A stretch of DNA of 64,000 nucleotides from Candidatus Woesearchaeota archaeon CG10_big_fil_rev_8_21_14_0_10_37_12. Its GTDB lineage: Archaea; Nanobdellota; Nanobdellia; Woesearchaeales; ARS49. The DNA is taken from assembly GCA_002762795.1 (NCBI GenBank), contig PCYA01000009.1, positions 5,059 to 69,058 on the forward strand, read 5' to 3'. Shown here piece by piece: positions 1-64,000 of this stretch (positions are counted from its first letter, which is position 1; every line of letters starts with the position of its first letter). The position numbers and the translations under genes were made by a program. The notes below the pieces were generated by a model that saw nothing but the letters and a program-made list of their open reading frames with translations, ran no database searches and was not told the DNA's origin.

Positions 1-169
1 TATTATCAACAAACTTTCCCAGAATCACTGCAGGCAAGTTCGTAAGAATGCCAACAATAATCATAAGCACAGTTGCACTCAATAAGCTCGCTTTTTCTTT
101 TTTATGAAGTAATTCTGCAACTTTCTGAAAACTAACTAAAATTTCTTTAAACTCTTTTAGTAAAGACAT
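1..169 (-). CDS. 5' portion of a CDS running off the window start. The N-terminus MSLLKEFKEILVSF... is followed by a hydrophobic TM segment (membrane protein, possibly a transporter)
   Basis: Reverse-strand ATG at 167-169, with the frame open to the window edge. The hydrophobic stretch is VLMIIVGILTNLPAVILG. It is not in the ORF table because it is truncated. Confidence 0.3.
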   Translation of the reverse strand, partial: MSLLKEFKEILVSFQKVAELLHKKEKASLLSATVLMIIVGILTNLPAVILGKFVDN

Positions 170-193
170 AATTTTGAATTATTCCAACCCTTT

Positions 194-1399
194 TTATTCC
201 TTTTGCAACAAAACATCAAGCTCACCATGCAAACGTGTTTCAAAATCAGTAATGCGCTCACCTTCTTTTTTCTCATCAGACAAAACACGCATTAACTGCT
301 TTGCAAGCAAAACATCATTATCAGACAACTTGAACTGATCGCTATGCTCTTCCAAAAGTTTATTCTCCACGTCCTCAACATTAGCTTCTTTAATAGTTAT
401 CATCTCTAATTCCTTGCTGGTAAACCTATTGGTGTTTTTCAACACAACATAAGCCTGTTTTGCATAACAATCATGAAACACATCATTCCAATGCACATCA
501 GCAGGCTTGCCCTGCTTCAAACAACCTTGCACACGAATTGTTACAACTGCATTCTTCAAATCAGCGCTTGCGATTTGCTTTTTTATTTCTAATTCAACAT
601 CAGAAACTGTTTTGTTATCTGAATCAATAGTTAAACAAACAGTATTGTGCACGTGCAACGGAACGTGTCTTATTTCATCATCATTAACAATCACAAAACT
701 ACCATGCTGCAATTTTTCAATTTCAGAAAAATTATTCGGAAAAATCGGACCAGGATAAACAATATTATTTCTATCATCAATAGACTGTCTGTCAACAACA
801 TGTACGTGACCGCCTGCATAATAATCAAAATTGGCAGGCAACAATGAAACAGGCATAGCATCCATTTTCTCCAATTCTTTTGGCTTTAATTCAGCCAATG
901 CACTATGAAACAAAAAAATCTTTTTACCAGGCTCATTTTCCAAATACTCTTTTGCAAGAAAATGATAATAACCTGTTTCCAAACTTCCCTTCTTACCAAT
1001 CATTCCAGTAATTTTAACATTTGTTTTCGGATCAACTGTGAAATGCAAACGAATTCTGCCATCAGACAATTCTTCACCTTTTGCAACATTAATAGCAAGA
1101 CCAGCCTGCTCAAGAACATCGAGCATTGTTTTACCAGACGGAGAAAAATCATGACTGCCAGCAATAAAATACACAGGAATATTATTGTCTTTTATTTTCT
1201 TTAATTGTTCAACAGTCATTCTTAAACTATCAATCGCAGGAACAGCAGTGTTAAACAAATCTCCCGAAATTAAGAGGAAATCAACATGTTCTTTAATGCA
1301 GATATCAATAGCTAACTTAAATGAATTGGTATTTGCAGCTCGTAGTTTTGGATCTCTCCAAGAACCAATATGACAATCTGCAATGTGAGCGAACTTCAT
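194..1399 (-). CDS. mre11: Mre11-like DNA double-strand-break repair nuclease (calcineurin-like metallophosphoesterase)
   Basis: Phosphoesterase motifs [19 protein letters not shown] and GGHVH. It overlaps the upstream HerA gene by 4 bp. Confidence 0.8.
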
Positions 1400-2889
1400 A
1401 AACCTGCAATCCCTCCAAAACTTTGCTTAACTCTCTCAGCCTTCTTATAATCAACCAACGGAACTTTTATTGGAGTTGCAAAACTCAAAAAATTACTCGT
1501 TACAATAATCTCCCCTTTATCCAAACTTGCGATAATGCGATCATCACTTGACAAATCCTGCGCAGCACTCTCCATAATTGCCTGACGTTCTGGCTTTAAT
1601 TCAATACCCAAAATAATTTTAGTGTTCATATTCGCAAGCACTTGCCTTGGAATTAACGAAGGAAGCTGAGTAATAGCAATTAAACCAACATTGAATTTCC
1701 TTCCTTCTCTTGCAATCGTTGAAAAAATATTCGGCCCGTTTTCAAGTACATCCTTACCAAGCACACGAGGAGCTTCCTCAAGAACAATACCAATAACTGG
1801 CTTTGTCTTAAGTTCATTCTGAGAATACTTTTTTGCGCGGTCTAATATAACACTTGCAATCATGCTGCCAATCAGAATTTCAGTACTGCCATGAAAAGAA
1901 CTAGTATCAATAATAATAGTTTTACAATTTTCTAACCCAGATACAATGTCTGAAATAGTTGTTTTACCAGCAACCTTGTCAAACACTCCTTTGCATATCA
2001 GTTCATTATCAGTCACATCTAAACGAAGTAATTGCATCAATATTCTTTTAACAACGGCTAGTGTTGCTTCATGAAAATTAGTTATCTCTTTTTCAAGCAT
2101 AACTGCTTCAATCCAATTAGTTTTATATTTTCTATAATACGCAATTAATGCCTGTTTTTGCGCATCAGACCAATCAACAGCACCATCAAAATGACGCGGA
2201 GTTAACTCTTCAAGATTAATCTTTAATGACAAACCACCAGTAGTTGGGTTTGGAGAATACTGCACGATTTTTTCTTGTGCTTTTTCATGATGTTGTAATG
2301 TTTCAAAATACTCATTATGTGGATCAAGCACAAGCAACGCAGCACAATCTTTATCCACTAAATCCCACAACAAATTTGTCATCAAAACACTTTTGCCCCT
2401 CCCAGTTGTTCCTGCAATCAATACGTGATGGCTTAATGCTTTTCTTGCATCAATTGAAACAGGAACATCAAGCACTTTGCTCCCACTTCTTAAATTACCA
2501 AGCCTTACGGCATTTTGCGGAGCTGTCAAAAATGAAACATCGCTTGCAGCAACATCACGAACTTTTGCAAAAAATAAAGGCAAAGTCTTAGAAGAACGCG
2601 CTTTACCAGCATCAATAAAAGCCAAACTTTTTAGTTTTGCAAGAATATAAGTTCGGAGTTTAGTGTCCATCAATTCCAAAGAATCATCTTCCTCCAACTT
2701 TAACCCGGAAATAAGCTCAAGATGTTGTTGTGTTAACTGCGAACCATACAATAAATCAAACACTTGCAACAATAACTTTCCTTGTCTTGTATTTGCAACT
2801 AACAACTCTCCAAGTTCAAATTCAGCATCCGCTTTTTGCCTAACAAGAATATTGCCGAATTCTCCCCCAATCACTAATCCTTTTACCAC
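1396..2889 (-). CDS. herA: HerA-like hexameric DNA helicase/ATPase (FtsK-HerA superfamily)
   Basis: Walker A GTTGRGKS and an EEAxR Walker-B-like IVLEEAPRV. About 500 aa. It sits immediately upstream of and overlaps mre11, the archaeal herA-mre11 arrangement. Confidence 0.7.
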
Positions 2890-2983
2890 ATATTTCTATG
2901 TTCTGCTGTGATTTTTATTCTTTATTGTAGTAGAAAGTAGAGAGTCCATTAAACAATAAAGAAATTGCCTGAAAACTCGCTAT

Positions 2984-3345
2984 CCCCGCAGCAAGCTGCG
3001 GGGTATTACTCGAGTTTTCTCGGCACTAAAAAACCACCGGGTTTTTGGTGCCCTGAAAATAAAAAGTATTTTCATGGCTTCGCCGACCAGCAATTTCAGT
3101 CTTTCAAGAACTGCCAAACAATGATATGTTTTGCGGCAGTTCTTGAGAATGCTCAGAATTTCAAAACAAAAACAATCAATTTTTGTGAAATTCTGACGTT
3201 TCAAAGTTGGTGCAGATAACTGCAGCAAGCTGCGGGGTACAAGAAAATCTCAAGATTTTCTGTACAGCGAAAAAAACATTTTTCGCGTACAGAAAACCGC
3301 AAGGTTTTCTTGTACAGGAAAAGCAGGGCTTTTCCTTGTATTCAA
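2984..3345. repeat. Hairpin-rich interspersed repeat cluster A. It has 2 copies of the palindrome CCCCGCAGCAAGCTGCGGGG, an 80-bp block shared with locus C and a 70-bp block shared with locus B
   Basis: Palindromes at 2984-3003 and 3220-3237. 3140-3205 resembles 26762-26830. 3270-3340 resembles 15237-15312 (CAGAAAACCGCAAGGTTTTCTTG hairpins). Confidence 0.7.
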
Positions 3346-3417
3346 CCCAACATTTGAAATAAAAAAGTATTATTTAAAAAGAACAATTTTTATATTTCTA
3401 TACATATCATTTCTGCT

Positions 3418-3693
3418 ATGAATAAACTTATGAAAGAAATTACTAAAAAAGCATTAGCCAAAGCAAAAGAGATAGAACAACACAATTTACCGACGGACGA
3501 AGAACTTTTTGAAATGCGCGAAAGAGCAATGGAAGAAGCACAACAATTACGAAGTCTCTTAAAACCAATAAGTCATCTTGACTGCAAACTAGAAGGAACA
3601 GTGCACATCGTCGGAAGAAAACAAAAAATTGCTCGAAAAACCAAATCAAAGAAACCTAAAAAACAGCCTAAAAAGAAAAATCTGCGACGATAA
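3418..3693 (+). CDS. Small, highly basic hypothetical protein with a K/R-rich C-terminal tail (nucleic-acid-binding candidate)
   Basis: ORF with an AT-rich, TATA-like upstream region (tttttatatttc). Tail is KTKSKKPKKQPKKKNLRR. Confidence 0.4.
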   Translation: MNKLMKEITKKALAKAKEIEQHNLPTDEELFEMRERAMEEAQQLRSLLKPISHLDCKLEGTVHIVGRKQKIARKTKSKKPKKQPKKKNLRR

Positions 3694-3895
3694 TGCAAAG
3701 GTTTTTGTTTTCTTTTTGAGAAAAGTTTATAAACAAGCATTGTTTCTCACAATCGTCGATCATAACGTTTAGAAAACGAAAAAAACAATAAAAAATAGTT
3801 TTCGTTTTCTAACTAATAAATGCCGCTAAATTGTTTAAACATATACGGTGTTTACTAGTTTCTCGACGTGGGTCGGAAAAAAGGAGGATGACCAA

Positions 3896-4183
3896 ATGGC
3901 AGAAAAAGTAGCAAAAGCAGGAGTAAAAAAAGAGGGTGGCTATCTTTACTTCGTTGACAAAAACGGAGATGTAAGCCGTGCAAAAATGGCACGCGGAAGA
4001 AAAGGCCGAGCAGGAAAACCAGAAAAAGTAGCAAAAGTAGGAGTAAAAAAACAATCAGGTTACTTATACTTCGTTGACAAAAACGGAGATGTAAGCCGTG
4101 CAAAAATGGCACGCGGCGGCAAAAAAAGAAAAGCAGCAAAACCAAAAGCAAAAAGAAAGACTGCAAAGAAAAAGAGACGATAA
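3896..4183 (+). CDS. Small lysine-rich protein made of two near-identical 42-aa repeats (KVAK-GVKK-GYLYFVDKNGDVSRAKMARG), with a poly-K/R tail
   Basis: Strong SD (aggagg) lies 7 nt before the ATG at 3896. The ORF table starts it at 3848 in the same frame. A 126-bp tandem DNA duplication lies within the CDS. Confidence 0.55.
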   Translation: MAEKVAKAGVKKEGGYLYFVDKNGDVSRAKMARGRKGRAGKPEKVAKVGVKKQSGYLYFVDKNGDVSRAKMARGGKKRKAAKPKAKRKTAKKKRR

Positions 4184-4280
4184 ATCTGATTAATTTTTTT
4201 ATTTTTATTTTACTATTGTATCATAGAAAACTATATAAACACAACTACTTGTCTGATAAACATAAAAAAGTGGGACGGAT

Positions 4281-4916
4281 ATGGTATTAAACAAACTTAA
4301 AAAAATAATTAGTGCTTACTTCTGGACAGGACCAAAACAAAACCTCAAAATAGGTCTATACGGTCCACCAAATGCAGGCAAAACAACACTCGCAAACAGA
4401 ATATGCGTTGACTGGTTAGGAACAGAACTAGGAACAGTCTCACCAATAGCGCACGAAACAAGAGAAGTACAAGTCAAAGAAAACGTTTCCATAAAAGGAA
4501 AAAATGGTAAAGAACTAGTTTTTAATTTGGTAGATACGCCAGGAATTGCAACAAAAATAGACTACGAAGACTTCATGAAATCAGGCATGGGTGAAAAAAA
4601 AGCCAAAAAAAGAGCACGCGAAGCAACAAAAGGAGTTATAGAAAGTATAAAATGGCTAGATGATGTAGATACTGTGCTAGTTGTACTTGACGGAACACAA
4701 GACCCATACAGCCAAGTAAACGTCACAATCATTGGCAATCTTGCTGCACGAAACATCCCAGTAATGATTCTTGCAAACAAATCAGACTTAAAAAAATGCA
4801 GTATCAAAAAAGTACAAGCAGCATTCCCACAATACGAAGTGCTTGGCATCAGTGCCAAAAACGGAAAAAATGTAGAACAATTCTACGAAAAACTATTCGA
4901 ACTAGCAGGTAAATAA
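4281..4916 (+). CDS. Small GTP-binding protein (P-loop GTPase, archaeal type)
   Basis: G1 GPPNAGKTT, G3 DTPG, G4 NKSD. Confidence 0.8.
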   Translation: MVLNKLKKIISAYFWTGPKQNLKIGLYGPPNAGKTTLANRICVDWLGTELGTVSPIAHETREVQVKENVSIKGKNGKELVFNLVDTPGIATKIDYEDFMKSGMGEKKAKKRAREATKGVIESIKWLDDVDTVLVVLDGTQDPYSQVNVTIIGNLAARNIPVMILANKSDLKKCSIKKVQAAFPQYEVLGISAKNGKNVEQFYEKLFELAGK

Positions 4917-4918
4917 AA

Positions 4919-5293
4919 ATGGTAACACTACGATTCGTACCACAAACAGAAATAGAAGGCTTAAGCGGCATAGGCAAAATACGCAAACTACTAGACTTAG
5001 CCAAACAAAACAAAATAGTGCTGTTACAAGGCAGACTCAAACAAGAAGAAGAAACAGAACTAATCAAAGTAACAATGGAAGAAATAAACAAAAAATTCAA
5101 AGGAATAGAATTAGCAGTAATTAACCCATCAGAAACAGCAAAAGACGGATTCCAGAAACTAAAATATGATATGTTGAACCTGCTTTTCAGAGAAACACAA
5201 GGAATAACAGTCATCGGACCATCAACAGTTGTAAAAAACATAAAAAAAGACCCAACACAAATAGAAATGCTCACGCGCGAAGCGAGGAAATAA
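4919..5293 (+). CDS. DUF2073-like protein, the conserved archaeal partner of the upstream GTPase
   Basis: Starts 3 bp after the GTPase stop. Size and sequence (LRFVPQTEIEGL...IVLLQGRL) fit the archaeal GTPase-DUF2073-Zn-ribbon triad. Confidence 0.5.
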   Translation: MVTLRFVPQTEIEGLSGIGKIRKLLDLAKQNKIVLLQGRLKQEEETELIKVTMEEINKKFKGIELAVINPSETAKDGFQKLKYDMLNLLFRETQGITVIGPSTVVKNIKKDPTQIEMLTREARK

Positions 5294-5329
5294 AAATCCC
5301 AACACCGCAAGCGGTAGGTATTTTTAAAG
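5292..5329 (+). terminator. Intrinsic-terminator-like hairpin CCAACACCGCAAGCGGTAGG followed by a T-tract. It is a member of a repeat family (second copy at 26550-26589)
   Basis: GC stem-loop immediately after the stop codon, followed by TATTTTTAAA. A near-identical 38-mer follows the stop of gene 25506-26525. Confidence 0.5.
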
Positions 5330-5385
5330 TTATGATGCCTATCAATTGCGAGTAATACAAGGAGGAACCCAGCTGTATCAATGAG

Positions 5386-5793
5386 ATGCATGGGTATCAT
5401 ACAAATAAAATGCCACACCAATGCGTACGATGCAACAAAATGTATGAAGACGCAGCACAAGAACTTCTTTCAGGATGTGAATGCGGAGCACGACTATTCT
5501 TTTACATCAAAAAAGAAAAATTAGCAGTTGCAAAACAAGTATTGCAGCAAAATATGAACTTAGAACAAAAAAAACAAATGGAAGAAGACGTTCTTGACCT
5601 TGTAGGAAGCGACCACTCAGCACCTGTTGTTCTTGATTTTGAAAGTATACGCGTAACAAAACCAGGACAATACGAACTTGATTTAGTTAAATTATTCAAA
5701 CAAGACCCTTTAGTTTTCAAACTTGAAGAAGGAAAATACATCATTGATGTAGCACAAAGTTTTGAGAAACATAGAAAGAAACACAATCTTTAA
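5386..5793 (+). CDS. Zn-ribbon protein (DUF2072-like), third member of the archaeal GTPase triad
   Basis: CVRCN...17 aa...CECG Cys4 ribbon at the N-terminus. Confidence 0.5.
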   Translation: MHGYHTNKMPHQCVRCNKMYEDAAQELLSGCECGARLFFYIKKEKLAVAKQVLQQNMNLEQKKQMEEDVLDLVGSDHSAPVVLDFESIRVTKPGQYELDLVKLFKQDPLVFKLEEGKYIIDVAQSFEKHRKKHNL

Positions 5794-5849
5794 ATAGGAG
5801 GTTATGTTAATATCCTCTATTATATTATAAAAAATGAGGTGAAAATCAT

Positions 5850-6347
5850 ATGGAAGAAGAACATCGCGGACTAGCACTCATTGTTCTCGGAGTCATATCA
5901 GTCATCGCAGTCGTTGGCTTAGTATTAATGTTCTCTGGAGCAAAACAAAGCACAGGAGCATTATTTACCAACGTAGGAACAGGAGATTTACCTGTTTGCG
6001 ACAGCCCGTGTACACTTGCTGTAGCAGGAAGCGATCATGACAACCAAATGCAAAGTGATATGTTCAACCGAAGAGGATTCTATCTTGCAGGACAAACACA
6101 ATTCACATACGCACTTGGCGCGCCAGAAGCACGAACAGAAACAGTAAACTGCTGGTGCCCAACACAAAACAACGCAGGACCACAATTCAGAGCAACAGGA
6201 GAACCAGAATCACTTGTAGGCTACAGACACGACGCAGTGCCAGTAGACCAATACGGAAACATACAATACCCTGGTGACCCAGTAGGACAAGACGTCCCTG
6301 CACAAGAAAGACCAAATTATCCAATTGGAACAAACACCTGGTCTTAA
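5850..6347 (+). CDS. Secreted or membrane-anchored Cys-containing hypothetical protein. The N-terminus resembles an archaeal class III (type IV pilin-like) signal peptide
   Basis: EHRG|LALIVLGVISVIAVVGL fits the [KR]G-hydrophobic prepilin pattern. Confidence 0.4.
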   Translation: MEEEHRGLALIVLGVISVIAVVGLVLMFSGAKQSTGALFTNVGTGDLPVCDSPCTLAVAGSDHDNQMQSDMFNRRGFYLAGQTQFTYALGAPEARTETVNCWCPTQNNAGPQFRATGEPESLVGYRHDAVPVDQYGNIQYPGDPVGQDVPAQERPNYPIGTNTWS

Positions 6348-6692
6348 ATGCGTTTTATTTTTTATTCTCTTTTTCTTATTCTTTTTATTTCAACAATAAG
6401 CGTTATAACACTTGACACATTCACCGGAGCAATTGTAAACGACGCAGACTGCCCAGGAGGAACAACATATGCATTCTGCAGATTACCAGAAGAATGCAAC
6501 AGAGTAGCAGAAGCATGGCTAAACTCAGGACACTGGCCTGTTGCACAAGTAGAAACACATCAAGGAATGACATATTGTTTCAGACGAATGACTGCAGAAG
6601 AAAAAGAACAAGCACTTATTCGCAAACAATATGCTGGACAACCAATGAACTTCCCAAGAGAACGAATTGTGAGCCAAAGAAACAGCATTTAA
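6348..6692 (+). CDS. Small secreted hypothetical protein (signal peptide, Cys-containing)
   Basis: Hydrophobic N-terminus. Its start abuts the stop of the previous gene (TAAATG). Confidence 0.4.
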   Translation: MRFIFYSLFLILFISTISVITLDTFTGAIVNDADCPGGTTYAFCRLPEECNRVAEAWLNSGHWPVAQVETHQGMTYCFRRMTAEEKEQALIRKQYAGQPMNFPRERIVSQRNSI

Positions 6693-6714
6693 CCTTGCAA
6701 TTCAATAACAAATA

Positions 6715-7647
6715 TTACTTCTTTTCCTCAGAATTATCCATAACAAGCCTTGCAACATTATTCGTTGCAGTTATCATTGACTTAAACAACTCAGCAACAC
6801 CTGGAGAAAGCTCACTTGCAGAGGTAATCAAACCAACTCTGTCAAGAGCAACCTGCTCTGCAAGCTTTCTATCACTCACAAAATAAGCCTTCATTGCATC
6901 AAGATAACTCTTTTCAACACGCTCAAACATCTCCTTGATATTTGATTTTTTCTTTTCCTTACCAACATACTCTGCCAAATGTTTTGTATAATCAGCAAAA
7001 TTTTCCAGATTAATCGTTAAATAATAAAAATTGAGAATCTGATCATTAGACAGCTGAAATGAATCCGCAATATGCTTATTTGCCAAGGAACTTTTTAACA
7101 AACGCATAAGCAAAAAATACGCACGATTCACTTCCTCATCACGCATAATGACGCTGTCAATAAGCTTTGCATCATCCAATGCAGCAACACTATCCTGAAG
7201 CATACTACGCACAAGCATGTCCATCCTACGAACAGTTTTCTCAACATTCACATCCTTAACATTCAACAAATCCTTTGCAACAATACTCTTCGCAGACTGC
7301 TCAGCAACTTCCAGCGCAACAAAATCATGTAACATTTTCCGAATGTCTTTTGTTTTTGCAGCAATAGAAGAACCAGCAAGAACAATTGTATTGTAATTGT
7401 TAATGTACGCGCTCGTGATTTCTCTCTGTAAAGTGCTTAATTCTTTATTATCTACAGAAATTGTAATCTCTTTCTGAGGAAGAGGCTCATCGCCTTTATT
7501 TTCAGGAGTAATCAACAATTCATGATCTCCCCGCTCATGCAGATAAACCAAATCACCCTTTTTAAGACGATGTTTATCTAGCCATTCTTTTGGCAAAGAA
7601 ATGGTATGCGATGCCTGGCCAGCCTTAACTAACCGTCTAATAATCAT
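6715..7647 (-). CDS. phoU: Phosphate-uptake regulator PhoU homolog with an N-terminal SpoVT/AbrB DNA-binding domain
   Basis: The N-terminus MIIRRLVKAGQASHTISLPKEWLDKHRLKKGDLVYL is an AbrB swapped-hairpin, followed by about 230 aa of helical PhoU-like repeats. This is the typical archaeal architecture. Confidence 0.6.
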   Translation of the reverse strand: MIIRRLVKAGQASHTISLPKEWLDKHRLKKGDLVYLHERGDHELLITPENKGDEPLPQKEITISVDNKELSTLQREITSAYINNYNTIVLAGSSIAAKTKDIRKMLHDFVALEVAEQSAKSIVAKDLLNVKDVNVEKTVRRMDMLVRSMLQDSVAALDDAKLIDSVIMRDEEVNRAYFLLMRLLKSSLANKHIADSFQLSNDQILNFYYLTINLENFADYTKHLAEYVGKEKKKSNIKEMFERVEKSYLDAMKAYFVSDRKLAEQVALDRVGLITSASELSPGVAELFKSMITATNNVARLVMDNSEEKK

Positions 7648-7895
7648 TCATAACACCTCTTTAATACGTATAACCGTACAATCAGTACCATAAGTATATA
7701 TAAATTTTTTGTAACTCTAGAATTGGCGCAACAAAGTACCGCAGCCCAGCTGCAAAGTATCAATATTAGGTTTAGCCTGCCTTTATAATCAATCATTAAA
7801 TAAGGACAATATCCAAACAACCCCAAAAACAGAAAAACAAAGCTGACGCATGTTTTTCTGAGTATTAAAAAGCTCAGCTTTTTAACACAACCCAA

Positions 7896-9047
7896 ATGGC
7901 GCATCCTAATTATTCTTGCGCCATTCATAATCCTATGACAACCACCAACCCAAAACTTGTAGAACAAGCCCTTGACTTTCTCAGAAACATCACCAAAAAA
8001 GACAAAATAGCCATCGTGCACGACACAGATCCTGACGGAATCTGCTCCGCAGTCATTGTTGCCAAGTTCATTGAACGATACAGAGGAAAAAAAATAGAAA
8101 TTCATATGCCTCTCAACAGAAAAATGCATGGATTTACTGATGACATGTTTACACAGTTCAAACAAGCCAACATCACCAAAATAATCACCACAGACTTTCC
8201 AGCAGGAGAACACAAAGAAATGCTCCAAAAATTTTCAAAAAAATTCCCTATACTAGTTATTGATCATCACCGCGTATATCTGGACAAACCAATGGACAAT
8301 GTTATTCTCTACAACCCACATTTATTCAGCACAATCGAACCAGCAAGATACTGTACGGGAAAACTAGCGTACGATTTAATATCGCAAATAACAAATATCT
8401 CAGACCTTGACTGGGTCGCAGCTACAGCAAGCATAGCAGATATAGCTCATCAGCCATGGATGCATTGGATAAAACAAACATTTGAAAAATATAATTATGA
8501 GTTCAAAGAAGAATTATTCAAAACAACAATAGGAGATGTTGCAATAACAATCAGCAGCACAGAAGTTTACGATGAAAAACTTGTAAACGATTGTTTTAAC
8601 TTGCTTTACGATGCAAAAACTCCACAAGAATTTACAAACTCAAAACTCAAAAAATACAGAGAAATAATAGATAAAGAAATATACAAACACCTTGACAATT
8701 TTGAAAAAAACGCAGAAAGATACAACGACTTGCTTATATATTCACTCGAATCAAAATATCGCGTAAAATCACCAATCGCAACAATACTCGGACAAAAATA
8801 TAAAAACAAAACAATCATACTAATCAGCGAAAACAAAGAAACAAAAACAATATCAGTCAGCGCACGACGCAGCGACAAAAAAATAGACACAGGGAAACTA
8901 CTTGAAACAACAATCAAAAACTTCAAAGACTCAACAGGAGGAGGACATCCTGCAGCATCAGCAGCAATATTTCCCGCAAAATATTTAGGTGAATTCAAAC
9001 AACTACTCATTAAAGAATATCAAAATGAAAAAACAAAAACAACTTAA
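7896..9047 (+). CDS. DHH-DHHA1 family phosphoesterase (NrnA/RecJ-like nuclease)
   Basis: Motifs DTDPDG, IDHH and GGGHPAASAA. The true start is possibly the downstream Met (MTTTNPK). Confidence 0.7.
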   Translation: MAHPNYSCAIHNPMTTTNPKLVEQALDFLRNITKKDKIAIVHDTDPDGICSAVIVAKFIERYRGKKIEIHMPLNRKMHGFTDDMFTQFKQANITKIITTDFPAGEHKEMLQKFSKKFPILVIDHHRVYLDKPMDNVILYNPHLFSTIEPARYCTGKLAYDLISQITNISDLDWVAATASIADIAHQPWMHWIKQTFEKYNYEFKEELFKTTIGDVAITISSTEVYDEKLVNDCFNLLYDAKTPQEFTNSKLKKYREIIDKEIYKHLDNFEKNAERYNDLLIYSLESKYRVKSPIATILGQKYKNKTIILISENKETKTISVSARRSDKKIDTGKLLETTIKNFKDSTGGGHPAASAAIFPAKYLGEFKQLLIKEYQNEKTKTT

Positions 9048-9194
9048 CATCACACTTGCCGTGTTCAGCATTTTAGCAGTACTCTTCATATTTGCAATAC
9101 TTCTTATTCTAAGCGGGAGAAATGTGATCATGGCAGGTCTTGGATAACCCTCTAACTTCACAAACTTTTTAAACAACCGCTAAAGCCAAAAATC

Positions 9195-10154
9195 ATGAAA
9201 TTGTTAGTTACAGGAGGAGCAGGATTCATTGGGACTAATTTTATAAAATATATGTTTGCTAACAACCCAGATATATTTATTATCAATGTTGACAAACTAA
9301 CATACGCAAGCGTTGCTAATCAAAACGAATTTAATGATCTTTCTCAGTACACCTTTGTAAAAGAAGACATATCAAAACAAAAAAAAATAGAATTTATTTT
9401 TCAACAACACCAACCAGACATTGTTGTTAACTTTGCAGCAGAAACACATGTAGACAGATCAATACAAAATCCAGAACCCTTTATTACAAGCAATATAATC
9501 GGAACATTTAACATACTTGAAGCAGCACGAAAAAACAACACATACGTTCACCAAGTATCTACAGATGAAGTGTACGGTTCAGTAGAAAAAGAGCAATTTA
9601 CAGAAGAATCACCATACAACCCAAGATCGCCATACTCTGCAACAAAAGCAAGCGCCGATCACCTTGTCAGAGCATACAATATTACATATGGATTGCCAAT
9701 AACAATATCTACTTGTTCTAACAATTATGGACCATATCAACATCCTGAAAAATTCATTCCAACAGCGATCATAAACGCACTTAACAATAAACCAATTCCT
9801 TTGTACGGTGATGGTCAAAATGTTCGAGACTGGCTTTATGTTGAAGATCACTGCAGTGCAATAAATTTAATCATCAGGAAAGGAAAAAAAGGAGAAACAT
9901 ACGGAATAAGTTCAGAATCAGAAAAAATAAACAAAGATGTATTGCGCATAATTCTCAAAGAACTTCAAAAAGAAGAGTCACTCATAAACCACGTTACAGA
10001 CAGGAAAGGACATGACAGAAGATATTCATTTAATTCAACAAAAATAAGAGAACAACTCGGCTGGTCACCAAAAACAACATTCGATCAAGGGATTCAAAAA
10101 ACCATTGAATGGTATAAAAAAAACAAACATCTTTGGGAGAAACTCACAACATGA
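9195..10154 (+). CDS. rfbB: dTDP-glucose 4,6-dehydratase
   Basis: TGGAGFIG Rossmann motif, YSATK catalytic motif, about 320 aa SDR-extended. Confidence 0.8.
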   Translation: MKLLVTGGAGFIGTNFIKYMFANNPDIFIINVDKLTYASVANQNEFNDLSQYTFVKEDISKQKKIEFIFQQHQPDIVVNFAAETHVDRSIQNPEPFITSNIIGTFNILEAARKNNTYVHQVSTDEVYGSVEKEQFTEESPYNPRSPYSATKASADHLVRAYNITYGLPITISTCSNNYGPYQHPEKFIPTAIINALNNKPIPLYGDGQNVRDWLYVEDHCSAINLIIRKGKKGETYGISSESEKINKDVLRIILKELQKEESLINHVTDRKGHDRRYSFNSTKIREQLGWSPKTTFDQGIQKTIEWYKKNKHLWEKLTT

Positions 10155-10999
10155 ACATAATTTTACTTGGAAGTACAGGATATCTCGGAAGCCAAATAAA
10201 AACATATCTTGAAAAAACGCATAATGTAATCTGCCCAAAATCAGATGTTACTGATAAACAACAAATACATCAAATACTTCAAAATTACGACAAAAAATAT
10301 ATTGTAATAAACGCAACAGGAAAAACAGGATACCCAAATGTTGATGGATGTGAACACGACAAAAAAAACACGGCAAGCGTTAACATAACAGGCGCAATAA
10401 ATGTGGCAGAAGTTACTAGTAAGTTAGGAATGTATCTTATTCAACTAGGAAGCGGGTGCATATTTCAAGGAACTAATAACGGAAAAGGCTACAGTGAAGA
10501 AGATTTACCAAATTTTTTCGGAAGCTTTTACAGCCAAACAAAAGCAGTGGCTGAACAAGTACTCAAGGAATATGAGCACTTATGCATTCTCCGTATACGC
10601 ATGCCCATTCAGGCTACGCCGAATCAGAGAAATGTTCTCACTAAAATACTCAACTACCAAAAAATCATTAGCCTCCCAAATAGCATTACTGTTGTGGAAG
10701 ATTTTCTTCCATTTATTGAAAAAATTTGTGAGCAAAAAATAAAAGGAATTATAAATGCAGTAAATCCAGGGATTTATCAACATAAAGACATTTTAGATCT
10801 GTACGCACAGCAAGATCCGACTAAAATATTCACATACATAAGTGAGGAAGAATTTGATAAACTTGTTGAAGCAAAACGCAGCAATTGCATTTTATCAACA
10901 AAGAAAACAGAGCAATTAGGAATTGCAATGCCACCTATTCAAGAAAGACTGCCTTGGCTTGTTCAAGAATATATTAAACAAAACACACAACAAAAATAG
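10133..10999 (+). CDS. rfbD: dTDP-4-dehydrorhamnose reductase-like NAD(P)-dependent sugar reductase
   Basis: GSTGYLGS and YSQTK motifs. It overlaps rfbB. Confidence 0.6.
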   Translation: MGETHNMNIILLGSTGYLGSQIKTYLEKTHNVICPKSDVTDKQQIHQILQNYDKKYIVINATGKTGYPNVDGCEHDKKNTASVNITGAINVAEVTSKLGMYLIQLGSGCIFQGTNNGKGYSEEDLPNFFGSFYSQTKAVAEQVLKEYEHLCILRIRMPIQATPNQRNVLTKILNYQKIISLPNSITVVEDFLPFIEKICEQKIKGIINAVNPGIYQHKDILDLYAQQDPTKIFTYISEEEFDKLVEAKRSNCILSTKKTEQLGIAMPPIQERLPWLVQEYIKQNTQQK

Positions 11000-11008
11000 A
11001 GCCTAAAA

Positions 11009-11710
11009 ATGAAAGGAATAATATTAGCAGGAGGAACAGGATCAAGACTACAGCCATTAACTAAAGTCACAAACAAACATTTACTTCCAGTATATGACAA
11101 ACCCATGATTTATTATCCACTTAATACACTTGTCAAAGCAGGAATTAAAGACATTCTTATCGTATCTGGAAGAGGGCATGCAGGACACTTTTTAGAACTC
11201 TTAGGTTCTGGAAAAAATTTTGGAGTTAATATTAATTACGCAATACAAGAAGAAGCAGGCGGAATAGCACAAGCACTATCACTTGCAGAAGACTTTGCAG
11301 ACAATGATTCTGTTGCTGTCATCCTTGGTGATAATGTTTTTCAGAACGATTTCATATTTAGTGATTTTAAGGATGGCGCTCGAGTTTACATAAAAGAAGT
11401 ACCAGACCCACAACGCTTCGGCGTTGTCACACTTGATAGAGACAAAATTACAAAAATAACAGAAAAACCAAAACAGCCTGAGACTAATTGGGCAGTAACT
11501 GGTCTTTATATTTACGATGCAACAGTTTTCGATATTATCAAAACACTAAAACCATCACAAAGAGGAGAATTAGAAATAACAGACGTGAATAACGCATACA
11601 TTCAACGCAATGCCCTCGAAGCACGAAAAATCAAAGGATTCTGGTCAGACGCAGGAACATTCGAAAGCTTATACAGAGCAAGTGAGTTTGTGAGAAATAG
11701 CAAACAGTAA
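11009..11710 (+). CDS. Sugar-1-phosphate nucleotidyltransferase (short RmlA-like)
   Basis: N-terminal ILAGGTGSRLQPLT motif. Confidence 0.7.
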   Translation: MKGIILAGGTGSRLQPLTKVTNKHLLPVYDKPMIYYPLNTLVKAGIKDILIVSGRGHAGHFLELLGSGKNFGVNINYAIQEEAGGIAQALSLAEDFADNDSVAVILGDNVFQNDFIFSDFKDGARVYIKEVPDPQRFGVVTLDRDKITKITEKPKQPETNWAVTGLYIYDATVFDIIKTLKPSQRGELEITDVNNAYIQRNALEARKIKGFWSDAGTFESLYRASEFVRNSKQ

Positions 11711-11752
11711 AAAGTAAGAAGCTAGTGGCTCGTAGCTTGTGGTCGGCAGTAT

Positions 11753-13360
11753 TTGGTAAATAGTGTAGTGTTGAGAGTCACAACTTTTATAAATTCTCAT
11801 TTGACTAGATTAACTATGCTATACGTGGTTGGATCAGGACCTTCAGGAATATCATGCGCTCACGCATTACTAAGCAAAGGCGAACAAGTAACATTACTAG
11901 ATGCAGGCATTGAACTTGAAGAAGACAGAAAGAACATCTTAAAAAAAGTAGGCAAACCAGTCAATCTATCCTTATTCAACAAAATTAAAGGAAACATCAA
12001 TCCTGTTGCTAAAGACGTTTTAAAACTCGTTTACGGATCTGATTACCCGTACAAAGAAGTAAAACAGCACGTACCAATAAAAACAGTTGATACAACTTGC
12101 AGACCATCATTTGCAAAAGGAGGACTGAGCACTGTTTGGGGATCTTCTATCATGCCCTGCATTGATGAAGACATTTCAGACTGGCCCATCTCAATAAAAG
12201 ATTTAAAACAATATTATAACAAAGTCTTTTCTTTCATGCCTCTTGCATGCAACAAAGATGAACTAGCAGACAAGTTTCCCCTTTATGCAGACAAAACATA
12301 CGATTTTCACCAAAGCAGACAAGCAGATCTTCTTATGCAAAGATTCAAAAAACACAAATCAAAATTAAATAAAAAAGGAATACTATTCGGCAGCTCAAGA
12401 CTTGCAGTAAACTTCTCAAAATGCGACTACGGAGGCCTTTGCATGTATGGCTGTCCATACAAACTAATCTACTCTTCAGAATTCACACTCGAAGAACTTA
12501 AAAAAAATAAAAACTTCACATACCTTCCTGGAATAGTAGTTGAGAAAATTATAGAAAACAATGACAATGTACAAATTATATGTCACGAACTCCAATCAAA
12601 ACACCCAAAAAAATTCACTTGCGAAAGAATCTTTCTCGCATGCGGTTCTATACTATCAACAAAAATTATTCTCTCATCACTCGACAAATATGACTATCCT
12701 GTTACACTCAAAGACTCCCAACACATTCATGTTCCATGCATAATGATAAACGGAGCTTCAGAGGTTACAAAAGAAAAACTACACAGTCTCACACAATTAT
12801 ACCTTGAAATCTTTGACAAAAAAATAAGCCCTTACTCAATTCACGCACAAATCTACACATACAACGATCTATACAAAACATTCTTTAAAAAGAAACTCGG
12901 AAAACTATACAACATTCTTCAAAAACCACTAGAATTACTCATGGGCAGAATAATATACATAAAATTCTACCTTCACTCTTACAGCTCTTCAGAAATGAAA
13001 CTTCAACTTAAAAAAGGAAACCCAGATACAGTGACTATTTCTTCAGCAATTAACAAATCTACAAAACAAACCATCAAAAAAATGACCTTTAAATTTCTCA
13101 AAAACTTCAGACTACTTGGCTTCATTCCAATGACACCTATGCTAAAAATAAGCAAACCAGGAGGAGCAAACCACTACGGATGCAGCTTTCCAATGAGCGC
13201 AAACCCAAAAAATAATGAGTCAGACATCCTAGGCAGACCATACGGACTTAAACGAACACACATAGTTGATTCAAGCGTACTACCAAGTATACCAGCACAA
13301 TCCATTACATTAACAGTAATGGCAAATGCTTACAGAATAGGCGATACGTACAAAAAGTGA
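11753..13360 (+). CDS. GMC-family FAD-dependent oxidoreductase
   Basis: N-terminal GSGPSG FAD fold. The C-terminus GGANHYGCSFPM...VDSSVLP matches the GMC C-terminal catalytic region. The real start is probably the Met at 11816. Confidence 0.55.
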   Translation: MVNSVVLRVTTFINSHLTRLTMLYVVGSGPSGISCAHALLSKGEQVTLLDAGIELEEDRKNILKKVGKPVNLSLFNKIKGNINPVAKDVLKLVYGSDYPYKEVKQHVPIKTVDTTCRPSFAKGGLSTVWGSSIMPCIDEDISDWPISIKDLKQYYNKVFSFMPLACNKDELADKFPLYADKTYDFHQSRQADLLMQRFKKHKSKLNKKGILFGSSRLAVNFSKCDYGGLCMYGCPYKLIYSSEFTLEELKKNKNFTYLPGIVVEKIIENNDNVQIICHELQSKHPKKFTCERIFLACGSILSTKIILSSLDKYDYPVTLKDSQHIHVPCIMINGASEVTKEKLHSLTQLYLEIFDKKISPYSIHAQIYTYNDLYKTFFKKKLGKLYNILQKPLELLMGRIIYIKFYLHSYSSSEMKLQLKKGNPDTVTISSAINKSTKQTIKKMTFKFLKNFRLLGFIPMTPMLKISKPGGANHYGCSFPMSANPKNNESDILGRPYGLKRTHIVDSSVLPSIPAQSITLTVMANAYRIGDTYKK

Positions 13361-13440
13361 TATTTATTATTGATTCATATCAAGAGTCTTTTACTATCAT
13401 AGAAAAGTTTTAAATACTATTTACCAATCCATTCTCACGA

Positions 13441-14202
13441 ATGGTTACTGATAGAAAACAAAGAGAGAAGAAACTCCACCAACGTTTAGCTCATGAATAT
13501 GATGAGCGAAGAGAAGGCACAAAGACAGGAAGATATTATTCTAAAGAATGGCTAAGATACATGATAAAAAAAGCCAAAGTTTCAGAAGGATCAACAGTGC
13601 TTGATATTGGCTGCGGAACAGGAATTCTTTATGAAGTTTTGCGCGAAGAAGGTCTTGACTGCAAATACATAGGAGCAGATTTATCTCCTGAAATGATTTC
13701 CGTTGGGAAAAAAAGATATCCTAGCATTGATTTACGAATAATGGATTCTGAAAAACTTGATTTTCCAGACAAGTCAGTTGACTTCATTTTCATGAAAGCA
13801 GTGCTACATCATCTTCCGAACCCTGTAAAAGCACTCAGCGAAATGAAGAGAGTTGCAAAAAAAACAGTTATTGTTTCAGAACCTTTGAATAATATTTTAA
13901 CTGAACTGCCAAGATACCTTCTTAAAAAACTCACAAACCATTTTGATGAAGATCACACTCATTTCTCAAGCAAAGAAATGAAAAATATGCTAGCAAAAAC
14001 GCATATTAAAAATGCAAAAGTATATTACTTCGGATATTTAGCATACCCTTGGGGATTTACTGACATTCTTCCAGGAACAAAATTCTTACCACTTTTTATT
14101 TTGAAAGGGTTGTTTAAACTAGATCTTTTATTAGAATACGTTCCACTTTTATCTAGACTTAGTTGGCAAATTATTGTAGTTTGCGATTTTAGAAAAGAAT
14201 AA
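13441..14202 (+). CDS. Class I SAM-dependent methyltransferase
   Basis: VLDIGCGTGIL motif I. Confidence 0.75.
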   Translation: MVTDRKQREKKLHQRLAHEYDERREGTKTGRYYSKEWLRYMIKKAKVSEGSTVLDIGCGTGILYEVLREEGLDCKYIGADLSPEMISVGKKRYPSIDLRIMDSEKLDFPDKSVDFIFMKAVLHHLPNPVKALSEMKRVAKKTVIVSEPLNNILTELPRYLLKKLTNHFDEDHTHFSSKEMKNMLAKTHIKNAKVYYFGYLAYPWGFTDILPGTKFLPLFILKGLFKLDLLLEYVPLLSRLSWQIIVVCDFRKE

Positions 14203-14208
14203 AATAAC

Positions 14209-15084
14209 TTACTTTTTTGCAATAGAGTCTGCAATAACTCCTAAAAAAATAACAAGTGTGCCCAGTATTAATAACAACACTGGCAAATCACCAAGACCCG
14301 CAACTGATGTTACGGTTTGATAATACCCATAAATAATTCCTGCTAAAATAAGTAAACTTCCAGGCCACGCAAAAAATTTAAGCGGTCTGAAATACAAAAT
14401 TATACGGAAAATAATTCCAATGAAATTAAAAAATGTTTTAATCGCTTTTGGACTTGGAACATCACCCATAATTGAGCTTCCTTTGCGTTTAAAGTAATTA
14501 ATAGGAATATACTTCACGGTATAATCATTCGTAAAAAAAGCAAGCGTAATTGTTGTTGTAAACGAAAAACCAGGCGGATACAGCTTCATAAACTCCAGTG
14601 CTTTTTTCTTGTTGAAAATACGCAACCCGGAATTGATATCTTCAATTTTACGCTTAACCATCATATTCGCAAGCTTTCCCACCACCCACTTTGCGGGACG
14701 CCTGAAAAAAGGAATGTGAACTGTTTTCCCAACCCTAGCACCAACAACCATATCATACTCTGGAACAAGCTTTACTAGCCGCGGAATGTCCTCAATAGGA
14801 TACGTTCCATCAGCATCAGTAATAACAATCCAATCACCCATAGCTTCTCTGAGCCCTACTTTCAAAGACGCACCATACCCACAATTATACGGTCTGTTAA
14901 TAACTTTAATTCCACCTATTTTATTTAGAATCTGTGCAGTTTTGTCCTTAGAACCATCGTTAACAATCAATACTTCTACTTTGTGCTGTTTAAGTTTAGC
15001 GGCGACTTTTTTGGCTCTTTCTACAGTATTTTTAACCGCTTTTTCCTCGTTATAAACAGGTATAACTATGCTAATAGATGCCAT
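14209..15084 (-). CDS. GT2 glycosyltransferase (dolichol-phosphate sugar synthase-like) with a C-terminal TM anchor
   Basis: IVIPVYNEE...VNDGSKD...TDADGTYP and a C-terminal hydrophobic helix. Confidence 0.8.
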   Translation of the reverse strand: MASISIVIPVYNEEKAVKNTVERAKKVAAKLKQHKVEVLIVNDGSKDKTAQILNKIGGIKVINRPYNCGYGASLKVGLREAMGDWIVITDADGTYPIEDIPRLVKLVPEYDMVVGARVGKTVHIPFFRRPAKWVVGKLANMMVKRKIEDINSGLRIFNKKKALEFMKLYPPGFSFTTTITLAFFTNDYTVKYIPINYFKRKGSSIMGDVPSPKAIKTFFNFIGIIFRIILYFRPLKFFAWPGSLLILAGIIYGYYQTVTSVAGLGDLPVLLLILGTLVIFLGVIADSIAKK

Positions 15085-15129
15085 TTTAAATTTTTACTCT
15101 GACCTTTTTATAAGCTTTTCTATACTACG

Positions 15130-15516
15130 CGCCCGTTTTACTGTTCTTTTTTCAATGTCGGAATGCCACTCGTGTGCGTTACGAGTGGTTTACTGGAGCG
15201 AGTGGCACAACAAAATCACACTTGATTTTGTGTGCAACGAAAAATACATTTTTCGTGCACAGAAAACCTCGAGGTTTTCTTGTGCAAGAAAATTCTTTGA
15301 ATTTTCTTTGCATTCCGAGCATGATCAAGCCAAGAAAATCCAGAGGATTTTCTTGGGAACCACTGGACTATCTTTTCTTATGACTTTCTGAACGGTCATG
15401 CCACTGGTGTTTAGCGACGAAGGAGCTGTCAGAAATCGACAATAGTAATTATATTTTGTGTCGGTTTCTGAGCACCCAGAAAACACGCACAAAGCAATAT
15501 TATTTTTGCGTGTTTT
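15130..15516. repeat. Hairpin-rich interspersed repeat cluster B, filling a 430-bp intergenic gap
   Basis: GCCACTCG...CGAGTGGC and CCACTGGTG...CACCAGTGG inverted pairs. The 15237-15312 block is about 75% identical to 3270-3340. Confidence 0.65.
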
Positions 15517-15951
15517 CTATGGATCACCAGTGGTTCTTGACATATTGTGAAAAACAAAGAAATCATAAAGAAGAAATTTAGTTAATGCAAGAAATGCCAT
15601 AACAAGAGTGATGGAAAGAGCATAGTGAATATTCAACCAATCAACAAGTAGTTTTACCAAGTAAATATTTATTAAATAAAATGTAAATGTTAAAACACAA
15701 AAGCGTATAAATCTTGAACGGTGATAATCAGTCACGCGAAAAATAAATTTTGTTGCAACACCAAAATTAAATAAGGTTGTACATGTAGCCGCAATCACAT
15801 AAAATACATAATAATTTATCTTAAACCACTCAGTGAACGCATATGTGAAAAGAAGACTGAATAAATAACTTCCAACGCCACCAAAGGCATATCTTATGAA
15901 TAATTTCGATAAGTATTTATCTCTTACTAAACAAAGAGTTTTTTTTACCAT
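15517..15951 (-). CDS. GtrA-family small membrane protein
   Basis: 144 aa with 4 TM helices. It is adjacent to and overlaps the GT2 gene. Confidence 0.6.
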   Translation of the reverse strand: MVKKTLCLVRDKYLSKLFIRYAFGGVGSYLFSLLFTYAFTEWFKINYYVFYVIAATCTTLFNFGVATKFIFRVTDYHRSRFIRFCVLTFTFYLINIYLVKLLVDWLNIHYALSITLVMAFLALTKFLLYDFFVFHNMSRTTGDP

Positions 15952-16652
15952 TTAACAAACCTAAACCAGATCAAATACCACAAACTTATCCAACCATCTT
16001 TTGCACCAATTTTCTTTCCTTCCTCAAATGTTCTATGCTTAAAATGAATTGGAACCTCAACAAATACTTTTCCTTTTTTTCGCAGTTTAATCATCATTTC
16101 CAAATCAAACACAAAACCATCAGCGTTAACTTTTATTGATTTAAGGTCTTTTAGTCGCATCAATTTATAGCAAGGGCAAGTATCACTTAAATTGTCTTTA
16201 TAGAGAATGTTCCACACCCATTTAAGAAGCATATTCCCCAAATAACTTAACAAGATAACATTTTTCTTTTTTCCAAAACAATACTGCGGCCTGCCTTTAA
16301 ATCGTGATCCAATCACTATATCAACAAGATCTGTTTCCATAAGTGGAAGCATATATTTGAAATCAGCAGGATCGTATTCAAGATCAGCATCATGAAAAAC
16401 TATGTAATCTCCTGCTGCCTTTTCGATTCCGGTCTTAACCGCGCCGCCTTTACCTTTATTCTTCTTATGAAAAATAATCTTAAACTCTTTTTCTTTCTTC
16501 AGAATTTCTCTGCTTTTGTCTTTTGAACCATCATCAACAACAATAACTTCCTTTTTATACGGACCAATATCAACCTTACGTACATAATCCAAAACCTTTT
16601 GCAAAGTTTTCTCTTCATTATACACTGGAATGATAATTGAAAGCGTTTTCAT
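15945..16652 (-). CDS. GT2 glycosyltransferase (polyprenol-phosphate sugar synthase-like)
   Basis: IIIPVYNEE...VDDGSKD...HDADLEYD. Confidence 0.8.
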   Translation of the reverse strand: MKTLSIIIPVYNEEKTLQKVLDYVRKVDIGPYKKEVIVVDDGSKDKSREILKKEKEFKIIFHKKNKGKGGAVKTGIEKAAGDYIVFHDADLEYDPADFKYMLPLMETDLVDIVIGSRFKGRPQYCFGKKKNVILLSYLGNMLLKWVWNILYKDNLSDTCPCYKLMRLKDLKSIKVNADGFVFDLEMMIKLRKKGKVFVEVPIHFKHRTFEEGKKIGAKDGWISLWYLIWFRFVKW

Positions 16653-16689
16653 TTTTTATTAGCACCAACAATCTATTATTTAAACTTTG

Positions 16690-18225
16690 TTAACCTAACT
16701 CAAACAACTGTACAGAAATTTCACTATTATAAAAAATATTTCCAATCATGTAAGACTTCTCATAAACCAAATTACTTCCGTGTTCATTACGAATATTATC
16801 AAGAACAGCTTTTGTTTCAGAGATTCCGGACTTGTACGAATAATTAGGAGTGTCTAGATATAAAACATAAACTTTTTTGCCATTTTTCAAATATTCTATT
16901 GTTTTATTTTCTGCAACAAGCTCGCCATTTTCAAAACCAACAGGTCTTAAAATGCCAACATAACCACGCACACCAAACAATTCACTAAAATAATTACCCT
17001 CCTGCACGCCAATTATTAGAGAATCATTAACAGTATTCGCATAAATATCAGTTATTATTTTTTCTGAACGTGAAGAACCCTGACTCTTCAAATCAAACAA
17101 AGGAACAAAAGCCACTAAAGACAAAACACAACACAAAAGCATAATTTTTCCAAAATGTTTTTTCATTTTTTTAAATCTTGAAAAAACAGACTGCTCAAAA
17201 AAATGAGCATAACCAATAAACAACAAAGGAATTATTGGAAAAATAAACCTATACATACTAATAAGATTAAGAGGATCAAGCTTTACAATAGCATTTACAG
17301 AAGAGAAAAAAAGTAAAGACAAAAGCGCATAAGCTATTGCTTCTTTTCTCAGTGAATATTTGCTTAGAAAAGCCAAAATTAACATCCCAGGATAAAAAAC
17401 ATTCAAAAATAAAAAGTATCTAAATAAATTTCCAAAATATAACCCTGATGCATTCTCATGACCAAACAAAAACTGAAAATTATTATGAATAAAAAAATAA
17501 CCTGAACCTAAAAAATCACCATAAACGTGCCAATTATGCAAAAGAAGAATGATCAAAAAAGGCACAGTTCCTAGAACTAACTTCAAAAGGGAACACACTT
17601 TTTCCTTTTTCTTAACAATATTAATCAAGATGAAAACGCCAATAACAATTGCTGCCAAAAAATTAGTGCTTTTAACTAATGTTGCAAGACCTAAAAAAAT
17701 GCCACAAAATCCGTGCTTTTTTTTCACATAAAAATAAAAAGCTCCAAGAACAAGAGCCATACTCGGCAAATCCATCATTAACGTAGTTGCATGATACAAA
17801 AAAGGAAGGTACCCAAAATATAAAAAAGACCACCAAGGAGATAACTTATTCTCCTGAAGCAATTTGTAAAAGAAAAAAAAGCCCAACAAGAAGAAAAACA
17901 ACCCGAATAAAAATATCGTGTTTAATCCCCCTACAAGAAATGGAACAATAAATATACTTGCAGTCAGCGGATATCTGGAAAAAAATCTGTCATCAGAACC
18001 AACAAAACCATACGCAAATTCTTCATCAGAATATCCTGTAATGCCTTGTGTTAACAAATACGCATTTCTTAAATACTCACTCTCGTCACTCATCAAAGGA
18101 ATAGTTGGATGAAACCAAAAAAATAAGAAAACAAGAAGTAAGAGGCTTGAGGTAAGAAGTAACAAAAAACTTTTTTTCATTTTATTAGCGATAAGACGGC
18201 GCATCGCATGCGGAAGAGTGGGCAA
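16690..18225 (-). CDS. Polytopic membrane glycosyltransferase (ArnT/PMT GT39/GT83-like)
   Basis: At least 10 TM helices. Genomic context is GtrA-GT2-large membrane GT. Confidence 0.45.
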   Translation of the reverse strand: MPTLPHAMRRLIANKMKKSFLLLLTSSLLLLVFLFFWFHPTIPLMSDESEYLRNAYLLTQGITGYSDEEFAYGFVGSDDRFFSRYPLTASIFIVPFLVGGLNTIFLFGLFFFLLGFFFFYKLLQENKLSPWWSFLYFGYLPFLYHATTLMMDLPSMALVLGAFYFYVKKKHGFCGIFLGLATLVKSTNFLAAIVIGVFILINIVKKKEKVCSLLKLVLGTVPFLIILLLHNWHVYGDFLGSGYFFIHNNFQFLFGHENASGLYFGNLFRYFLFLNVFYPGMLILAFLSKYSLRKEAIAYALLSLLFFSSVNAIVKLDPLNLISMYRFIFPIIPLLFIGYAHFFEQSVFSRFKKMKKHFGKIMLLCCVLSLVAFVPLFDLKSQGSSRSEKIITDIYANTVNDSLIIGVQEGNYFSELFGVRGYVGILRPVGFENGELVAENKTIEYLKNGKKVYVLYLDTPNYSYKSGISETKAVLDNIRNEHGSNLVYEKSYMIGNIFYNSEISVQLFELG

Positions 18226-18295
18226 GACGTGATAGCTAAAACTGGCAGGCGTTTTGTCTTTATCTCAATCATAGCTTAATTCTCCAAAGGATGGT

Positions 18296-18940
18296 TTATA
18301 AATTTTGCTATTACACGGGCTTTGTAGAAAGTCTTAACTAAATATGACCCTCTTGCTCACGCAAGAGGGGGTTGGAGTGTACCCCACCATGAGTAAGAAA
18401 GAACGTTTGGATAGAAAAATTAAGCGGTTATTTATGCGCGCGGGACACCCGCGCTGGTTCCATCATATGGGACCTAAGAAGTTTGAAACATGGATTCTTT
18501 ACTTGGGTATTATTGTTAAGCAAGTATACCGTTTATCGTATCGTAGAGCTTCACGATTTCTCGACGATTATTTCTGCATTAAAATACATTTTACAACTTT
18601 GCAGAAGGCAGCAAGGAGGCTGCCAAAAATTGTGTGGCAGGCTCTTCTGGCAGCAACAATAACTACTGATTTTGTGAAGCTTGCTGCTGCGGATGGAACT
18701 GGCTTTTCAAGAACGAACCCGAGCAATTATTATTTGAAAAGAATCGATCGGGACAGTCCCATTGGACGTCCCGTACAAGCAATAACGCTTGTAGATGTGC
18801 AAAAAAGAAAATTTTTGTCAGCAAATTTCTACGCCAAACCATACCATGAAGCACAACGCATTCCTGGTCTGCACAAGAAAAGCCCAGTCAAACCAGAAAT
18901 TTTGCTCATGGAATACACATTCAAAAGCTTTTTATACTGA
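18296..18940 (+). mobile_element. Truncated IS element. The terminal inverted repeat is GCTTTGTAGAAAGTCTTAAC plus the N-terminal about 190 aa of a DDE-type transposase. The ORF ends prematurely (pseudogene)
   Basis: The transposase-like sequence has AADGTGF. The terminal sequence is shared with the MITE at 25326-25495. It sits at the edge of a GC-rich island. Confidence 0.5.
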
Positions 18941-18945
18941 ATGGT

Positions 18946-20637
18946 GTGCAGTTATATGTTATGAGATCACTTCCAGTTATATCAGAATTAAAACAACAAG
19001 TGTTTTCGGTGAAGAGGGAGGAGTTGGACGCTGTGATTGTGGGTCCGGATCAGGGTGAGGATCCATATCAGGAAGGGTCTCGGAAGAACTTTAGTGGGCC
19101 ACCTCTTGGGGCTTATACCGTAGCTCATTTTGCTGAAGCTCAGGGCTTTAAAACGACAGTATGGGATCCTAACTTGGATGGGAAAAAAGGACTATATGAG
19201 TTAATTAGGGATAAAAGGCCTCCTGTCTTGGGATTTTCGATTTTGCATGAAACTCTTGAGGATGATGTAAGGAATATCGTTGCGGCAAAAGAGGCATCGC
19301 CGGATTCGACTATCGTAATCGGCGGCTTTGAAGCAACCTTGAATTGGAGGCAATTATTTACTGAAGTCCCAATGATTGACGTGGCGGTGCTGGGGATGGG
19401 GGAAAAGACATTTTCCTACATCTTGAGCAGTGCTCAGCAAGGACGTAGCGTTGAGTCTATTCCTGGTATTGTCTATAGAAAAGGACTAAATGATCTCGTT
19501 GAGACATCGCGTGAGAAATACACAAGCAGTGATTTCGTCGATGCGCTTAATAATCTTGATTTTGGAAGAGTCCCTTATCCGCGTTATTGGAATGTGATTA
19601 CCTCACAGGGTAGGGCAAGCTTAAACACGATCAGGATTATGCTCACGGCAAATGATTGCAACTATAATTGTTCCTTTTGTACAGTGCCAGAGTTTTGGTC
19701 GGGATCAGATAAACAGCGGATCCAAAGAGGACCGATTCTTGAGGATGATGTTTCTATCGCTCAGATAGTTCGCGCGGTAAGATTACAGCCAGATACGCAG
19801 GCATTCTATATTGAGGACGATAACTTTGGCATGAATCCTAAGAGGATGGAAAGTGTGGCGCGAGGGATTATCCGTGCGAAAGAAATAGGATATCTCCCTA
19901 AAGATATCAAATTCTTCTGCCAACTCCGTGCCGAGTCGCTTCTGGAACAAACGCTTAAAGTCATGTGCGATGCGGGTTTTACTGTGTTATCATTAGGTAT
20001 AGAATCCTTTTCCCCAAATGTGCTTAATGAATTGACCAAAGCAGGCCCGAAGGCTGGGGAAAAGACTGCCAAGAAATGGGATGAGCGCTTGAACATGATT
20101 CTTGGCGTGCCTGGACTGACTCCATCTATGTTTATGATCCTCTTTACTCCTCAATCAACGGTAGATGATGTCAAATTGACGATGGATACTACTCTGTATT
20201 GGGTCAATCGCGGGGTGAATATGAATCTCAATGGCTATATGATATCATATCCTGGGGCCCCTATGGAAGCAAATAAATATGAGACCTTGACGTATCGTCG
20301 TATCAATGTTCCAAACACAACTATTGACTTTAAGGTTACTGATTTGGTGATGCCTATCAATAAAGACGTGAAAAATCTCGCGGAAGAGGCGTATAAACGG
20401 CAGGAAAGAGCAGTGATGGATTTGAGTGATGAATACAACTTGCCTCGTGATAAAATTCCTTTGGTTATCGAGCATCTAGTCCTTTTTAGAGAAGTATATT
20501 CGCTTATCACTGACAAAAAAGGCCAAAAAAATGCCACCAATATGATTAATGAGCGCCTCAGTGAATTAACAAAGTCTGCTGGAGCACCTGTTAATAGCTA
20601 TACGCTTTCAGGAAGTGTTTCAGAACAGTCATGCTAA
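18946..20637 (+). CDS. B12-binding-domain radical SAM enzyme
   Basis: CNYNCSFC (CxxxCxxC) follows an N-terminal Rossmann-like B12-binding region. GC is about 50%. Confidence 0.7.
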   Translation: MQLYVMRSLPVISELKQQVFSVKREELDAVIVGPDQGEDPYQEGSRKNFSGPPLGAYTVAHFAEAQGFKTTVWDPNLDGKKGLYELIRDKRPPVLGFSILHETLEDDVRNIVAAKEASPDSTIVIGGFEATLNWRQLFTEVPMIDVAVLGMGEKTFSYILSSAQQGRSVESIPGIVYRKGLNDLVETSREKYTSSDFVDALNNLDFGRVPYPRYWNVITSQGRASLNTIRIMLTANDCNYNCSFCTVPEFWSGSDKQRIQRGPILEDDVSIAQIVRAVRLQPDTQAFYIEDDNFGMNPKRMESVARGIIRAKEIGYLPKDIKFFCQLRAESLLEQTLKVMCDAGFTVLSLGIESFSPNVLNELTKAGPKAGEKTAKKWDERLNMILGVPGLTPSMFMILFTPQSTVDDVKLTMDTTLYWVNRGVNMNLNGYMISYPGAPMEANKYETLTYRRINVPNTTIDFKVTDLVMPINKDVKNLAEEAYKRQERAVMDLSDEYNLPRDKIPLVIEHLVLFREVYSLITDKKGQKNATNMINERLSELTKSAGAPVNSYTLSGSVSEQSC

Positions 20638-20678
20638 TTCGGTCCCATACTCGATGTCACCACAAAATATTAAGCTAG

Positions 20679-21392
20679 GTGAACATTCTCCTTTCTTTAA
20701 AGATGGAAAAAACAACAATACTCTGGGATGCAGGAGATGCAATATATCCTTTCAACATTGATTTAGCCTTTTCCAGGCTTGCAGCTAATTCAACAAAAGG
20801 ATTAAGCGTAGAAACTATTAAAGAAATTCTCTTTGGCAAAACATACGAAAGCCATGAATACAATGCAGGAATAACAGAAGACTATTATCTTGGAAAAGAA
20901 AGTGACGAACAATTTTACGAACGGGCAAAAAAATCATTAGGCTTAACATTTTCAATTGAGGAATTTGAGCGAGCATATTCAGACATTTTCACAGTAAATT
21001 CACGAATTGCAAGATTTATAGAACACGCCAACCAACAAGGATACGCGCAAGCAGTTGTTTCAAGCACAAACCCATTTCACTGGAAGGCAATGCGCAAAAC
21101 AATAGATCCTCAAACAGGAAAACCATTTGACATGGAAGCAATAATTAGCGAACGAAACATCATTACAACATACAAAGTAGGAGTAAAAAAACCAGACGCT
21201 GCACTCTTTGATCGTGCACTTGCAGTTGTTGGCAGAACAAAGGAGCAAGCAGTGTACGTTGATGATGTTTTAACTTATGTTGAAGCAGCGCGACAATATG
21301 GGCTTTCAGTAATACATATGAACACAAAAGCAAAAGATCCGCAAGGAAACTGTCTGAACGCATTAGAGGAACTTGGTGTAATCATAGAGTAA
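20679..21392 (+). CDS. HAD-superfamily hydrolase
   Basis: The N-terminal ILWDAGDAIYP replaces the DxD motif (weak). C-terminal YVDDV motif. About 237 aa. Confidence 0.4.
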   Translation: MNILLSLKMEKTTILWDAGDAIYPFNIDLAFSRLAANSTKGLSVETIKEILFGKTYESHEYNAGITEDYYLGKESDEQFYERAKKSLGLTFSIEEFERAYSDIFTVNSRIARFIEHANQQGYAQAVVSSTNPFHWKAMRKTIDPQTGKPFDMEAIISERNIITTYKVGVKKPDAALFDRALAVVGRTKEQAVYVDDVLTYVEAARQYGLSVIHMNTKAKDPQGNCLNALEELGVIIE

Positions 21393-21423
21393 ACATTAAA
21401 TAACTCTTTTTTATACAACATTT

Positions 21424-21531
21424 ATGCTTGATATTTTTGAACTTTTTGTGCCAGGAAGACTTTGCATATTAGGAGAATATGCAGATCTTGCAGCAGCACA
21501 TTGCTCAAAAAACTCTGCTATTGGAATATGA
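21424..21531 (+). pseudogene. N-terminal fragment of a GHMP-family sugar kinase (galactokinase/mevalonate-kinase-like motif)
   Basis: A 35-aa ORF. MLDIFELFVPGRLCILGEYADL matches PGR(V/L)xL(I/G)GEHxDY. It then terminates. Confidence 0.35.
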
Positions 21532-21687
21532 CACATACTTGTTATACCAACAAGCCAAGGCACACACGCACAAGTAATAACAAAAAGAAAAACAACAAAA
21601 ACTCATAGAATTACTCCAAAGAGAACTTGATGTAGAACTTTTTGGATTGCTGAGTAGTAGTTTGTAGTGAGCAGACAGAAATTATTT

Positions 21688-22662
21688 TCACAACATATCT
21701 TCAAGATTTACATGAACAACATCATCAACAACACCAGCTATTTTAATTTCGTTCACCATGTTAGCATATGTTTTATCATCACAACGCTGTTTCATCAAAG
21801 CAAGAACAGCAGCAACACAATTACCAATCTGACCATATTCTTGTCTTTTAATATCTTCAGGACCTGCAGTACAAACACCATTTTCAAAATGAATCCCTTG
21901 CCAAGAATTAAGAACTCCTGTGTATCTATTCGCCAAAAATTCTCTGACTGAATCAGGATCGCTTGGAACATACAACAAATGATCATGCTCAACACGATCG
22001 CCAGCTTCTATAAGTTTGCGATTTAATTCAGTAAAAGCAGTTTCAAGTCCTTCAGCAGTTTCATTCACACGAGCATAAGTTACAACAGTAATATTACGTG
22101 AGTCATCACCAGAAGTTAACCCAACATACATCAAGCTTTTTTTATCTACAGATACTCCAGTCTCTTCACTAATTTCTTCAACAGTTAAACGCGCAAAATA
22201 ATCAGCAGGTACGGGATTATCATGATCTGAAAAGCCTGCAGGAGGCGAATACAGACCACCCATATGAGCTGTAGTTTTATGACCAAAAACAAGTTTATTA
22301 TCAGTAGTTTCTACAAGCGCAACAAGATTTAAAACACGCGTAAGAACATGGCTGCCTTCACCATTTAACGCAGCACGTACTGCTTGATAATCAATGTACT
22401 TGGTATCATTTGTAGACAAAAAATGCCTTCCTTTTAAATCCAGACCTGTAAGGTACAACAAAGTTCCATCATATTCGCCAGGTTTTAATGAAAACTCCTT
22501 TATCGTTTCAGTAATATTGCGCTCTTTATCACTTGCTCCAATAAGATTATCCTGAACGCGCAGCATATAAGGAGTATGACTTACAACAAGATCAGTAAGA
22601 GAAATAAATGCTGCATCAAAAACATACGCATTACCAATCGTTGACTTAACCATTATCTTCAC
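21688..22662 (-). CDS. Hypothetical protein with a weak Nudix-box-like segment
   Basis: No secure motif. GG...ARLTVEEISEETGV loosely resembles GX5EX7REUXEEXGU. Confidence 0.3.
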   Translation of the reverse strand: MKIMVKSTIGNAYVFDAAFISLTDLVVSHTPYMLRVQDNLIGASDKERNITETIKEFSLKPGEYDGTLLYLTGLDLKGRHFLSTNDTKYIDYQAVRAALNGEGSHVLTRVLNLVALVETTDNKLVFGHKTTAHMGGLYSPPAGFSDHDNPVPADYFARLTVEEISEETGVSVDKKSLMYVGLTSGDDSRNITVVTYARVNETAEGLETAFTELNRKLIEAGDRVEHDHLLYVPSDPDSVREFLANRYTGVLNSWQGIHFENGVCTAGPEDIKRQEYGQIGNCVAAVLALMKQRCDDKTYANMVNEIKIAGVVDDVVHVNLEDML

Positions 22663-22716
22663 TCAAGTACCTTTTCAGTGACATCAACTACGTTGGTCAC
22701 TATAAAAAGATTTCGG

Positions 22717-23610
22717 TCATTTTTTGCGATTTAACAACTCTTCAAGATAAGCGCGGAACTCATCCTTCATATCTTCTCGTTCAAGAGCAAACTCGACAAG
22801 AGCTTTAACATAAGTTATTTTATTGCCAATATCATATCTTACGCCTGTTTTATCACAAGCAAGAACAGTCTGTTTTTTGCACAATATGTTGATAGCATCA
22901 GTTATCTGAATTTCTCCACGATTAAGCTCAACTTTATCTATTAAATCAAAAATTTCAGGCGGCAAAACATACCTGCCGGTCAATGCGAGATTTGAAGGCG
23001 CAGTTTCTACACTTGGCTTTTCCACCATACCTTTTGATTTGTAGATATCCTTTTCAGCTTCAAAAGGCGCAGGATCAACAACACCACAATTTACAACCTC
23101 GCTCATTGGCACTTGCTCCACACCAATAACTGGCTTCTTGTATCTCTCATACACATCACACAATAGTTTCATAGAAGGAACTGAGTTTTTCATTATTACA
23201 TCCCCAAGCAAAACAGCAAAATCATCATCGCCAACAAAAGTGCGTCCATAGCGTATCGCATCACCAAGCCCGTTTTGTTCCGGCTGTACAACATACTGAA
23301 TATTTGCCAACTCGGAAATTTTCTTAACACTCTCAAACAGAGCTTTATCTTTTTTCTCAAGAATAGCCATTAATTCAGGAGAATAATCAAAATGCTTCTT
23401 TATTATCTCTTTTGACTTGCTTGTAACAATAAGAATATCAGTAATACCAGCAGCAACAGCTTCCTCAACAACAACTTGAATAACAGGAGTATCAATAAGA
23501 GGCAACATTTCTTTAGGTATTGCTTTGGTAGCAGGAAGAAACCTTGTTCCAAAACCTGCTGCAGGAATAACTGCTTTACGTATCATACTAAAAAAAGAAA
23601 AAGAACGCAT
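22717..23610 (-). CDS. galU: UTP--glucose-1-phosphate uridylyltransferase
   Basis: AVIPAAGFGTRFLPATKAIPKEMLP N-terminal signature. Confidence 0.8.
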   Translation of the reverse strand: MRSFSFFSMIRKAVIPAAGFGTRFLPATKAIPKEMLPLIDTPVIQVVVEEAVAAGITDILIVTSKSKEIIKKHFDYSPELMAILEKKDKALFESVKKISELANIQYVVQPEQNGLGDAIRYGRTFVGDDDFAVLLGDVIMKNSVPSMKLLCDVYERYKKPVIGVEQVPMSEVVNCGVVDPAPFEAEKDIYKSKGMVEKPSVETAPSNLALTGRYVLPPEIFDLIDKVELNRGEIQITDAINILCKKQTVLACDKTGVRYDIGNKITYVKALVEFALEREDMKDEFRAYLEELLNRKK

Positions 23611-23626
23611 TTAAAATCTTATCGTC

Positions 23627-25354
23627 TCATTCAACTTTATAAATCCAAGTTTTACTATTTGGAAGAGTACCAACAAGTATCTTATCCAACTTTGCTCTCG
23701 GATAACTATCAAGAAAAACCCTAGCATCATAATCGGCAATGTCTGATAAAGGACCTGTTTCTAAACGCTCATGCACAACAATATAACGCACAGAAGGCCT
23801 ATTTTTAGGATAACTAAAACTCCCTGTAGAAAATTCAGGCTTGTTAAAACCTGTTTTAATGACTTCTTTTAGCAACTCTTCTTTCTCAGGAAGAAGCTCA
23901 ACATACACCCTTTTTTCCTTGTCATTTTTCAAAAAGAAAAAAGCCATCTGATACTGCCTTGAGGTAATCACTGTAAAATCTCCTTTAGTGTTATCAAGCA
24001 TAAACTTAATAGCCCCTTCATAATCGTGCTGCATTGATTGAATATGATTATTATTTGCAATCGTAAACAAAAACAAGCCTGTTTGACCTGCAACAAGTAA
24101 AATTACCAATACTGCAACTGAAAAAATCGCTTTCTTTGGCAACATAAACACACCCCTTGCAGCAAAAACAGAAAGCAAAACTGTAACAGGAATCATATAC
24201 CTTGGAATAAGCCCATGAAAAACAAAAATAACAAAATTAACAAGCGCATAAAAAACAATACACAACTCAACAATGCTGTAACTTTTTGACTCAAACCATT
24301 TTTTCCTCCAAAAAACTCCAAGCAAAATAAACGGCAGAAGAATCCAATTCAAGAATACAGAAGTAATCACAACAACTGCTTTTTGCAACTTACTTAAATC
24401 ATATCGATTCATAATAAGATCTTTCTTATAAGCAGGCAAAGCATAAGAAAACTCAAGATCTTCTGCAGTAATAAAACCAGATCTTTGCTCACTAGATCCA
24501 TAAAAATTCTCTAAATTAGTAGCTGACCTTCCAAGCAGCGTTGAAACTCCAAAATTTACAAAAACAATCTCGCGCGCTATCAGAGGCGTTAAAACCAAAA
24601 AAAACAATGCCAAAGAAACAACCAATGACGTAATAACTTTCTTTCTCGCTATCCAACTAACAAAATCTTTTTTTATCAAAAATACAATCAACAAAACAGG
24701 AACAATCAACAATACTTGTCTTTTAAAAAGCACACCAAGCGCTAAAAATACAGCCAGCCAATACAAATGTTTTGCATTTTCTTTTTTACAATACCTGTTA
24801 AACTGATATATACAAAGAAGGGTAAAAAGCGCAACACCATTCTCAAGCATGGGAACAGCAGCTTCATAGAAAAATAGCGTTCCAAAACCTGCAAAAATTG
24901 CCGCTAAAAAACCTGTTTTTTCGTCATAAATATCACTTGCAAGCCTATACACCATCCACAAAACAAGCAAACTCATTATGAGCGGAACAATCATCATACT
25001 CCAATAAGAAACCCCAAAAAACAAAAACACTATTGTTAAAAGAATAACCTGCAAAGGCTCCCAATCTGCTAAACCTGAAAAAATTTTATAATGCGCATGA
25101 CCATCTATAAACTTCTGAGTAAAATCACCAAGGGAAGTCATATTTACCAATTCTTCACTAATAATATTAGCTGTAAACCCTGCTGCAAGCGCTCTTTGAT
25201 ACGAATTAGATATAGTCATATCAATTTGCGTTCCGATTACTATCTGTAAAACTGCATAAAAAACAAGAAAAATCAACATTATTTTTTTCATAACACTTAG
25301 CACTCCAAAACAATTTATTAACCTTTTGGCTCTGTAGAAAATCTTCGCTAACAC
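23627..25354 (-). CDS. Polytopic membrane glycosyltransferase (ArnT/PMT-like) with a C-terminal extracytoplasmic domain
   Basis: About 11 TM helices in the N-terminal 400 aa, then a soluble C-terminus. Confidence 0.4.
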   Translation of the reverse strand: MLAKIFYRAKRLINCFGVLSVMKKIMLIFLVFYAVLQIVIGTQIDMTISNSYQRALAAGFTANIISEELVNMTSLGDFTQKFIDGHAHYKIFSGLADWEPLQVILLTIVFLFFGVSYWSMMIVPLIMSLLVLWMVYRLASDIYDEKTGFLAAIFAGFGTLFFYEAAVPMLENGVALFTLLCIYQFNRYCKKENAKHLYWLAVFLALGVLFKRQVLLIVPVLLIVFLIKKDFVSWIARKKVITSLVVSLALFFLVLTPLIAREIVFVNFGVSTLLGRSATNLENFYGSSEQRSGFITAEDLEFSYALPAYKKDLIMNRYDLSKLQKAVVVITSVFLNWILLPFILLGVFWRKKWFESKSYSIVELCIVFYALVNFVIFVFHGLIPRYMIPVTVLLSVFAARGVFMLPKKAIFSVAVLVILLVAGQTGLFLFTIANNNHIQSMQHDYEGAIKFMLDNTKGDFTVITSRQYQMAFFFLKNDKEKRVYVELLPEKEELLKEVIKTGFNKPEFSTGSFSYPKNRPSVRYIVVHERLETGPLSDIADYDARVFLDSYPRAKLDKILVGTLPNSKTWIYKVE

Positions 25355-25495
25355 TACTGGTCATTGGCTTCTTGCCTGCACTTATATAAATAAAGAGCAG
25401 ACATTCACCGACGGGGTCACCCCCCTTGTCAGCTAAAAACAACAACCAAAAGAGGCTCGCCTGATGCCAATGACCTACACTTTCTACAGAGTCTA
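25326..25495. mobile_element. Miniature inverted-repeat element (about 170 bp) with roughly 25-bp terminal inverted repeats related to the IS end at 18296
   Basis: Left end GGCTCTGTAGAAAATCTT...GGTCATTGGC, right end GCCAATGACC...CTTTCTACAGAGTC. There is an internal GGGGTCACCCC palindrome. Confidence 0.55.
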
Positions 25496-25505
25496 ACCTT
25501 TTGAT

Positions 25506-26525
25506 ATGGTTTTAAATAATACAAACTATTTTTTCAATACAATGATCCAAAAAAAAGATTTTTTATCAGTCATTTTACTTAATTACAACATGAAAGGACT
25601 CATCAAAGGAGCACTAGACTCCCTGAAACGCCAAGATTATGACAAAAACAAATTTGAAGTGATTGTGTTTGACAATGACTCTAGCGATGGAGCAGATATA
25701 TGGATAGAACAAAATTATCCTTGGGTAAGACTAATAAGAACAGGAAAAAATACAGGCTATGCAGCAATGAATTTAGGACTGAAATATGCAAAAGGAGACT
25801 ATTTATTTTTTCTCAACAACGACTTAACATTTGCGCCTGATTGCCTTTCTAAACTAATGCACGCAATCAAAACCTTGCCAGAAGACGTAGCAGCCGTAAC
25901 ACCGCTTCGCAAAGACATCAAAACCAAAAAAACAGCATACCATCGCAAAATCCTCTCACGATCTTTTTATGGCTGCTCTACAATAGACAAACACCCCAAA
26001 AAATACTACGAAGATGGTTTTACTGGCTTTCCATTATACAAACGCGAAATTTTAAACAAACTTGGAACATTCATAGACCCTGACTACTTCATGTACGCAG
26101 AAGACATAGACTTTTGCTATCGAACAAGAATGATAGGATACCGCAACATACTCGTAACAGACGCAGTTATTTACAACATGGGAAGAGAAACATCAAAAAA
26201 ATATATGGGCGAAGTGAGAATAACATACTTTAACGAGCGAAATTTACTTCAAACATTTTTTAAAGATGTTGAAAAGAAAAATATTTTTGTTTATTTCCCT
26301 TATATGTTTTTTATGCGTATTCTCGCTCTTATCTTAGCCCTTGTCCGCTTTCGTTTTTCAATTTTTTGGGCAAAATTACGAGCATACTGCTGGGTTGCCA
26401 CAAATATTTTTAAAATACTCAAAAAAAGAAAAAATGTTCAGAAAAGAAGAATTTGTTCTGACTCTGAAATATTCAGTGTTATCGGCAACGAATACATTTT
26501 CCTGAAAAAATTGTTAAATTTTTAA
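25506..26525 (+). CDS. GT2 glycosyltransferase with a C-terminal membrane segment
   Basis: LSVILLNYN...VFDNDSSDG...FFLNNDL. Confidence 0.75.
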   Translation: MVLNNTNYFFNTMIQKKDFLSVILLNYNMKGLIKGALDSLKRQDYDKNKFEVIVFDNDSSDGADIWIEQNYPWVRLIRTGKNTGYAAMNLGLKYAKGDYLFFLNNDLTFAPDCLSKLMHAIKTLPEDVAAVTPLRKDIKTKKTAYHRKILSRSFYGCSTIDKHPKKYYEDGFTGFPLYKREILNKLGTFIDPDYFMYAEDIDFCYRTRMIGYRNILVTDAVIYNMGRETSKKYMGEVRITYFNERNLLQTFFKDVEKKNIFVYFPYMFFMRILALILALVRFRFSIFWAKLRAYCWVATNIFKILKKRKNVQKRRICSDSEIFSVIGNEYIFLKKLLNF

Positions 26526-26549
26526 GTTCATAACCTATAAAAAACAAAT

Positions 26550-26845
26550 AAAAATCCCAACCACCGCAAGCGGTGGAGTATTTTTAAACTTCATCGGGAA
26601 AAATCATACCGCAGCAGAGCTGCGGGGTATTATAATGAAATTCGTAAGAAATCGAACAAATAGTTGCGAATGTCAAGAACTGTCAAAAATAATCAATAAA
26701 TTGTGACAGTTCGCAAGAAATGCAAAGCATTTCTGCGCCCAGAAAATAACAAATTTTCTTGGGCTTGAGCACGCTCAGAAATTCATACAAACCATATTAA
26801 ATTTTGTGAATTTCTGACGTTTCAAATATAGTAAATTGCTAAATT
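26550..26845. repeat. Hairpin-rich interspersed repeat cluster C
   Basis: CCACCGCAAGCGGTGG (26560-26575) and CCGCAGCAGAGCTGCGG (26609-26625). The TTTTGTGAATTTCTGACGTTTCAAA block is shared with locus A. Confidence 0.65.
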
Positions 26846-26905
26846 GTTCGATATTTAAGGCAATTTACTATAGACCCAATGAAGAAATAAAAGATCGGTA
26901 TCAAT

Positions 26906-28399
26906 ATGACAAACTACCTTAAAAAAGCAATACTTGGTGTTATTTGGATATTTCTACTCTCGCTATGTGGCTTATTTTTTCTCTACCTTTTTCGCCTTGT
27001 TCTTGCGCGCAACTTAACACCTGAAGAATACGGACTTTTTTATTCAGTGTTATCTTTAGTAATCACACTCCATCTTTTCAAAGACCCAGGACTTAAATAT
27101 GCCCTCATAAAATACGTATCTGAATTTTTCCCACACAAAAAATTTCAGCAAATAAACCGCATATTCTCTTTAACCATATTAACATGGACAGGAACATCGT
27201 TCATCTTCTCAGCAATATTAATACTTCTTGCTCCGTGGCTCACCCAAACATACTTCAAACAAGAATCAGCATACTTTCTCATAATATTCTTTTCGATTGC
27301 TTACTTTTGGACAGGAGACTACATAATAGCATATATTTTTCAAGGCATACAAAAAATGGCACTTTTTGCAGCAGTTGATGCATCGAGATCTTTTCTTTAC
27401 CTTATTATAACTTTCAGCACATTCCATTTCTACTCACACTCTTTAATTTTTCCTGCTATTGCATATGCTGTAACTCCAATTATCCTCACAATCATATATT
27501 TACCATTCCTCAAAAAACAACTCCCCCAACTAAAGCTCACACTTAAAGTTCCATTTCAATTCGTTAAAAAAATGACAACATTTGGAATCCCTCTTTCAAT
27601 CACCAACATATCATACACATTTCTGCAACAAATAAGCATACTGATTTTAACATACTTTGGTTCACTAAAAGATGTTGGCCTGCTAAATGTCGCTTTACCA
27701 ACTGCAGCACTTCTTGTTACTTTATCATCATCACTTTTATACGTTGTCTTTCCCATGAGTTCTGAACTTACATCAAGAGGACATATAAACCAACTCAAAA
27801 AAGGTTTATTTCTCCTTTACAAATACTCTTTCATGATTCTCTTGCCAGCAAGCCTGCTTTTATTTGCATTCTCTGACCTTGCAATACTCACTCTTTTCGG
27901 AGAAAAATACATAGAAGCAACCACAGCATTAATGATCCTAACATTCGGAAGCCTTTTTTGGGTACTAGCCAACATAAATTTCACAGTACTTGCAGGAATA
28001 GGGAAATCACGCGAACCACTTAATGCAATGATATTCATGATGATCATTACTGTAATTTTAAATTTTGTTTTTGTCCCATTTTTTGCTTTAACAGGAGCAG
28101 TTATAGCAATTCTTACTGGATATATATTGGCATTTATTCTAAGTTTGTTCATGTTAAAAAGACACATACCCCTAACTATTCCGTATTGGTTATGGATTAA
28201 AAATCTTTTCGCAGGAATTTTATTTTTATTTGCAGTAGTTATTGCCAAAAAAACTTTTGTTTTAACAAGCTTTCATTTTGAAGCAGCAGTCATATTATTC
28301 GTGACAGGAATAATCTACATACTGCTAATCTTCTTATTTAGAATAGTAACAATAAAAGAACTAAAAAGCATTTTAACACGGTTCTTAATCAAGAAGTGA
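26906..28399 (+). CDS. Wzx-like oligosaccharide flippase (MOP/MATE superfamily)
   Basis: 497 aa with 12 or more TM helices, in glycosylation-cluster context. Confidence 0.65.
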   Translation: MTNYLKKAILGVIWIFLLSLCGLFFLYLFRLVLARNLTPEEYGLFYSVLSLVITLHLFKDPGLKYALIKYVSEFFPHKKFQQINRIFSLTILTWTGTSFIFSAILILLAPWLTQTYFKQESAYFLIIFFSIAYFWTGDYIIAYIFQGIQKMALFAAVDASRSFLYLIITFSTFHFYSHSLIFPAIAYAVTPIILTIIYLPFLKKQLPQLKLTLKVPFQFVKKMTTFGIPLSITNISYTFLQQISILILTYFGSLKDVGLLNVALPTAALLVTLSSSLLYVVFPMSSELTSRGHINQLKKGLFLLYKYSFMILLPASLLLFAFSDLAILTLFGEKYIEATTALMILTFGSLFWVLANINFTVLAGIGKSREPLNAMIFMMIITVILNFVFVPFFALTGAVIAILTGYILAFILSLFMLKRHIPLTIPYWLWIKNLFAGILFLFAVVIAKKTFVLTSFHFEAAVILFVTGIIYILLIFLFRIVTIKELKSILTRFLIKK

Positions 28400-29332
28400 T
28401 TTTTCAGCAACAAGCTCTATTCTACCACCTAACTTTGACCAAGAAAGGACATGACAAAGCGGTAAACAAAGCAAACTACATAATTTACTATTTGCAATAA
28501 AACTATTCTGAAGATTTTTTGGCTTTTTACGGAAAGCATTCAACAAATAAACAACACTTCCTAAAATCTCAAACGGAACAGAAATATATCTGACCTTTTT
28601 AATTACCAAATTGTGTTTTTCACATAGAGCGCTTAACGTATGCTTATTAAAATGAAATAAATGACGAGGAAAATCAAGCTCTGCCCAATAGGTTCCAAAT
28701 AATCTTGCCAAAACTCCATTCTTGTTAGGCACACCTATAATTATTCTTCCTCCAGTTTTTAACAACTTAGCAGCACTTTTTATTGTATCATCAGGATCTG
28801 AAACATGCTCAAGCACATTATTTAACGTTATAATATCAAAACTTTCTTGAGTAAAACCAACAGTATTTAACTCGCCTTTCTTGATATTAAGTGAAGGAAT
28901 ATCTTTTTGAATAAAAGGATCAACTCCATAAACGTTCAAACCAAGAGTTTTCATACGTGATAAAAACACGCCATTGCCGCAGCCAATATCAAGTAACTTT
29001 GCTCCTTTCTCGATAATTGCTGTTCTAAAAAATGGAAAAAGCGGATAAAACAACACTTTCAAAAATTTATTTCCTTCATCAGCAAAAAAAGTAAAATAAA
29101 GAAACTCTGCAAATTTATTCCGTTTAATCTCTCCTGAAAAAGAATAATACTTTTCAGGATAATGCTTACTTAACTCCTCTTTGCCTGGCTGAGGATTAAC
29201 AAAAACCAAACCACACTCAGAACACTTAACTCCTTGAAATATTCCAGGAAGATTATACATCCTATCCTGTCCAATAATAAAATTTGCAAGTTTTCTACTT
29301 CCACACAAATTACAATTTTCAATTTTTTTCAT
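28385..29332 (-). CDS. SAM-dependent methyltransferase with an N-terminal Zn-ribbon
   Basis: CNLCGS...CSECG, then LLDIGCGNGVF. Confidence 0.7.
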   Translation of the reverse strand: MKKIENCNLCGSRKLANFIIGQDRMYNLPGIFQGVKCSECGLVFVNPQPGKEELSKHYPEKYYSFSGEIKRNKFAEFLYFTFFADEGNKFLKVLFYPLFPFFRTAIIEKGAKLLDIGCGNGVFLSRMKTLGLNVYGVDPFIQKDIPSLNIKKGELNTVGFTQESFDIITLNNVLEHVSDPDDTIKSAAKLLKTGGRIIIGVPNKNGVLARLFGTYWAELDFPRHLFHFNKHTLSALCEKHNLVIKKVRYISVPFEILGSVVYLLNAFRKKPKNLQNSFIANSKLCSLLCLPLCHVLSWSKLGGRIELVAEKSLLD

Positions 29333-29399
29333 ATTATTTCTTTTACCAGCATTTCCTTTCTTGGAAACATTTAAATAACTTTTTCTTTTCTAACAACTG

Positions 29400-30026
29400 A
29401 TGAACTTCAAACAAACAATATACTCATTCTACGAAGTTATCGCTCCAACATACTACAAACTCCTTAAAAAAGAACTAAAAAAATGCAAAAATGTTTTGGA
29501 TTTTGGATGCGGAGACCACTCGCCAATAAGAAGGTTCAAAAACATACAATCTATAGGAATAGATGTTCACAAACCCACAATAGAACTTGCAAAAAAACGC
29601 AAAACACACAAAGAATTCATACTTGCAAACATTCTCGAATACAAATCTCCTAAAAAATATGATTGCGCAATAGCACTTGACTTAATTGAACACATTAACA
29701 AAAAAGATGGCTTGCGGCTTTTAGGCAATCTTGAAGCATCTGCAAAAAAAGTAATCATTTTCACTCCAAACGGATACTTGCCTCAAGACCCGAAGATCGT
29801 AGCAAACAATCCCTGGCAGGAACACAAATCAGGATGGACTGCTGCTGAGTTCAAAAAAAAAGGATATGCTGTTTATGGAGTGAACGGGTTAAAATGGCTG
29901 CGCGGTCAGCGAGCAGAAATAAAATGGAAACCAAAAATATTCTGGCAAATAATAAGCGAACTTTCTCAATGGATAATTGTTTATTTTCCAAAACTAGCAT
30001 TTCAATTGTTCGCAGTCAAAAAATAA
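29400..30026 (+). CDS. SAM-dependent methyltransferase
   Basis: VLDFGCGDHSPI motif I and the acidic motif II ALDLIEH. Confidence 0.6.
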   Translation: MNFKQTIYSFYEVIAPTYYKLLKKELKKCKNVLDFGCGDHSPIRRFKNIQSIGIDVHKPTIELAKKRKTHKEFILANILEYKSPKKYDCAIALDLIEHINKKDGLRLLGNLEASAKKVIIFTPNGYLPQDPKIVANNPWQEHKSGWTAAEFKKKGYAVYGVNGLKWLRGQRAEIKWKPKIFWQIISELSQWIIVYFPKLAFQLFAVKK

Positions 30027-30031
30027 AGAAT

Positions 30032-30868
30032 TTATTTAATCAAAGAATTAACAAGCCGACTATACTTGTACTTACTCTTGATTTTTTCCTTCACTTGAGA
30101 AAAATCTATTCTAAAAAACTTACAAAAAACACTATAAGCCAAATAAAAAATCAATGCAAAATAAGCAAAAATCATCCTGCGCTCAAAAGGATTATGACTT
30201 GTATTCCTCATGAAATGAACTGTCAAGAAAATACTTTTTACAAAAACAAACCCAAAGTAAACATAGTTTAATATAACAAAAATTAATTGATATTTAATAC
30301 TTATTAATACCGTTAAACTAAGCAATACTAAAAGAAATCTCATATTATCTTGATGAAAAAACGAAAAAAACAAGCTTTTCTTTTTCAATAAATCAACATT
30401 AACAACATATTCTCTATAAATTCCCCTTATGAACGTTGCGTAATGCGACGCTACAACAGTAATCAATGATGCCCATATAAATAAATAAGATCCTGTCAGA
30501 TTATGTGCTGCAATCCCTGCAGAAATAAAATAAACTAAATTCGAACTCAAATGGTCAAGCAACACATCCATGAACTCGCCAATAAGAGAAGATTCCTTAT
30601 TGTATCTTGCAATCGCTCCATCCATTGTATCAAGAAAAACACACAACTGGTATAGCAAAACTCCCAATATCCAAAAAAACCATGTTGAAGACAAAAAACA
30701 AATAAAACCAAAAACTAATACAATAACTCTTAACAGAGTTATATGGTTTGCACGAGCACCAAATTTCAAAGCACACCACACAACATAAATAGAAAATCGT
30801 CTATACAAATCAGGAGGATTACGCCAACAAATTCTCTTAAGTTTATCTATATCTGGAACTTTTCTCAT
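30032..30868 (-). CDS. CDP-alcohol phosphatidyltransferase family membrane enzyme
   Basis: Exact signature DTMDGAIAR-x8-GEFMDVLLD. Multi-TM. Confidence 0.75.
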   Translation of the reverse strand: MRKVPDIDKLKRICWRNPPDLYRRFSIYVVWCALKFGARANHITLLRVIVLVFGFICFLSSTWFFWILGVLLYQLCVFLDTMDGAIARYNKESSLIGEFMDVLLDHLSSNLVYFISAGIAAHNLTGSYLFIWASLITVVASHYATFIRGIYREYVVNVDLLKKKSLFFSFFHQDNMRFLLVLLSLTVLISIKYQLIFVILNYVYFGFVFVKSIFLTVHFMRNTSHNPFERRMIFAYFALIFYLAYSVFCKFFRIDFSQVKEKIKSKYKYSRLVNSLIK

Positions 30869-32013
30869 TTTTCTTTAACTACATATTCAATAGCATCCTT
30901 AAATCCTTTTACCATTTTATCATAATCATTCCATCTTTCAAACGTCTTACGAGCTTCTTTACGCATAAAAATATTATTTTTTAATGTGCTTTGAATAGCA
31001 TTTGAGATTGCGCTCACATCACGCTCTTTAACAAGAAAACCATTTTTTCCATTTTTTATCATATCATAACCAGCAGCAACAGCAGTTGTTGATACAATAG
31101 GGATGCCAAGACTTAGCGCCTCATTTATAGCTAACCCCCAACTTTCATTCACAACATTATTTTCATACAATGTACGTGAGGGAAGCACAAAAACATCTGC
31201 AAGCAAGTAATGCTCTTTTACCTCACTATGCGGAACACTTCCAATAAACACATAATTTTTCAAGCCAATATTCTTTGCGAGCTTTTTACAATGCGCTTCC
31301 CAGCCACAATCAGGACCGCCAATAATTAGAATTGCGTCTGGATTGGATTTTTCAATTTTTGCAAACGCGCGAATTAAATAATCAAGCCCCTTATATTTTA
31401 TGATGCGTCCTAAATACAAAACAATTTTTTTGTTCTTCAAATTATATTTTTTCTTTAATTCTGCAATTTTTTGACTGTCTGTTTTTTTCTTTAAAAGATC
31501 AACTGCACAATTATTCGCAATAAACACTTTTTTTGGCTTTGCACCAAATGATACATAGAACTCTTTTGCTTTACTTCCTGCAGCAATACATGCATCAGCG
31601 TGCTTAACTATAAATTTTGCATAAAGCTTTGCAATTCTTGCACCAAAAGTTCTAGGCCACTCCCAAGTCTCATCCCACAGAATTAATTTTTTACCAGTTA
31701 TTTTTGCAATTAAAAAAGAAACGTGAGTTGCAAAACTTGCCAGACCACTTGTAATGATTACATCGTGTTTTCTCTTAAACAACCATTTTATTATGCTGGG
31801 AGAAAAATCCCCTTTATATCCTATTATATTGTAACTTCTTAAATCACAATATCTCCACTCTTTTGAAGAAGGATATTGTTTACTCCAACCTCCTCCATGA
31901 GTAAAATAAAAAACAGTGTTGTATGCTTTACTTAATTTATCAAATAAAGGAACCCTATACGATCTTGTTTCCGAATGTATGATTGCAATGTTTGGCTTAT
32001 TTTGTTTTTTCAT
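30865..32013 (-). CDS. GT4 (GT-B) glycosyltransferase
   Basis: C-terminal FVLPSRTLYE...ESWGLAINEALSLGIPIV (EX7E-type). Confidence 0.75.
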   Translation of the reverse strand: MKKQNKPNIAIIHSETRSYRVPLFDKLSKAYNTVFYFTHGGGWSKQYPSSKEWRYCDLRSYNIIGYKGDFSPSIIKWLFKRKHDVIITSGLASFATHVSFLIAKITGKKLILWDETWEWPRTFGARIAKLYAKFIVKHADACIAAGSKAKEFYVSFGAKPKKVFIANNCAVDLLKKKTDSQKIAELKKKYNLKNKKIVLYLGRIIKYKGLDYLIRAFAKIEKSNPDAILIIGGPDCGWEAHCKKLAKNIGLKNYVFIGSVPHSEVKEHYLLADVFVLPSRTLYENNVVNESWGLAINEALSLGIPIVSTTAVAAGYDMIKNGKNGFLVKERDVSAISNAIQSTLKNNIFMRKEARKTFERWNDYDKMVKGFKDAIEYVVKEK

Positions 32014-32837
32014 TTTTTCTCAAAAAGAAACTCGTTACAACCTAAAGAACGGACTTCTTTTATTTTTATTTTTCTAAAACCTAGTTTTCCAACAAAATTG
32101 ACTATTTCATTTACACTAGCATACTCGTATGGATAACCACCAAGCCAATCTTCTACATCAGTAAAAAAATTCATCCCTCTATTGCTCTTGTAATTTCTGA
32201 TGTATTTAACTGGATTAAACCCTTTTGCAGTTATTCCTACTAACAGATACGCTATGTAAAGCATATACAGAATGAGACGGACAGGACGAGAAGAATGACT
32301 ATACATTCTCTTTATCTTTTGCCAAAGTTTGGAAGTTCCTTCTAACTTATATTTTGTATTTTTATTATATATCGCAATATAAAACAAACCATTTTCTCTT
32401 ATTAAACTTGCAGCATTTTCAATAGCAACCCACATGTTTCCAGTATGATGCAAAACACCCCAACTATACACTATGTCAAACTTACCAAGACTATCAAGAA
32501 ACTCTTTATTCAATGCAGACCCAATTTTCACTTTCCAATTTTTAAGTTTATACTTCTTCTTTAACGCTTCTGCACAAGCAACTGAATGACGATCAATATC
32601 AACACTGGTAACCTTCGCATCAAGCAAACCCGCTGCAAGTGAAAACAAACCACTTCCACAACCAATATCTAAAAAACTCTTGTCATCAATACTCATGCCT
32701 AAAAAATCATGCAGAGATTTTTTTGCTTCATCAACACTTTTCTTATCAAGCTTTTTAATAAATTTCTGCCAATTTTTACCAAAACTAAATAACTCATCAT
32801 ATCTCTGTTCATACAACTCTTTTTTATCTTGACTCAT
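32010..32837 (-). CDS. SAM-dependent methyltransferase
   Basis: FLDIGCGSGLFSL. Confidence 0.7.
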   Translation of the reverse strand: MSQDKKELYEQRYDELFSFGKNWQKFIKKLDKKSVDEAKKSLHDFLGMSIDDKSFLDIGCGSGLFSLAAGLLDAKVTSVDIDRHSVACAEALKKKYKLKNWKVKIGSALNKEFLDSLGKFDIVYSWGVLHHTGNMWVAIENAASLIRENGLFYIAIYNKNTKYKLEGTSKLWQKIKRMYSHSSRPVRLILYMLYIAYLLVGITAKGFNPVKYIRNYKSNRGMNFFTDVEDWLGGYPYEYASVNEIVNFVGKLGFRKIKIKEVRSLGCNEFLFEKK

Positions 32838-34653
32838 TCTTTAACACCCATAATTCATACCACTTAAACAACAACAACAACCTGATCTTGTAATTTTGAT
32901 GAATTCTGCTTTCACTATCATTTATTTTTTTATAAAACGAATACCAATTTTCATCCAAGATACAGTGTTTATACAATTCTTCCAGCGCAACGTTTATTTT
33001 GTTTTTTATTGACTTCTTTTTTGTCCATTCTACAATAGGCGGCGTGAACCCTTGTTTTCCTCTAAACACAATAGCCTTTGGAACAAGTCCTTTAATCAGA
33101 TCTCTCATCAATATCTTGGTCTTAAAAATGTTGCACTTCCACTTGACAGGAATCCGCGCTGAAAAATCAATAAACCTGTAATCAAGAAACGGACTTCTTA
33201 CTTCCAAAGAATTTGCCATGGATGCTCTATCAACTTTTACTAAAAAATTATCTGCTAACGTGTTATAAAACAAATCATATTTTATCATCGCTTCAGTAAA
33301 ATTACCTTTTGAAATTTTTAGCACTTCTTCCATCTTTTCTTTTGACCAATCTTTAAACACTTTCGGCTTATAAACAAAAGCAGAACCAACTTCTGAATAA
33401 AACTGACTGTCAGGAATAAAACTCATTCTGAGAGCTTCACTCAACCTGCCAAAAAAAGACATATCATTCTTTTTTGGCAAAATTGAATAAAAAAACTTTC
33501 TCACACTCTTTGGAATTTCTTTAATCACGCTGAATTGTGCAGCAATCTGATGCGTAGGATAACCACCAAAAACTTCATCACCACCATCACCGCTTAAGAC
33601 AACAGTGACGTGCTCCCTTGCAAGCCTGCTCACATCGTACGTAGGGAAATTAGAAAAATCACCAAAAGGCTCGTCATAAAAATAAGATATCTTATTAAGC
33701 AGCTTAATAAAATCTTTTTCTGTAAAATATTTATGATGATGTCTTGTCTTAAACTTCTTTTTAACTATATTAACATACTTTGTTTCATCATAAGATCCTT
33801 CAAAACCTATGGAAAAAGTATGCAATTTTTTAAGATCAACAAACTTTGACATAGTAGCAACAACAGATGAGCTATCAAGCCCCCCTGATAAAAAAGCACC
33901 GACAGGAACATCAGCAATTAAACGCAATCGCGTGGCATCATTGAGAAGAAATGATCCCTCGTCAATTAATTTTTTCTTATCATACTGCGGGTTGTACTCT
34001 GGCAAGTGATAATATATTTTTTTCATAATCTTCTTTGTTTTCAAATTAAACACAAGACATTCTCTCGGCATTACTTTAGAAATATTCTTATAAATAGACT
34101 GTGGACTTGGAATAAATCCCATGCTTAAATGAAAATCTACTGCACCTTTATTAATATCTTTTTTAATATCGTGTAACAAAATAGCTTTCAACTCACTCGC
34201 AAAAATAAACTTTTTTTTATCCCAATAATAAAATAAAGGTTTCTTGCCAAGACGATCACGACACAAAATCAATTCATTCTTTTTTTTATCATAAATACAT
34301 AAAGCCCACATTCCATTGAATTTGTTGAAACAATCCATTCCCCATTTTTTGTAAGCATATAGAATAACTTCAGTATCAGATTCTGATTGAAAATTAAACT
34401 CTTTTAGCTCTTCACGTAATTCCTGAAAATTATAAATTTCTCCGTTAAAAACCATAACAAGATCTTCTTCGCTTGTTGTCATTGGCTGTTTTCCTTTCTC
34501 TGAAAGATCAATAATACTTAATCTTCTATGACCTAACGAAATCGCATGATCGCTATAATACCCCTCTTGATCCGGGCCTCTATGTATTAAAGAGTTGCCC
34601 ATCTTTTTAACTAGTTCTTTATCATTCCAATTAAATCCGGCTATTCCGCACAT
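32824..34653 (-). CDS. asnB: Asparagine synthase (glutamine-hydrolysing)-family amidotransferase
   Basis: N-terminal MCGIAGF nucleophile and SGGLDSS PP-loop. Confidence 0.8.
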   Translation of the reverse strand: MCGIAGFNWNDKELVKKMGNSLIHRGPDQEGYYSDHAISLGHRRLSIIDLSEKGKQPMTTSEEDLVMVFNGEIYNFQELREELKEFNFQSESDTEVILYAYKKWGMDCFNKFNGMWALCIYDKKKNELILCRDRLGKKPLFYYWDKKKFIFASELKAILLHDIKKDINKGAVDFHLSMGFIPSPQSIYKNISKVMPRECLVFNLKTKKIMKKIYYHLPEYNPQYDKKKLIDEGSFLLNDATRLRLIADVPVGAFLSGGLDSSSVVATMSKFVDLKKLHTFSIGFEGSYDETKYVNIVKKKFKTRHHHKYFTEKDFIKLLNKISYFYDEPFGDFSNFPTYDVSRLAREHVTVVLSGDGGDEVFGGYPTHQIAAQFSVIKEIPKSVRKFFYSILPKKNDMSFFGRLSEALRMSFIPDSQFYSEVGSAFVYKPKVFKDWSKEKMEEVLKISKGNFTEAMIKYDLFYNTLADNFLVKVDRASMANSLEVRSPFLDYRFIDFSARIPVKWKCNIFKTKILMRDLIKGLVPKAIVFRGKQGFTPPIVEWTKKKSIKNKINVALEELYKHCILDENWYSFYKKINDSESRIHQNYKIRLLLLFKWYELWVLKNESR

Positions 34654-35732
34654 AGTTTTGTGTACAACTCCTCTGTTTCTTTAATCACACGTGTTATATT
34701 ATGATCTTTTTTTACTTTTTTATATGCATTGTTAACAAGTTTCTCTGTAAATTTTTTATCTGTTAAAACCTTCTTAATCCCTGCTGCAAACTTTCTTGGG
34801 TTCCTCGGAGGAATAAGCAAACCATCAAAATTATTTTTAACAAGTTCTCTTGTTTCAGGAATACTTGTTGTTACAACAGGTTTTTTTGTCGCCATGTAAA
34901 CAAGAACAGCATTTGGTTGTCCCTCATAAAACGTAGACAAAACTCCAGCATCCCCTGCTTTTGTAACTTCAATAAAATTCCTAATGAAACCCAGAAAATG
35001 AACTCGATTATCAATACCGAGCGACTTTGCCAGCAGTTCATATTCTTTCTGAAGCGGTCCTCCTCCAATGATAATCAAATGCACATTTTTTAACAAAGTT
35101 AAAGCTTTGAACAATGTGGGATAGTCTTTTTGACGTCTCATATTAGCACTACTAATAATCACTTTGGCTTTTTGAGGAATGCCCAATTTTTTTCTTAACA
35201 TGTGATCTGCAGAAATTTTATCTATCTTCTCAATTTCTAATCCATTCTTTATGCACACTATTTTTTTATTATTTATTCTGCATACATTTATCATAAATTT
35301 AGTAACACTTTCAGAATTCGTCGTGTAAATATCAACAAGAAACCTCGTAAACCTATCAACCCAATTATGCCATGGATGTTCAATCTGCTTTATGCGAATA
35401 GCAGAAATAACTTTTGCACTGGTGCCAATAGCAGCAAACCTGGCAACAATATTAGCATGAAACAAATAAGCATGAACAACAGCAACATTATACTTTTTTA
35501 TCAATCTATGAACTTTTACAACAGCTAACGGGAATTTTAATGTAGACTTTATGTTTAACACCTGAGTACTACACAATACCTCAAACTCTTTTTTCAACAT
35601 CCCCCCTACAAAACTCACAACAACCATTCTGAACTTATTTTTATTTACTCCCTGAACGGTTCTTAATAGCATCTCCTCAGCACCACCAGGGTTTAAACCA
35701 GTGATGATGTTAAGAACGTTTATTTTTCTCAT
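34641..35732 (-). CDS. GT4 glycosyltransferase
   Basis: STFYEGQPNAVLVYMATKKPVV acceptor-site region. Confidence 0.65.
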   Translation of the reverse strand: MRKINVLNIITGLNPGGAEEMLLRTVQGVNKNKFRMVVVSFVGGMLKKEFEVLCSTQVLNIKSTLKFPLAVVKVHRLIKKYNVAVVHAYLFHANIVARFAAIGTSAKVISAIRIKQIEHPWHNWVDRFTRFLVDIYTTNSESVTKFMINVCRINNKKIVCIKNGLEIEKIDKISADHMLRKKLGIPQKAKVIISSANMRRQKDYPTLFKALTLLKNVHLIIIGGGPLQKEYELLAKSLGIDNRVHFLGFIRNFIEVTKAGDAGVLSTFYEGQPNAVLVYMATKKPVVTTSIPETRELVKNNFDGLLIPPRNPRKFAAGIKKVLTDKKFTEKLVNNAYKKVKKDHNITRVIKETEELYTKLCAE

Positions 35733-36865
35733 GCTTTAACAAGACCTCGCAATTCTAGCATCATTTTTTCATACACGACTGACCAGTCAAGTTCTTTCTC
35801 TGCGAAACTTCTCGCTTTTTTTCCAAACTGAGTTATTTTTTCAGGATGAGACGTCAAAAATTTCAGCTTACTGCAAAATTTGTCCACATTAAAATTTTCA
35901 ATTACAAAGCCAGTATTCAAAGGAATAATATTAGACACATCACCAACATCAAAAGCAACTGAAGGCAAACCTGAAGCAGAAGCTTCAAGAACTACACGAG
36001 GACTACCTTCACCAAAAGAAGGCAACACAAGAACATCACTATTTGACAGATACTCATGAACTTTATTTTCATCAACTCTTCCGATTAATTTGAGATTATT
36101 GAACTTTAATGATAACCCTTCAACAAAACCCATTAAAGGACCATCACCAACAACTAAAAACTCCCAATCAGAAGGAATAGCCCCCAAAATATCTTTGAAA
36201 AGGTTCACACCTTTATTCTCTACAAGACGACCAACAAACACAACTCTTTTATTCAGTTTTTCCCTAACTTTAAACTTCTCAACATACAAAGCATTCTTGA
36301 TATATTTTATACGCTTCTTATTAACACCATACTTTTTTTCAATTAACTCTATTGTAGGACCTGAATTTGAAATTATCAAATCAACATGCTTAAACAAAAA
36401 CCAAGCTAAAGTATTATCATAAACTGTCTTTGCAACACGTAACGGAAAACTCAAACTTTTCTTTATTTCAGGTTCAAGACTGCCACGATACATGAGCACC
36501 ACAGGATTTTTAATTAAACCAATCCATTTGTAAAACGCAACACGCACATTCATGTCAAACATATAACTGTAAAGTAAAATAACATCCACATCTTTTAATC
36601 TGTTCCTTATCAAGTTATACAAACCCCACACAAAAGGAGTTCTTCCAAGAATGCGTGTTATAACAGGAACTTGAATAATTGAAAGATTTTTTTTCTTTAA
36701 CTCTTTAGTTTTTGGAACAACAATTGTAACTTCATTTGCTCGTTTGGCAAGCTCTTTTGCAAACTGATAACAAGATATTGTGAAACCGCTAACATTTGGA
36801 AACCAGTCAGGACAAAGAATAAGAACCTTCATTTTCTCACCAAAGTACCAGGAAACATCCTCCAA
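35729..36865 (-). CDS. GT4 glycosyltransferase
   Basis: VLPSFGEGSPRVVLEASASGLPSV. Confidence 0.7.
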   Translation of the reverse strand: MEDVSWYFGEKMKVLILCPDWFPNVSGFTISCYQFAKELAKRANEVTIVVPKTKELKKKNLSIIQVPVITRILGRTPFVWGLYNLIRNRLKDVDVILLYSYMFDMNVRVAFYKWIGLIKNPVVLMYRGSLEPEIKKSLSFPLRVAKTVYDNTLAWFLFKHVDLIISNSGPTIELIEKKYGVNKKRIKYIKNALYVEKFKVREKLNKRVVFVGRLVENKGVNLFKDILGAIPSDWEFLVVGDGPLMGFVEGLSLKFNNLKLIGRVDENKVHEYLSNSDVLVLPSFGEGSPRVVLEASASGLPSVAFDVGDVSNIIPLNTGFVIENFNVDKFCSKLKFLTSHPEKITQFGKKARSFAEKELDWSVVYEKMMLELRGLVKA

Positions 36866-37521
36866 TAAATAGTCTTAAAAAAAATTTTAAACCCATCAAA
36901 CCAGTTTGTTCCTTTAGTTTTTTTAGGATAAATAGTTCTAATAGGCACTTCACAATACTTTACTTTATTCAAACCGATTTTTGCAACACTTTCAGACTCC
37001 ATTGCATAATCATAAGACTTCCAGCGAGTTTTTTGATATCCTTTCTTAGAAAACGCGCGAAAACCTGATTGCGTATCATGAACTTTAACTCCAAAAAAAA
37101 TACGCGCAAGACGAGTTAATATCCAATTTCCAGACTTTGACAAAAAAGGCATTTCTTTCAGGTTTCTCCTGCTTACAACAACATCATAACCCCAACTCAA
37201 CTTTTCAACAAAACTACCGATATCATTCACATCATGCTGATCATCTCCATCCAGTGTTATCACATATTTAGTATTTTTAAAAGCGTTGTCAAAGCCAATT
37301 CTCAGAGCTTTGCCTTTTCCCTGATTTCTTGACAAACGCAAAACCTCAGCACCAGCATTTTTTGCTTCTGAACTTGTATTATCTGAAGAACCATCATCAA
37401 TAACCAAAACATTGAAACCTTTTTCTTTCACAGCATTAACTACTTTGAAAATGTGCTTTTCCTCATTAAATGCAGGAATCACTACTTTAATAGCAAATTT
37501 TTTGATTTCGCGCTTACTCAT
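36829..37521 (-). CDS. GT2 glycosyltransferase
   Basis: VIPAFNEE...IDDGSSD...LDGDDQHD. Confidence 0.75.
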   Translation of the reverse strand: MSKREIKKFAIKVVIPAFNEEKHIFKVVNAVKEKGFNVLVIDDGSSDNTSSEAKNAGAEVLRLSRNQGKGKALRIGFDNAFKNTKYVITLDGDDQHDVNDIGSFVEKLSWGYDVVVSRRNLKEMPFLSKSGNWILTRLARIFFGVKVHDTQSGFRAFSKKGYQKTRWKSYDYAMESESVAKIGLNKVKYCEVPIRTIYPKKTKGTNWFDGFKIFFKTIYWRMFPGTLVRK

Positions 37522-37581
37522 CTCTTTTTTTCTCTTGAATATGCGTTATAAACTTTACGAACAGGTAGTTAATACCAAATA

Positions 37582-40500
37582 TCATCTTATGCTTTCAACT
37601 CTGATTTTAAACTTCAGAGTTTTATTACCAAGCGGATGTGCATTTGGATCAACTCCATACCCTTCTTTAGGAGGAACAGTTATCGTTTTAATTTCTCCCG
37701 GCATCATCCCTTCTATTCTTTTTTCAAACCCAGGAATTAACTGATCATTTCCTATAATAAAAGCAAGAGGTTTTGTTTCAAATGAATCAAAATCTGAATC
37801 AGAAGAAACATTCTTGCTCCGCCAATCAACAATACTGCTGTCAAACACACCATCATCAGTCCAACCAATGTAATTCAAAGCTACTTGAGCTCCAGATATT
37901 ACAGATGTTTTAGGCAACAACCCCTGAGGAACATATGCATCTTTCCCTTCCCAATCAACTTTCCAGACATAAACAGGGCCGCCAAATAACTGATTATCTC
38001 TAGCAAACAAATCAAAATGCTTTAAACCAAGACCATTCATATAAAATAATCGTGTAAACATGCTATCTGCAAGCGCATCATTTGCAGCAATAGCACTCAT
38101 TCCATTTTCAACAGGCCAAACAATAAATGTTAATTGATCATTACCTTCACTTGATGTAAACACCTGCTTTTCTCCCTTTTCATTATATATAATAACTTTT
38201 TTAGCAAGAGCTTTTCCAGAATCAACAGACAGTTCTCCTCTACCATTCGTAATATCAATCTGCAAACTACCACAAACCAACAAAGATCCTGAAACTTTAC
38301 AACCTTGAACATCATGTGTTACATATCCAGGATATCCACTTATCCAACCATTTGCAGAATCTTCAGACGTCAAAGCTTTTGCTTCTTTGTAAATCTCCTT
38401 CGATTTTTCTTCAGTCCAATTAAAACGATTCATCATTTTTGCAACAGCATCTTTTTCAGGTAAATGTCTCCACTCAAGCCAAACTTCAGCTTTTTTGAAA
38501 TCCCACATACCAAAATGAGACCAAACACCAGCCTTGCCAATCATATCAGGACTAACAATAAAATAATTTTCAGGAGGATCACAATGAGTAAACTGAAGTA
38601 TATCCTCAGACAGGCCTGCATCCCGGAGAGTATCTCTTGCAGAAGACTTATTCTGCATAATAATAGTCTTAATAATTTCAACTGTTTTAAAAGAATCATT
38701 TAATTTTTCAAAAATCATTCCTTGCGCAGTATTACTTCCGCAATCATTCAATCTTAAAATACCAATCGCTTCTCTCTCATCTTCTGTTTGCAACACTCGC
38801 CCAATCCAATGAGCCTGAGGAGATGTTTGTGAAGCACCATCAAAAGTAACCTGCCTATCAGCAATATACTTGAAATGATGACCAAAATCCCACCAAGAAG
38901 TTATGATTGCATCAGGAGCACTCTCTTCTTTTATTTTTGTCAACACAGCCCACCAAGCATCATTAACCATAGGGATACTTCCACGAACAGAACTATACGA
39001 TTGTGCAGCCATGTTGCTCCCACCAAGTGCAGGATTAATAATCATCAAACTAAAAATACCCAAAAGCACCACGCCAGTAATATATTTGTGAATATGCAAC
39101 TGTCTTTTTCCAAAATCTGACAAATACTTGTAACCAAATCCTGCAGCAGCACCAAACGCTATTGCCACAGCAGGACCAAGAAGCAAAGTAAACCGCGCAC
39201 CCTTCAAAGAAGCATACACTGAACCAACAAACCACAACGCCAAAATCAATGAATAAACAAACTCACGCTTATTTTTCTGATCTCGCTTAGAAAAACTCAA
39301 CAAAATGCCAAAGCATGCAACAACAAAAACCAACATGCCTCCAACAGAACTAATTATCATTGAAAAAGAAGCGGGATTTAATTCTGCAACAGTTGTTAGT
39401 ACGTTTGGCCAGATAGTTCCTCCTGCAGCAGATTTAATCGTTCTGAAATTGAGTGCATTATAAAAAATACCATTCCAAAATGCACGAACACCAATTGTAA
39501 ATAAAGACACTACAAACCCACTAACAAATATACACAAAGCAGCTATAAAATGTTTTTTTAAATGAGTCTCTTCCAAAAGAGAAACAAATCCATGCCTGAA
39601 CTTTTTCCTATTCAAAACAATTTCAATTATAATTACAAGACCAACAGCTCCAAAAATAATGTCTGCGAAAAAAAACCAGCCACTCCAAAAACTTGCGAAC
39701 AAACTAATAGCAACACCTGTTCCGCACGCAAACATAATTTGCTTTTTCCAAGACTCTGCAAAAAAAGTCTCAAACAATAAAAACAATATTAACGCTGGAA
39801 AAAACACAACATACATATCAGTATCAATATGCCCCCAAGGCGTACGAGTCATTATTGCAGGAATCAAACCAAGAACTATAACTGCAAAGAAACCGCTTAG
39901 CTTACCACCAAGCCTATATCCAGCAAAGAAAATAAAAATCAACGACAAAAAAATCAGAAAAATACCTATGTAAGCTGCCGAATCCATAAAAGGAACATTT
40001 TTGTTAACCAAAGAATTGACTTTGTAAAATCCTGCAATAACATAACTATGCCAGCTATTGTCAACACCCGTGCCAACAGGAGCAGACATATGATTATCCC
40101 AAGGAACACCATCATGAAGTTCATCATAATTGTGTCCAGTATTCAAAACATTTCGCGCAAGCCTCAAATAATGATAAGGATCAATATCAGGCATGTATGA
40201 ATATAACTTTCCATTTTCTTCATAAGAAAAATGATCACGCACCTGCTTTGCCAACCTCCCTTTTTCTACATCTAGAGTGGCTTTGTTTTCCTGCTGAAAT
40301 TTAAGCTTCAAATCATTAATCACTTTTTGCCTATTCGCTTCAGGCAAATTAGGATACCTTTGCTGTGCAATAGAAGCAACCTGCTGCTGGATAAAATTAT
40401 CTACATTTGAAGAAGCAACATTTTCTGCTATATCCAAATTTTTCGTTTGCATACGCATCCAAATACTGCCCCAAGGAGCATTGCCTTCACTAGGAACAAA

Positions 40501-40599
40501 CTGCAATGCTAATACGAGAAGTAACGTGAACAACACAGCGTGTTTTTGGACAAATGAAACTGTAGTCTTTGCTTTTGCCCAAATCGCATCCTTTTCCAT
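37582..40599 (-). CDS. aglB: Oligosaccharyltransferase AglB/STT3 homolog fused to a C-terminal FKBP-type peptidyl-prolyl cis-trans isomerase domain
   Basis: 13 or more TM helices and the WWDFGHHF (WWDYG) motif encoded at about 38883-38897. The last 110 aa are ALNYIGWTDDGVFDSS...PLAFIIGNDQLIPGFEKRIEGMMPGEIKTITVPPKEGYG, which is FKBP. Confidence 0.8.
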   Translation of the reverse strand: MEKDAIWAKAKTTVSFVQKHAVLFTLLLVLALQFVPSEGNAPWGSIWMRMQTKNLDIAENVASSNVDNFIQQQVASIAQQRYPNLPEANRQKVINDLKLKFQQENKATLDVEKGRLAKQVRDHFSYEENGKLYSYMPDIDPYHYLRLARNVLNTGHNYDELHDGVPWDNHMSAPVGTGVDNSWHSYVIAGFYKVNSLVNKNVPFMDSAAYIGIFLIFLSLIFIFFAGYRLGGKLSGFFAVIVLGLIPAIMTRTPWGHIDTDMYVVFFPALILFLLFETFFAESWKKQIMFACGTGVAISLFASFWSGWFFFADIIFGAVGLVIIIEIVLNRKKFRHGFVSLLEETHLKKHFIAALCIFVSGFVVSLFTIGVRAFWNGIFYNALNFRTIKSAAGGTIWPNVLTTVAELNPASFSMIISSVGGMLVFVVACFGILLSFSKRDQKNKREFVYSLILALWFVGSVYASLKGARFTLLLGPAVAIAFGAAAGFGYKYLSDFGKRQLHIHKYITGVVLLGIFSLMIINPALGGSNMAAQSYSSVRGSIPMVNDAWWAVLTKIKEESAPDAIITSWWDFGHHFKYIADRQVTFDGASQTSPQAHWIGRVLQTEDEREAIGILRLNDCGSNTAQGMIFEKLNDSFKTVEIIKTIIMQNKSSARDTLRDAGLSEDILQFTHCDPPENYFIVSPDMIGKAGVWSHFGMWDFKKAEVWLEWRHLPEKDAVAKMMNRFNWTEEKSKEIYKEAKALTSEDSANGWISGYPGYVTHDVQGCKVSGSLLVCGSLQIDITNGRGELSVDSGKALAKKVIIYNEKGEKQVFTSSEGNDQLTFIVWPVENGMSAIAANDALADSMFTRLFYMNGLGLKHFDLFARDNQLFGGPVYVWKVDWEGKDAYVPQGLLPKTSVISGAQVALNYIGWTDDGVFDSSIVDWRSKNVSSDSDFDSFETKPLAFIIGNDQLIPGFEKRIEGMMPGEIKTITVPPKEGYGVDPNAHPLGNKTLKFKIRVESIR

Positions 40600-40727
40600 T
40601 GTTTTTTCACAACTAAAATAACACCTTAAAAAACTTCCTATGGAGCTCGTCGTTACTTGCCAATAGTTACATTAACGAAAACTTTAAATAGTTGTTCTAT
40701 CGAACCGTTTATACAGGGGTAAGAAAT

Positions 40728-41912
40728 ATGAAGAAAATCCTTTTAACAACAGCAATTGCGGCAGCAGCACCAGTAGCAGCAGAAGCAAACAATGAACTAG
40801 ACACAAGAGCAGACGATATGAGTGGCGTCATCTACGCAGGAACGCAAGTTGAAAATGAAGCAGAAAGAGGCGTGCTTTCCTTGGACTTACGAGGCAACTT
40901 AGGAGAAAAAGGTGATTATCACCCAACACTTCGCGCACTTAGCGGAAGAGAAACAACAGAAATGGGAATTGATACTACTTTAGGAGCAGTACAACTAGGA
41001 TTAGGATTTGACTTCTTATTCTCACAAGGAACTCCTTTACTTCACTTAGAACCTTTTGTCGGCGCAGATTACTCGCGCACAGAAGGAGCATTCAATGAAG
41101 GACCAAACAAAGGAAATGAAATTGAATTAAGCCAATACGCAACAAACTACGGACTTAACCTTGGATTTAGAATTCCACAATTAGGAACAAGACTTGGCTT
41201 AACAGCATACGCAGGAAACGGAAGATATGATGTGGAAGAAAGAGTACGTGCAATGTTGCTCTCTGGAAGAGAACAAGACGGCAACTTTATTGTTGAAGGC
41301 ATTGTTCCTGCGTTTTTATCCGGAAATAAACAAGGAAACAGATCACAAATTGTTCTCGGCGGATCACTCACACAAATGATTCTTGGCACACCATCAAAAC
41401 CAATACGCACACGCGACGGTGATTTGATAGAACAGCAAGGAAATATTCTTTTTGCACGACCAGAAGATTGTGATTTCAACAGCAAAGACCCAACAAGACA
41501 ACTTCGTGCAACAGGAGCACGAACATTTGAACTTGACTTGTACGCAAACGGCCTTTACAGAGAATCAAGAAACGGCGGATTATTTGTTGATACGCTTCAA
41601 GGTGCACAAGCAGGACTTGTAGGAATATTCAACTTAAGAGATTATATTTTGGAAGACGGCAAAGTTGTACAAGAAGGAACAGCAATAGGATTAATGCCTT
41701 ACGCAAGATTCCAAAATTTAATGACGACTGTTCCTGGAGGAGCCAAGTTCCGTAAACAACTCATTGATGTTGGAGTACGAGGACTTGTTGAATACGCATT
41801 CGGCGGAAAACGAGGAATGACTTTAGGAGCCTATATCGATGGCGCGCACAGAAGCGACAGCGAGAAAAATGACGGTCCAATCGTAGAAGGGGGCATACAA
41901 TTATCATTTTAG
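40728..41912 (+). CDS. Secreted hypothetical protein with beta-rich, porin-like features
   Basis: Signal peptide MKKILLTTAIAAAAPVAAEA. The alternating-hydrophobic C-terminus ends in ...IQLSF. The ATG at 40728 follows a GGGG SD. The ORF table uses an upstream TTG. Confidence 0.4.
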   Translation: MKKILLTTAIAAAAPVAAEANNELDTRADDMSGVIYAGTQVENEAERGVLSLDLRGNLGEKGDYHPTLRALSGRETTEMGIDTTLGAVQLGLGFDFLFSQGTPLLHLEPFVGADYSRTEGAFNEGPNKGNEIELSQYATNYGLNLGFRIPQLGTRLGLTAYAGNGRYDVEERVRAMLLSGREQDGNFIVEGIVPAFLSGNKQGNRSQIVLGGSLTQMILGTPSKPIRTRDGDLIEQQGNILFARPEDCDFNSKDPTRQLRATGARTFELDLYANGLYRESRNGGLFVDTLQGAQAGLVGIFNLRDYILEDGKVVQEGTAIGLMPYARFQNLMTTVPGGAKFRKQLIDVGVRGLVEYAFGGKRGMTLGAYIDGAHRSDSEKNDGPIVEGGIQLSF

Positions 41913-41977
41913 TAAATCTTAAATATGAGTGCCACTCTCAAGTGGTCAACAACAAACGATAACGGGGGAAACAAACC

Positions 41978-42982
41978 ATGCAAGGGAAATATCTTACAAC
42001 AACAGCAATTGCATTAGCTGCACCACTAACAGGATGTGTTATTGGAGAAGAAGTAACTAGAGAAGGCGTACCAGAAGCTATTGCGCCAGTAAACGCAACA
42101 ACAAATGCACCAGAACAACAAAGAAACACCCTTGCAACAAACACTGATTATCGTGCACGATTACTTGCAGTTGGAAATAGACTGGACGAAATTGCCAGCG
42201 ACAAAATAGCAAACGGACAACCGAGAATATACACAAGCCCAAGACAAAGCGAAGACGAACTAAAACAACTTCTTGACACAAAAAAAGAACTTGAAGCAAT
42301 ACAAGAAGGCTTTGAAAATCAAAAAAATAACGACGATGCGTTAGGGGCATTAAGAACTGCTTACGCGACAAGACTTGAAGGATACTTAAGCACGCTTGCA
42401 AGTGACAAAGAACAAATCAAAGGACATTTGATTGTAGAATTAAACCCAGACCAAGCAGGAAGAGACATGGTTTACGGTACACGAGCAGGAAACAGACTAA
42501 CATTAGAAGGATCACTTGCAGATCATGTAGGATCATTTGGCGGAACAGAAGGAGTAGTATATGACCGAGACCAAGCACTTGAAAAACTTGCACGAGCAGA
42601 ATTTGGATACGCTGCACAACCAGGCGAAGCACTAGGCCCAGCAAGACTGCAAGAAATAGCAAGCCACGCAATGGAAGTCACACCAGACAATTGGGAAAAA
42701 GTTGCAGATTACATTCCAGCAATAGGAATCAGAGCAGGAAATGAAGTAATGACCAAAAGCAAACTTAAGAAATTAATTGATCATCAAAGAGTTCAATCAA
42801 TCGGCATTGTGTACACACATAACGTGCCAGAAGCTGTTCAACAGAATGATCAACAACTTCAAGGTCAACAAGACCAGAATGGCGATCAAGGCGCAGGAAA
42901 TAATGCCTCAGGTAACCAAGGCAACAATGGCGGCACTCCAGAAGATCCTGCAGCAGATGCAGCATTGGACAATATTGAGTAA
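41978..42982 (+). CDS. Putative lipoprotein (lipobox LTGC), secreted, with a Q/N/G-rich C-terminus
   Basis: MQGKYLTTTAIALAAPLTG|C. Confidence 0.45.
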   Translation: MQGKYLTTTAIALAAPLTGCVIGEEVTREGVPEAIAPVNATTNAPEQQRNTLATNTDYRARLLAVGNRLDEIASDKIANGQPRIYTSPRQSEDELKQLLDTKKELEAIQEGFENQKNNDDALGALRTAYATRLEGYLSTLASDKEQIKGHLIVELNPDQAGRDMVYGTRAGNRLTLEGSLADHVGSFGGTEGVVYDRDQALEKLARAEFGYAAQPGEALGPARLQEIASHAMEVTPDNWEKVADYIPAIGIRAGNEVMTKSKLKKLIDHQRVQSIGIVYTHNVPEAVQQNDQQLQGQQDQNGDQGAGNNASGNQGNNGGTPEDPAADAALDNIE

Positions 42983-43022
42983 TTTTTTTATTTTATCCAA
43001 GTAACATAAAAAGCTGATATAC

Positions 43023-45482
43023 ATGAACCAAAAAATACTCACAACATTAATCGTATTCTTACTAGCAATAACACCAGCAACAGCAGACATGTTCGGCGGA
43101 CAATTTGCAGGCGGACAAGGAATTGGCTCTGGACAAATCGCAGGCGGACAAGGCATAGGATCAGGACAGCTTGCAGGCGGACAAGGAATCGGAGCTGGAC
43201 AACTAGCAGGCGGATTTGGAATTGGCGGACAATTAGCAAGTGGACAAGGCATAGGATCAGGAATGACCGGACAAATGCCAAGCAGCAACTTTGTCACACA
43301 AAACAGCATACAAAACACAAACACATTCACCACACAAAACCTCAACAACAACTTGTTAAACAACTTTGAAACAAGAACAGACACACCACGCACAACAACA
43401 CAAACACTTCAACAAATAACCACAACTGGAACAACGCTGCCAAGAATAACAAGCTCACCAGTCACAACAGCGCGAGTAAACTTCAGATATCACTATCAAA
43501 TCATTGCAACACAACCAAACAACCAACCATTAGCATACTTAATTCTAAACGGACCAAACGGAATGAGCGTAACAAACACAGGACGAGTAAGCTGGACACC
43601 AAACCAAACAGGACAATATAACATACAAATAGGAGTAAAAACACAAGGAACAAACTTAGTAACACCACAATCATACACAATCACAGTCACAGAAAACCAA
43701 GCACCAGAAATCACAAGCCAACCAACACTAACAGCAATTGTTGGACAAGAATACGTTTACCAGATAACAGCAACAGATGCTGACGGAGACAGAACAGGAT
43801 CATTACCAGTGCAATCACCACAAGGAACAAACTTCAACATACAAACACAAACACTAACCTGGACACCAACAGCAAATCAAGTTGGACAACACACATTCAA
43901 AATATTAGTGGGAGACAGCTTTACAACAACAGAACAACAATTCACAGTAACAGTCAGATCAAGTTCATCTAATAACAACGGATCAAATGGTGGTGCAGAT
44001 GGTGGTTCAGACAACACAAACAGAGCACCAGTCATCACAAGTACACCAATAACAAACGCAGCAGCAGGAACAAGATACACATACGATGTTGAGGCAACTG
44101 ATGCAGACAATAACTTACTTACCTATGCACTCTTAAGCTACCCACAAAGCATGCGCATCAACTTCCAAACAGGAGTAATTACATGGATACCGACAACAGC
44201 ACAAGCAGGAAACAATAACGTTCGCGTTGTTGTAAGCGATGGCAGAACATCAACAACACAAGACTTCATAATCAACGTAGCAGCAAATGCCTTGCCACAA
44301 TTTGTGTCAAGCCCAATAAACAATGCGATTGTTAACCAACCATACACATACAATGTTGATGCAATTGATCCAAACAATGACAATATTGTGTACGCACTAC
44401 CAACAAAACCAACAGGAATGACAATCAATCCGCTTACAGGAATCATAACATGGATACCAACAAGTACAGGATTCTTCAACGTCACAGTAAGCGCAACAGA
44501 CGGAGGACAACCAGTACTACAACTATTCACAATTCATGTTCAATCACAAAACACAATCAACAACCATCCGCCAGTCATCACATCAACACCAATCAGAACA
44601 GCAACAGCAGGAACACAGTATTTGTATGTAGTACTTGCAGATGATGCAGACGGAGACACAAAAACATTTAACGTAAACGGACCTTCTGGAATGACAATCA
44701 ACAGCTTAGGAGTTATCAGCTGGACACCAAACAATACACAAACAGGAAATCATCCAGTAAGTGTTTCAGTAACAGACGGAACAGACACAGCATCACAAAC
44801 ATACACGCTAACAGTACAAACTCAAAGTCAAGGGTCTGCCAGTTGGCAAACAATTCCAACAGTAACAATCAATCAAGGAGCAACCTCAGGAACCATTATT
44901 TTAAGCAACGTTCTAGACAGATGCACAGATCCAGCAAACCCATTTGTAAATGTACAAATACTAAGCAACACAGCAGACTTACAATTCACAATTGACAGTA
45001 GAAATGATCTAAAACTCATATACATACATCCAAACGTTGTTGGAACACGACAAGTAAGATTGGCATGCAACGGTGTAGCAACAAGCTTTAACCTAAACAT
45101 ACAAGCAACAAACAACCAAAACAACAACGGAAACAATAATGGAAATACAGGAAGCAACAGTAATTCTGAAATCACAGTAAACTCAATCATCATACCAAAC
45201 GCGTATGATATAAGTCCAGGAAGCAGAATACCAATTACAGTAAGCGTAAGAAAAACAACAGGACCAAGAATAGAAGACGTACAAATAACAGCAACAATAC
45301 AAACACTTGGTGCACGAGCAACAAGCAGTGTTTTTGACATCGAAGGAAGCACATCTGTCAGGAGAACAGTATTCCTCCAAATTCCAGGAAGTGCTGATCC
45401 AGGCATATACACTGTGCGCATATCCATCGATGGAAGAAATGGCGTGCATGAGCAACTACACAGACAAATAACAATACGATAA
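43023..45482 (+). CDS. Large secreted surface protein or adhesin with a GGQGIGSGQ(I/L)A repeat tract and 5 or more cadherin-like/Ig-like (He_PIG/CADG-type) domains
   Basis: Signal peptide. Repeated (Y/L)TY(D/N)V(E/D)A(T/I)D(A/P)D(G/N) motifs. T/N/Q-rich. Confidence 0.55.
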   Translation: MNQKILTTLIVFLLAITPATADMFGGQFAGGQGIGSGQIAGGQGIGSGQLAGGQGIGAGQLAGGFGIGGQLASGQGIGSGMTGQMPSSNFVTQNSIQNTNTFTTQNLNNNLLNNFETRTDTPRTTTQTLQQITTTGTTLPRITSSPVTTARVNFRYHYQIIATQPNNQPLAYLILNGPNGMSVTNTGRVSWTPNQTGQYNIQIGVKTQGTNLVTPQSYTITVTENQAPEITSQPTLTAIVGQEYVYQITATDADGDRTGSLPVQSPQGTNFNIQTQTLTWTPTANQVGQHTFKILVGDSFTTTEQQFTVTVRSSSSNNNGSNGGADGGSDNTNRAPVITSTPITNAAAGTRYTYDVEATDADNNLLTYALLSYPQSMRINFQTGVITWIPTTAQAGNNNVRVVVSDGRTSTTQDFIINVAANALPQFVSSPINNAIVNQPYTYNVDAIDPNNDNIVYALPTKPTGMTINPLTGIITWIPTSTGFFNVTVSATDGGQPVLQLFTIHVQSQNTINNHPPVITSTPIRTATAGTQYLYVVLADDADGDTKTFNVNGPSGMTINSLGVISWTPNNTQTGNHPVSVSVTDGTDTASQTYTLTVQTQSQGSASWQTIPTVTINQGATSGTIILSNVLDRCTDPANPFVNVQILSNTADLQFTIDSRNDLKLIYIHPNVVGTRQVRLACNGVATSFNLNIQATNNQNNNGNNNGNTGSNSNSEITVNSIIIPNAYDISPGSRIPITVSVRKTTGPRIEDVQITATIQTLGARATSSVFDIEGSTSVRRTVFLQIPGSADPGIYTVRISIDGRNGVHEQLHRQITIR

Positions 45483-45568
45483 CTTTAAATAATAACGCTT
45501 ACTTCTAAGTGGTAATATTTGGCTATCACTTTTGGATGGTCAAAACACAAAGTCATGGGGGGAAATGA

Positions 45569-46786
45569 ATGAATTTGCGTAGCATAAGTATCAGTATAAT
45601 CTTCTTACTATGCATAGCAACAGTCACTGCACTCCCTATAAGTATAGACGAAGCAAAAATAGATGACATCCCTGTAAATGAAAACTCTGTTAACAGGCTT
45701 TCTTTAGAACGAGGAGAAGTTTACGAATTATTGCTCAGATTTACAGCATTTCAAGATGTAGATGATCTGCAAGTTCTCGCATTTGTCTCAGGCTTCGAAT
45801 TTGACGACATAGAACCAATAGCCGACAGAACACCTGTATTTGATGCAGACGCAGGCGTAACATACGTCAAAAGATTAGCAATACCAATATCACGAAACGC
45901 AGAAGAAGACGATTACAAAGTAAGAGTCATATTCTCAGACAGATCAGGAGACGAACTAACAGCAAACTACAACATCAAAATAGACGTACCAAGACACGCA
46001 CTACAAATTCTTGACGTTATTTTAAACCCATCAACAAGCGTACGTGCAGGAAGCTCACTATTAGCAAGAGTACGAGTTAAAAACCAAGGAGAAAGAGATG
46101 CAGAAGATGTTCGTGTAAGTGTGAACATACCAGGACTAGGAATTGGAGACACAACATACATCAATGAAATTGAAAGAAATGATGAACAAGCACAATCACA
46201 AGAATTATTCTTACGCATACCAAGATGCGCACAACCAGGATCATACGACGTTCTTATCACAGCAGAATACTTGCAAGGGTACAGAGCAGTACAAGACAGA
46301 AAAACAATCACAGTCACACAAGATGAAACATGCGAAGAATCAAATGAAGCACCAATAACAATAACACTGGGAAATAATGCACAACAAACACTCCCCGGAC
46401 AACCAGTAACATACCCAATCACCATAACAAACATAGGAAAAACCAGCAGAACTTTTGTTATCAACACACCTCCAACAGACTGGGCAGATGTCAGCGTAAG
46501 CCCAACAAATACACTTGTTGTGCAACCAAGACAAACACAAACAACATTCATAAGCGTTGAGCCAAATGAAGAATCAACATCAGGAAGCCACACAATCACA
46601 GCAGCAGTGACATCAAATAATTACCGAGAAGAACTAAACATAATCACAATGGTATTAGAACAACCAAGAAAAACAGGAATTTTTGAAACTGTTCTCATAA
46701 TCCTTGTTATTTTATTGGTTATAATTGGCATAATTATTGGCATAGCACACGCAAGAAGCAAAGAAAATAAACAGGAATACTATTAA
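45569..46786 (+). CDS. Secreted surface protein (CARDB/S-layer-domain-like) with a C-terminal TM anchor
   Basis: Signal peptide, then beta-rich domains, then ...IILVILLVIIGIIIGIAHARSK. Confidence 0.4.
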   Translation: MNLRSISISIIFLLCIATVTALPISIDEAKIDDIPVNENSVNRLSLERGEVYELLLRFTAFQDVDDLQVLAFVSGFEFDDIEPIADRTPVFDADAGVTYVKRLAIPISRNAEEDDYKVRVIFSDRSGDELTANYNIKIDVPRHALQILDVILNPSTSVRAGSSLLARVRVKNQGERDAEDVRVSVNIPGLGIGDTTYINEIERNDEQAQSQELFLRIPRCAQPGSYDVLITAEYLQGYRAVQDRKTITVTQDETCEESNEAPITITLGNNAQQTLPGQPVTYPITITNIGKTSRTFVINTPPTDWADVSVSPTNTLVVQPRQTQTTFISVEPNEESTSGSHTITAAVTSNNYREELNIITMVLEQPRKTGIFETVLIILVILLVIIGIIIGIAHARSKENKQEYY

Positions 46787-46787
46787 T

Positions 46788-49700
46788 ATGAAAAAAATAA
46801 TTGTATTATTGATTTTAATCGTTCTTTTACAAAGCGTAAGCGCTCAGGACTTTAACGCATACGGAGAACAATTCTTAGCAGGACAACCATGCACACAATT
46901 AACAAAACTAATAAGCATACAAAACACACAACAATACGCAGCAAACTACGCATTTAGTGTTGATGGAGATGGAAGCCAGTTTGTCAGCTTCTCACAATTA
47001 TCTTTAACACTAAACCCAGGACAAACTGGAACAATAACTGCATTTTACAACATTCCATGCGACGCAGAACTAGGAACATATGAGGTTGAGATCTATGTAA
47101 CAGACGGCATAACAGACAAACTAATACAACAACAACTTCTTATAGGATACTCAGATAATATACAAGTAAAAATATCTCCAGTCACACAAATAATAACACC
47201 ATGCAGTATTGCAACATACAACATAGAACTTACAAATCCATTAGGATTTACTGAAACATATACTTTGGAGGCAACAGGCCACGCAAACGTACACATAGGA
47301 CAGAAAACACTTTTAGTTCTTGCAAACCAAACAGCAACAACACAAATCACAGTAGCACCAGATGATTGCACTGCGTTCGGAGCACACGCACTAGAATTAA
47401 TTATTGAATCACAAAAAACAAAGCAAGCAAAGACACATTTGTTAGATCTGATTGTTACTCCAACACACATACCAGAACTAGCAACAGGCATAACAAAAAT
47501 CAGAACAGACTATGCTGATAGTACAGCAGAACTGACAATTCAAAATATTGGAGACAGAGAAACAGCCTACACGTTAGCTGTAGATGGAGTTTCTTGGGTC
47601 AGCCTTGCAACAAGAAGCATAACAGTAAGCCCAGGACAAACACAAATAATACCATTAAGCTTACAGCCAACAAAAGTCCTCCCGGCAGGAAAATATCCAC
47701 TAACATTCACAGCAACAGTAGATGAAACAGGAATACAATACAGCAAAGATATTGTTATTGCACTAGGACCACCAACATTCTTTGAACAAAACCCAGCAGC
47801 AGGAATAGTTTTGATCATCGTAGGAATAATTATTGTAATAATCATAGTCTTGCTTGCCATTCACGTAAGAAGCGATTCATACAAAACAAAAAAGAAGAAA
47901 CGAAATGAGGCAAGAGAAAAGAAACGCAAACTTAAACAACAGAAAAAAGAAGAAAAATTAAGGCTTAAAAAAGAAAAGAAAGAAGCAAAACTCAGAAAGA
48001 AAAGAGAACTTTACCTAAAAGCCCTTGAACGCAGACAGCGAGAGAAAAACAGGCTAGAAAAGAAAATACGCAAAAACGTAGAAAAAGAATACAAAACAAA
48101 CTATCATCTTATCTCGCGCAAAGAATTGATTGTGGGCGAATCACGAAAAATAGTACAAACACTATTTGCACTCTTTATATTTGTTATTGTAATACTGATA
48201 TTTATTGCAGCAAGAAAATTCTTATTACAAAATATTGTTGCAGTAGCAACAGGAATAGGAGTGCTTGTAATTCTGTACCTTGCAAAAAAACTAACAAGTT
48301 TCAGAGTTATAAAGAAAAAATGGAACTTATTACTTAAAGGAAAAACCGTAGAATTTACAGCATGGAAAAAAGGACTAACTGCATTATCAATAACTGCAGA
48401 ACAACCCATTAAAAGATTCAAAGCAATAATCAAAAAAGTCAAACCTGCAATCAAACCAAGCGTACGATACCAATCATTCTCATTCAGAACCAACATTCCT
48501 GCAGAAGCAACAGCAGTGTTCAAAATAAAAAAATCATGGCTGCGAAGAAAACACATACCCGAAACAGAAATTAAGCTTGCAAAACACAATACAGGAAACT
48601 GGACAAATATTGCACTAAGAAGAACAGAAGACGATGAAAAATACGTTCACTATCAAGCAACCATAAAATCAGGAGTGTATACTATTTATGGAACGCCAAA
48701 AATACCAAAGACAAAACCAGTAAAAGAAGAGAAAACCAAAAATACAGAAAACCAAAAAAAACCTGCAGAAGAGAAGCCAGTTAAAAAAGAAATCAAACAA
48801 AAAGCAGAGAAAAAAGTAAAGAGTAAAGAGTTAAAAGTAACAAAAATAGGAATTGGAAAAATAGTTGTATTTCTTGCGTTGATTGTGCTGCTCATTATTG
48901 TTCTAGGAATATCTATATCAGTAGGAAGTGCAACATACCTTGGAATAGGAATATTAACATTACTTGCAATTTACATAATAAAAAGAATAACTAAAGGAAA
49001 AATAAAACAAAAGAACTGGAAAATTTTCCCAGGAGAAGTTGAACTTTCAATATGGAATAAAGGATTAAGAAAACTTTACATCTCAGGAAAAGGAATACAA
49101 GACTTAAAAATTGTCGTTAAAAAAACAAAATCCATAATAACGCCATCATTAAACATATACCAAACATTCACATTTAACTTAAACAAACCGGCAAAAACAA
49201 TAGCAACAATTAGCGTTAAAAAAAGATGGCTTAGAAAAAATCATGCTGATTACAAAGACCTAAAACTTGCAAGATACACACCACATGGCTTTGTTAATTT
49301 GCCACTCAGAAAAGCAGGAGAAAACAAAAGAACAATACAATTCACAGTAGAAATAAAACAAGGAATGTACAGCATTTATGCACCAGCAAAGGTTAGCAGT
49401 AAGCAGTTAGCAGTAACCAGTAAACAGCCAGAAGTTAGAAGTAAGAAGCTGGAATTTAAAAGTAAAAAAGAGGTAAAGAGCAAAGGACTCGTAAAGAAAA
49501 AAGCAGTTAAGCCAAGAAACAAAATTAAATGGGCAATTGGGATCATTGTAGTATTGCTTGCGATTGCGATTTTTCTTGCACCAACACCACAACAAGAAAT
49601 AACAGGCATACCACCACAAACATGGACACAAAATACAATTCATGAATTAAACCTGGCAAATTATTTTGCAGACCCTGACGGAGATGAGCTAAATTATTCC

Positions 49701-49964
49701 GTAACACCAACTCAACATATCAATATTGAAGTACAGAACGGAATTGTACGTTTTATACCTGAAGAAAAATGGGCAGGAGAAGAACGCGTTCAATTTATTG
49801 CAACAGACAACCAAGGAAGCAAAACAACAAGCAACACAGTACCATTACAAGTTCAGCGAAGCATCATTGCACCTCACTTATACAAAACAATATCTGGTAT
49901 TGTTGTACTGCTTGTTATAATTCTAATTGTAATAATTGCATACTTTCATGCAAAAAAAAGCTAG
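46788..49964 (+). CDS. 1058-aa multipass surface/membrane protein. An N-terminal secreted domain is followed by a poly-Lys/Arg/Glu segment, then two copies of a diverged roughly 130-aa module separated by TM helices, then a C-terminal TM
   Basis: Signal peptide. 6 or more TM helices. Module 1 is about aa 505-640 and module 2 about aa 735-870 (WKKGL...K(K/R)(S/R)WLR(R/K)(K/N)H motif). Confidence 0.45.
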   Translation: MKKIIVLLILIVLLQSVSAQDFNAYGEQFLAGQPCTQLTKLISIQNTQQYAANYAFSVDGDGSQFVSFSQLSLTLNPGQTGTITAFYNIPCDAELGTYEVEIYVTDGITDKLIQQQLLIGYSDNIQVKISPVTQIITPCSIATYNIELTNPLGFTETYTLEATGHANVHIGQKTLLVLANQTATTQITVAPDDCTAFGAHALELIIESQKTKQAKTHLLDLIVTPTHIPELATGITKIRTDYADSTAELTIQNIGDRETAYTLAVDGVSWVSLATRSITVSPGQTQIIPLSLQPTKVLPAGKYPLTFTATVDETGIQYSKDIVIALGPPTFFEQNPAAGIVLIIVGIIIVIIIVLLAIHVRSDSYKTKKKKRNEAREKKRKLKQQKKEEKLRLKKEKKEAKLRKKRELYLKALERRQREKNRLEKKIRKNVEKEYKTNYHLISRKELIVGESRKIVQTLFALFIFVIVILIFIAARKFLLQNIVAVATGIGVLVILYLAKKLTSFRVIKKKWNLLLKGKTVEFTAWKKGLTALSITAEQPIKRFKAIIKKVKPAIKPSVRYQSFSFRTNIPAEATAVFKIKKSWLRRKHIPETEIKLAKHNTGNWTNIALRRTEDDEKYVHYQATIKSGVYTIYGTPKIPKTKPVKEEKTKNTENQKKPAEEKPVKKEIKQKAEKKVKSKELKVTKIGIGKIVVFLALIVLLIIVLGISISVGSATYLGIGILTLLAIYIIKRITKGKIKQKNWKIFPGEVELSIWNKGLRKLYISGKGIQDLKIVVKKTKSIITPSLNIYQTFTFNLNKPAKTIATISVKKRWLRKNHADYKDLKLARYTPHGFVNLPLRKAGENKRTIQFTVEIKQGMYSIYAPAKVSSKQLAVTSKQPEVRSKKLEFKSKKEVKSKGLVKKKAVKPRNKIKWAIGIIVVLLAIAIFLAPTPQQEITGIPPQTWTQNTIHELNLANYFADPDGDELNYSVTPTQHINIEVQNGIVRFIPEEKWAGEERVQFIATDNQGSKTTSNTVPLQVQRSIIAPHLYKTISGIVVLLVIILIVIIAYFHAKKS

Positions 49965-51091
49965 GAAATAAATCTCATTAACTCATATATCATTCCTGCA
50001 ACAAACATACTAATCAATATTGCATAACCCCAATGAGGGATGTTTATTACATATTCTGGCTTTCTATCTCCAAACTTCTTAGAATAACTGTGGATCAAAA
50101 TAATAATGATACCTACTAAACCTCCCGCAAAGGTTCCTGTAATATCCAATGTTTTAACAAATGACTCAACACCGAGCAGCAAAATAATTGCAGGAACAAG
50201 CATAGTTATCACCCACGCTTTTATATTTGTCATCTTAAAATCAGTCTTAAACACATCCTTTAAAGCATATGCAAGCGCAACAAAAGAACTAGCCATAGCC
50301 AAAATAGCAAAAACATGCAATAAAATAAACCCTGCACCGCCAACCAGCTGCGCAATACTAATCGTAGCAACTTCACTTGTCAACTCTCCAGAAACACCAA
50401 CAACAGCAATTGTAAACAACAAATAAACAATAACAGGAATAACAGAACCCCAGATAATTACTTTTTTTGTCAGTCTTGCACACCTTTTTAACTCTTGGCG
50501 AACTTCAGGAACAGCAGCAGTACCCAGACACGCAAACAACAAAACACCATACGGAATAAACACATTTGTCACATCAAAACCTGTAAACCTTGCAGAAGTA
50601 AAGTGATGCGAATTAAACAAAGCTGCTAAAATTAACACAAAAACAACAAGTTTTACAATTTCCATACACAACTCAGATTCTTCCAACACTTTTAAATTGC
50701 CAAATACAAGAATAGCCATCATGCCATAAAATATAACAGCCCACAACATGAACCAACCACCAAAAATACTCGTCAAACTCTGCGCAACACCTAACGTGTA
50801 CGCAACCAAACTCCCATACACACCAATCATCATCGCAACAAACATCAAATACTTCCCTTTTTTGCCAAGATATTGGTCAGCATATGTTACAAGCTGACCA
50901 CACTTCTTTGAACGCAACCCAATTTCACCTTCTAACAAATGAATAATTAACGCCACAATACCGATAACTAAAATTACAGCAATCCCTGTCCAAAAACCAG
51001 CCTTCATCACAACATAAGGAATAGCTAAAATACCTGCACCAATAATACAACCAGTCATTGTTGCCACTGACCCAAAAAATACTCTATTCAT
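49961..51091 (-). CDS. APC-superfamily amino-acid/polyamine transporter-like permease
   Basis: 376 aa, about 11 TM helices. Confidence 0.4.
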   Translation of the reverse strand: MNRVFFGSVATMTGCIIGAGILAIPYVVMKAGFWTGIAVILVIGIVALIIHLLEGEIGLRSKKCGQLVTYADQYLGKKGKYLMFVAMMIGVYGSLVAYTLGVAQSLTSIFGGWFMLWAVIFYGMMAILVFGNLKVLEESELCMEIVKLVVFVLILAALFNSHHFTSARFTGFDVTNVFIPYGVLLFACLGTAAVPEVRQELKRCARLTKKVIIWGSVIPVIVYLLFTIAVVGVSGELTSEVATISIAQLVGGAGFILLHVFAILAMASSFVALAYALKDVFKTDFKMTNIKAWVITMLVPAIILLLGVESFVKTLDITGTFAGGLVGIIIILIHSYSKKFGDRKPEYVINIPHWGYAILISMFVAGMIYELMRFIS

Positions 51092-51218
51092 AAAACCTCT
51101 TTTTAGTTAGTATGAAGTAAGAGGTTGGAAGTAAGAAGTTATAAATATTTGGTTGGAAGTCAAGAAAACGCATGAGCAAAGGGCAGAAATACATCAGTAA
51201 ACGACATAAAGCAAGTAT

Positions 51219-51839
51219 TTACTGTTTTCTTTGTGCTTCAAGATTATATTTCTTAGCTTGTTTCAAGACATCATCAACTGTAGTACTAATAGCAAGCTGA
51301 CCATGTGAACGTAAGTTAATGTATGTTCTCCCTGATAACTTTAACAAATCAACAACTTCTTTTGCATGTTTCATGCTTGCACCAACAAACACGCTTTTTG
51401 TAATAGGGATATTTTTTAATTCCAAAATTTTATTATCGTGTGTATGAATAATTACCTTAATCTCAGGAAAATCTTTGTATATTTGATGATGAATAAATAA
51501 TCCGCGTGAGGGTTTTCCAATTCCTGCCAGATGGATAATTCTTGAACTATGATCTACTTTTTCAACATATACAATATTGTCTTTTGAAGGATTACTTTTT
51601 TTCACTTTACTGGCAGTCATAAAAAATCCTCTTAGTTGCTTATCAAACATTGCCCCATGAAAGCTAAAATTTCCTGAGGATCTCTTCTGTCCAAAATTTT
51701 CTTCATCTCCAATTAACGGCAAACCGTCAAATTTGTCAAGGTACTTTCCAATACGCTTCATAACTCGCAATACTTCATTAAGAAAGCCATCCTCAAAATT
51801 TTTTATTCTTTTTACTTGATAATCTCTTGCATCAACCAT
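51219..51839 (-). CDS. Class II aldolase/adducin-family protein
   Basis: VIIHTHDN and LRSHGQLAIS motifs resemble HTHS and NHG(L/V) of the family. Confidence 0.45.
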   Translation of the reverse strand: MVDARDYQVKRIKNFEDGFLNEVLRVMKRIGKYLDKFDGLPLIGDEENFGQKRSSGNFSFHGAMFDKQLRGFFMTASKVKKSNPSKDNIVYVEKVDHSSRIIHLAGIGKPSRGLFIHHQIYKDFPEIKVIIHTHDNKILELKNIPITKSVFVGASMKHAKEVVDLLKLSGRTYINLRSHGQLAISTTVDDVLKQAKKYNLEAQRKQ

Positions 51840-51893
51840 GTATCAAAAGTATCATTAGAACTCTTTGTTTTTTCTACCTACATAATTAGGTCT

Positions 51894-52547
51894 TTATCTA
51901 TTCCCAAAAAGAACAGGCAAAATTTTACTTTGCGCCTTTTTCAAATGTTCCTGAAATGTAACTCTTGAAATATTCATCTGTTTTGCAAGTTTTTCAAGAT
52001 CAGTTCTTTTAGGATAATCAAAGTAACCATCCTTAATAGCTAACTGCAACACTTCTTTTTGTCTATTTGTTAACTTTGGCATTACTTGAGGAACAAACAC
52101 ATCTGTAAAATCCGATTTTTCAATTGAAACAAGTTTTACAATAAAATGTTTTTTGAATATCTTATACAAGTCTGTTATGGTTTCTTTCTCCCAAGCGCCA
52201 AAAAGCCAGTCCTCTTTACCATCTTTATGAACTACAGGCTTTAACAGAAACACTTTTGGCGTATAATAGTTTGTTGTATGATGATCAGAATCTTTTAACT
52301 TAATATGTGAGATAAACACATTTCCCTCTCCAGAAAACTTCAGACAACGCTCATCTTTCTTAATTTCATTTACAAACGTACGAATATTATTTTCCTGCCC
52401 GATCAAAATATTTACATTTGTATGATATGTATAATTTCCTTCTCTGTAAGAACTCAAAGGATACATAGAAATAACAACATTATATTTGGATGCATTCTTT
52501 AAGTAAATACAGTTCTCATGCCAAACATTAAAGTGACCTATCCACAT
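51894..52547 (-). CDS. Transcriptional regulator with a C-terminal HTH_10 (bacterio-opsin-activator-type) domain
   Basis: TNRQKEVLQLAIKDGYFDYPKRTDLEKLAKQMNISRVTFQEHLKKAQSKI. Confidence 0.55.
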   Translation of the reverse strand: MWIGHFNVWHENCIYLKNASKYNVVISMYPLSSYREGNYTYHTNVNILIGQENNIRTFVNEIKKDERCLKFSGEGNVFISHIKLKDSDHHTTNYYTPKVFLLKPVVHKDGKEDWLFGAWEKETITDLYKIFKKHFIVKLVSIEKSDFTDVFVPQVMPKLTNRQKEVLQLAIKDGYFDYPKRTDLEKLAKQMNISRVTFQEHLKKAQSKILPVLFGNR

Positions 52548-52633
52548 AAATTCAAAAATGCTTTGTTTGTATATAAACTTAGACCAAAAAACGAATAGCT
52601 TAAAAAAGGATCAGAAAATAACAACATCATATC

Positions 52634-52707
52634 GGGGACATAGTATAACCTGGCTAGAATAGGCGGCTCCAACCCGCCGGATTTGGGTTCGAATCCCAAT
52701 GTCCCCA
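52634..52707 (+). tRNA. trnW: tRNA-Trp (anticodon CCA). The 3' CCA is not encoded
   Basis: 7-bp acceptor GGGGACA/TGTCCCC. Anticodon arm GGCGG-CTCCAAC-CCGCC. Canonical T-arm TTGGG-TTCGAAT-CCCAA. The D-arm is non-canonical as read. Confidence 0.75.
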
Positions 52708-52723
52708 CTTATTACTTTAAAAA

Positions 52724-53284
52724 ATGAAATCAATATTCATAATACACGGAACAGAAGGGTATCCAGAAGAGAACTGGTTTCCTTGGCTGAAAAAGAAATT
52801 AGAAGAATTAGGTTGCAATATTTTTGTTCCTCAGTTTCCTTCACCACCAATTGTTCCCGCAAAGATATCTGAATGGTTTGAAGTATTTGAGAAATACAAA
52901 CAGCACATTAATGAGGATACTATAATTATTGGTCACAGTTTAGGTGGAGTTTTTACCCTTAATCTGCTTGAAACATTAAAACAACCAATTAAAGCAGCTA
53001 TTTTTGTAGGCACTCCGATAGGCGTTCGTCCAATATTAAATTATGACAGAGACAGCAGTTTTAGTGGCTTTTCTTTTGATTGGCAGAAGATAAAAACTAA
53101 AGCACAGAATTTTATCGTTTTTCAATCAGATAATGATCCTTACGTCAGTTTGGGAAATGGCGAAGAATTAGCAAAAAACCTGAATGTAGAATTAAGCTTT
53201 GTACCAAACGCAGGACATTTCAATGAAAAAGCAAAGTATTTGAAATTTGAGTTGTTGCTTGAGAAGTTGAAGTTGATTTTGTGA
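52724..53284 (+). CDS. Alpha/beta serine hydrolase of the YdeN/RBBP9 family
   Basis: GHSLGG nucleophile elbow, 186 aa. Confidence 0.6.
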   Translation: MKSIFIIHGTEGYPEENWFPWLKKKLEELGCNIFVPQFPSPPIVPAKISEWFEVFEKYKQHINEDTIIIGHSLGGVFTLNLLETLKQPIKAAIFVGTPIGVRPILNYDRDSSFSGFSFDWQKIKTKAQNFIVFQSDNDPYVSLGNGEELAKNLNVELSFVPNAGHFNEKAKYLKFELLLEKLKLIL

Positions 53285-53351
53285 GTTTTATAGCAATATT
53301 TATAAGTATGTGCAATTATTTATGTTTAGTTTAGTTGTAGAGGGGGCGAGA

Positions 53352-53501
53352 ATGGAAGAAAGCAAAAACATCACATTGAAAGTCAATACAAAATTGTATG
53401 ACAAATATAGAGAACTCTGTAAACATGAAGGCTGGATTGTATCTCGTCAATTTGAGAAATGTATGGAAGAAGAATTAAAGAAGAGGGGCGAGAATGAGTA
53501 A
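53352..53501 (+). CDS. Small ribbon-helix-helix-like protein. Possible controller or regulator of the R-M operon
   Basis: NITLKVNTKLYDKYRELCK has a beta-strand-helix pattern. It overlaps the hsdM start. Its SD/start AGAGGGGGCGAGAATG is duplicated at hsdM. Confidence 0.35.
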   Translation: MEESKNITLKVNTKLYDKYRELCKHEGWIVSRQFEKCMEEELKKRGENE

Positions 53502-55515
53502 TTTTCAAGAAAAAATAACATTTATCTGGGATTGTGCTGATTTACTAAGAGGACCATATAAGAGAAATGAATATCAGAAAGTAATTCTTCCTTTTACTGT
53601 ACTAAAAAGATTTGATTGTGTTTTATCAGATTCTAAATCAAAAGTTCTTGAAACTTATAATCAGTTCAAAGGACAATTTGAAAACACGGAGCATGTTTTA
53701 CAAGAAGCGTCCAAAGATAAAAAGGGCAATCCTTTAGGATTTTACAATTATTCAAAATATGATTTTAAAACATTGCTTGAAGATCCTGAGCATATAGAAC
53801 AGAACTTAATTCATTATATTGATAGTTTTAGCAAAAATGTCCAAGATATTTTTGAGAAATTTAAACTTAAAGCACAAATAGAAAAACTTTCTAAAACAGA
53901 TAGACTGTTTAGGCTTGTAAAGAAATTTTCTGAATCAAAAGTTGATTTACATCCAGACGTTGTATCAAATCATGAGATGGGAACAATTTTCGAAGAATTA
54001 ACTCGTAAGTTTGCAGAACAGTCAAATGAAGAAGCAGGAGACCACTTCACCCCTAAGGATGTAGTTGAATTGATGACAAAATTGATGTTTATTGAGAATG
54101 GAGTTCATTTAACAAAGAAGAATTTGATTAAAACAGTTTATGATCCTGCTTGTGGAACTGGCGGAATGCTTTCTAGTTGTAAAGATTTTATAAGTAAAAT
54201 GAATGAATCGGTTGATATTGTTCTATTTGGTCAAGAAATTAATGATGAAATTTTCGCAATATGTAAATCTGATATGCTAATTAGAGGAGAAGATGCAAAT
54301 AATGTTAAAGGAGGAGATGATTTAAGCACACTTTCTAAAGATCAGTTTCCTAATGAAAAGTTTGATTATATAATCTCAAATCCACCTTATGGAACAAAGT
54401 GGGAAGCTGACCAAGACGAAGTAATAAAAGAATCTAAAAAAGGTTTTGAGGGTCGTTTTGGAGCAGGAACTCCAAGAATTAAGGATGGTCAATTATTGTT
54501 TTTGCAGCACATGATTTCTAAGATGAAATTAAAGGAGAAATCAAGAATTGCGGTTATTACAAATGGTTCTCCTTTGTTTACTGGTGATGCAGGTTCAGGA
54601 GAAAGCGATATTCGTAAATGGATTATTGAAGGAGATTTGATTGAAGCGATTATTGCCCTGCCTCATCAAATGTTTTATAAAACAGGTATAGGAACGTATA
54701 TCTGGATTTTGACTAATGAAAAGCCAATTGAAAGAGTTGGTAAAATACAGCTAATTGATGCAACTTCTAAATTTAAGAAGATGCGTAAAAGCTTAGGTAG
54801 TAAAAGGCAATATATTTCCCCTGAAGATATTAAAGAAATTCTGGAATATTATGAAAATTTCAAGCCTTCAAGAAATATTAAAATATTTGATAATGAAGAA
54901 TTTGGATATACTAAGATAACGGTTGAAAGACCATTACAATTAAACTATTGTGTTAATGAAGAAAGACTTGAAAATCTTTATTCTTATAGTGCTTTTTCAA
55001 AACTAGCTGAAAGCAAAAGCAAGAATCCTGATGAAAAGCTAAAAGAGGAAGAAGAAGGAAAAGCAGAGCAAGAGGAAATTATTAAAGCTTTGAAATCTGT
55101 CGGAGATAAAACTTATAAGAATTGGGATGAATTTGAAGAACTTGTTAAGAACGCTTTGAAAAACATTAAATTAACTCCCATATTTATCAAGAATATTATT
55201 CTTAAATTATCAGAACATGATGAAACTGCTGAATATGTTTTAGATGGAAAAGGCAAAAAACAAGCAGATTCCAATTTAAGAGATTCTGAAAAGATTCCAT
55301 TAAAAGAAGATATTCAAGAGTATTTTGACAGAGAAGTGAAACCATATTATCCTGATGGATGGATGGATAGAAGCAAGGATAAAATAGGTTATGAACTAAA
55401 CTTTACTCAATATTTCTACAAATATGTTCCTCCAAGACCTTTGGAAGAGATTGAAACAGACATCAAGAAAGTAACTGATGAGATTGCAGAACTAGTCAAG
55501 GAGGATGTCGAGTAA
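53494..55515 (+). CDS. hsdM: Type I restriction-modification N6-adenine DNA methyltransferase subunit
   Basis: IISNPPYG motif IV and DPACGTGGML motif I. Confidence 0.85.
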   Translation: MSNFQEKITFIWDCADLLRGPYKRNEYQKVILPFTVLKRFDCVLSDSKSKVLETYNQFKGQFENTEHVLQEASKDKKGNPLGFYNYSKYDFKTLLEDPEHIEQNLIHYIDSFSKNVQDIFEKFKLKAQIEKLSKTDRLFRLVKKFSESKVDLHPDVVSNHEMGTIFEELTRKFAEQSNEEAGDHFTPKDVVELMTKLMFIENGVHLTKKNLIKTVYDPACGTGGMLSSCKDFISKMNESVDIVLFGQEINDEIFAICKSDMLIRGEDANNVKGGDDLSTLSKDQFPNEKFDYIISNPPYGTKWEADQDEVIKESKKGFEGRFGAGTPRIKDGQLLFLQHMISKMKLKEKSRIAVITNGSPLFTGDAGSGESDIRKWIIEGDLIEAIIALPHQMFYKTGIGTYIWILTNEKPIERVGKIQLIDATSKFKKMRKSLGSKRQYISPEDIKEILEYYENFKPSRNIKIFDNEEFGYTKITVERPLQLNYCVNEERLENLYSYSAFSKLAESKSKNPDEKLKEEEEGKAEQEEIIKALKSVGDKTYKNWDEFEELVKNALKNIKLTPIFIKNIILKLSEHDETAEYVLDGKGKKQADSNLRDSEKIPLKEDIQEYFDREVKPYYPDGWMDRSKDKIGYELNFTQYFYKYVPPRPLEEIETDIKKVTDEIAELVKEDVE

Positions 55516-56440
55516 GATGGGGGATTTTCCAGAGAATCAAATAAAGTATATTTTAAAGGAGAAGTGGGATAATTCAAATAGAGTCGAATCTGCAATAACA
55601 GACTATTTTTACAAAGAGAAAAAAGGTTCAAAACCTACAAAAACTGATGATTTTATTCTATTATTTATACTTGGAATAAACAAAGATGGGAAGAAAGCAT
55701 TCTCTACAAAATATAGTACTTGGAAACAATCGAAAAATCAAAATTTGTCAAATGAGCTATTAAAACTCTTTTTCATTTCTTCCTTAAAAGATAAAAATGA
55801 CTTTAAGAAAAAAACAACAGAATTTCTAAAAGAAACAAAAATAAAAGATTTTGATAATAGTTTATCGCCACTCTATCTCTTTCTAGAAGAGTTATACTTG
55901 AATAAAAAAAATGAATTCGCAACAGGAATAAAAAACTCAATCTTGCCATTGATAGCTTCACTATTCGGATTTTATAGGCATAATAAAGTAAAACAATTTT
56001 ATCAGATGCAAATAGATCTTATTGATTTAGTAACCCAAAAAAGCATTAACACTTATGAAAAAATAGCCTTGTTGTTATATTCTGAGAACAAACAATTTCA
56101 AGGCATACAACTGAATAGAAAAGATTCTTTAGAATATCTTAAAAACAACAATCCTCCTGTTTTTTATGGATACATTAAGAAAAAATATCTAGACATATTA
56201 AAGGACTTCAAACTATGGGGTATTTCTGCAATTATTGGTTTATTTGCAATCTTGAGAACATTTGGGTTGCTTGACTTTACAGGTATCTACGAGGGAGAAT
56301 TTTTTAAGATAACAGGACTACCAATTATTGTTAATTGGATCTCAGAACCCATTAATCTATTAGTTCTTTTCTTGTTGTCAGTAATTGTTATTGGTGTAAT
56401 AAAGACAATGCAATTTTTTAAGGAGATGAAAAGACAATGA
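55505..56440 (+). CDS. Hypothetical protein X1. About 230 aa are soluble and the C-terminus has two TM helices. It is embedded between hsdM and hsdS
   Basis: It overlaps hsdM by 11 bp and X2 by 4 bp. No recognisable catalytic motif. Confidence 0.5.
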   Translation: MSSKMGDFPENQIKYILKEKWDNSNRVESAITDYFYKEKKGSKPTKTDDFILLFILGINKDGKKAFSTKYSTWKQSKNQNLSNELLKLFFISSLKDKNDFKKKTTEFLKETKIKDFDNSLSPLYLFLEELYLNKKNEFATGIKNSILPLIASLFGFYRHNKVKQFYQMQIDLIDLVTQKSINTYEKIALLLYSENKQFQGIQLNRKDSLEYLKNNNPPVFYGYIKKKYLDILKDFKLWGISAIIGLFAILRTFGLLDFTGIYEGEFFKITGLPIIVNWISEPINLLVLFLLSVIVIGVIKTMQFFKEMKRQ

Positions 56441-57915
56441 AGACAACAATATATTTTAGCGTCAATATTGATGTAGGGGAATATCCTTATGAAGCGTTGT
56501 ATAATGCTTTAGAGAGTCTAAAGTTAAGTATTAACAAAGAAAACAGAACCCTTTCCTTTAATGGCTTATTGATATCTTATCGCCTTAGACATAGGAAAGC
56601 AATACAACGTTATGTATTGACATTTAGTTTGGACAGACCTGCTTCTCAATTAACTGTGAGTGAAACAACACAAAGATATAATCAGATTTGTGGACTTATA
56701 GATTTCTTCCCTCCCGAGATTACAGTGGGGACACTTAAATTTACTCGTGAAGAAATAAAAGATGAAATAGATATTGGAGAATGGTCAATTACAAATCCTT
56801 ACAGTTCTCAAGAAGTAAGCATATTTGACAACTATAACCTTCAAAAACTTAAGGACGAATATGCTGGAAAAATACCCCTAAAACCCATATTTATACAACT
56901 CGATAATAGCGATAATGCTTCAGTCATAATTAATACACTGAAAACATTCTTTTCTGATAACCCTGAAGTGATAGAGGAACGAGTTAATCTTGTTAGAGAC
57001 ATAATTGATGGACGAGCAGACAAAAATAGAATATTTGTCATAATTATATACAGTGCAGATATAAATGATAGTTATATTAAACTGAAGAAATATTTCTTGC
57101 AAAATAACATTCCATCACAATTCATCAACATGGATGATAAGAAATTCTTTTTCAAAACAAAAAATCTCATACCTGAGATGCTGACTAAAGCATCTTGCTA
57201 TCCATTCAAATTTCCAGAGAACATCTCAACTGTAGACGGGTATATTTGCTTGAATGATGTTTATGATGAAAGAAACCCTCTTTTCGGAATAAACATTACC
57301 TATAACACAGAAGAAAATGTGTTTCACAATAAAATTAAAGTCTACTCAGATATAAAATATAATTCAGACTGGAAAAAAATAAACTTTGACGAGGGTAATG
57401 TTAACCTACTAGTGCAAAAAATAACATCCTTAAGTCCTGAATTAAAAGGGAAAACAATCAATGTTTATCTTACCAAATATTGGAAATATACAAACCTAAA
57501 AACACTACAAAAAAAACTTAAAGAGGCAGAAATTAAGATTAACAAAGTGTTTAACATATCATTCTTTTCAGATAAATTCGTGTTTCAAGGGATGGATTCT
57601 TTGGATAAAACAAAGATTCCATTTCTTATTAAAGACAAGTATGTTGCATACATACAACCAAACACTAGAATTGGACTATTTGGCAGTCTTTTCCCAATAA
57701 GTTTGGAGTTATCACTTAGGGATTCAGAAGAGGAAATAATAAGAGAAGATATTGAAGAATATTTGTGGCTGATTAAGAGAAGAGTTTATCGTTTACAGTA
57801 TATAGATATGTTAAGATACCCTGAGTTTTTGGCGTATTCTAAGAAAATAAAAGAACTTAAACTAAGCGAAGAAGAACTCTCTCAATTAACTTTTAGCGGG
57901 GATTTACTAATATGA
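56437..57915 (+). CDS. Hypothetical protein X2 (492 aa, soluble), embedded between hsdM and hsdS
   Basis: 4-bp ATGA overlaps on both sides. No P-loop or known nuclease motif identified by eye. Confidence 0.5.
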   Translation: MKTTIYFSVNIDVGEYPYEALYNALESLKLSINKENRTLSFNGLLISYRLRHRKAIQRYVLTFSLDRPASQLTVSETTQRYNQICGLIDFFPPEITVGTLKFTREEIKDEIDIGEWSITNPYSSQEVSIFDNYNLQKLKDEYAGKIPLKPIFIQLDNSDNASVIINTLKTFFSDNPEVIEERVNLVRDIIDGRADKNRIFVIIIYSADINDSYIKLKKYFLQNNIPSQFINMDDKKFFFKTKNLIPEMLTKASCYPFKFPENISTVDGYICLNDVYDERNPLFGINITYNTEENVFHNKIKVYSDIKYNSDWKKINFDEGNVNLLVQKITSLSPELKGKTINVYLTKYWKYTNLKTLQKKLKEAEIKINKVFNISFFSDKFVFQGMDSLDKTKIPFLIKDKYVAYIQPNTRIGLFGSLFPISLELSLRDSEEEIIREDIEEYLWLIKRRVYRLQYIDMLRYPEFLAYSKKIKELKLSEEELSQLTFSGDLLI

Positions 57916-59243
57916 AACTCAAACCATATCCAAAATACAAAGACTCTGGAGTTCAATGGATTGGAGAGATTCCTGAAGAGTGGGGAGTTAAAAAACTCAA
58001 GATAGTAGCTGATGTTAATATCAGTAATATAGATAAGAAATCATCGGATTTTGAGCCTTATGTTAAATTATGCAACTATACAGATGTTTATTATAATGAC
58101 TTCATAACTTCTGACATAATTTTTATGGTAGCAACAGCAAGTCACCAACAGATATCAAAGCTCAGACTTAAAGAAGGAGATGTACTGATTACCAAAGATT
58201 CAGAAGAAGCTGATGATATTGCCATTCCTGCATTAGTTAAGGAAACTTTCAAAGATGTTGTATGTGGATATCACTTAGCCCACATCAGACCTAATAAATT
58301 GGAATTACTAGGAAGTTACTTGTTCAGATTGTTTAAGTCAAAGAACGTTTCAGATTATTTTACCTTAAACGCTAATGGAGTTACCCGATTTGGTATTAGC
58401 ACATATCCAATAAAAAATGTCCAAATTCTCTTACCCTCCCTTCCAGAGCAGGAAAAGATGATCACTTTCCTAGATTCAAAAACATCTCAATTTGACCAAA
58501 CAATCGAAAAAGACAAACAATTAATTGAACTTCTAAAAGAAAAAAGAACTGCATTAATCAATCATGTTGTAACAAAAGGACTCGATAAAAATGCAAAGAT
58601 GAAAGATTCTGGAATTGATTGGATTGGAGAGATACCTGAAGGTTGGAGTACAAGAAGAATTGATAAGCTTTCAAAAGTAAGTAGAGGAGCATCTCCAAGA
58701 CCCATTGATGACCCAATATACTTTGATGAAAAGGGAGAATATTCTTGGGTTAGGATTGCAGATGTAAGTTCAAGCGATAGATATTTAGAGGAATCATCAG
58801 AAAAACTTTCAGTTTTAGGAAAATCGTTAAGCGTTGCTTTAGAATCCGGGAGATTATTTGTTTCAATAGCCGGAACAGTTGGAAAACCAATTATTACCAA
58901 AATAAAATGTTGTATTCATGACGGATTTGTTTATTTTAAAAATTTAAAAGTTAATAATGAGTATTTATATTATATTTTCATCGGAGAACAAGCATACCTA
59001 GGTTTAGGGAAATGGGGAACACAATTAAATCTTAATACTGAAACAATTGGATTAATTGCAATTCCTTTACCAGATGATAAAGAACAACACCAAATAGTCC
59101 AATACTTAGACAAAGAAACTTCAAAGATTGATCAAATTATTAAAAAGATTGAAGAAAAGATAAATTTAATGGAAGAATATAAAAAATCATTAATTCATCA
59201 TGTTGTAACAGGTAAAATCGATGTGCGAGGTGTTGCACTATGA
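57912..59243 (+). CDS. hsdS: Type I R-M specificity subunit with two target-recognition domains
   Basis: Duplicated DSGxxWIGEIPExW TRD starts and conserved central and C-terminal helices. Confidence 0.8.
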   Translation: MKLKPYPKYKDSGVQWIGEIPEEWGVKKLKIVADVNISNIDKKSSDFEPYVKLCNYTDVYYNDFITSDIIFMVATASHQQISKLRLKEGDVLITKDSEEADDIAIPALVKETFKDVVCGYHLAHIRPNKLELLGSYLFRLFKSKNVSDYFTLNANGVTRFGISTYPIKNVQILLPSLPEQEKMITFLDSKTSQFDQTIEKDKQLIELLKEKRTALINHVVTKGLDKNAKMKDSGIDWIGEIPEGWSTRRIDKLSKVSRGASPRPIDDPIYFDEKGEYSWVRIADVSSSDRYLEESSEKLSVLGKSLSVALESGRLFVSIAGTVGKPIITKIKCCIHDGFVYFKNLKVNNEYLYYIFIGEQAYLGLGKWGTQLNLNTETIGLIAIPLPDDKEQHQIVQYLDKETSKIDQIIKKIEEKINLMEEYKKSLIHHVVTGKIDVRGVAL

Positions 59244-60145
59244 ACAATACTTCAATCATTAGTGATGCAACAAGTACAATCGTGAATAATTCAGCACCAA
59301 TTCTGGCTTCTATTGACCCAAATTGGTTTTATAGTGCAATTGCTCAAAGTTCAGCAGCAATTGTTGGAATTATGGGCGCATTTCTAACTTCAAGAATAAT
59401 AAGTCAGAGAAGTGCAATATCCACTCTTCAAAATGAAATTCATGATAATAATAATAAAATGGAATTCTTGAAAAAAAGAATCTTTGAAAAAAAACAATGG
59501 GTTGAGCAAATAGATGAAGAAGAAAATATGACAAATGTCAAAGATTTCCTCAAAGAAATAAGAGATGATCTTGATCCAGATAATCCTCCTACCATAGATG
59601 AATTAATTGAAAAAGGTAATCAAGATGAAAATGAAGATTACCATAATCTTCCTAAAAATATACTTGAATTAAGTTTTAATGAAGAATATCTTACAGAGTT
59701 AAGAGAAAGACAAAGAAAGCGCTCATCTCCTTTTGGTATGCTTAATATGGATGGATTGATGCTTGATAGGTCAATACTTATAAATCCAAATATTACTGGT
59801 AAAAAATGGGACAGATATCGAAGATATAGTGATGAAATTTATGCAACAGAAGTTGAAATTGATTACTTATCTGATTTAAATAAAACAAAAAATGAGGAAC
59901 TCACTAAATTGATGGAAGCTAATGAAGTTAAAAAAACACTTTTGTTTCTTGGGGGATTTTCAATATTAGGAGTATTTGCTCCTCTAGGAATTATGATGAC
60001 TCAAAACAATTACACCATGAATTTATTTTTACCTTATACATTTTGGATTATTTTTGGTTCTTGGATATTAATACTATTTTATTTTACAAAAGAAATAATT
60101 CAACTAAATAATAAGATTCATAAGATGTCAAAAAATGGAAACTAA
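59240..60145 (+). CDS. Hypothetical membrane protein X3. It has an N-terminal TM, a coiled-coil or acidic middle region and two C-terminal TM helices. It lies between hsdS and hsdR, the position PrrC occupies in prr loci
   Basis: Overlaps on both sides. The E/K-rich middle is predicted coiled coil. Confidence 0.5.
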   Translation: MNNTSIISDATSTIVNNSAPILASIDPNWFYSAIAQSSAAIVGIMGAFLTSRIISQRSAISTLQNEIHDNNNKMEFLKKRIFEKKQWVEQIDEEENMTNVKDFLKEIRDDLDPDNPPTIDELIEKGNQDENEDYHNLPKNILELSFNEEYLTELRERQRKRSSPFGMLNMDGLMLDRSILINPNITGKKWDRYRRYSDEIYATEVEIDYLSDLNKTKNEELTKLMEANEVKKTLLFLGGFSILGVFAPLGIMMTQNNYTMNLFLPYTFWIIFGSWILILFYFTKEIIQLNNKIHKMSKNGN

Positions 60146-63068
60146 CACTTCAGAAAAAGCATTTCAAAATGATATTATTGCTCATTTAGTTAGTACAGGA
60201 TATAAAAGCAGAGGAACAAACTGCTTCAATAAAGCATCATGCCTTGATCCAGAATTGACTTTAAAGTTTATCATGGACACCCAAGAGAAAATTTGGAAAA
60301 AATTTCAAAAAGTTTATGGAGATGAAGCAGAAAATAAATTATTTTACAGATTAATCAATGAAATAGATAAAAAGGGAACAATCAATGTTCTAAGAAATGG
60401 CTTTAAAGATGTTGGATGTCAATTCAATATATTTTATCCTAAACCAAATAACAACAAAAATCCTGATTTATTCGAGCATTTTGAGAAAAACATATTTTCA
60501 GTTATTGATGAATTAGAATATCAAGACAGAGAAAAAGGAAATAGATTGGATTTGGTTATATTCATAAACGGACTGCCCATTTTAACAATAGAACTTAAAG
60601 ATACATTTTCTCAAGGTGTAGAGAGAGCAATAAAGCAGTATAAAGAAGATAGAGACTCTAAAGAAAAAATATTTCAAAATTGCTTTGTTCATTTTGCTAT
60701 GAGTGATGAAAAGATATTCATGGCAACAAAATTGGCTGGATGGAAAACAAGATTCTTGCCTTTCAACAAAGCATTAGATAATCCTGAAGTACAAAACGAT
60801 TACAAAACTTCATACCTATATAATGATATTTTACAAATAAACAAACTATCAAAATTAATTAATAATTTTGTTTATATTGAAAAAGAAGATACTGAGGAAT
60901 ATCCAATTTTCCCAAGATACCATCAATTAGATTGTGTTAATTTGCTTTTGGCAGATGCAAACCCTAGTAAAAATTATCTCATTGAGCATAGTGCAGGTTC
61001 TGGAAAAACCAAAACAATTGCATGGCTTTCTCATGGATTGATTAATAAATTTAACAGGTTAGATAATCGTATCTATGATATGGTTATTGTAGTTTCGGAT
61101 AGAAAGGTAATAGATAAACAATTACAAAATCAAGTTCAGGCAATTGAAAAAGTAAAAGGTATTGTTGATGTTATTGATGAAAAGAAATCTTCAAAAGATC
61201 TTAAAGAAGCAATGAAATCAGGAAGTAATATTGTTGTAACAACATTACATAAATTCCCTTATATCTTAGATGAAGTTAAGGATTTACCAAAACGAAATTA
61301 TGCAGTAATCATTGATGAAGCACATTCTTCACAATCTGGAGCAATGGCTCGAAAAATGAAACAAATTCTCTCAACAAACAGTTTAGAAGAAGCTGAAGCA
61401 CTAGAAAAAGATGTTGATGAAGAAGTTGAAGAAGAAATACTAAATGAAATTGAATCTTATAGGAATCTAAAAAATGTTAGTTTTTTTGCATTTACTGCAA
61501 CTCCTAAAAATAAAACTCTTGAAATGTTTGGGACTAAAGATGATGAAGGAGAATATCATTCATTCCATTTATATTCTATGAAACAGGCAATTGATGAAGG
61601 TTTTATTTTAGATATTCTCAAGCATTATCTTTCTTATGCAACTTATTTTAAGTTAGTCAAGAAAATAACAGATGATCCTGAATATGATGAAAAGAAAGCA
61701 AAAAAATTATTGAGAAATTTTGTTGAAAAGCATCCTCATGCAATTTCAAGAAAAACTGACATAATGCTTGAGCATTTTATGAGTTCAAGTTATAATAAAA
61801 TCAAAGGTAAAGCTAGAGCGATGGTTGTAACAAGGTCAAGACTTCATGCAGTATTATACAAAAAAGCATTTGATAAATTAATCAAAGAAAACAATTATCC
61901 AATAAAGACTTTGGTTGCATTTACTGGAATAGTAAAACATGATGAGCAGGAGTATACTGAAAGTAATATGAATGATTTACCTTCAAAAAAATCAATTGAA
62001 AATGCTTTCAAAGAAGAACCTTATAGAATTTTAATTGTTGCTAATAAATATCAAACTGGTTTTGATCAACCATTACTTCATACTATGTATGTTGATAAAA
62101 TGCTTAATGGGATTACTGCTGTTCAGACTCTTAGTAGGACAAATAGGATATATCCTCCTCACAAAAATGATACTCTGATATTGGATTTTGCAAATCAAAC
62201 AGAAGTAATTGAGAAAGCCTTTCAACCCTATTATGAAGCTACTTTCTTAAAAGAAGGAACTGATCCTCACAAATTATACGAGCTTGAAGAAAAATTAATT
62301 GATTATCAAATATTTGACCAAACAGATGTAGACGCTTTCATTAAAGCATGGAAAAAAGGAGAACCACAACCTAAACTTCACAATCTTTTGAACCCTGTTG
62401 TAAATGAGTTTAGAAAGAAGACTAAAAAAGACCAAGTCGGATTTAAGAAAACATTGAAGCGATATCAAAGTATATATTCATTTTTATCCCAATTAATGCC
62501 GTTCTCTGATGTAAATCTTGAAAAGATATTCCTATTTAATAAGTTTCTATCAAAGAAACTTCCAACAATAAATAATCCCTTACCCTTCAATGTTTTAGAA
62601 GATGTAGATATGGATTCATATAAAATCGTAAATAAAGGGGAAAAAGAGATAAAATTAAAATCGGAAGGCGAATTAAAACCTATTTCGGCAGGAGTTGGTG
62701 AATTTGCGCCAGATATAAACACTAAATTATCTAAAATTCTCCAAGCTTTAAATGATGCTTTTGGGACTGATTTTACTGAAGATGATAAAGTTTTCTTAGG
62801 AAGAGTTAAAGACCATCTTCTTGAAAATAAAGAATTATTAAACAAGATGGAACATAATTCTAAAGAAAATGTTAAAGCCGTTTTCGATAAATATTTCAAT
62901 CAAGAAATGACAGGATTATTAAATAGCAATATGAAATTCTATAAAAGATTAGTTGATAATGAAAAACTTAAATCAAAACTGAAATCTGCATTGTTTGATT
63001 TAATGTACTATGAGTTCAATAAACTTAAGAAGAATAAAGAATCAGAAAAACAAGAAAAAATAATATAA
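60135..63068 (+). CDS. hsdR: Type I restriction enzyme R subunit (SF2 helicase-nuclease)
   Basis: IIDEAHSSQ (DEAH box), FTATPKN motif, 977 aa. Confidence 0.8.
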   Translation: METNTSEKAFQNDIIAHLVSTGYKSRGTNCFNKASCLDPELTLKFIMDTQEKIWKKFQKVYGDEAENKLFYRLINEIDKKGTINVLRNGFKDVGCQFNIFYPKPNNNKNPDLFEHFEKNIFSVIDELEYQDREKGNRLDLVIFINGLPILTIELKDTFSQGVERAIKQYKEDRDSKEKIFQNCFVHFAMSDEKIFMATKLAGWKTRFLPFNKALDNPEVQNDYKTSYLYNDILQINKLSKLINNFVYIEKEDTEEYPIFPRYHQLDCVNLLLADANPSKNYLIEHSAGSGKTKTIAWLSHGLINKFNRLDNRIYDMVIVVSDRKVIDKQLQNQVQAIEKVKGIVDVIDEKKSSKDLKEAMKSGSNIVVTTLHKFPYILDEVKDLPKRNYAVIIDEAHSSQSGAMARKMKQILSTNSLEEAEALEKDVDEEVEEEILNEIESYRNLKNVSFFAFTATPKNKTLEMFGTKDDEGEYHSFHLYSMKQAIDEGFILDILKHYLSYATYFKLVKKITDDPEYDEKKAKKLLRNFVEKHPHAISRKTDIMLEHFMSSSYNKIKGKARAMVVTRSRLHAVLYKKAFDKLIKENNYPIKTLVAFTGIVKHDEQEYTESNMNDLPSKKSIENAFKEEPYRILIVANKYQTGFDQPLLHTMYVDKMLNGITAVQTLSRTNRIYPPHKNDTLILDFANQTEVIEKAFQPYYEATFLKEGTDPHKLYELEEKLIDYQIFDQTDVDAFIKAWKKGEPQPKLHNLLNPVVNEFRKKTKKDQVGFKKTLKRYQSIYSFLSQLMPFSDVNLEKIFLFNKFLSKKLPTINNPLPFNVLEDVDMDSYKIVNKGEKEIKLKSEGELKPISAGVGEFAPDINTKLSKILQALNDAFGTDFTEDDKVFLGRVKDHLLENKELLNKMEHNSKENVKAVFDKYFNQEMTGLLNSNMKFYKRLVDNEKLKSKLKSALFDLMYYEFNKLKKNKESEKQEKII

Positions 63069-63071
63069 ACT

Positions 63072-63245
63072 ATTCTCGCCCCTCAATTAAATACTTTCTC
63101 GAAGAGAAAGACTATCTTAAAAGCCCCCTCGTTATTAAATTTCTTTTTCCGCAGAAAAAGGCACTCTGTCTGTAGGACTCGGAATTCCCCCCTCGTCGTT
63201 TCGTTTTTAGTTTAGTTTTTAGAAAATTGCCCCCTTTCGTTAGCT
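63072..63245. repeat. C-rich short repeats (CCCCCTCGTT-like, 3 or more copies) plus ATTCTCGCCCCTC. The latter is an inverted copy of the GAGGGGCGAGAAT motif found at 53339 and 53482
   Basis: 63072-63084, 63128-63140, 63193-63208, 63228-63242. Confidence 0.5.
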
Positions 63246-63409
63246 CCTGAAATTATTGAATAGAATGCAAATTAGAGCAAATAACCAATTTACTCATTAC
63301 TAAATACAGAGAAACTGAAACAAAACATAGCTGATACGTGCCAATTTTTTTATAAACAATTCTTTTTCGGAGCGATAGTTTTAAATATTATCTGATATTA
63401 TTTGGTATT

Positions 63410-63661
63410 ATGTCTATGCAGATTAATTTGAGGATTTCGGAAGGGTTTCTAGAGCAAGCTAAGGAGTATGCTAAGAATAATGGGTTTTTGAATGTTCAAG
63501 AATTTATTCGTGATGCTGCTAGAGAGAAGATTTTTGGTTCTATGGAAGTGAGACCAGAATATTTAGAACGGTTGAATAGTATTGAAGCAAATACTTTTTT
63601 GTCTGATGGTGAATCTGAAGAGTTTGAAAGAGAACTTAAAAAAAGAGCACAGTTGGAATGA
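63410..63661 (+). CDS. Ribbon-helix-helix (CopG/Arc-like) antitoxin
   Basis: N-terminal beta-strand INLRISEGFLEQAKEYA. It overlaps the downstream toxin by 4 bp. Confidence 0.55.
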   Translation: MSMQINLRISEGFLEQAKEYAKNNGFLNVQEFIRDAAREKIFGSMEVRPEYLERLNSIEANTFLSDGESEEFERELKKRAQLE

Positions 63662-63954
63662 GAAGGAGAAAGCACAGTCATCTTTTTAGAAAACAACTCA
63701 AAAAAATTAAAGGGCAAGAGTTACAAAACACATTAAATAAAATAGATGAAATTTTAAATTCCACTGATTTGAATCATTATAAGAACTTAACACGCGATCT
63801 TAAAAAGTATAAAAGAGTTCACGTAAATAATTCTTATGTGATATTATTTTTTGGAGATGATGACACAGTTTATTTTGTTGATTATGCTCATCATGATATC
63901 ATATACAAACATAGCAAGAGAGATCTTAAAAAGTATGATGATCTAAAATTCTGA
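63658..63954 (+). CDS. RelE/ParE-family type II toxin
   Basis: C-terminal YVILFFGDDDTVYFVDYAHHDIIYK resembles the RelE/ParE Y-R-I-x-Y...V-x-I-L-R-I-G-H-R core. Confidence 0.5.
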   Translation: MRRRKHSHLFRKQLKKIKGQELQNTLNKIDEILNSTDLNHYKNLTRDLKKYKRVHVNNSYVILFFGDDDTVYFVDYAHHDIIYKHSKRDLKKYDDLKF

Positions 63955-64000
63955 TATGGTTTTATACCCCAAACGTTGTGCATCCAAGATGGTTTCGTAG

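Follow-up and report, generated by a model that had tools for sequence, protein, structure and literature searches.

What does a 1058-aa ORF with an ATG start (46788..49964, + strand) encode in the 64,000-nt stretch of Woesearchaeota DNA analyzed here (the window)? What is its repeated module, on which side of the membrane does that module lie, and what could such a protein do for the cell? A first-pass annotation had described a multipass surface protein with an internally duplicated module and a segment rich in Lys, Arg and Glu. The limits and length that it gave for the ORF are exact and every feature described there is present. Coordinates below are on the + strand unless stated otherwise.

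The ORF and its protein family

The ORF product is 100% identical to a database entry, hypothetical protein COV18_02180 of Candidatus Woesearchaeota archaeon (CG10_big_fil_rev). The genome is from Woesearchaeota, in agreement with the DPANN origin guessed earlier. We found at least 24 full-length homologs (777 to 862 aa) with 25 to 43% sequence identity and the same order of TM segments and domains. They consist of a signal peptide, three Ig-like domains, TM1, a polybasic helix, a TM hairpin, one module, a TM, a cadherin-like domain and a last TM. Fifteen reference-genome loci were found with an 8-sequence family alignment; all are in Woesearchaeota/Nanoarchaeota-type MAGs and all are of single-module length. 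The search for the module in other genomes, proposed in the first-pass annotation, gave at least 24 homologs, and 15 loci, with one module each. Among the homologs and loci compared, the module is duplicated only in this genome.

The ORF is about 270 aa longer than every homolog, as could be the case if several genes were fused through missing stop codons or if a tandem repeat was mis-assembled. We regard such an artefact as extremely improbable. Both ends of the ORF align with full-length homologs, and the extra piece is an in-frame, diverged copy (30% identity) of a complete hairpin-module-linker unit. The database entry with the identical protein lies on a 784-kb contig. The two copies share no long near-identical DNA, and therefore the duplication is old and not an artefact of assembly. 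The chimera against which the annotation had cautioned is rejected, as the architecture is conserved in all homologs. Comparison with these homologs shows the ORF to be a real and conserved membrane-protein family member of Woesearchaeota/Nanoarchaeota.

The module copies are 36% identical over 120 aa (pairwise E 1e-26). The repeat had been described as a 130-aa module with about 30% identity; the similarity between the copies is significant, but the true unit is about 230 aa and comprises TM hairpin, module and Lys-rich linker (30% identity over 224 aa, E 5e-32). Residues 609-838 and 869-903 are inserted with respect to each of the 24 homologs, and linker 1 has no equivalent in the single-module homologs. 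It was concluded from the alignments that the tandem duplication of the hairpin-module-linker unit is lineage-specific and old.

Identity of the module

Module copy 1 (aa 500-637, 48285..48698, net charge +22) and copy 2 (aa 733-868, 48984..49391, net charge +23) are the two stretches of the protein that match PGF-pre-PGF (TIGR04213; score 61.9 bits, cutoff 28). The model is also matched by each of the 18 family modules tested (best E 5.5e-21). The AF2 fold (pLDDT 93.4, pTM 0.85) is a beta-sandwich that is both GAIN-B-like and ZU5-like, and the best Foldseek matches include GAIN domains. By profile match, the repeated module is the known archaeal surface-protein domain PGF-pre-PGF. Homology to a characterized family had been named as evidence that would count against the first-pass annotation. 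Such homology exists in part: the module family has a name (TIGR04213) and its fold relatives MAIN, GAIN and ZU5 are characterized. No Pfam model covers the module, either here or in the canonical relatives. A PDB sequence-profile search with the module alignment gave nothing at E <= 1, and Pfam ZU5 (PF00791) had no match at E <= 1 in the whole protein. A literature search for PGF-pre-PGF returned incidental mentions only.

Autoproteolysis into fragments that stay associated is a feature of MAIN (microbial GAIN-like) and GAIN domains. Their cleavage requires HX(S/T) in the last beta-turn (10.64898/2026.05.12.724683). In our alignment this catalytic motif is absent from the last beta-turn of both modules, which reads K-S-G in copy 1 (KSG-VYTIY) and K-Q-G in copy 2 (KQG-MYSIY); the canonical relatives have G-F-S ('pGFS.FAI'). 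Because Gly occupies the nucleophile position of the cleavage turn in both copies, self-cleavage of the window modules is not expected. Among the TM-flanked class the GFS/FAI turn is kept only by distant members. Some homologs have an H-G-T (KHGTYS), which was considered as a cleavage motif and rejected because it does not line up with the G-F-S of the canonical relatives. The MAIN 'HFS' cleavage turn occupies the same position as the canonical 'pGFS.FAI' turn of TIGR04213 when the two are aligned, and this may be a lead for the study of archaeal surface-protein shedding.

Ectodomains, TM segments and polybasic helix

A signal peptide was read from the sequence (aa 1-19, 46788..46844, MKKIIVLLILIVLLQSVSA/QD, cut after Ala19); Ala19 is nearly invariant in the family. 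Behind this signal-peptide-like N-terminus lies the N-terminal ectodomain (aa 20-335, 46845..47792, net charge -16), which corresponds to the secreted beta-rich domain described earlier. It is composed of three ASH/PapD-type Ig-like beta-sandwiches (aa 22-119, 126-223 and 229-326) with an AF2 pLDDT of about 90. Pfam FixG_C matches it with 54.9 bits and matches 25 out of 25 family members. The Foldseek matches of the ectodomain are HYDIN/CFAP-type Ig arrays, and the full-length protein retrieved generic Ig arrays only. The four Cys of the protein are all in this ectodomain, C139 and C194 being invariant and C35 and C91 nearly invariant. The C-terminal ectodomain (aa 933-1030, 49584..49877, net charge -7) is a cadherin-like/Big_9 beta-sandwich, with the beta domain at about residues 940-1025 and a motif YF.DPDGD.L that is invariant in the family. 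Big_9 (PF17963) scored 27.0 against a cutoff of 23.6; it is matched by 23 of the 25 members and Cadherin_5 (PF17892) by 19.

Seven hydrophobic TM segments (at about aa 338-359, 455-475, 482-499, 687-709, 714-732, 913-932 and 1033-1053) bear out the description of a multipass protein with ectodomains at both ends. TM1 (aa 338-359, 47799..47864) is predicted to run from outside to inside and is followed by a predicted cytoplasmic polybasic segment (aa 360-452, 47865..48143). AF2 modeled this segment as one helix continuous with TM1 (336-435). The TM1-TM2 loop has 93 aa with 40 K+R versus 15 D+E, and the K/R/E string quoted in the first-pass annotation is found at residues 366-425. A basic segment is present as claimed, but "K/R/E-only" over 90 aa is a loose description (70% K/R/E in the richest 60-aa window). 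A coiled coil or a balanced ER/K single alpha-helix was considered and is not supported, as K+R far exceeds D+E and the weak periodicity is 3.6 residues, not 3.5. No heptad signal was found in the segment.

TM hairpin 1 (TM2 and TM3, aa 453-499, 48144..48284) has a very short outside loop, RKFLLQ. Its Asn482 is nearly invariant, with Pro-Asn there in most homologs. The cassette of TM, charged helix and two TMs scored 32.0 bits to DUF2207_C (PF20990), below the cutoff of 33 and in a region of biased composition; PF20990 matches in 11 of 25 family members at E <= 1e-3. Between the two modules lie the Lys-rich disordered linker 1 (aa 638-686, 48699..48845, net charge +11) and TM hairpin 2 (TM4 and TM5, aa 687-732, 48846..48983), which is homologous to hairpin 1. 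Copy 2 is followed by Lys-rich disordered linker 2 (aa 869-912, 49392..49523, net charge +13) and TM6 (aa 913-932, 49524..49583, predicted inside to outside). TM7, a short basic tail (HAKKS) and the stop codon complete the ORF (aa 1031-1058, 49878..49964). The stop overlaps the end of a convergent permease gene by 4 nt. In the full-length AF2 model, the polybasic helix, the linkers and hairpin 2 are predicted with low confidence.

Membrane topology

The topology call rests on hydropathy, TM parity and charge bias. In the 15 residues on each side of the TMs, the mean K+R count over 25 members is 2.0/5.3 for TM1, 4.4/0.5 for TM2, 0.4/5.3 for TM3 and 4.1/0.5 for the penultimate TM. The net charges of the window segments are, in order, -16, +25, +22, +11, +23, +13 and -7. 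Across the family they range from -35 to -10 (N-terminal ectodomain), +3 to +32 (coil), +12 to +71 (module plus linker) and -13 to 0 (C-terminal ectodomain). Each module is preceded by a hairpin of two TMs with an outside loop of just 4-6 residues. This hairpin and the positive-inside rule lead to the prediction that the coil, the two modules and the two linkers share one side of the membrane, the cytoplasmic one, with only the N- and C-terminal domains outside. The cytoplasmic placement of the basic coil in the first-pass annotation is supported; the alternating in/out topology proposed there is not borne out. The predicted cytoplasmic part comprises about 465 residues, whose charges add up to a net value near +94. 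Since the duplicated unit contains two TMs, the topology of the remaining protein would be unchanged by the duplication.

Relatives of the module were also compared. Among the top 150, 55 have a TM directly upstream and a median module charge of +15, whereas 93 are of the secreted type with a median charge of -2 (Mann-Whitney p = 1e-22). Divergent relatives with one extra hairpin keep the -/+/- charge pattern. The positive-inside rule holds less strictly for long loops than for short ones. The density of N-glycosylation sequons did not separate outside from inside regions (observed/expected 0.79 in the N-terminal ectodomain, 0.58 in the C-terminal ectodomain and 0.92 in the module).

There is a prior against a cytoplasmic module, because the characterized relatives (MAIN and GAIN) and canonical PGF-pre-PGF are all extracellular. 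MAIN/GAIN domains lie outside the cell between adhesion domains and the anchor (Brogan & Rudner, 10.64898/2026.05.12.724683). If each hairpin were a single TM or re-entrant, the window modules could also be extracellular, where they might attach to an anionic outer surface (glycans or lipids of the cell itself or of a host) and possibly form a shedding device. The canonical relatives are all secreted, with the order adhesion domains, module and C-terminal anchor, and in the single-module homologs a TM comes closely after the module in a similar layout. We nevertheless consider extracellular modules rather unlikely. With such an arrangement, the cadherin-like DPDGD domain would end up in the cytoplasm and the basic tail on the outer side. 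On their module side, the TM flanks have 4-5 K/R versus 0.4-0.5 on the opposite side, AF2 predicted helix-break-helix for both hairpins, and relatives gain or lose hairpins only in two-TM units. In addition, the turn has Gly in place of the nucleophile Ser.

Gene neighborhood

The partner gene g4 (405 aa, 45569..46786) ends 1 nt before the ATG of the ORF. It encodes a signal peptide, CARDB/NPCBM_assoc Ig-like domains, a C-terminal TM and a basic tail, and is found directly upstream of the family gene in 21 out of 21 loci. Its match to the NCBIfam "putative S-layer protein" model NF033506 is partial (score 65, below the cutoff of 110). Paralogy between g4 and the N-terminal ectodomain was considered and rejected; the similarity is weak and at the level of domain type. 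Three more cluster genes are located upstream (40692..45482) with intergenic gaps of 40-86 nt: g1 (406 aa), g2 (334 aa, with a lipobox-like LTGC) and g3 (819 aa, with five He_PIG domains). The products of the envelope cluster, g1 to g3 included, have signal-peptide-like N-termini and are all acidic. An AglB/STT3 oligosaccharyltransferase fused to a C-terminal FKBP domain is divergently transcribed (37582..40599, - strand) and stands at the head of a glycosyltransferase cluster. It keeps its place relative to the family, with AglB upstream of the family gene at every locus with enough flank. The strictly conserved pair of g4 and the family gene beside AglB is a strong candidate for the core envelope architecture of Woesearchaeota.

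Possible function

We infer, at about even confidence, that the ORF family is an envelope-to-membrane connector with cytoplasmic modules that is made together with the g4 product. The connector would be made jointly with this TM-anchored CARDB/NPCBM_assoc surface protein, encoded 1 nt upstream, and its conserved ectodomains would engage components of the cell's own surface layer. The basic sandwich would be held against the inner leaflet by the TMs, because short tethers join TMs at both module ends in the single-module homologs. The modules and the polybasic helix may bind the anionic head groups of lipids, or a cytoplasmic partner that is acidic. Lipid, nucleic acid and protein rank alike as candidate ligands of the basic modules. 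By analogy, the module layout suggests a closer resemblance to the cytoplasmic ZU5 domains of UNC5 and ankyrin than to extracellular MAIN/GAIN.

The same predicted topology is compatible with a host-attachment or cell-cell contact adhesin of an episymbiont, as had been proposed in the first-pass annotation. The Ig-like and cadherin-like ectodomains would then bind the host and the cytoplasmic part would only anchor or signal. Host-recognition proteins usually diverge fast. The ectodomain folds are indeed of the adhesion type (ASH/PapD Ig; cadherin-like with DPDGD) and the organism is a DPANN archaeon, a group in which surface proteins are thought to mediate symbiosis (10.1101/2023.10.27.564410). 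In this family, however, the ectodomains are the most conserved regions, with mean pairwise identities of 56% (C-terminal, the highest) and 49% (N-terminal) versus 29-34% for the TMs. The synteny with AglB and g4 is strict down to 25% identity, presumably across different hosts, which suggests a housekeeping role in the envelope. An adhesin of this kind is a minority possibility in our estimate; conserved ectodomains and strict AglB-linked synteny are more in keeping with a core role in the envelope than with a host adhesin that evolves fast.

The extreme positive charge of the cytoplasmic segments throughout the family, and a long basic helix that is no classic coiled coil, would also suit a tether of nucleic acid to the membrane. 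The polybasic region (helix, two modules and linkers) could serve as a chromosome anchor or hold imported DNA or RNA beneath a contact site. Domain and fold searches found no nucleic-acid-binding family or fold, and DNA-handling genes are absent from the conserved cluster. The short tethering of the module to TMs at both ends in the single-module homologs favors contact with the membrane surface. This role is judged improbable, more so than that of an adhesin.

Comparison with known systems

In secreted proteins, PGF-pre-PGF typically lies toward the C-terminus and directly precedes a single C-terminal anchor, which is typically PGF-CTERM. The canonical relatives show this expected C-terminal layout: signal peptide, adhesion domains, module and one C-terminal anchor (PGF-CTERM in some), with neutral or acidic modules. 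The window protein resembles them in being archaeal and in scoring above the curated cutoff of TIGR04213, and distant family members keep the terminal 'GF..FAI.G' strand. In contrast, it has a TM hairpin before the module and a TM, a 98-aa ectodomain and another TM after it, and PGF-CTERM has no match in the window protein. Its modules are polybasic, predicted cytoplasmic and devoid of the turn Ser. MAIN proteins have the order signal peptide, adhesion or enzyme domains, MAIN and anchor (10.64898/2026.05.12.724683). Compared with MAIN and with eukaryotic GAIN subdomain B, the window modules carry KSG/KQG at the turn, lie between TMs and are predicted to be cytoplasmic.

The likeness to cytoplasmic ZU5 domains (UNC5 netrin receptors, ankyrins, and the FIIND of PIDD/NLRP1/CARD8) is one of fold and layout only; the window module has no UPA or death domain, and both its ends are attached to the membrane. 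The cassette of TM, charged helix and two TMs resembles DUF2207 (PF20990 C-terminal domain) below the cutoff, and the DUF2207 N-terminal domain is absent here; DUF2207 itself is uncharacterized to our knowledge. A SlaB-like anchor is the membrane-anchored partner of a lattice-forming S-layer protein. A role like that of this archaeal S-layer anchor is a possibility raised by the gene context, namely by the coupling to g4 and by the sub-threshold NF033506 match of g4.

What appears to be new here is a known PGF-pre-PGF module in a TM-flanked, polybasic and predicted cytoplasmic form without the cleavage motif. A bolder and rather doubtful reading is that a GAIN/ZU5-type sandwich, which in other settings is a self-cleaving module for shedding outside the cell, was moved to the cytoplasmic face of an adhesion-type receptor with two ectodomains. 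There it would link an intracellular anionic target to the surface layer or to a contact partner in a manner like UNC5 or ankyrin, with the order Ig ectodomain, TM and cytoplasmic ZU5. If true, cytoplasmic ZU5 modules would have a precedent in prokaryotes, and the family would be a case of domain-topology inversion via TM hairpin insertion. If the predicted topology holds, the family departs from the recently proposed rule that MAIN and PGF-pre-PGF are extracellular and anchor-adjacent. It would also illustrate a simple route by which a domain is moved across the membrane through the addition of two-TM hairpins, with the duplication in the window as a second use of that route.

Gene integrity and internal duplication

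An intact ORF at 46788..49964 (+) codes for a 1058-aa protein in which hydropathy shows seven TM segments after an N-terminus resembling a signal peptide, in agreement with the multipass protein described in the first-pass annotation. It is 100% identical to hypothetical protein COV18_02180 of Candidatus Woesearchaeota archaeon, located on a 784-kb contig. The terminal domains are acidic (net charges -16 and -7) and the internal segments strongly basic (+25, +22, +11, +23 and +13). We found 24 homologs of 777-862 aa with 25-43% identity to the window protein and an identical domain order: signal peptide, ectodomain (~310 aa), TM1, K/R/E-rich segment (~85 aa), two closely spaced TMs, one module, TM, domain of ~95 aa, and TM. 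The ORF is a genuine gene and belongs to a conserved family. When one genome per species was scanned, 15 family loci emerged, all of single-module length and from Woesearchaeota/Nanoarchaeota-type MAGs, some labelled 'Methanosarcinales'. The MAG records of L008, L009, L012-L014, L016 and L019 are titled 'uncultured Methanosarcinales archaeon'; since their gene content and synteny fit Woesearchaeota loci, these labels look wrong.

The two module copies (aa 500-637 and 733-868) share 36% identity over 120 aa (pairwise alignment, E 1e-26). They had been reported as a duplicated 130-aa module. The duplication holds, but with flanks included the homology takes in the TM hairpin ahead of each module and the Lys-rich linker behind it (30% identity over 224 aa, E 5e-32), so the duplicated unit is ~230 aa. 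No long near-identical DNA is common to the two copies; the duplication is therefore old and no assembly artefact. A chimera of several genes, raised earlier as a possible objection, was rejected because the 24 homologs share one architecture. The internal duplication is lineage-specific. Residues 609-838 and 869-903 form an insertion relative to every homolog in the family alignment, and the window protein alone carries two modules among the TM-flanked proteins in the best 150 matches of an exhaustive profile search.

Module identity and fold

The module is an NCBIfam PGF-pre-PGF domain (TIGR04213; 61.9 bits, cutoff 28) with a ZU5/GAIN-B-like fold. TIGR04213 is matched by 18 of 18 family modules; no Pfam model covers it. 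The window protein is a variant of a known domain family and no new kind of system. The fold resembles ZU5 domains and ZU5-containing chains (UNC5B, score 8.3; ankyrin, 8.2), GAIN subdomain B (CD97, 8.2 and 8.1; BAI3, 8.0; CELSR1, 7.7) and FIIND (CARD8, 8.1; NLRP1, 7.0) in alignments of 106-122 residues; generic sandwiches score <=6.9 over <=91 residues. The top Foldseek matches, which are weak, are GAIN domains too.

Microbial GAIN-like 'MAIN' domains are extracellular and are cut at HX(S/T) in the last beta-turn, in proteins ordered as signal peptide, adhesion/enzyme domains, MAIN and anchor (10.64898/2026.05.12.724683). In the structure-based tables of that preprint, which include archaeal surface proteins, MAIN domains are labelled ECOD 'ZU5'; PGF-pre-PGF goes unmentioned (10.64898/2026.05.12.724683). 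The cleavage turn was compared by placing 184 module instances on the family HMM. In canonical secreted relatives (P0031-P0173), the last beta-turn and strand read 'pGFS.FAI.GE' with very high conservation. MAIN/GAIN domains are cleaved at H-X-(S/T), e.g., HF|S in YfkN, and canonical TIGR04213 has the same position with Gly for His. The shared turn position, fold and adhesion-module-anchor order suggest that TIGR04213 represents the archaeal MAIN branch. At the G-F-S positions the window modules read K-S-G and K-Q-G, and most of the core family 'PG-T' or 'GFG'. The cleavage-turn nucleophile is absent from the window modules, its position being Gly, and self-cleavage of the MAIN/GAIN type is therefore not expected.

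Gene neighbourhood

The minus strand carries a glycosyltransferase cluster and an AglB/STT3 oligosaccharyltransferase (37582-40599, -) to whose C-terminus a peptidyl-prolyl isomerase domain of the FKBP type is fused (FKBP_C, residues 901-1000); related Woesearchaeota loci keep the fusion (L001, 709-3702; L003, 102-3149). Five plus-strand genes come next, g1-g4 and the ORF, all with signal-peptide-like N-termini; the g1-g4 products have acidic net charges. The listed TTG start of g1 (40692-41912, +) is probably too far upstream, and an internal MKKILLTTAIAAAAPVAAEA 12 residues in resembles the true signal peptide/start. g2 (41978-42982, +; 334 aa) has no family match, a signal like that of lipoproteins with a lipobox-like LTGC at its end, and an acidic, Gln/Asn/Gly-rich C-terminus. 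g3 (43023-45482, +; 819 aa) opens with a tandem repeat rich in Gly and Gln, GGQGIGSGQ(I/L)A..., after which come five He_PIG domains. At related loci its slot holds a gene of only ~350 aa with the C-terminal ~220 aa alone in common, so this slot varies among lineages. g4 (+), whose product combines CARDB/NPCBM_assoc domains with a C-terminal TM, lies directly upstream of the ORF with 1 nt between its stop codon and the ORF ATG. With 65 bits it falls short of the cutoff (110) of NF033506, the NCBIfam model for a 'putative S-layer protein'. As context, candidate S-layer and anchor proteins of the cultivated DPANN Nanobdella are Ig-rich with TM anchors (10.1101/2023.10.27.564410). A convergent amino-acid permease (49961-51091, -) lies directly downstream; the ORF stop codon overlaps its 3' end by 4 nt (49961-49964), and a tail-to-tail overlap of 12-18 nt is also found in L001, L003 and L005.

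Synteny of the ORF with g4 and AglB is strict: by tblastn, g4 is immediately upstream of the family gene in 21 of 21 related loci and AglB is upstream wherever the flank is long enough. The permease is downstream in 19 of 21. The envelope-gene block (42001-50000) has a G+C of 0.37-0.42, compared with ~0.30-0.35 elsewhere, and its coding strand is very strongly skewed towards A over T (AT skew 0.32-0.42). A second G+C bump (0.42) lies at 18001-20000, where Rfam found no rRNA.

Predicted membrane topology and the polybasic helix

Each module is preceded by two TMs only 4-6 residues apart, and both hairpins are helix-break-helix in the AF2 model. Mean K+R in the 15 residues either side of each TM (25 family members) was 2.0 and 5.3 for TM1, 4.4 and 0.5 for TM2, 0.4 and 5.3 for TM3, and 4.1 and 0.5 for the penultimate TM. 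Together with a cleaved signal peptide, these charges give one self-consistent topology, in which both ectodomains are predicted outside and the helix, module(s) and linkers inside (cytoplasmic). The 'alternating in/out' arrangement proposed earlier is not supported, since helix, modules and linkers are all predicted on one side. In every family member the net charge is -35 to -10 for the N-terminal ectodomain, +3 to +32 for the helix, +12 to +71 for module plus linker, and -13 to 0 for the C-terminal ectodomain. Extracellular modules are a rival reading; against it stand TM parity, the charges flanking the TMs and the side on which the cadherin-like domain would lie. Sequon density gave no independent support for the predicted topology.

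The module profile retrieved 6001 cluster representatives at E <= 1e-3. In the best 150, the module directly follows a TM in 55 (51 of them with two TMs downstream), where its median charge is +15; 93 are of the secreted type, lacking the upstream TM, with a median of -2 (Mann-Whitney p = 1e-22). More divergent TM-flanked relatives have one additional hairpin and keep the acidic/basic/acidic pattern, so hairpins are gained as two-TM units and the module stays on the basic side. The window duplication (hairpin, module and linker) is a topology-neutral change of the same kind.

The segment first described as K/R/E-only does lie in the TM1-TM2 loop (93 aa), but its richest 60-aa window is 70% K/R/E. 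In the AF2 model, at low to moderate confidence, one unbroken helix runs from TM1 as far as residue 435. Family members sampled have 37-47% K+R vs 12-21% D+E; their hydrophobic periodicity is weak, at 3.6 residues, a heptad signal is absent, and the segment is therefore a polybasic, weakly amphipathic helix. Composition and periodicity do not support a classic coiled coil or balanced ER/K helix. The 'TM, charged helix, two TMs' arrangement is borderline against DUF2207_C (32.0 vs 33 bits; 11 of 25 members match).

Ectodomains and proposed role

The N-terminal ectodomain consists of three ASH/PapD-type Ig-like sandwiches (AF2 pLDDT ~90), matches FixG_C in 25 of 25 family members and resembles HYDIN/CFAP-type Ig arrays by Foldseek. 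All four Cys of the window protein lie within it at family-conserved positions. At the C-terminus, the ectodomain is a Big_9/cadherin-like sandwich in which a YF.DPDGD.L motif is invariant. Conservation within the family is highest in the ectodomains (mean pairwise identity 56% for the C-terminal ectodomain and 49% for Ig3, vs 29-34% for the TMs). This pattern speaks against a host adhesin; the host-attachment idea of the first-pass annotation is kept as a rival. Its observation is confirmed with refinements and its interpretation partly supported.

We infer a role for the window protein as a connector between envelope and membrane, produced together with g4. The conserved ectodomains would bind the cell's own surface layer, and the polybasic helix and membrane-apposed sandwiches may bind either anionic lipids or an acidic partner in the cytoplasm. 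A nucleic-acid tether is a further rival, for which charge is the sole support. In its predicted layout, the window protein is nearer to cytoplasmic ZU5 devices of the UNC5/ankyrin type than to the shedding modules of MAIN/GAIN proteins.

Follow-up and report, generated by a model that had tools for sequence, protein, structure and literature searches.

A modular type I restriction operon carrying an Argonaute-like gene and an inverted copy of the hsdM start region in a Woesearchaeota archaeon

Type I restriction operons can carry foreign genes between their own, as in the prr locus, where the gene of the anticodon nuclease PrrC lies between hsdS and hsdR. Restriction-modification (R-M) units flanked by repeats have been documented as “putative mobile forms” (Furuta, Abe & Kobayashi 2010, PMC2853133), and transposon-like R-M units possess inverted repeats of 26–65 bp, at times around part of a system (PMC2853133). 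Short prokaryotic Argonautes (pAgos) that act with membrane effectors are represented by SiAgo-Aga1-Aga2 of Sulfolobus islandicus (PMC11788926, bioRxiv 10.1101/2021.12.09.471704), whereas an association of pAgo operons with HsdS has earlier been noted statistically only (PMC6299218).

According to gene calls and profile matches, the 64-kb window (the whole stretch of DNA analyzed here, from a Woesearchaeota archaeon) contains a modular type I restriction operon with accessory genes at ∼53288–63084. Its main genes are the following.

53494–55515, + strand: hsdM, 673 amino acids (Pfam N6_Mtase, 1.5e-63; HsdM_N, 1.8e-23)
55505–56440, + strand: all-helical protein with two C-terminal transmembrane (TM) helices (307–311 amino acids), from the translation
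56437–57915, + strand: short Argonaute-like MID-PIWI protein, 492 amino acids
57912–59243, + strand: hsdS, 443 amino acids, two target-recognition domains (Pfam Methylase_S, 1.3e-28, two stretches)
59240–60145, + strand: putative membrane protein between hsdS and hsdR, 301 amino acids, three predicted TM helices, from the translation
60135–63068, + strand: hsdR, 977 amino acids (Pfam HSDR_N, SWI2_SNF2, ResIII, and T1R_D3-like)

All three components that define a type I R-M system are present, namely HsdM, an HsdS with two target-recognition domains (with an internal repeat in the gene at 57917/58580), and an HsdR that joins an N-terminal nuclease domain to an SF2 motor. The 301-residue membrane protein shows a weak PADLOC match to “2TM effector” (0.013).

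Comparison with related operons supports the view that this R-M operon is built from modules and passes horizontally between genomes. The relative L090 shares 91% nucleotide identity with the window across hsdM, from 53500 directly after the start codon to the end of the gene, as well as hsdR and the conserved segments of hsdS. It differs in the upstream DNA and possesses neither the 311/492 pair (the two-TM and Argonaute-like genes) nor the 301-residue gene. In other relatives of hsdM, the slots are occupied by Schlafen/AlbA_2-HATPase (L092), GmrSD (L097, L099, and L181), or AAA_13 (L105), and in L119 by a Gabija-like combination of an OLD-TOPRIM ATPase and UvrD. In these tiny archaea, type I R-M operons serve as scaffolds, with two internal slots that are swapped among defense modules.

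The best overall explanation for the locus, to which we give roughly even chances, is a horizontally exchanged, modular defense operon in which a 13-mer discussed below is both a start region and an exchange scar. A cassette-borne promoter would drive a small RHH-like regulator, followed by hsdM, hsdS, and hsdR, and the operon would offer two accessory slots, one between hsdM and hsdS and one between hsdS and hsdR. The former would house the short Argonaute-like MID-PIWI protein and its two-TM helical partner, the latter the further membrane protein. The RHH-like/YafQ-RelE-like toxin–antitoxin pair that follows the operon would be an independent unit. Against this explanation, the GC content of the operon (0.27–0.32) is merely slightly below that of the remaining window (about 0.33–0.37).

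The rare Argonaute-like gene and its membrane partner, nested within the operon, are a more unusual feature than the 13-mer. The 492-residue protein shows the MID-PIWI fold without N and PAZ lobes, as is characteristic of short pAgos. Residues Y213, K217, Q228 (in PSQF), and K240 are invariant in eight homologs and form a candidate MID pocket of the Y-K-Q-K type for the 5′ end of the guide, assigned by pattern. A search of Pfam, including Piwi at the gathering threshold, gave no match for this protein, a sequence search against the PDB gave none either, and only one of ten members taken from the wider family has a sub-threshold Piwi match. The family comprises 10 close homologs and 72 cluster representatives among 1.8 billion representatives; the protein is divergent enough for Pfam to miss and rare enough to fill only ∼70 clusters. 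In seven of seven retrieved contexts the gene is embedded in a set of type I R-M genes or adjacent to one.

The two-TM protein consistently accompanies the Argonaute-like gene, as judged by co-occurrence in the retrieved loci. It has only nine homologs and an AF2 model with a pLDDT of 76, and searches yielded no Pfam, PADLOC, or NCBIfam match and no specific fold match. A co-encoded APAZ/Aga1-like effector was not detected. The Argonaute module may signal to this membrane partner. A more far-reaching reading, which we regard as possible but doubtful, sees the pair as an uncharacterized, very rare short-Ago clade with a dedicated two-TM partner that in DPANN archaea would travel exclusively within type I R-M operons, always next to hsdS or hsdM. 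The module would be coupled to restriction, for example by taking restriction-generated fragments as guides and triggering the membrane effector, and would reside in cassettes bracketed by copies of their own leader in inverted orientation, serving cassette exchange or 5′–3′ control of the mRNA. Should a mechanistic link between restriction and Argonaute immunity exist here, layered innate immunity in DPANN archaea could be studied at this locus as a testable example.

The region upstream of hsdM is organized as follows, and one of its elements recurs in inverted orientation behind hsdR.

53292–53323, + strand: putative cassette promoter region (from sequence, upstream comparisons, and alignment)
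53325–53336, + strand: TTTAGTTTAGTT, left copy of a 12-nt direct repeat of marginal significance
53340–53354, + strand: motif copy 1, GAGGGGGCGAGAATG, Shine-Dalgarno (SD)-like sequence and start codon of the RHH-like gene
53352–53501, + strand: putative RHH/CopG-like regulator, 49 amino acids (sub-threshold HMM matches)
53483–53496, + strand: motif copy 2, GAGGGGCGAGAATG, native SD and start codon of hsdM (from the sequence and a leader context shared with L093)
63072–63084, − strand: motif copy 3, inverted 13-mer (ATTCTCGCCCCTC on the + strand), starting 3 nt past the hsdR stop codon TAA (63066–63068)

The putative promoter consists of a TATA-like ATATTTATAA (53296–53305) and a conserved ATGTGCAATTATTTAT (53308–53323), and is conserved in L097, L108, L182, L093, and L124. 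Because it is homologous in related cassettes, we place the left edge of the cassette at ∼53288, directly past the stop codon of a preceding hydrolase gene. Since the promoter lies outside the left motif copies, the motif is not the left delimiter of the element. The direct repeat TTTAGTTTAGTT occurs in exactly two exact copies in the window (53325–53336 and 63206–63217), is reached by 19 of 1500 shuffles, and is part of a small tandem repeat.

The RHH-like ORF overlaps the start of hsdM by 8 nt. Its 49-residue product has weak profile matches (Pfam RepB-RCR_reg, E 0.0099; NCBIfam RepA/LexA-regulated) and no match in a sequence search against the PDB. An intact homolog of 57 residues (50% identity, 3e-10) overlaps an hsdM of a different family in L176, and truncated RHH ORFs behind a homologous TATA region are found in L097, L108, and L182. 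In an alignment of L093 and L124, the promoter of the window is followed by a single motif copy and the identical hsdM start, with no RHH gene. Relatives with one copy and no RHH gene thus exist, and the two direct copies around the regulator gene would mark where the RHH gene comes or goes. The duplicated initiation region proposed in the earlier note is therefore real according to the upstream comparisons and the alignment, and marks a junction around the small regulator gene. The accompanying suggestion, that hsdM was placed behind a small regulator already present, is improbable in this form because the arrangement of RHH gene and hsdM travels with cassettes elsewhere (intact in L176, truncated in L097, L108, and L182).

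The RHH-like protein may act as a controller of the operon. RHH regulators bind short repeated sequences, and the GAGGGG(G)C-containing sequences might accordingly be operator sites at both ends of the operon, bound by this protein or another regulator for autoregulation or looping. The motif copies cluster at the start of the regulator gene, at its end, and downstream of the operon, and the regulator overlaps hsdM in the manner of the controller proteins of R-M systems. However, cassettes that keep the RHH gene conserve the promoter-proximal ATGTGCAATTATTTAT rather than the G-rich motif, the RHH homolog of L176 is not accompanied by such a motif, the more distant cassette L179 has repeats but no RHH gene called, and the RHH assignment itself is sub-threshold. 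We regard operator sites as very improbable.

The 13-mer GAGGGGCGAGAAT has two exact copies in the 64-kb window, at 53483–53495 (+) and 63072–63084 (−). The first contains the ribosome-binding site and start of hsdM, agrees with the L093 leader context agagggagcgggaaaATGAGTAATTTTCAAG, and doubles as coding sequence for the C terminus of the RHH-like protein (..KRGENE*). An exact 13-mer had been claimed for the hsdM start (given as 53482) and, in reverse complement, for the region after the hsdR stop, and both hold. The copy claimed for the RHH start at 53339 is there but inexact: motif copy 1 reads GAGGGGGCGAGAAT (53340–53353), with one G more than the 13-mer, and ends in the AT of the RHH start codon ATG (53352). 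With one gap, the inverted match extends to 16 of 17 nt (GAGGGGCGAGAAT-AGT versus GAGGGGCGAGAATGAGT). No further copies were found in the window, in the 10 kb further to the right, or in ∼2.4 Mb of fetched loci, and SD sequences appear to be absent from most genes of the host. For these two reasons the 13-mer is not a generic SD context, the possibility that would have emptied the earlier observation of its meaning.

The inverted 13-mer is non-random. When 53285–53520 was compared with 63060–63410, an equally informative inverted match appeared in 0 of 1500 composition-aware shuffles. By length alone, inverted matches of at least 13 nt were reached in 19 of 3000 shuffles, which would suit a coincidental recurrence of an SD-like G-run in a short AT-rich spacer, devoid of history or function; the marginal value of TTTAGTTTAGTT within its tandem repeat points in the same direction, and so does the occurrence of G5/C5 runs, which are nothing unusual at comparable loci. 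Such a coincidence is nevertheless extremely unlikely, given the information content of the match, the position of the inverted copy within 3 nt of the final stop codon of the operon, and three more GAGGGGGC-like cores inside 170 nt, where ∼0.02 would be expected.

In the favored explanation of modular exchange, the inverted copy and the GAGGGGGC-like cores would be a short recombination junction or a scar from cassette exchange, such as is known from the flanks of R-M units, and the repeats would have arisen by recombination. The inverted copy abuts the hsdR stop codon, which is the 3′ limit of homology to related cassettes. On the other side, the inverted copy of 13–17 nt has no demonstrated generating mechanism. 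Such a bracket is absent from 13 hsdM relatives and from L181, which has an identical architecture including the Argonaute pair; it is therefore not family-wide and could be a lineage-specific accident.

The region downstream of hsdR contains the following features.

63094–63160, + strand: two perfect 7-bp hairpins, at 63094–63110 and 63143–63160
63187–63239, + strand: C-rich motifs CCCCCCTCG (63187–63195) and GCCCCCTTTCG (63229–63239)
63410–63954, + strand: RHH-like antitoxin (63410–63661) and YafQ/RelE-family toxin (63658–63954), from Pfam/NCBIfam

The hairpins, the first of which (63094–63110) is listed as terminator-like on the minus strand, flank a further C-rich motif, GCCCCCTCG (63123–63131), and the right copy of TTTAGTTTAGTT (63206–63217) lies between CCCCCCTCG and GCCCCCTTTCG. 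Three C-rich repeats past hsdR, as first described, are thus indeed present at 63123, 63187, and 63229. With up to one mismatch, GAGGGGGC has nine matches in the window, four of them at the edges of the operon, and a tandem-repeat search gave no clean unit for the C-rich motifs. The organization of C-rich motifs and interleaved hairpins seems to exceed that of a scar and is left unexplained by cassette exchange.

A rival explanation is control at the level of RNA, by an anti-SD motif as described for the 3′-UTR of Staphylococcus aureus icaR. The inverted 13-mer and three CCCCCUC(G) motifs, situated in the 3′-UTR of a 9.7-kb mRNA or in an sRNA derived from its 3′ end, might base-pair, as anti-SD sequences, with the G-rich regions where translation of the RHH-like gene and hsdM begins, and so tune methylase and regulator output after hsdR has been transcribed, or protect the ends of the mRNA. 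Complementarity between the region past the hsdR stop codon and the hsdM SD is 13 of 13, both left copies fall within leader or coding sequence that would be transcribed from the conserved promoter, each with an SD and a start codon, and the right copy lies 3 nt past the last stop codon. The spacer (63069–63409) contains no ORF of at least 20 amino acids and no Rfam family (the tRNA is the sole Rfam match), and the centroid fold leaves the C-rich motifs largely unpaired. The predicted duplexes reach −32.7 and −28.5 kcal/mol, compared with −24.5 ± 2.9 and −20.2 ± 3.0 kcal/mol for the shuffled UTR, but this is only ∼2.8 S.D. past the shuffles, some of which reach the same energies. For structured RNA in 63066–63270, z-scores were +0.5 and +0.9, i.e. 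stability was no greater than that of shuffles. Moreover, 14 related operons show no such complementarity, and most genes of the host genome appear to do without an SD. We therefore consider RNA-level control unlikely.

A replication origin was also considered for the region (an ORB-like dyad with a G-string, prompted by a change in the sign of the GC skew at ∼53 kb) and dropped because no Orc1/Cdc6 gene lies nearby and the skew tracks the coding strand. Of the RHH-RelE/ParE addiction pair proposed downstream, the pair itself is present, with antitoxin and toxin genes sharing 4 nt and with a TATA-like box and palindromic repeats directly upstream (TRF 63385–63411). The family assignments stay below thresholds: the toxin matches TIGR00053 (E 4.9e-10) and RelE_StbE (0.0013), both under the curated cut-offs, and the antitoxin has only weak, sub-threshold CopG/DUF6364 matches.

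Two genes precede the operon.

52634–52708, + strand: tRNA-Trp (CCA) (ARAGORN; Rfam tRNA, 52.9 bits)
52724–53284, + strand: serine hydrolase (Pfam PF06821)

The tRNA-Trp had been placed ∼600 bp upstream; it ends 644 nt before the RHH start, with a complete hydrolase gene in between, so that it adjoins the hydrolase gene rather than the R-M operon. The hydrolase is 62–79% identical among CPR bacteria and DPANN archaea, and in unrelated genomes its gene repeatedly lies next to a tRNA gene. It was tried as a synteny marker and proved useless for the locus because it is common to CPR and DPANN without conserved neighbors. On the right flank, the closest homologs found for TrmB are 67% identical, with only an adjacent small gene conserved and no shared synteny. 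All contigs that bear the exact flanking genes carry the operon or break within it; these are ∼100% identical to the window, with breaks at 53604/53654, 61683–61729, and 63177/63207. Among contigs bearing flanking or island genes, neither an empty site nor another occupant of the locus was found, which weighs against the explanation we favor. Insertion at this particular locus is therefore inferred, not observed.

No integrase or transposase was found among those window ORFs of matching size that were checked, nor among the genes called in the 10 kb past the end of the window, the region in which the earlier note had proposed to look for an integrase. Neither the window nor the next 10 kb to the right contains further tRNA-Trp pieces of 16–24 nt (1–2 mismatches). 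Outside the 13-mers, no target-site duplication is present, as the flanks TTAAAGAA and AATTAAAT, and likewise AGTTGTA and AATTAAA, differ. Of the proposal that the island is a mobile cassette integrated near a tRNA, the exchange and modularity of the R-M operon are upheld by L090, whereas integration at or near the tRNA finds no support, given that these searches gave neither an integrase nor a tRNA repeat, that the tRNA-adjacent hydrolase lies in between, and that the promoter is outside the left copies. We do not take the 13-mer for a terminus of an integrative element that targets tRNA genes, and a false lead is thereby removed.

A second, distant cassette with the Argonaute pair (L179/L180) speaks for the explanation we favor. 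It, too, is flanked by inverted repeats, which start at the last stop codon and consist of at least four collinear blocks of 14–16 nt (0 of 800 shuffles), and in L179 a tyrosine recombinase (Phage_integrase) gene lies directly outside the right repeat. The nested, collinear order of the repeats in L179 is what a long-range RNA helix would need, but the upstream blocks precede the likeliest TATA box and therefore may not be transcribed. The core CGAGGGGGC, common to the window and L179, is not enriched at other R-M loci, so its sharing may be chance.

The inverted repeats could instead belong to a mobile or invertible DNA unit, as terminal repeats or recombinase sites of a transposon-like R-M cassette that a recombinase encoded elsewhere moves or flips. 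In the window, the coding block from hsdM to hsdR is precisely enclosed by the inverted repeats; those of L179/L180 bracket the whole operon, next to the Phage_integrase gene; other samples yielded contigs with breaks at 53604/53654 and starts at 63177/63207; and there is precedent in the documented transposon-like R-M units with their 26–65-bp repeats (PMC2853133). However, the contigs break at positions other than the repeats, terminal repeats of no more than 13 nt would be very short, the exact left repeat leaves out the RHH gene and the cassette promoter, and neither the target-site and recombinase searches nor the distribution of CGAGGGGGC near other R-M loci favors such a unit. We judge it decidedly unlikely. 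Under modular exchange, the explanation we prefer, the repeat bracket is a modest result: it suggests how the gain or loss of small genes in a restriction operon can turn a region of translation initiation into a junction.

Compared with known systems, the locus resembles tRNA-targeting integrative islands in that a defense island lies within 650 nt of a tRNA gene. It differs from them by having no integrase and no duplicated 3′ segment of the tRNA, and by the intact, unrelated gene that separates tRNA and island. With repeat-flanked R-M units (PMC2853133) it shares repeats at the edges of the unit, some reported cases also bracketing part of a system only, and L179 with its long imperfect inverted repeats comes close to them. 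The window repeat, in contrast, measures 13–17 nt, is accompanied by no target duplication or empty-site comparison, and copies a translation start from inside the operon, not termini specific to an element. As in controller (C) protein R-M systems, a small DNA-binding-like ORF precedes and overlaps the first enzyme gene under a common promoter; the differences are a predicted fold that is RHH-like instead of HTH, a system of type I with no C-box identified, and an RHH-like gene that is truncated or absent in several relatives. In contrast to SiAgo-Aga1-Aga2, no APAZ/Aga1-like partner was detected for the Argonaute-like protein of the window, the fold of its actual partner is not recognizable, and its family is very small and falls below the Pfam Piwi threshold. 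Finally, the operon is similar to type I operons with embedded defense genes such as prr in harboring unrelated defense genes between hsdM, hsdS, and hsdR. What sets it apart from these is that the slot between hsdM and hsdS is taken by a gene for an Argonaute-like MID-PIWI protein together with that of its membrane partner, that an RHH-like ORF leads the operon, and that the host is a DPANN archaeon.

Exact protein matches assign the window to a Candidatus Woesearchaeota MAG from Crystal Geyser (locus tags COV18_022xx, on a contig of 784 kb). The type I restriction-modification (R-M) operon is embedded in the following gene layout, and all of its genes overlap by 4–11 nt.

Gene layout of the region
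52634–52708, tRNA-Trp
52724–53284, serine hydrolase (PF06821)
53352–53501, RHH-like ORF, 49 aa (RHH gene)
53494–55515, hsdM
55505–56440, ORF of 311 aa
56437–57915, ORF of 492 aa
57912–59243, hsdS
59240–60145, ORF of 301 aa
60135–63068, hsdR
spacer of 341 nt, between hsdR and the following pair
63410–63954, RHH-like/YafQ-RelE-like pair

GC skew is mostly negative from 1 to 53 kb and positive from 53 kb, with a cumulative minimum at ∼53 kb. The sign change probably follows the coding strand, and no Orc1/Cdc6 gene was seen near the minimum (∼52000–54000).

The operon is clearly exchanged horizontally, in modules. A related contig (L090) shares 91% DNA identity with the window from 53500 through hsdM, the conserved hsdS segments, and hsdR, and is different in the upstream DNA, the recognition domains of hsdS, and each of the three accessory genes. 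Across the hsdM family, Schlafen/AlbA_2-HATPase, GmrSD, AAA_13, or a Gabija-like OLD-TOPRIM ATPase with UvrD helicase occupy the two slots, hsdM|hsdS and hsdS|hsdR (variants in L092, L097, L099, L105, L119, and L181). The operon is a scaffold for swapped defense modules. The 301-aa protein of the hsdS|hsdR slot has three predicted TM helices and a weak PADLOC “2TM effector” hit as its sole match; its gene is absent from L090, the 91%-identical relative. Four other samples yielded contigs of sequence identical to the window that break off at 53604/53654, 61683–61729, and 63177/63207; k-mers common to related community cassettes may be behind the breaks within hsdM and hsdR.

The most novel element of the operon is the Argonaute-like module nested between hsdM and hsdS (55505–57915), which pairs a short Argonaute-like MID-PIWI protein of 492 aa with a helical partner of 307–311 aa. 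Residues Tyr-213, Lys-217, Gln-228, and Lys-240 of the 492-aa protein are invariant and resemble, by pattern only, a MID 5′-end pocket. Close homologs number only 10 among 5.8 billion proteins; a profile search of the family returned 72 cluster representatives among 1.84 billion, which pAgo models match weakly. The partner, encoded upstream, consists entirely of helices, the two at the C terminus being TM helices, and shows no recognizable fold. Each of the seven independent contexts retrieved places the pair within a set of type I R-M genes or immediately behind it, adjacent to hsdS or hsdM. An association of pAgo operons with HsdS was reported as a statistical observation in 2018 (PMC6299218), and a Sulfolobus short pAgo works through a membrane effector (PMC11788926; bioRxiv 10.1101/2021.12.09.471704). 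In two cassettes, the hsdM ahead of the pair is split into two ORFs (5905–6804 and 7140–9078 in L182; 2781–3984 in L183), and a DDE transposase lies directly upstream in L182, which suggests that these cassettes are decaying.

The earlier note had proposed a mobile cassette integrated near tRNA-Trp. In a loose sense, a mobile cassette is plausible, whereas tRNA-targeted integration is not supported: no integrase was found in the window ORFs checked or in the 10 kb beyond the window end, no repeated tRNA-Trp fragment was found, no target duplication is present, and it is the hydrolase, not the R-M operon, that adjoins the tRNA. Of 60 other CPR/DPANN loci, 7 (L014, L016, L019, L020, L021, L060, and L065) likewise have the hydrolase gene starting 15–170 nt downstream of a tRNA gene on the same strand, far above chance expectation; which tRNA it is differs among the loci. 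Between CPR bacteria and DPANN archaea, the hydrolase shows 62–79% identity. Nothing was found that links the island to the tRNA, and the collections yielded no close relative in which to compare occupancy of this locus.

The 13-mer at the hsdM start consists of a Shine-Dalgarno-like sequence, a spacer, and AT(G), and the same bases encode the RHH C terminus. Exact copies occur at 53483 (+) and, as the earlier note described, inverted just past hsdR at 63072 (−). The duplicated initiation region around the RHH gene is also borne out, as direct copies bracket this gene; the copy at its start (53340–53353), however, is not exact and carries one extra G. The inverted copy extends to 16/17 nt with one gap. 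With matches weighted by base composition, an inverted match of equal information content between the two operon ends arose in none of 1500 shuffles; judged on length alone, 19 of 3000 produced one. The 13-mer is absent from the 10 kb right of the window and from ∼2.4 Mb of other loci. Cores resembling GAGGGGGC lie at 53340 (+) and, as the three C-rich repeats noted after hsdR, at 63123, 63187, and 63229 (minus strand); the remaining five window matches (≤1 mismatch) are scattered. A 12-nt exact direct repeat, TTTAGTTTAGTT, also brackets the operon (53325–53336 and 63206–63217), with only these two exact copies within the window and marginal significance (19/1500 shuffles). Its right copy is inside a small tandem repeat, and a foreign contig (L004) begins at 63207.

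Two relatives (L093 and L124; HsdM identity 75–77%) have a homologous TATA promoter followed by a short leader with a single related motif copy (agagggagcgggaaaATG in L093), the same hsdM start as the window (ATGAGTAATTTTCAAG), and no RHH ORF. Three others (L097, L108, and L182) retain the promoter with its ATGTGCAATTATTTAT (in L182 an exact match to window 53308–53323) and a truncated RHH ORF of 21–26 aa (..SKNITLKV..), whereas L176 has an intact 57-aa RHH homolog overlapping an hsdM of a different family. By this distribution, the RHH gene is a long-standing, decaying companion of these cassettes. The L093/L124-type leader resembles what would be the product, or substrate, of recombination between two direct motif copies. 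The promoter belongs to the cassette, whose left edge is therefore placed at ∼53288, a few bases past the stop codon of the hydrolase, rather than at the motif.

At the right edge, homology to related cassettes stops at the hsdR stop, which puts the inverted 13-mer precisely on the 3′ junction. In 13 relatives and in L181, the DNA downstream is unrelated and lacks any inverted copy of the respective leader. The spacer behind the inverted copy contains no ORF ≥20 aa and no Rfam match, and its fold is not unusually stable; two perfect 7-bp hairpins (63094–63110, CTTTCTC-GAA-GAGAAAG; 63143–63160, CTTTTTC-CGCA-GAAAAAG) alternate with the C-rich motifs. On the minus strand, the order in both cases is hairpin, AT-rich TATA-like segment, GAGGGG(G)C. 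RNA 5′–3′ pairing between the operon ends is an unlikely explanation of the repeats, and their use as operator sites is improbable. The island as a whole is a type I R-M defense operon exchanged horizontally and in modules. We consider it about an even chance that its hsdM initiation region was reused as a junction; the direct copies on either side of the RHH gene and the inverted copy at the 3′ edge would then be the junctions.

A distant cassette (L179/L180), organized as hsdR-x-hsdM-x-hsdS followed by a 308/492-aa Argonaute pair at 38% identity, is also bracketed. Its long, degenerate inverted repeats (2321–2457 and 11474–11675 in both) start at the last stop codon and contain collinear blocks of 16 nt (88%), 14 nt (100%), 15 nt (100%), and 16 nt (88%). 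The CGAGGGGGC core common to the window and L179 is not enriched elsewhere. A tyrosine recombinase gene (11770–12552) lies immediately outside the L179 repeats; that the window repeats are recombinase sites seems rather doubtful, slightly less probable than RNA pairing. The L179/L180 bracket is compatible with a DNA-level and an RNA-level role alike, and both are in play. R-M units with flanking inverted repeats are a published pattern, which the L179/L180 repeats fit (PMC2853133).

Follow-up and report, generated by a model that had tools for sequence, protein, structure and literature searches.

A Divergent Argonaute and Its Predicted Membrane Partner Nested in a Type I Restriction-Modification Operon of a Woesearchaeota Archaeon

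Organization of the Operon

The window analyzed here is a stretch of 64,000 nucleotides of contig PCYA01000009.1 from Candidatus Woesearchaeota archaeon CG10_big_fil_rev_8_21_14_0_10_37_12. It contains seven tightly coupled open reading frames (ORFs) on a single strand, and their positions confirmed the gene order RHH-hsdM-X1-X2-hsdS-X3-hsdR proposed in a preliminary description of this DNA.

53352..53501, + strand: RHH, small putative ribbon-helix-helix (Arc/CopG-like) regulator at the operon head (weak matches)
53494..55515, + strand: hsdM, type I restriction-modification (R-M) methyltransferase, 673 aa, long form (Pfam, PADLOC)
55517..56440, alternative start 55505, + strand: X1, predicted membrane partner of the Argonaute (transmembrane (TM) architecture, adjacency to X2)
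56437..57915, + strand: X2, divergent prokaryotic Argonaute (MID and PIWI)
57912..59243, + strand: hsdS, specificity subunit with two target-recognition domains (TRDs) (Pfam, PADLOC)
59240..60145, + strand: X3, three-TM protein, independent passenger (family alignments A3 and A4)
60135..63068, + strand: hsdR, restriction/translocase subunit, 977 aa (Pfam, NCBIfam)

As first annotated, the six junctions overlapped by 8, 11, 4, 4, 4, and 11 bp, in that order. The claim of a 4-11 bp overlap at every junction held except at hsdM/X1, where the true start of X1 is probably the ATG at position 55517, 1 nt past the hsdM stop, rather than within an 11-bp overlap, because orthologue alignments start at residue 5 of the 311-aa form of X1 and the GenBank product is 307 aa long.

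The type I R-M system is complete. HsdM contains HsdM_N and N6_Mtase domains (Pfam, E 1e-63), matched the PADLOC MTase_I model over its full length (E 4e-268), and its translation shows an NPPY-type motif (SNPPYG). Two Methylase_S domains and internal half-repeats were found in HsdS (PADLOC Specificity_I, E 5e-107), while HsdR contains HSDR_N, SWI2_SNF2/ResIII, and T1R_D3-like domains, matched TIGR00348 (hsdR, E 2e-67), and shows a DEAH motif (IIDEAHSSQ). All three subunits, HsdM, HsdS with its two TRDs, and HsdR with its nuclease and SF2 motor, are encoded by full-length ORFs in which the catalytic motifs are visible. The RHH candidate gave weak matches to RepB-RCR_reg (Pfam, E 0.013) and to an Arc-like repressor (PHROG, E 0.008), and a counterpart (E 2e-11) also lies 5' of hsdM in one homologous locus, L014. 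The GC content is lower in the operon region, which a tRNA-Trp gene adjoins; a search of the window for att-like repeats of the 3' end of tRNA-Trp was negative.

X2 Is a PAZ-Less MID-PIWI Argonaute

The preliminary description had found no resemblance of X1, X2, or X3 to known passengers of R-M loci. This held for X1 and X3, which have no match in Pfam or NCBIfam, but not for X2, which matched the PADLOC pAgo/PIWI models with an E of 3e-10. Both a Rossmann-like MID fold and an RNase H-like PIWI fold were found in X2, which is a PAZ-less Argonaute, homologous to a described family, and not a protein of unknown kind as had been assumed. No TM helices were detected in it by hydropathy.

about aa 1-140, nt 56437-56856, + strand: X2 N-terminal extension
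about aa 145-255, nt 56869-57201, + strand: X2 MID domain
about aa 265-492, nt 57229-57912, + strand: X2 PIWI domain

The PADLOC pAgo models matched 33 of 51 members of the X2 family. X2 itself gave no NCBIfam match and no Pfam match at E<=1, including Piwi (PF02171), a model that touched just three of the 51 members (best E 2e-4); judged from these scores, the family has diverged beyond the reach of the Pfam Piwi model. Nothing was returned when X1, X2, and X3 were each searched as single sequences against the PDB. The X2 profile found AfAgo (E 2.6e-5; identity with X2 of ~13%) and SiAgo (E 8e-4) as its nearest sequence relatives in the PDB, and the Argonautes of SPARTA, SPARSA, and SPARDA were absent from its sequence-level PDB matches. 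Long Argonautes aligned 75-90 more X2 residues than short ones. A first structure prediction of X2, made from eight close homologs, was poor (pLDDT 65), and no literature was found under the name "PprPIWI".

The MID 5'-phosphate pocket is kept in the family alignment (n = 51): Y213 in 46 members, K or R at K217 in all 51, and Q228 and K251 in all 51. This motif aligns with "YYKLK...IPSQF" of AfPiwi. Altogether, seven invariant and nine nearly invariant residues were found among relatives down to about 20% identity. In the PIWI domain, the DEDX tetrad was assigned from predicted secondary structure together with the register of the sequences. On this basis D274 lies opposite the first catalytic Asp of AaAgo and CtAgo and is kept in 42/51 members, and D438 is invariant (51/51). 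The post-beta4 position is Thr or Ser in all members, followed by Lys or Arg in 48/51. Since Thr or Ser thus occupies the position of the second catalytic Asp, X2 is probably not a nuclease; the conserved D274 and D438 may nevertheless point to some catalytic or metal-binding role.

A possible Rosetta-stone fusion of a TM segment to an Argonaute (P0056) was down-weighted, as its 90% cluster includes an extension-free form of 520 aa.

X1 Is a Predicted Membrane Protein Paired with X2

The two C-terminal TM helices claimed for X1 were confirmed by hydropathy; they span about aa 227-257 and 267-302 of the 307-aa form (nt about 56195-56422). They follow a soluble N-terminal domain (about aa 1-225) that, by a crude estimate of helical periodicity, appears mainly helical and not alpha/beta, and is SiAga2-like in this respect. 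No match to X1 was found in Pfam, PADLOC, NCBIfam, PHROGs, or the PDB. Compared by hhalign, the X1 family and the TM partners of distant X2 relatives are colinear (E 2.5e-4, probability 43%). The X1 family aligned to SiAga2 with an E of 0.28, and the distant partners with an E of 0.009, a probability of about 5%, and only 26 columns, in both cases against a SiAga2 sequence reconstructed from an OCR-damaged supplement. Kinship between X1 and X3 was rejected (hhalign probability 0.4%). By analogy with SiAga2, it is plausible that X1 is a membrane-disrupting abortive effector.

Repeated Capture of an Autonomous X1-X2 Cassette

Synteny was analyzed in homologous loci, all of which are metagenomic sequences. 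An X1-type gene is always located directly 5' of X2: in each of the 10 loci or locus groups inspected for a partner (the window, L001, L004, L006, L007, L014, L015, L016, L018, and L020), a partner of 300-400 aa with a soluble part and two C-terminal TM helices adjoins the X2 homolog, mostly with overlapping genes. X1-X2 homologs were found within hsd operons in six further independent loci or locus groups (L001-3, L004/5, L006, L007/L008, L014), and X3 homologs also recur in other hsd operons, so that the synteny asked about in the preliminary description is indeed conserved and its proposal of defense-type passengers within an hsd operon is supported. A search of genome contigs added a single further genome, that of L014. 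X2 had no match in viral contigs, and X2, P0051, and X3 had none in plasmids.

Distant relatives of X1-X2 have no hsd neighbors and the pair stands alone. A conserved third, Aga1-like gene was found neither in the embedded nor in the stand-alone loci. The X1-X2 module is autonomous, since its distant relatives lack hsd genes and it has no conserved third gene. No N-L1-L2, APAZ, or Aga1-type partner of X2 was found; the family apparently requires no such separate subunit, and the N-terminal extension of X2 may take its place. No match to TIR, SIR2, Mrr, HNH, or DUF4365 was found in X1, X2, X3, or their neighbors.

In at least two hsd families the cassette lies between hsdM and hsdS, and in a third (L001-3) it follows hsdS. 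Its history is incongruent with that of the hsd genes: between the window and L014, identity is 79% for X2 and 30% for HsdM, whereas between the window and L006 it is 61% for X2 and 77% for HsdM. On these sequence comparisons, the pair has therefore been captured repeatedly, in a Woesearchaeota-like subclade, into type I R-M operons that belong to three or more hsd families. The recurrence of capture at one and the same junction, with overlaps of 4 bp, speaks for selection on co-expression, and the constant hsdM/hsdS slot across hsd families hints at a link to R-M that is tighter than co-expression alone. No transposase or recombinase was found alongside the cassette within the operons.

X3 Is an Independent Three-TM Passenger

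Of the TM layout claimed for X3, the C-terminal pair was found. The N-terminal TM is weaker, falling below hydropathy thresholds in the window protein, yet it is the most conserved part of the family.

about aa 25-50, nt about 59312-59389, + strand: X3 N-terminal TM with the invariant motif D-x-N-W..AQ..AAIVG
aa 233-287, nt about 59936-60100, + strand: X3 C-terminal TM hairpin, 3' of a coiled-coil middle

This architecture is common to about 80 loci. Close X3 homologs lie almost exclusively in the hsdS/hsdR slot, between or beside these two genes (L010, L011, L022-L027, L034), and are without X1-X2. In loci with X1-X2, the X3 slot holds a GmrSD-like gene (L006) or is empty (L008/L014), and small ORFs occur in the operon slots of L001. 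X1-X2 and X3 each occur without the other, and X3 is thus a separate cassette, independent of X1-X2, contrary to the suggestion that X1, X2, and X3 form one module.

No significant family match was found for X3, including in Pfam, PADLOC, and NCBIfam. Identification as a CBASS 2TM effector was not retained: the PADLOC "Effector 2TM" match (E 0.013) lies outside the TM region and concerns two of 20 family members. Sporadic sub-threshold matches led us not to adopt a CorA-like, MCU-like, Bestrophin-like, or Rz-spanin-like identity; a PADLOC CorA-like model matched 2/20 family members (E 2e-4) and Bestrophin-like PF14023 matched 2/43 superfamily members (best E 7e-6, below the gathering score), X3 itself being unmatched by both, and comparison with MCU gave an E of 0.3. 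Our working guess is that X3 is a membrane-acting defense or accessory protein.

Interpretation and Alternative Explanations

Taken as a whole, the operon is best explained as a mosaic in which two passenger cassettes, X1-X2 and X3, each independent of the other, accompany an entire type I R-M system, a reading that we judge somewhat more probable than its alternatives combined. With the same moderate confidence, the best explanation of X1-X2 is a minimal two-gene Argonaute defense module consisting of a sensor and a membrane effector. Starting from the observed folds, motifs, architecture, and synteny, guide binding, X1 activation, toxicity, and defense may be proposed to proceed as follows. 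A 5'-phosphorylated guide would be held in the conserved MID pocket of X2, and the guide-loaded protein would sense complementary invader nucleic acid. Target binding by X2 would activate X1, which, by analogy with the activation of SiAga2 by SiAgo-Aga1, would depolarize or permeabilize the membrane and thus abort the infection. Placement between hsdM and hsdS would ensure translationally coupled co-expression with the R-M system, and X1-X2 would provide a further, abortive line of defense against invaders that evade restriction.

A tighter integration, in which X1-X2 is functionally coupled to the Hsd complex, appears possible but unlikely. DNA fragments from HsdR translocation and cleavage might become X2 guides, so that restricted DNA would be remembered in a priming-like manner, or X2-X1 might be docked on the HsdM2S core. 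Consistent with this, the hsdM/hsdS slot is kept in at least two unrelated hsd families despite exchange of the cassette (with a post-hsdS position in a third), every junction is translationally coupled, HsdS is among the orthogroups neighboring pAgos (PMC6299218), and PrrC, physically bound to EcoprrI, provides a precedent (PMC12707154). However, distant family members have no hsd neighbor, the pair follows hsdS in L001-3 instead of lying between M and S, the domains of X1 and X2 give no sign of Hsd binding, and embedded systems that have been tested, such as TgvAB, are independent of the host R-M (PMC11411939). A composite immune system, in which HsdR-made fragments of restricted DNA, or transcripts of that DNA, guide X2, X1 fires when the same invader escapes restriction, and X3 is a second, PrrC-like membrane guard of the complex, is in our view rather improbable; if true, such innate immunity would couple restriction to guide acquisition in a priming-like way.

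The preliminary description suggested a backup that disrupts the membrane once R-M is inhibited; spelled out as a guard of the PrrC type, X1, X2, and X3 would form a retaliation module silenced by intact R-M, with a phage anti-restriction protein triggering membrane killing. X3 indeed lies in the hsdS/hsdR slot of prrC, to which its close homologs are almost confined, and the TM hairpins of X1 and X3 are typical of abortive effectors. We nevertheless consider this very improbable for the three genes together: X1-X2 and X3 are distributed independently, relatives of X1-X2 occur without R-M neighbors, and no similarity to PrrC, SLATT, KAP, or Abi was found in Pfam, PADLOC, and NCBIfam, with no SLATT match in Pfam at E<=1, so that the suggested SLATT relationship was not borne out. 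No evidence supported a PrrC-like trigger upon R-M inhibition; X2, with its conserved guide-binding pocket, brings its own trigger, and with an Argonaute as sensor, triggering would rather be guided by nucleic acid. A guard function may apply to X3 alone. It is likewise highly doubtful that the passengers are neutral or selfish hitch-hikers without benefit, hsd operons serving as landing sites that small DPANN genomes tolerate and express well, or, in a variant of this idea, that X2 may be decaying. The slots of hsd operons are variable and hold different genes from locus to locus (GmrSD-like in L006, none in L008/L014, small ORFs in L001), and the region of lower GC beside tRNA-Trp would fit such a landing site. 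All genes are intact, however, the invariant X2 residues are kept down to about 20% identity, the same junction was captured repeatedly with 4-bp overlaps, and no transposase or recombinase lies with the cassette inside operons, which together argue against hitch-hiking.

The X2 family comprises at least 72 clusters at 50% identity that are invisible to the Pfam Piwi model and annotated just as "hypothetical protein". We found no earlier report in which a type I R-M operon harbors an Argonaute, this being the first case found, and the embedded cassette offers a concrete system for studying cooperation between restriction and Argonautes, for example the origin of guides. Few known defense systems were reported in surveys of small DPANN genomes (PMC12988326), and divergent modules such as X1-X2 may explain part of this gap. 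The three-TM superfamily defined by X3 is widespread and unannotated, and one of its branches is specialized to the hsdS/hsdR slot, making X3 a clean "guilt-by-embedding" candidate.

Comparison with Known Systems

Two archaeal systems are close parallels. In Sulfolobus islandicus, SiAgo-Aga1 activates the membrane effector SiAga2 (Zeng et al. 2022; PMC11788926; bioRxiv 10.1101/2021.12.09.471704), and the AfAgo and SiAgo operons encode the 2xTM effectors Af1317 and SiAga2 (PMC10954474, PMC11788926, bioRxiv 10.1101/2021.12.09.471704). The SiAgo system shares with X1-X2 an Argonaute-adjacent partner with a soluble part and two C-terminal TM helices, the SiAga2 layout being taken from the preprint and the reconstructed sequence. 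It consists of three genes, including a separate, N-L1-L2-like Aga1, whereas X1-X2 has two genes and an extension of ~140 aa in X2; X1-X2 is moreover nested in a type I R-M operon, and homology between X1 and SiAga2 could not be demonstrated by sequence. The AfAgo system requires a separate N-L1-L2 protein, AfAgo-N, its TM protein is encoded downstream, and it has no R-M link (PMC10954474).

Long-B pAgos are described (PMC10954474; cited in PMC11788926) as being associated with membrane effectors (BPAM) and with effectors that combine an alpha-helical domain with TM, TIR, HEPN, or PD-(D/E)xK modules. They resemble X1-X2 in the combination of an inactive Argonaute sensor with a partner in which a helical domain precedes the TM effector, but have N and PAZ-remnant domains that X2 is without, and their genomic setting differs. 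SPARTA, SPARSA, and SPARDA rely on a fusion of APAZ with an effector of the TIR, SIR2, or nuclease type, whereas neither APAZ nor an enzymatic effector was found for X1-X2.

PrrC and RloC carry an N-terminal ABC-type ATPase with a P-loop and a C-terminal anticodon nuclease domain, neither of which was found in X1, X2, or X3 by Pfam, NCBIfam, and PADLOC, and X3 shares genomic position alone with PrrC/EcoprrI. The main text of Payne et al. 2024 describes no Argonaute or PIWI protein embedded in R-M (bioRxiv 10.1101/2024.01.29.577857). PrrC/EcoprrI, TgvAB of V. cholerae VPI-2, and the candidates of Payne et al. 2024 are likewise independent defense cassettes nested among co-transcribed hsd genes (PMC12707154, PMC11411939, bioRxiv 10.1101/2024.01.29.577857); the operon described here differs from them in its passengers, which gave no significant match to PrrC or GmrSD in PADLOC v2: one cassette pairs an Argonaute with a TM protein, and the other is a three-TM protein that has no annotation.

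Operon Layout and Flanking Sequences

The seven open reading frames of the preliminary description (RHH-hsdM-X1-X2-hsdS-X3-hsdR) were confirmed on the + strand where it had placed them, with overlaps of 8, 11, 4, 4, 4 and 11 bp at successive junctions. The most likely start of X1 is the ATG at 55517, 1 nt past the hsdM stop, since orthologue alignments begin at X1 residue 5 and the GenBank product is 307 aa long. HsdM, HsdS and HsdR were all complete and typical, and the transmembrane (TM) layout of X1 and X3 was borne out by hydropathy. The small first gene gave weak Arc/CopG-like signals only, and its counterpart is kept in L014, a homologous locus. The internal direct repeats of hsdS match the duplication of conserved regions commonly seen after each target-recognition domain.

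Features of the operon and its flanks.
52634-52708, + strand: tRNA-Trp(cca), ~640 bp upstream of the operon
52724-53284: serine-hydrolase gene, between tRNA-Trp and the operon
53352-63068, + strand: seven-gene operon
57917-57983 and 58580-58646: hsdS direct repeat
58537-58574 and 59173-59210: hsdS direct repeat
63410-63661, + strand: CopG_antitoxin-like gene (E 2e-3, under the Pfam threshold)
63658-63954, + strand: YafQ/RelE-like gene (E 4e-3, under the Pfam threshold)

The last two genes overlap, lie directly downstream of hsdR and resemble a type II toxin-antitoxin pair. GC content was 0.27-0.32 from ~53 kb to the window end, whereas most of the window has 0.33-0.42. The low-GC region beside tRNA-Trp may represent an integrated island, but the 3' end of tRNA-Trp is not repeated in att-like form up to the window end.

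X2 Is a Highly Divergent Argonaute

X2, identical (100%) to the NCBI "hypothetical protein COV18_02220", had been described as a protein of unknown function. It had no Pfam or NCBIfam match, and PADLOC v2 models gave no match to X1, X2 or X3 besides partial pAgo matches, among which pAgo/PIWI models matched X2 with a best E of 3e-10. The AlphaFold model, built from a 51-sequence alignment, was confident (pLDDT 91.4, pTM 0.90), and the top 50 Foldseek matches in the PDB were all Argonautes (E to 1e-16, probability 1.0). X2 is thus a recognisable Argonaute, paired with a membrane partner. Long Argonautes aligned over 410-431 residues and short ones over 331-355; therefore, part of the N-terminal extension of X2 (~140 aa) superposes on long-Argonaute linker regions. 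Profile searches placed AfAgo (E 2.6e-5) and SiAgo (E 8e-4) nearest among relatives of solved structure. Only 10 proteins (38-100% identity) make up the close family, and an exhaustive profile search gave 72 representative clusters, 58 of them at E<1e-10, mostly of 510-560 aa.

The 5'-phosphate pocket of the MID domain is kept across the 51 sequences (Y213 in 46/51, K217 as K/R in 51/51, Q228 and K251 each in 51/51). In the PIWI domain, D274 aligns to the first catalytic Asp of AaAgo and CtAgo and D438 is invariant, while the post-beta4 residue, the expected site of the second Asp, is Thr/Ser in 51/51 sequences. From this sequence register, rather than from a superposition, we infer that X2 would be an inactive, sensor-type Argonaute.

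In the P0056/P0112/P0113 cluster of the X2 family, the Argonaute core of two members, of 678 and 701 aa, is preceded by a fused N-terminal extension of ~170 aa that bears TM helices. A 520-aa protein of the same 90% cluster as P0056 is without it, and the fusion may be either real or a gene-calling artefact.

X1 Is the Membrane Partner of the Argonaute

At all loci examined, the X2 homologue had a neighbouring, usually overlapping gene for a 300-400 aa protein composed of a soluble domain followed by two C-terminal TM helices. This gene lies upstream in the window and in L001, L004, L006, L007, L014, L015, L016 and L018, and downstream in L020. X1 is therefore the membrane partner of the Argonaute. 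These partners diverge fast, the distant ones being missed by the X1-family HMM; by profile-profile comparison they were colinear with the X1 family over 181 columns (E 2.5e-4, probability 43%). No third conserved gene equivalent to Aga1 or APAZ was found in embedded or stand-alone loci.

The Cassette Is Shared by Different hsd Operons

Members of the close X1-X2 clade lie within type I R-M operons in all cases: between hsdM and hsdS in the window, L004/5, L006, L007/8 and L014, and after hsdS in L001-3. In the fetched flanks of the distant relatives L015, L016/17, L018/19 and L020, hsd genes were absent.

Pairwise protein identities between embedded loci.
Window and L014: X2 79%, X1 71%, HsdM 30%, HsdR -
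Window and L006: X2 61%, X1 45%, HsdM 77%, HsdR 81%
L014 and L004: X2 64%, X1 47%, HsdM 72%, HsdR -

Judged from these identities, the history of the cassette is incongruent with that of its host operons, which indicates that at least three hsd families host it and that it has been exchanged between them in the same slot. Retention of the slot through such exchange speaks for selection favouring the embedded position.

L001, the most divergent embedded locus, has two more small ORFs inside its hsd operon, and an integrase downstream of the Argonaute gene.

Additional ORFs of L001.
5400-5825: 141 aa, weak NikA-like match
7293-7880: 195 aa, no match

In L016 (12136-17554, - strand), a stand-alone Argonaute/TM-partner pair has defence-island-like surroundings, with Fic, MoxR-VWA and a PLD-family protein beside a large DEAD/ResIII helicase.

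X3 Is an Independent Passenger

X3 is unrelated to X1, and most X1-X2 loci are without it. The slot between hsdS and hsdR is empty in L008 and L014, and in L006 it holds a GmrSD_N protein (6130-8067, 645 aa) that also has a weak AHH nuclease match; this slot is variable and takes up different defence genes. Conversely, close X3 homologues (E<1e-60) were found between or beside hsdS and hsdR in operons that lack X1-X2 (L010, L011, L022, L023, L024, L025/26, L027 and L034), and one, L009, within a defence island. The earlier reading of defence-type passengers with conserved hsd synteny thus holds, but they form two independent cassettes rather than one module.

The widespread X3 superfamily comprises 80 metagenomic loci, L028-L100 included, and three IMG/VR contigs (L101-L103), the latter classified as viral, and no Pfam family covers it. 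Its members share an N-terminal TM with an invariant D-x-N-W..AQ..AAIVG motif, followed by ~160 soluble residues, in part coiled-coil, and by a TM hairpin at the C-terminus; distant members showed no hsd linkage. X3 had no significant match in any library searched. Sub-threshold matches were sporadic (Bestrophin-like in 2/43, CorA-like in 2/20, MCU at E 0.3) or, in PHROG, weak (Rz-like spanin, E 2e-4).

Comparison with Known Systems

Defence genes nested in type I R-M operons are already established, as for PrrC (PMC12707154) and TgvAB (PMC11411939), and a "guilt-by-embedding" screen also shows such nesting (bioRxiv 10.1101/2024.01.29.577857). HsdS figures among the orthogroups that Ryazansky et al. 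listed as pAgo neighbours (PMC6299218). In the incomplete literature covered, we found no report of an Argonaute inside an hsd operon or of Argonautes in DPANN R-M loci. The system makes it possible to test whether the embedded Argonaute and restriction work together at the level of mechanism. Inhibition of the R-M complex had been proposed as the trigger; guide-directed nucleic-acid sensing is most likely the trigger of X1-X2 instead.

X1 shares the architecture of SiAga2, a soluble domain followed by two C-terminal TMs. A hydrophobic-periodicity test was calibrated on X2, where alpha-periodicity prevailed in a fraction of 0.81 of the helix windows and 0.26 of the strand windows. By this test the soluble domain of X1 scored 0.67, close to SiAga2 (0.65) and apart from the alpha/beta X2 (0.47). 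Comparison with a SiAga2 sequence reconstructed from an OCR-damaged supplementary table gave an E of 0.28 for the X1 family and, across 26 columns, of 0.009 for the distant partners, values that did not establish direct homology. SiAga2 is a 2xTM effector activated by SiAgo-Aga1, resulting in membrane depolarisation (PMC11788926, bioRxiv 10.1101/2021.12.09.471704), and its homologue Af1317 adjoins AfAgo (PMC10954474). Manakova et al. described long-B pAgos as usually partnered by effectors that combine an alpha-helical domain with TM, TIR, HEPN or PD-(D/E)xK (PMC10954474).
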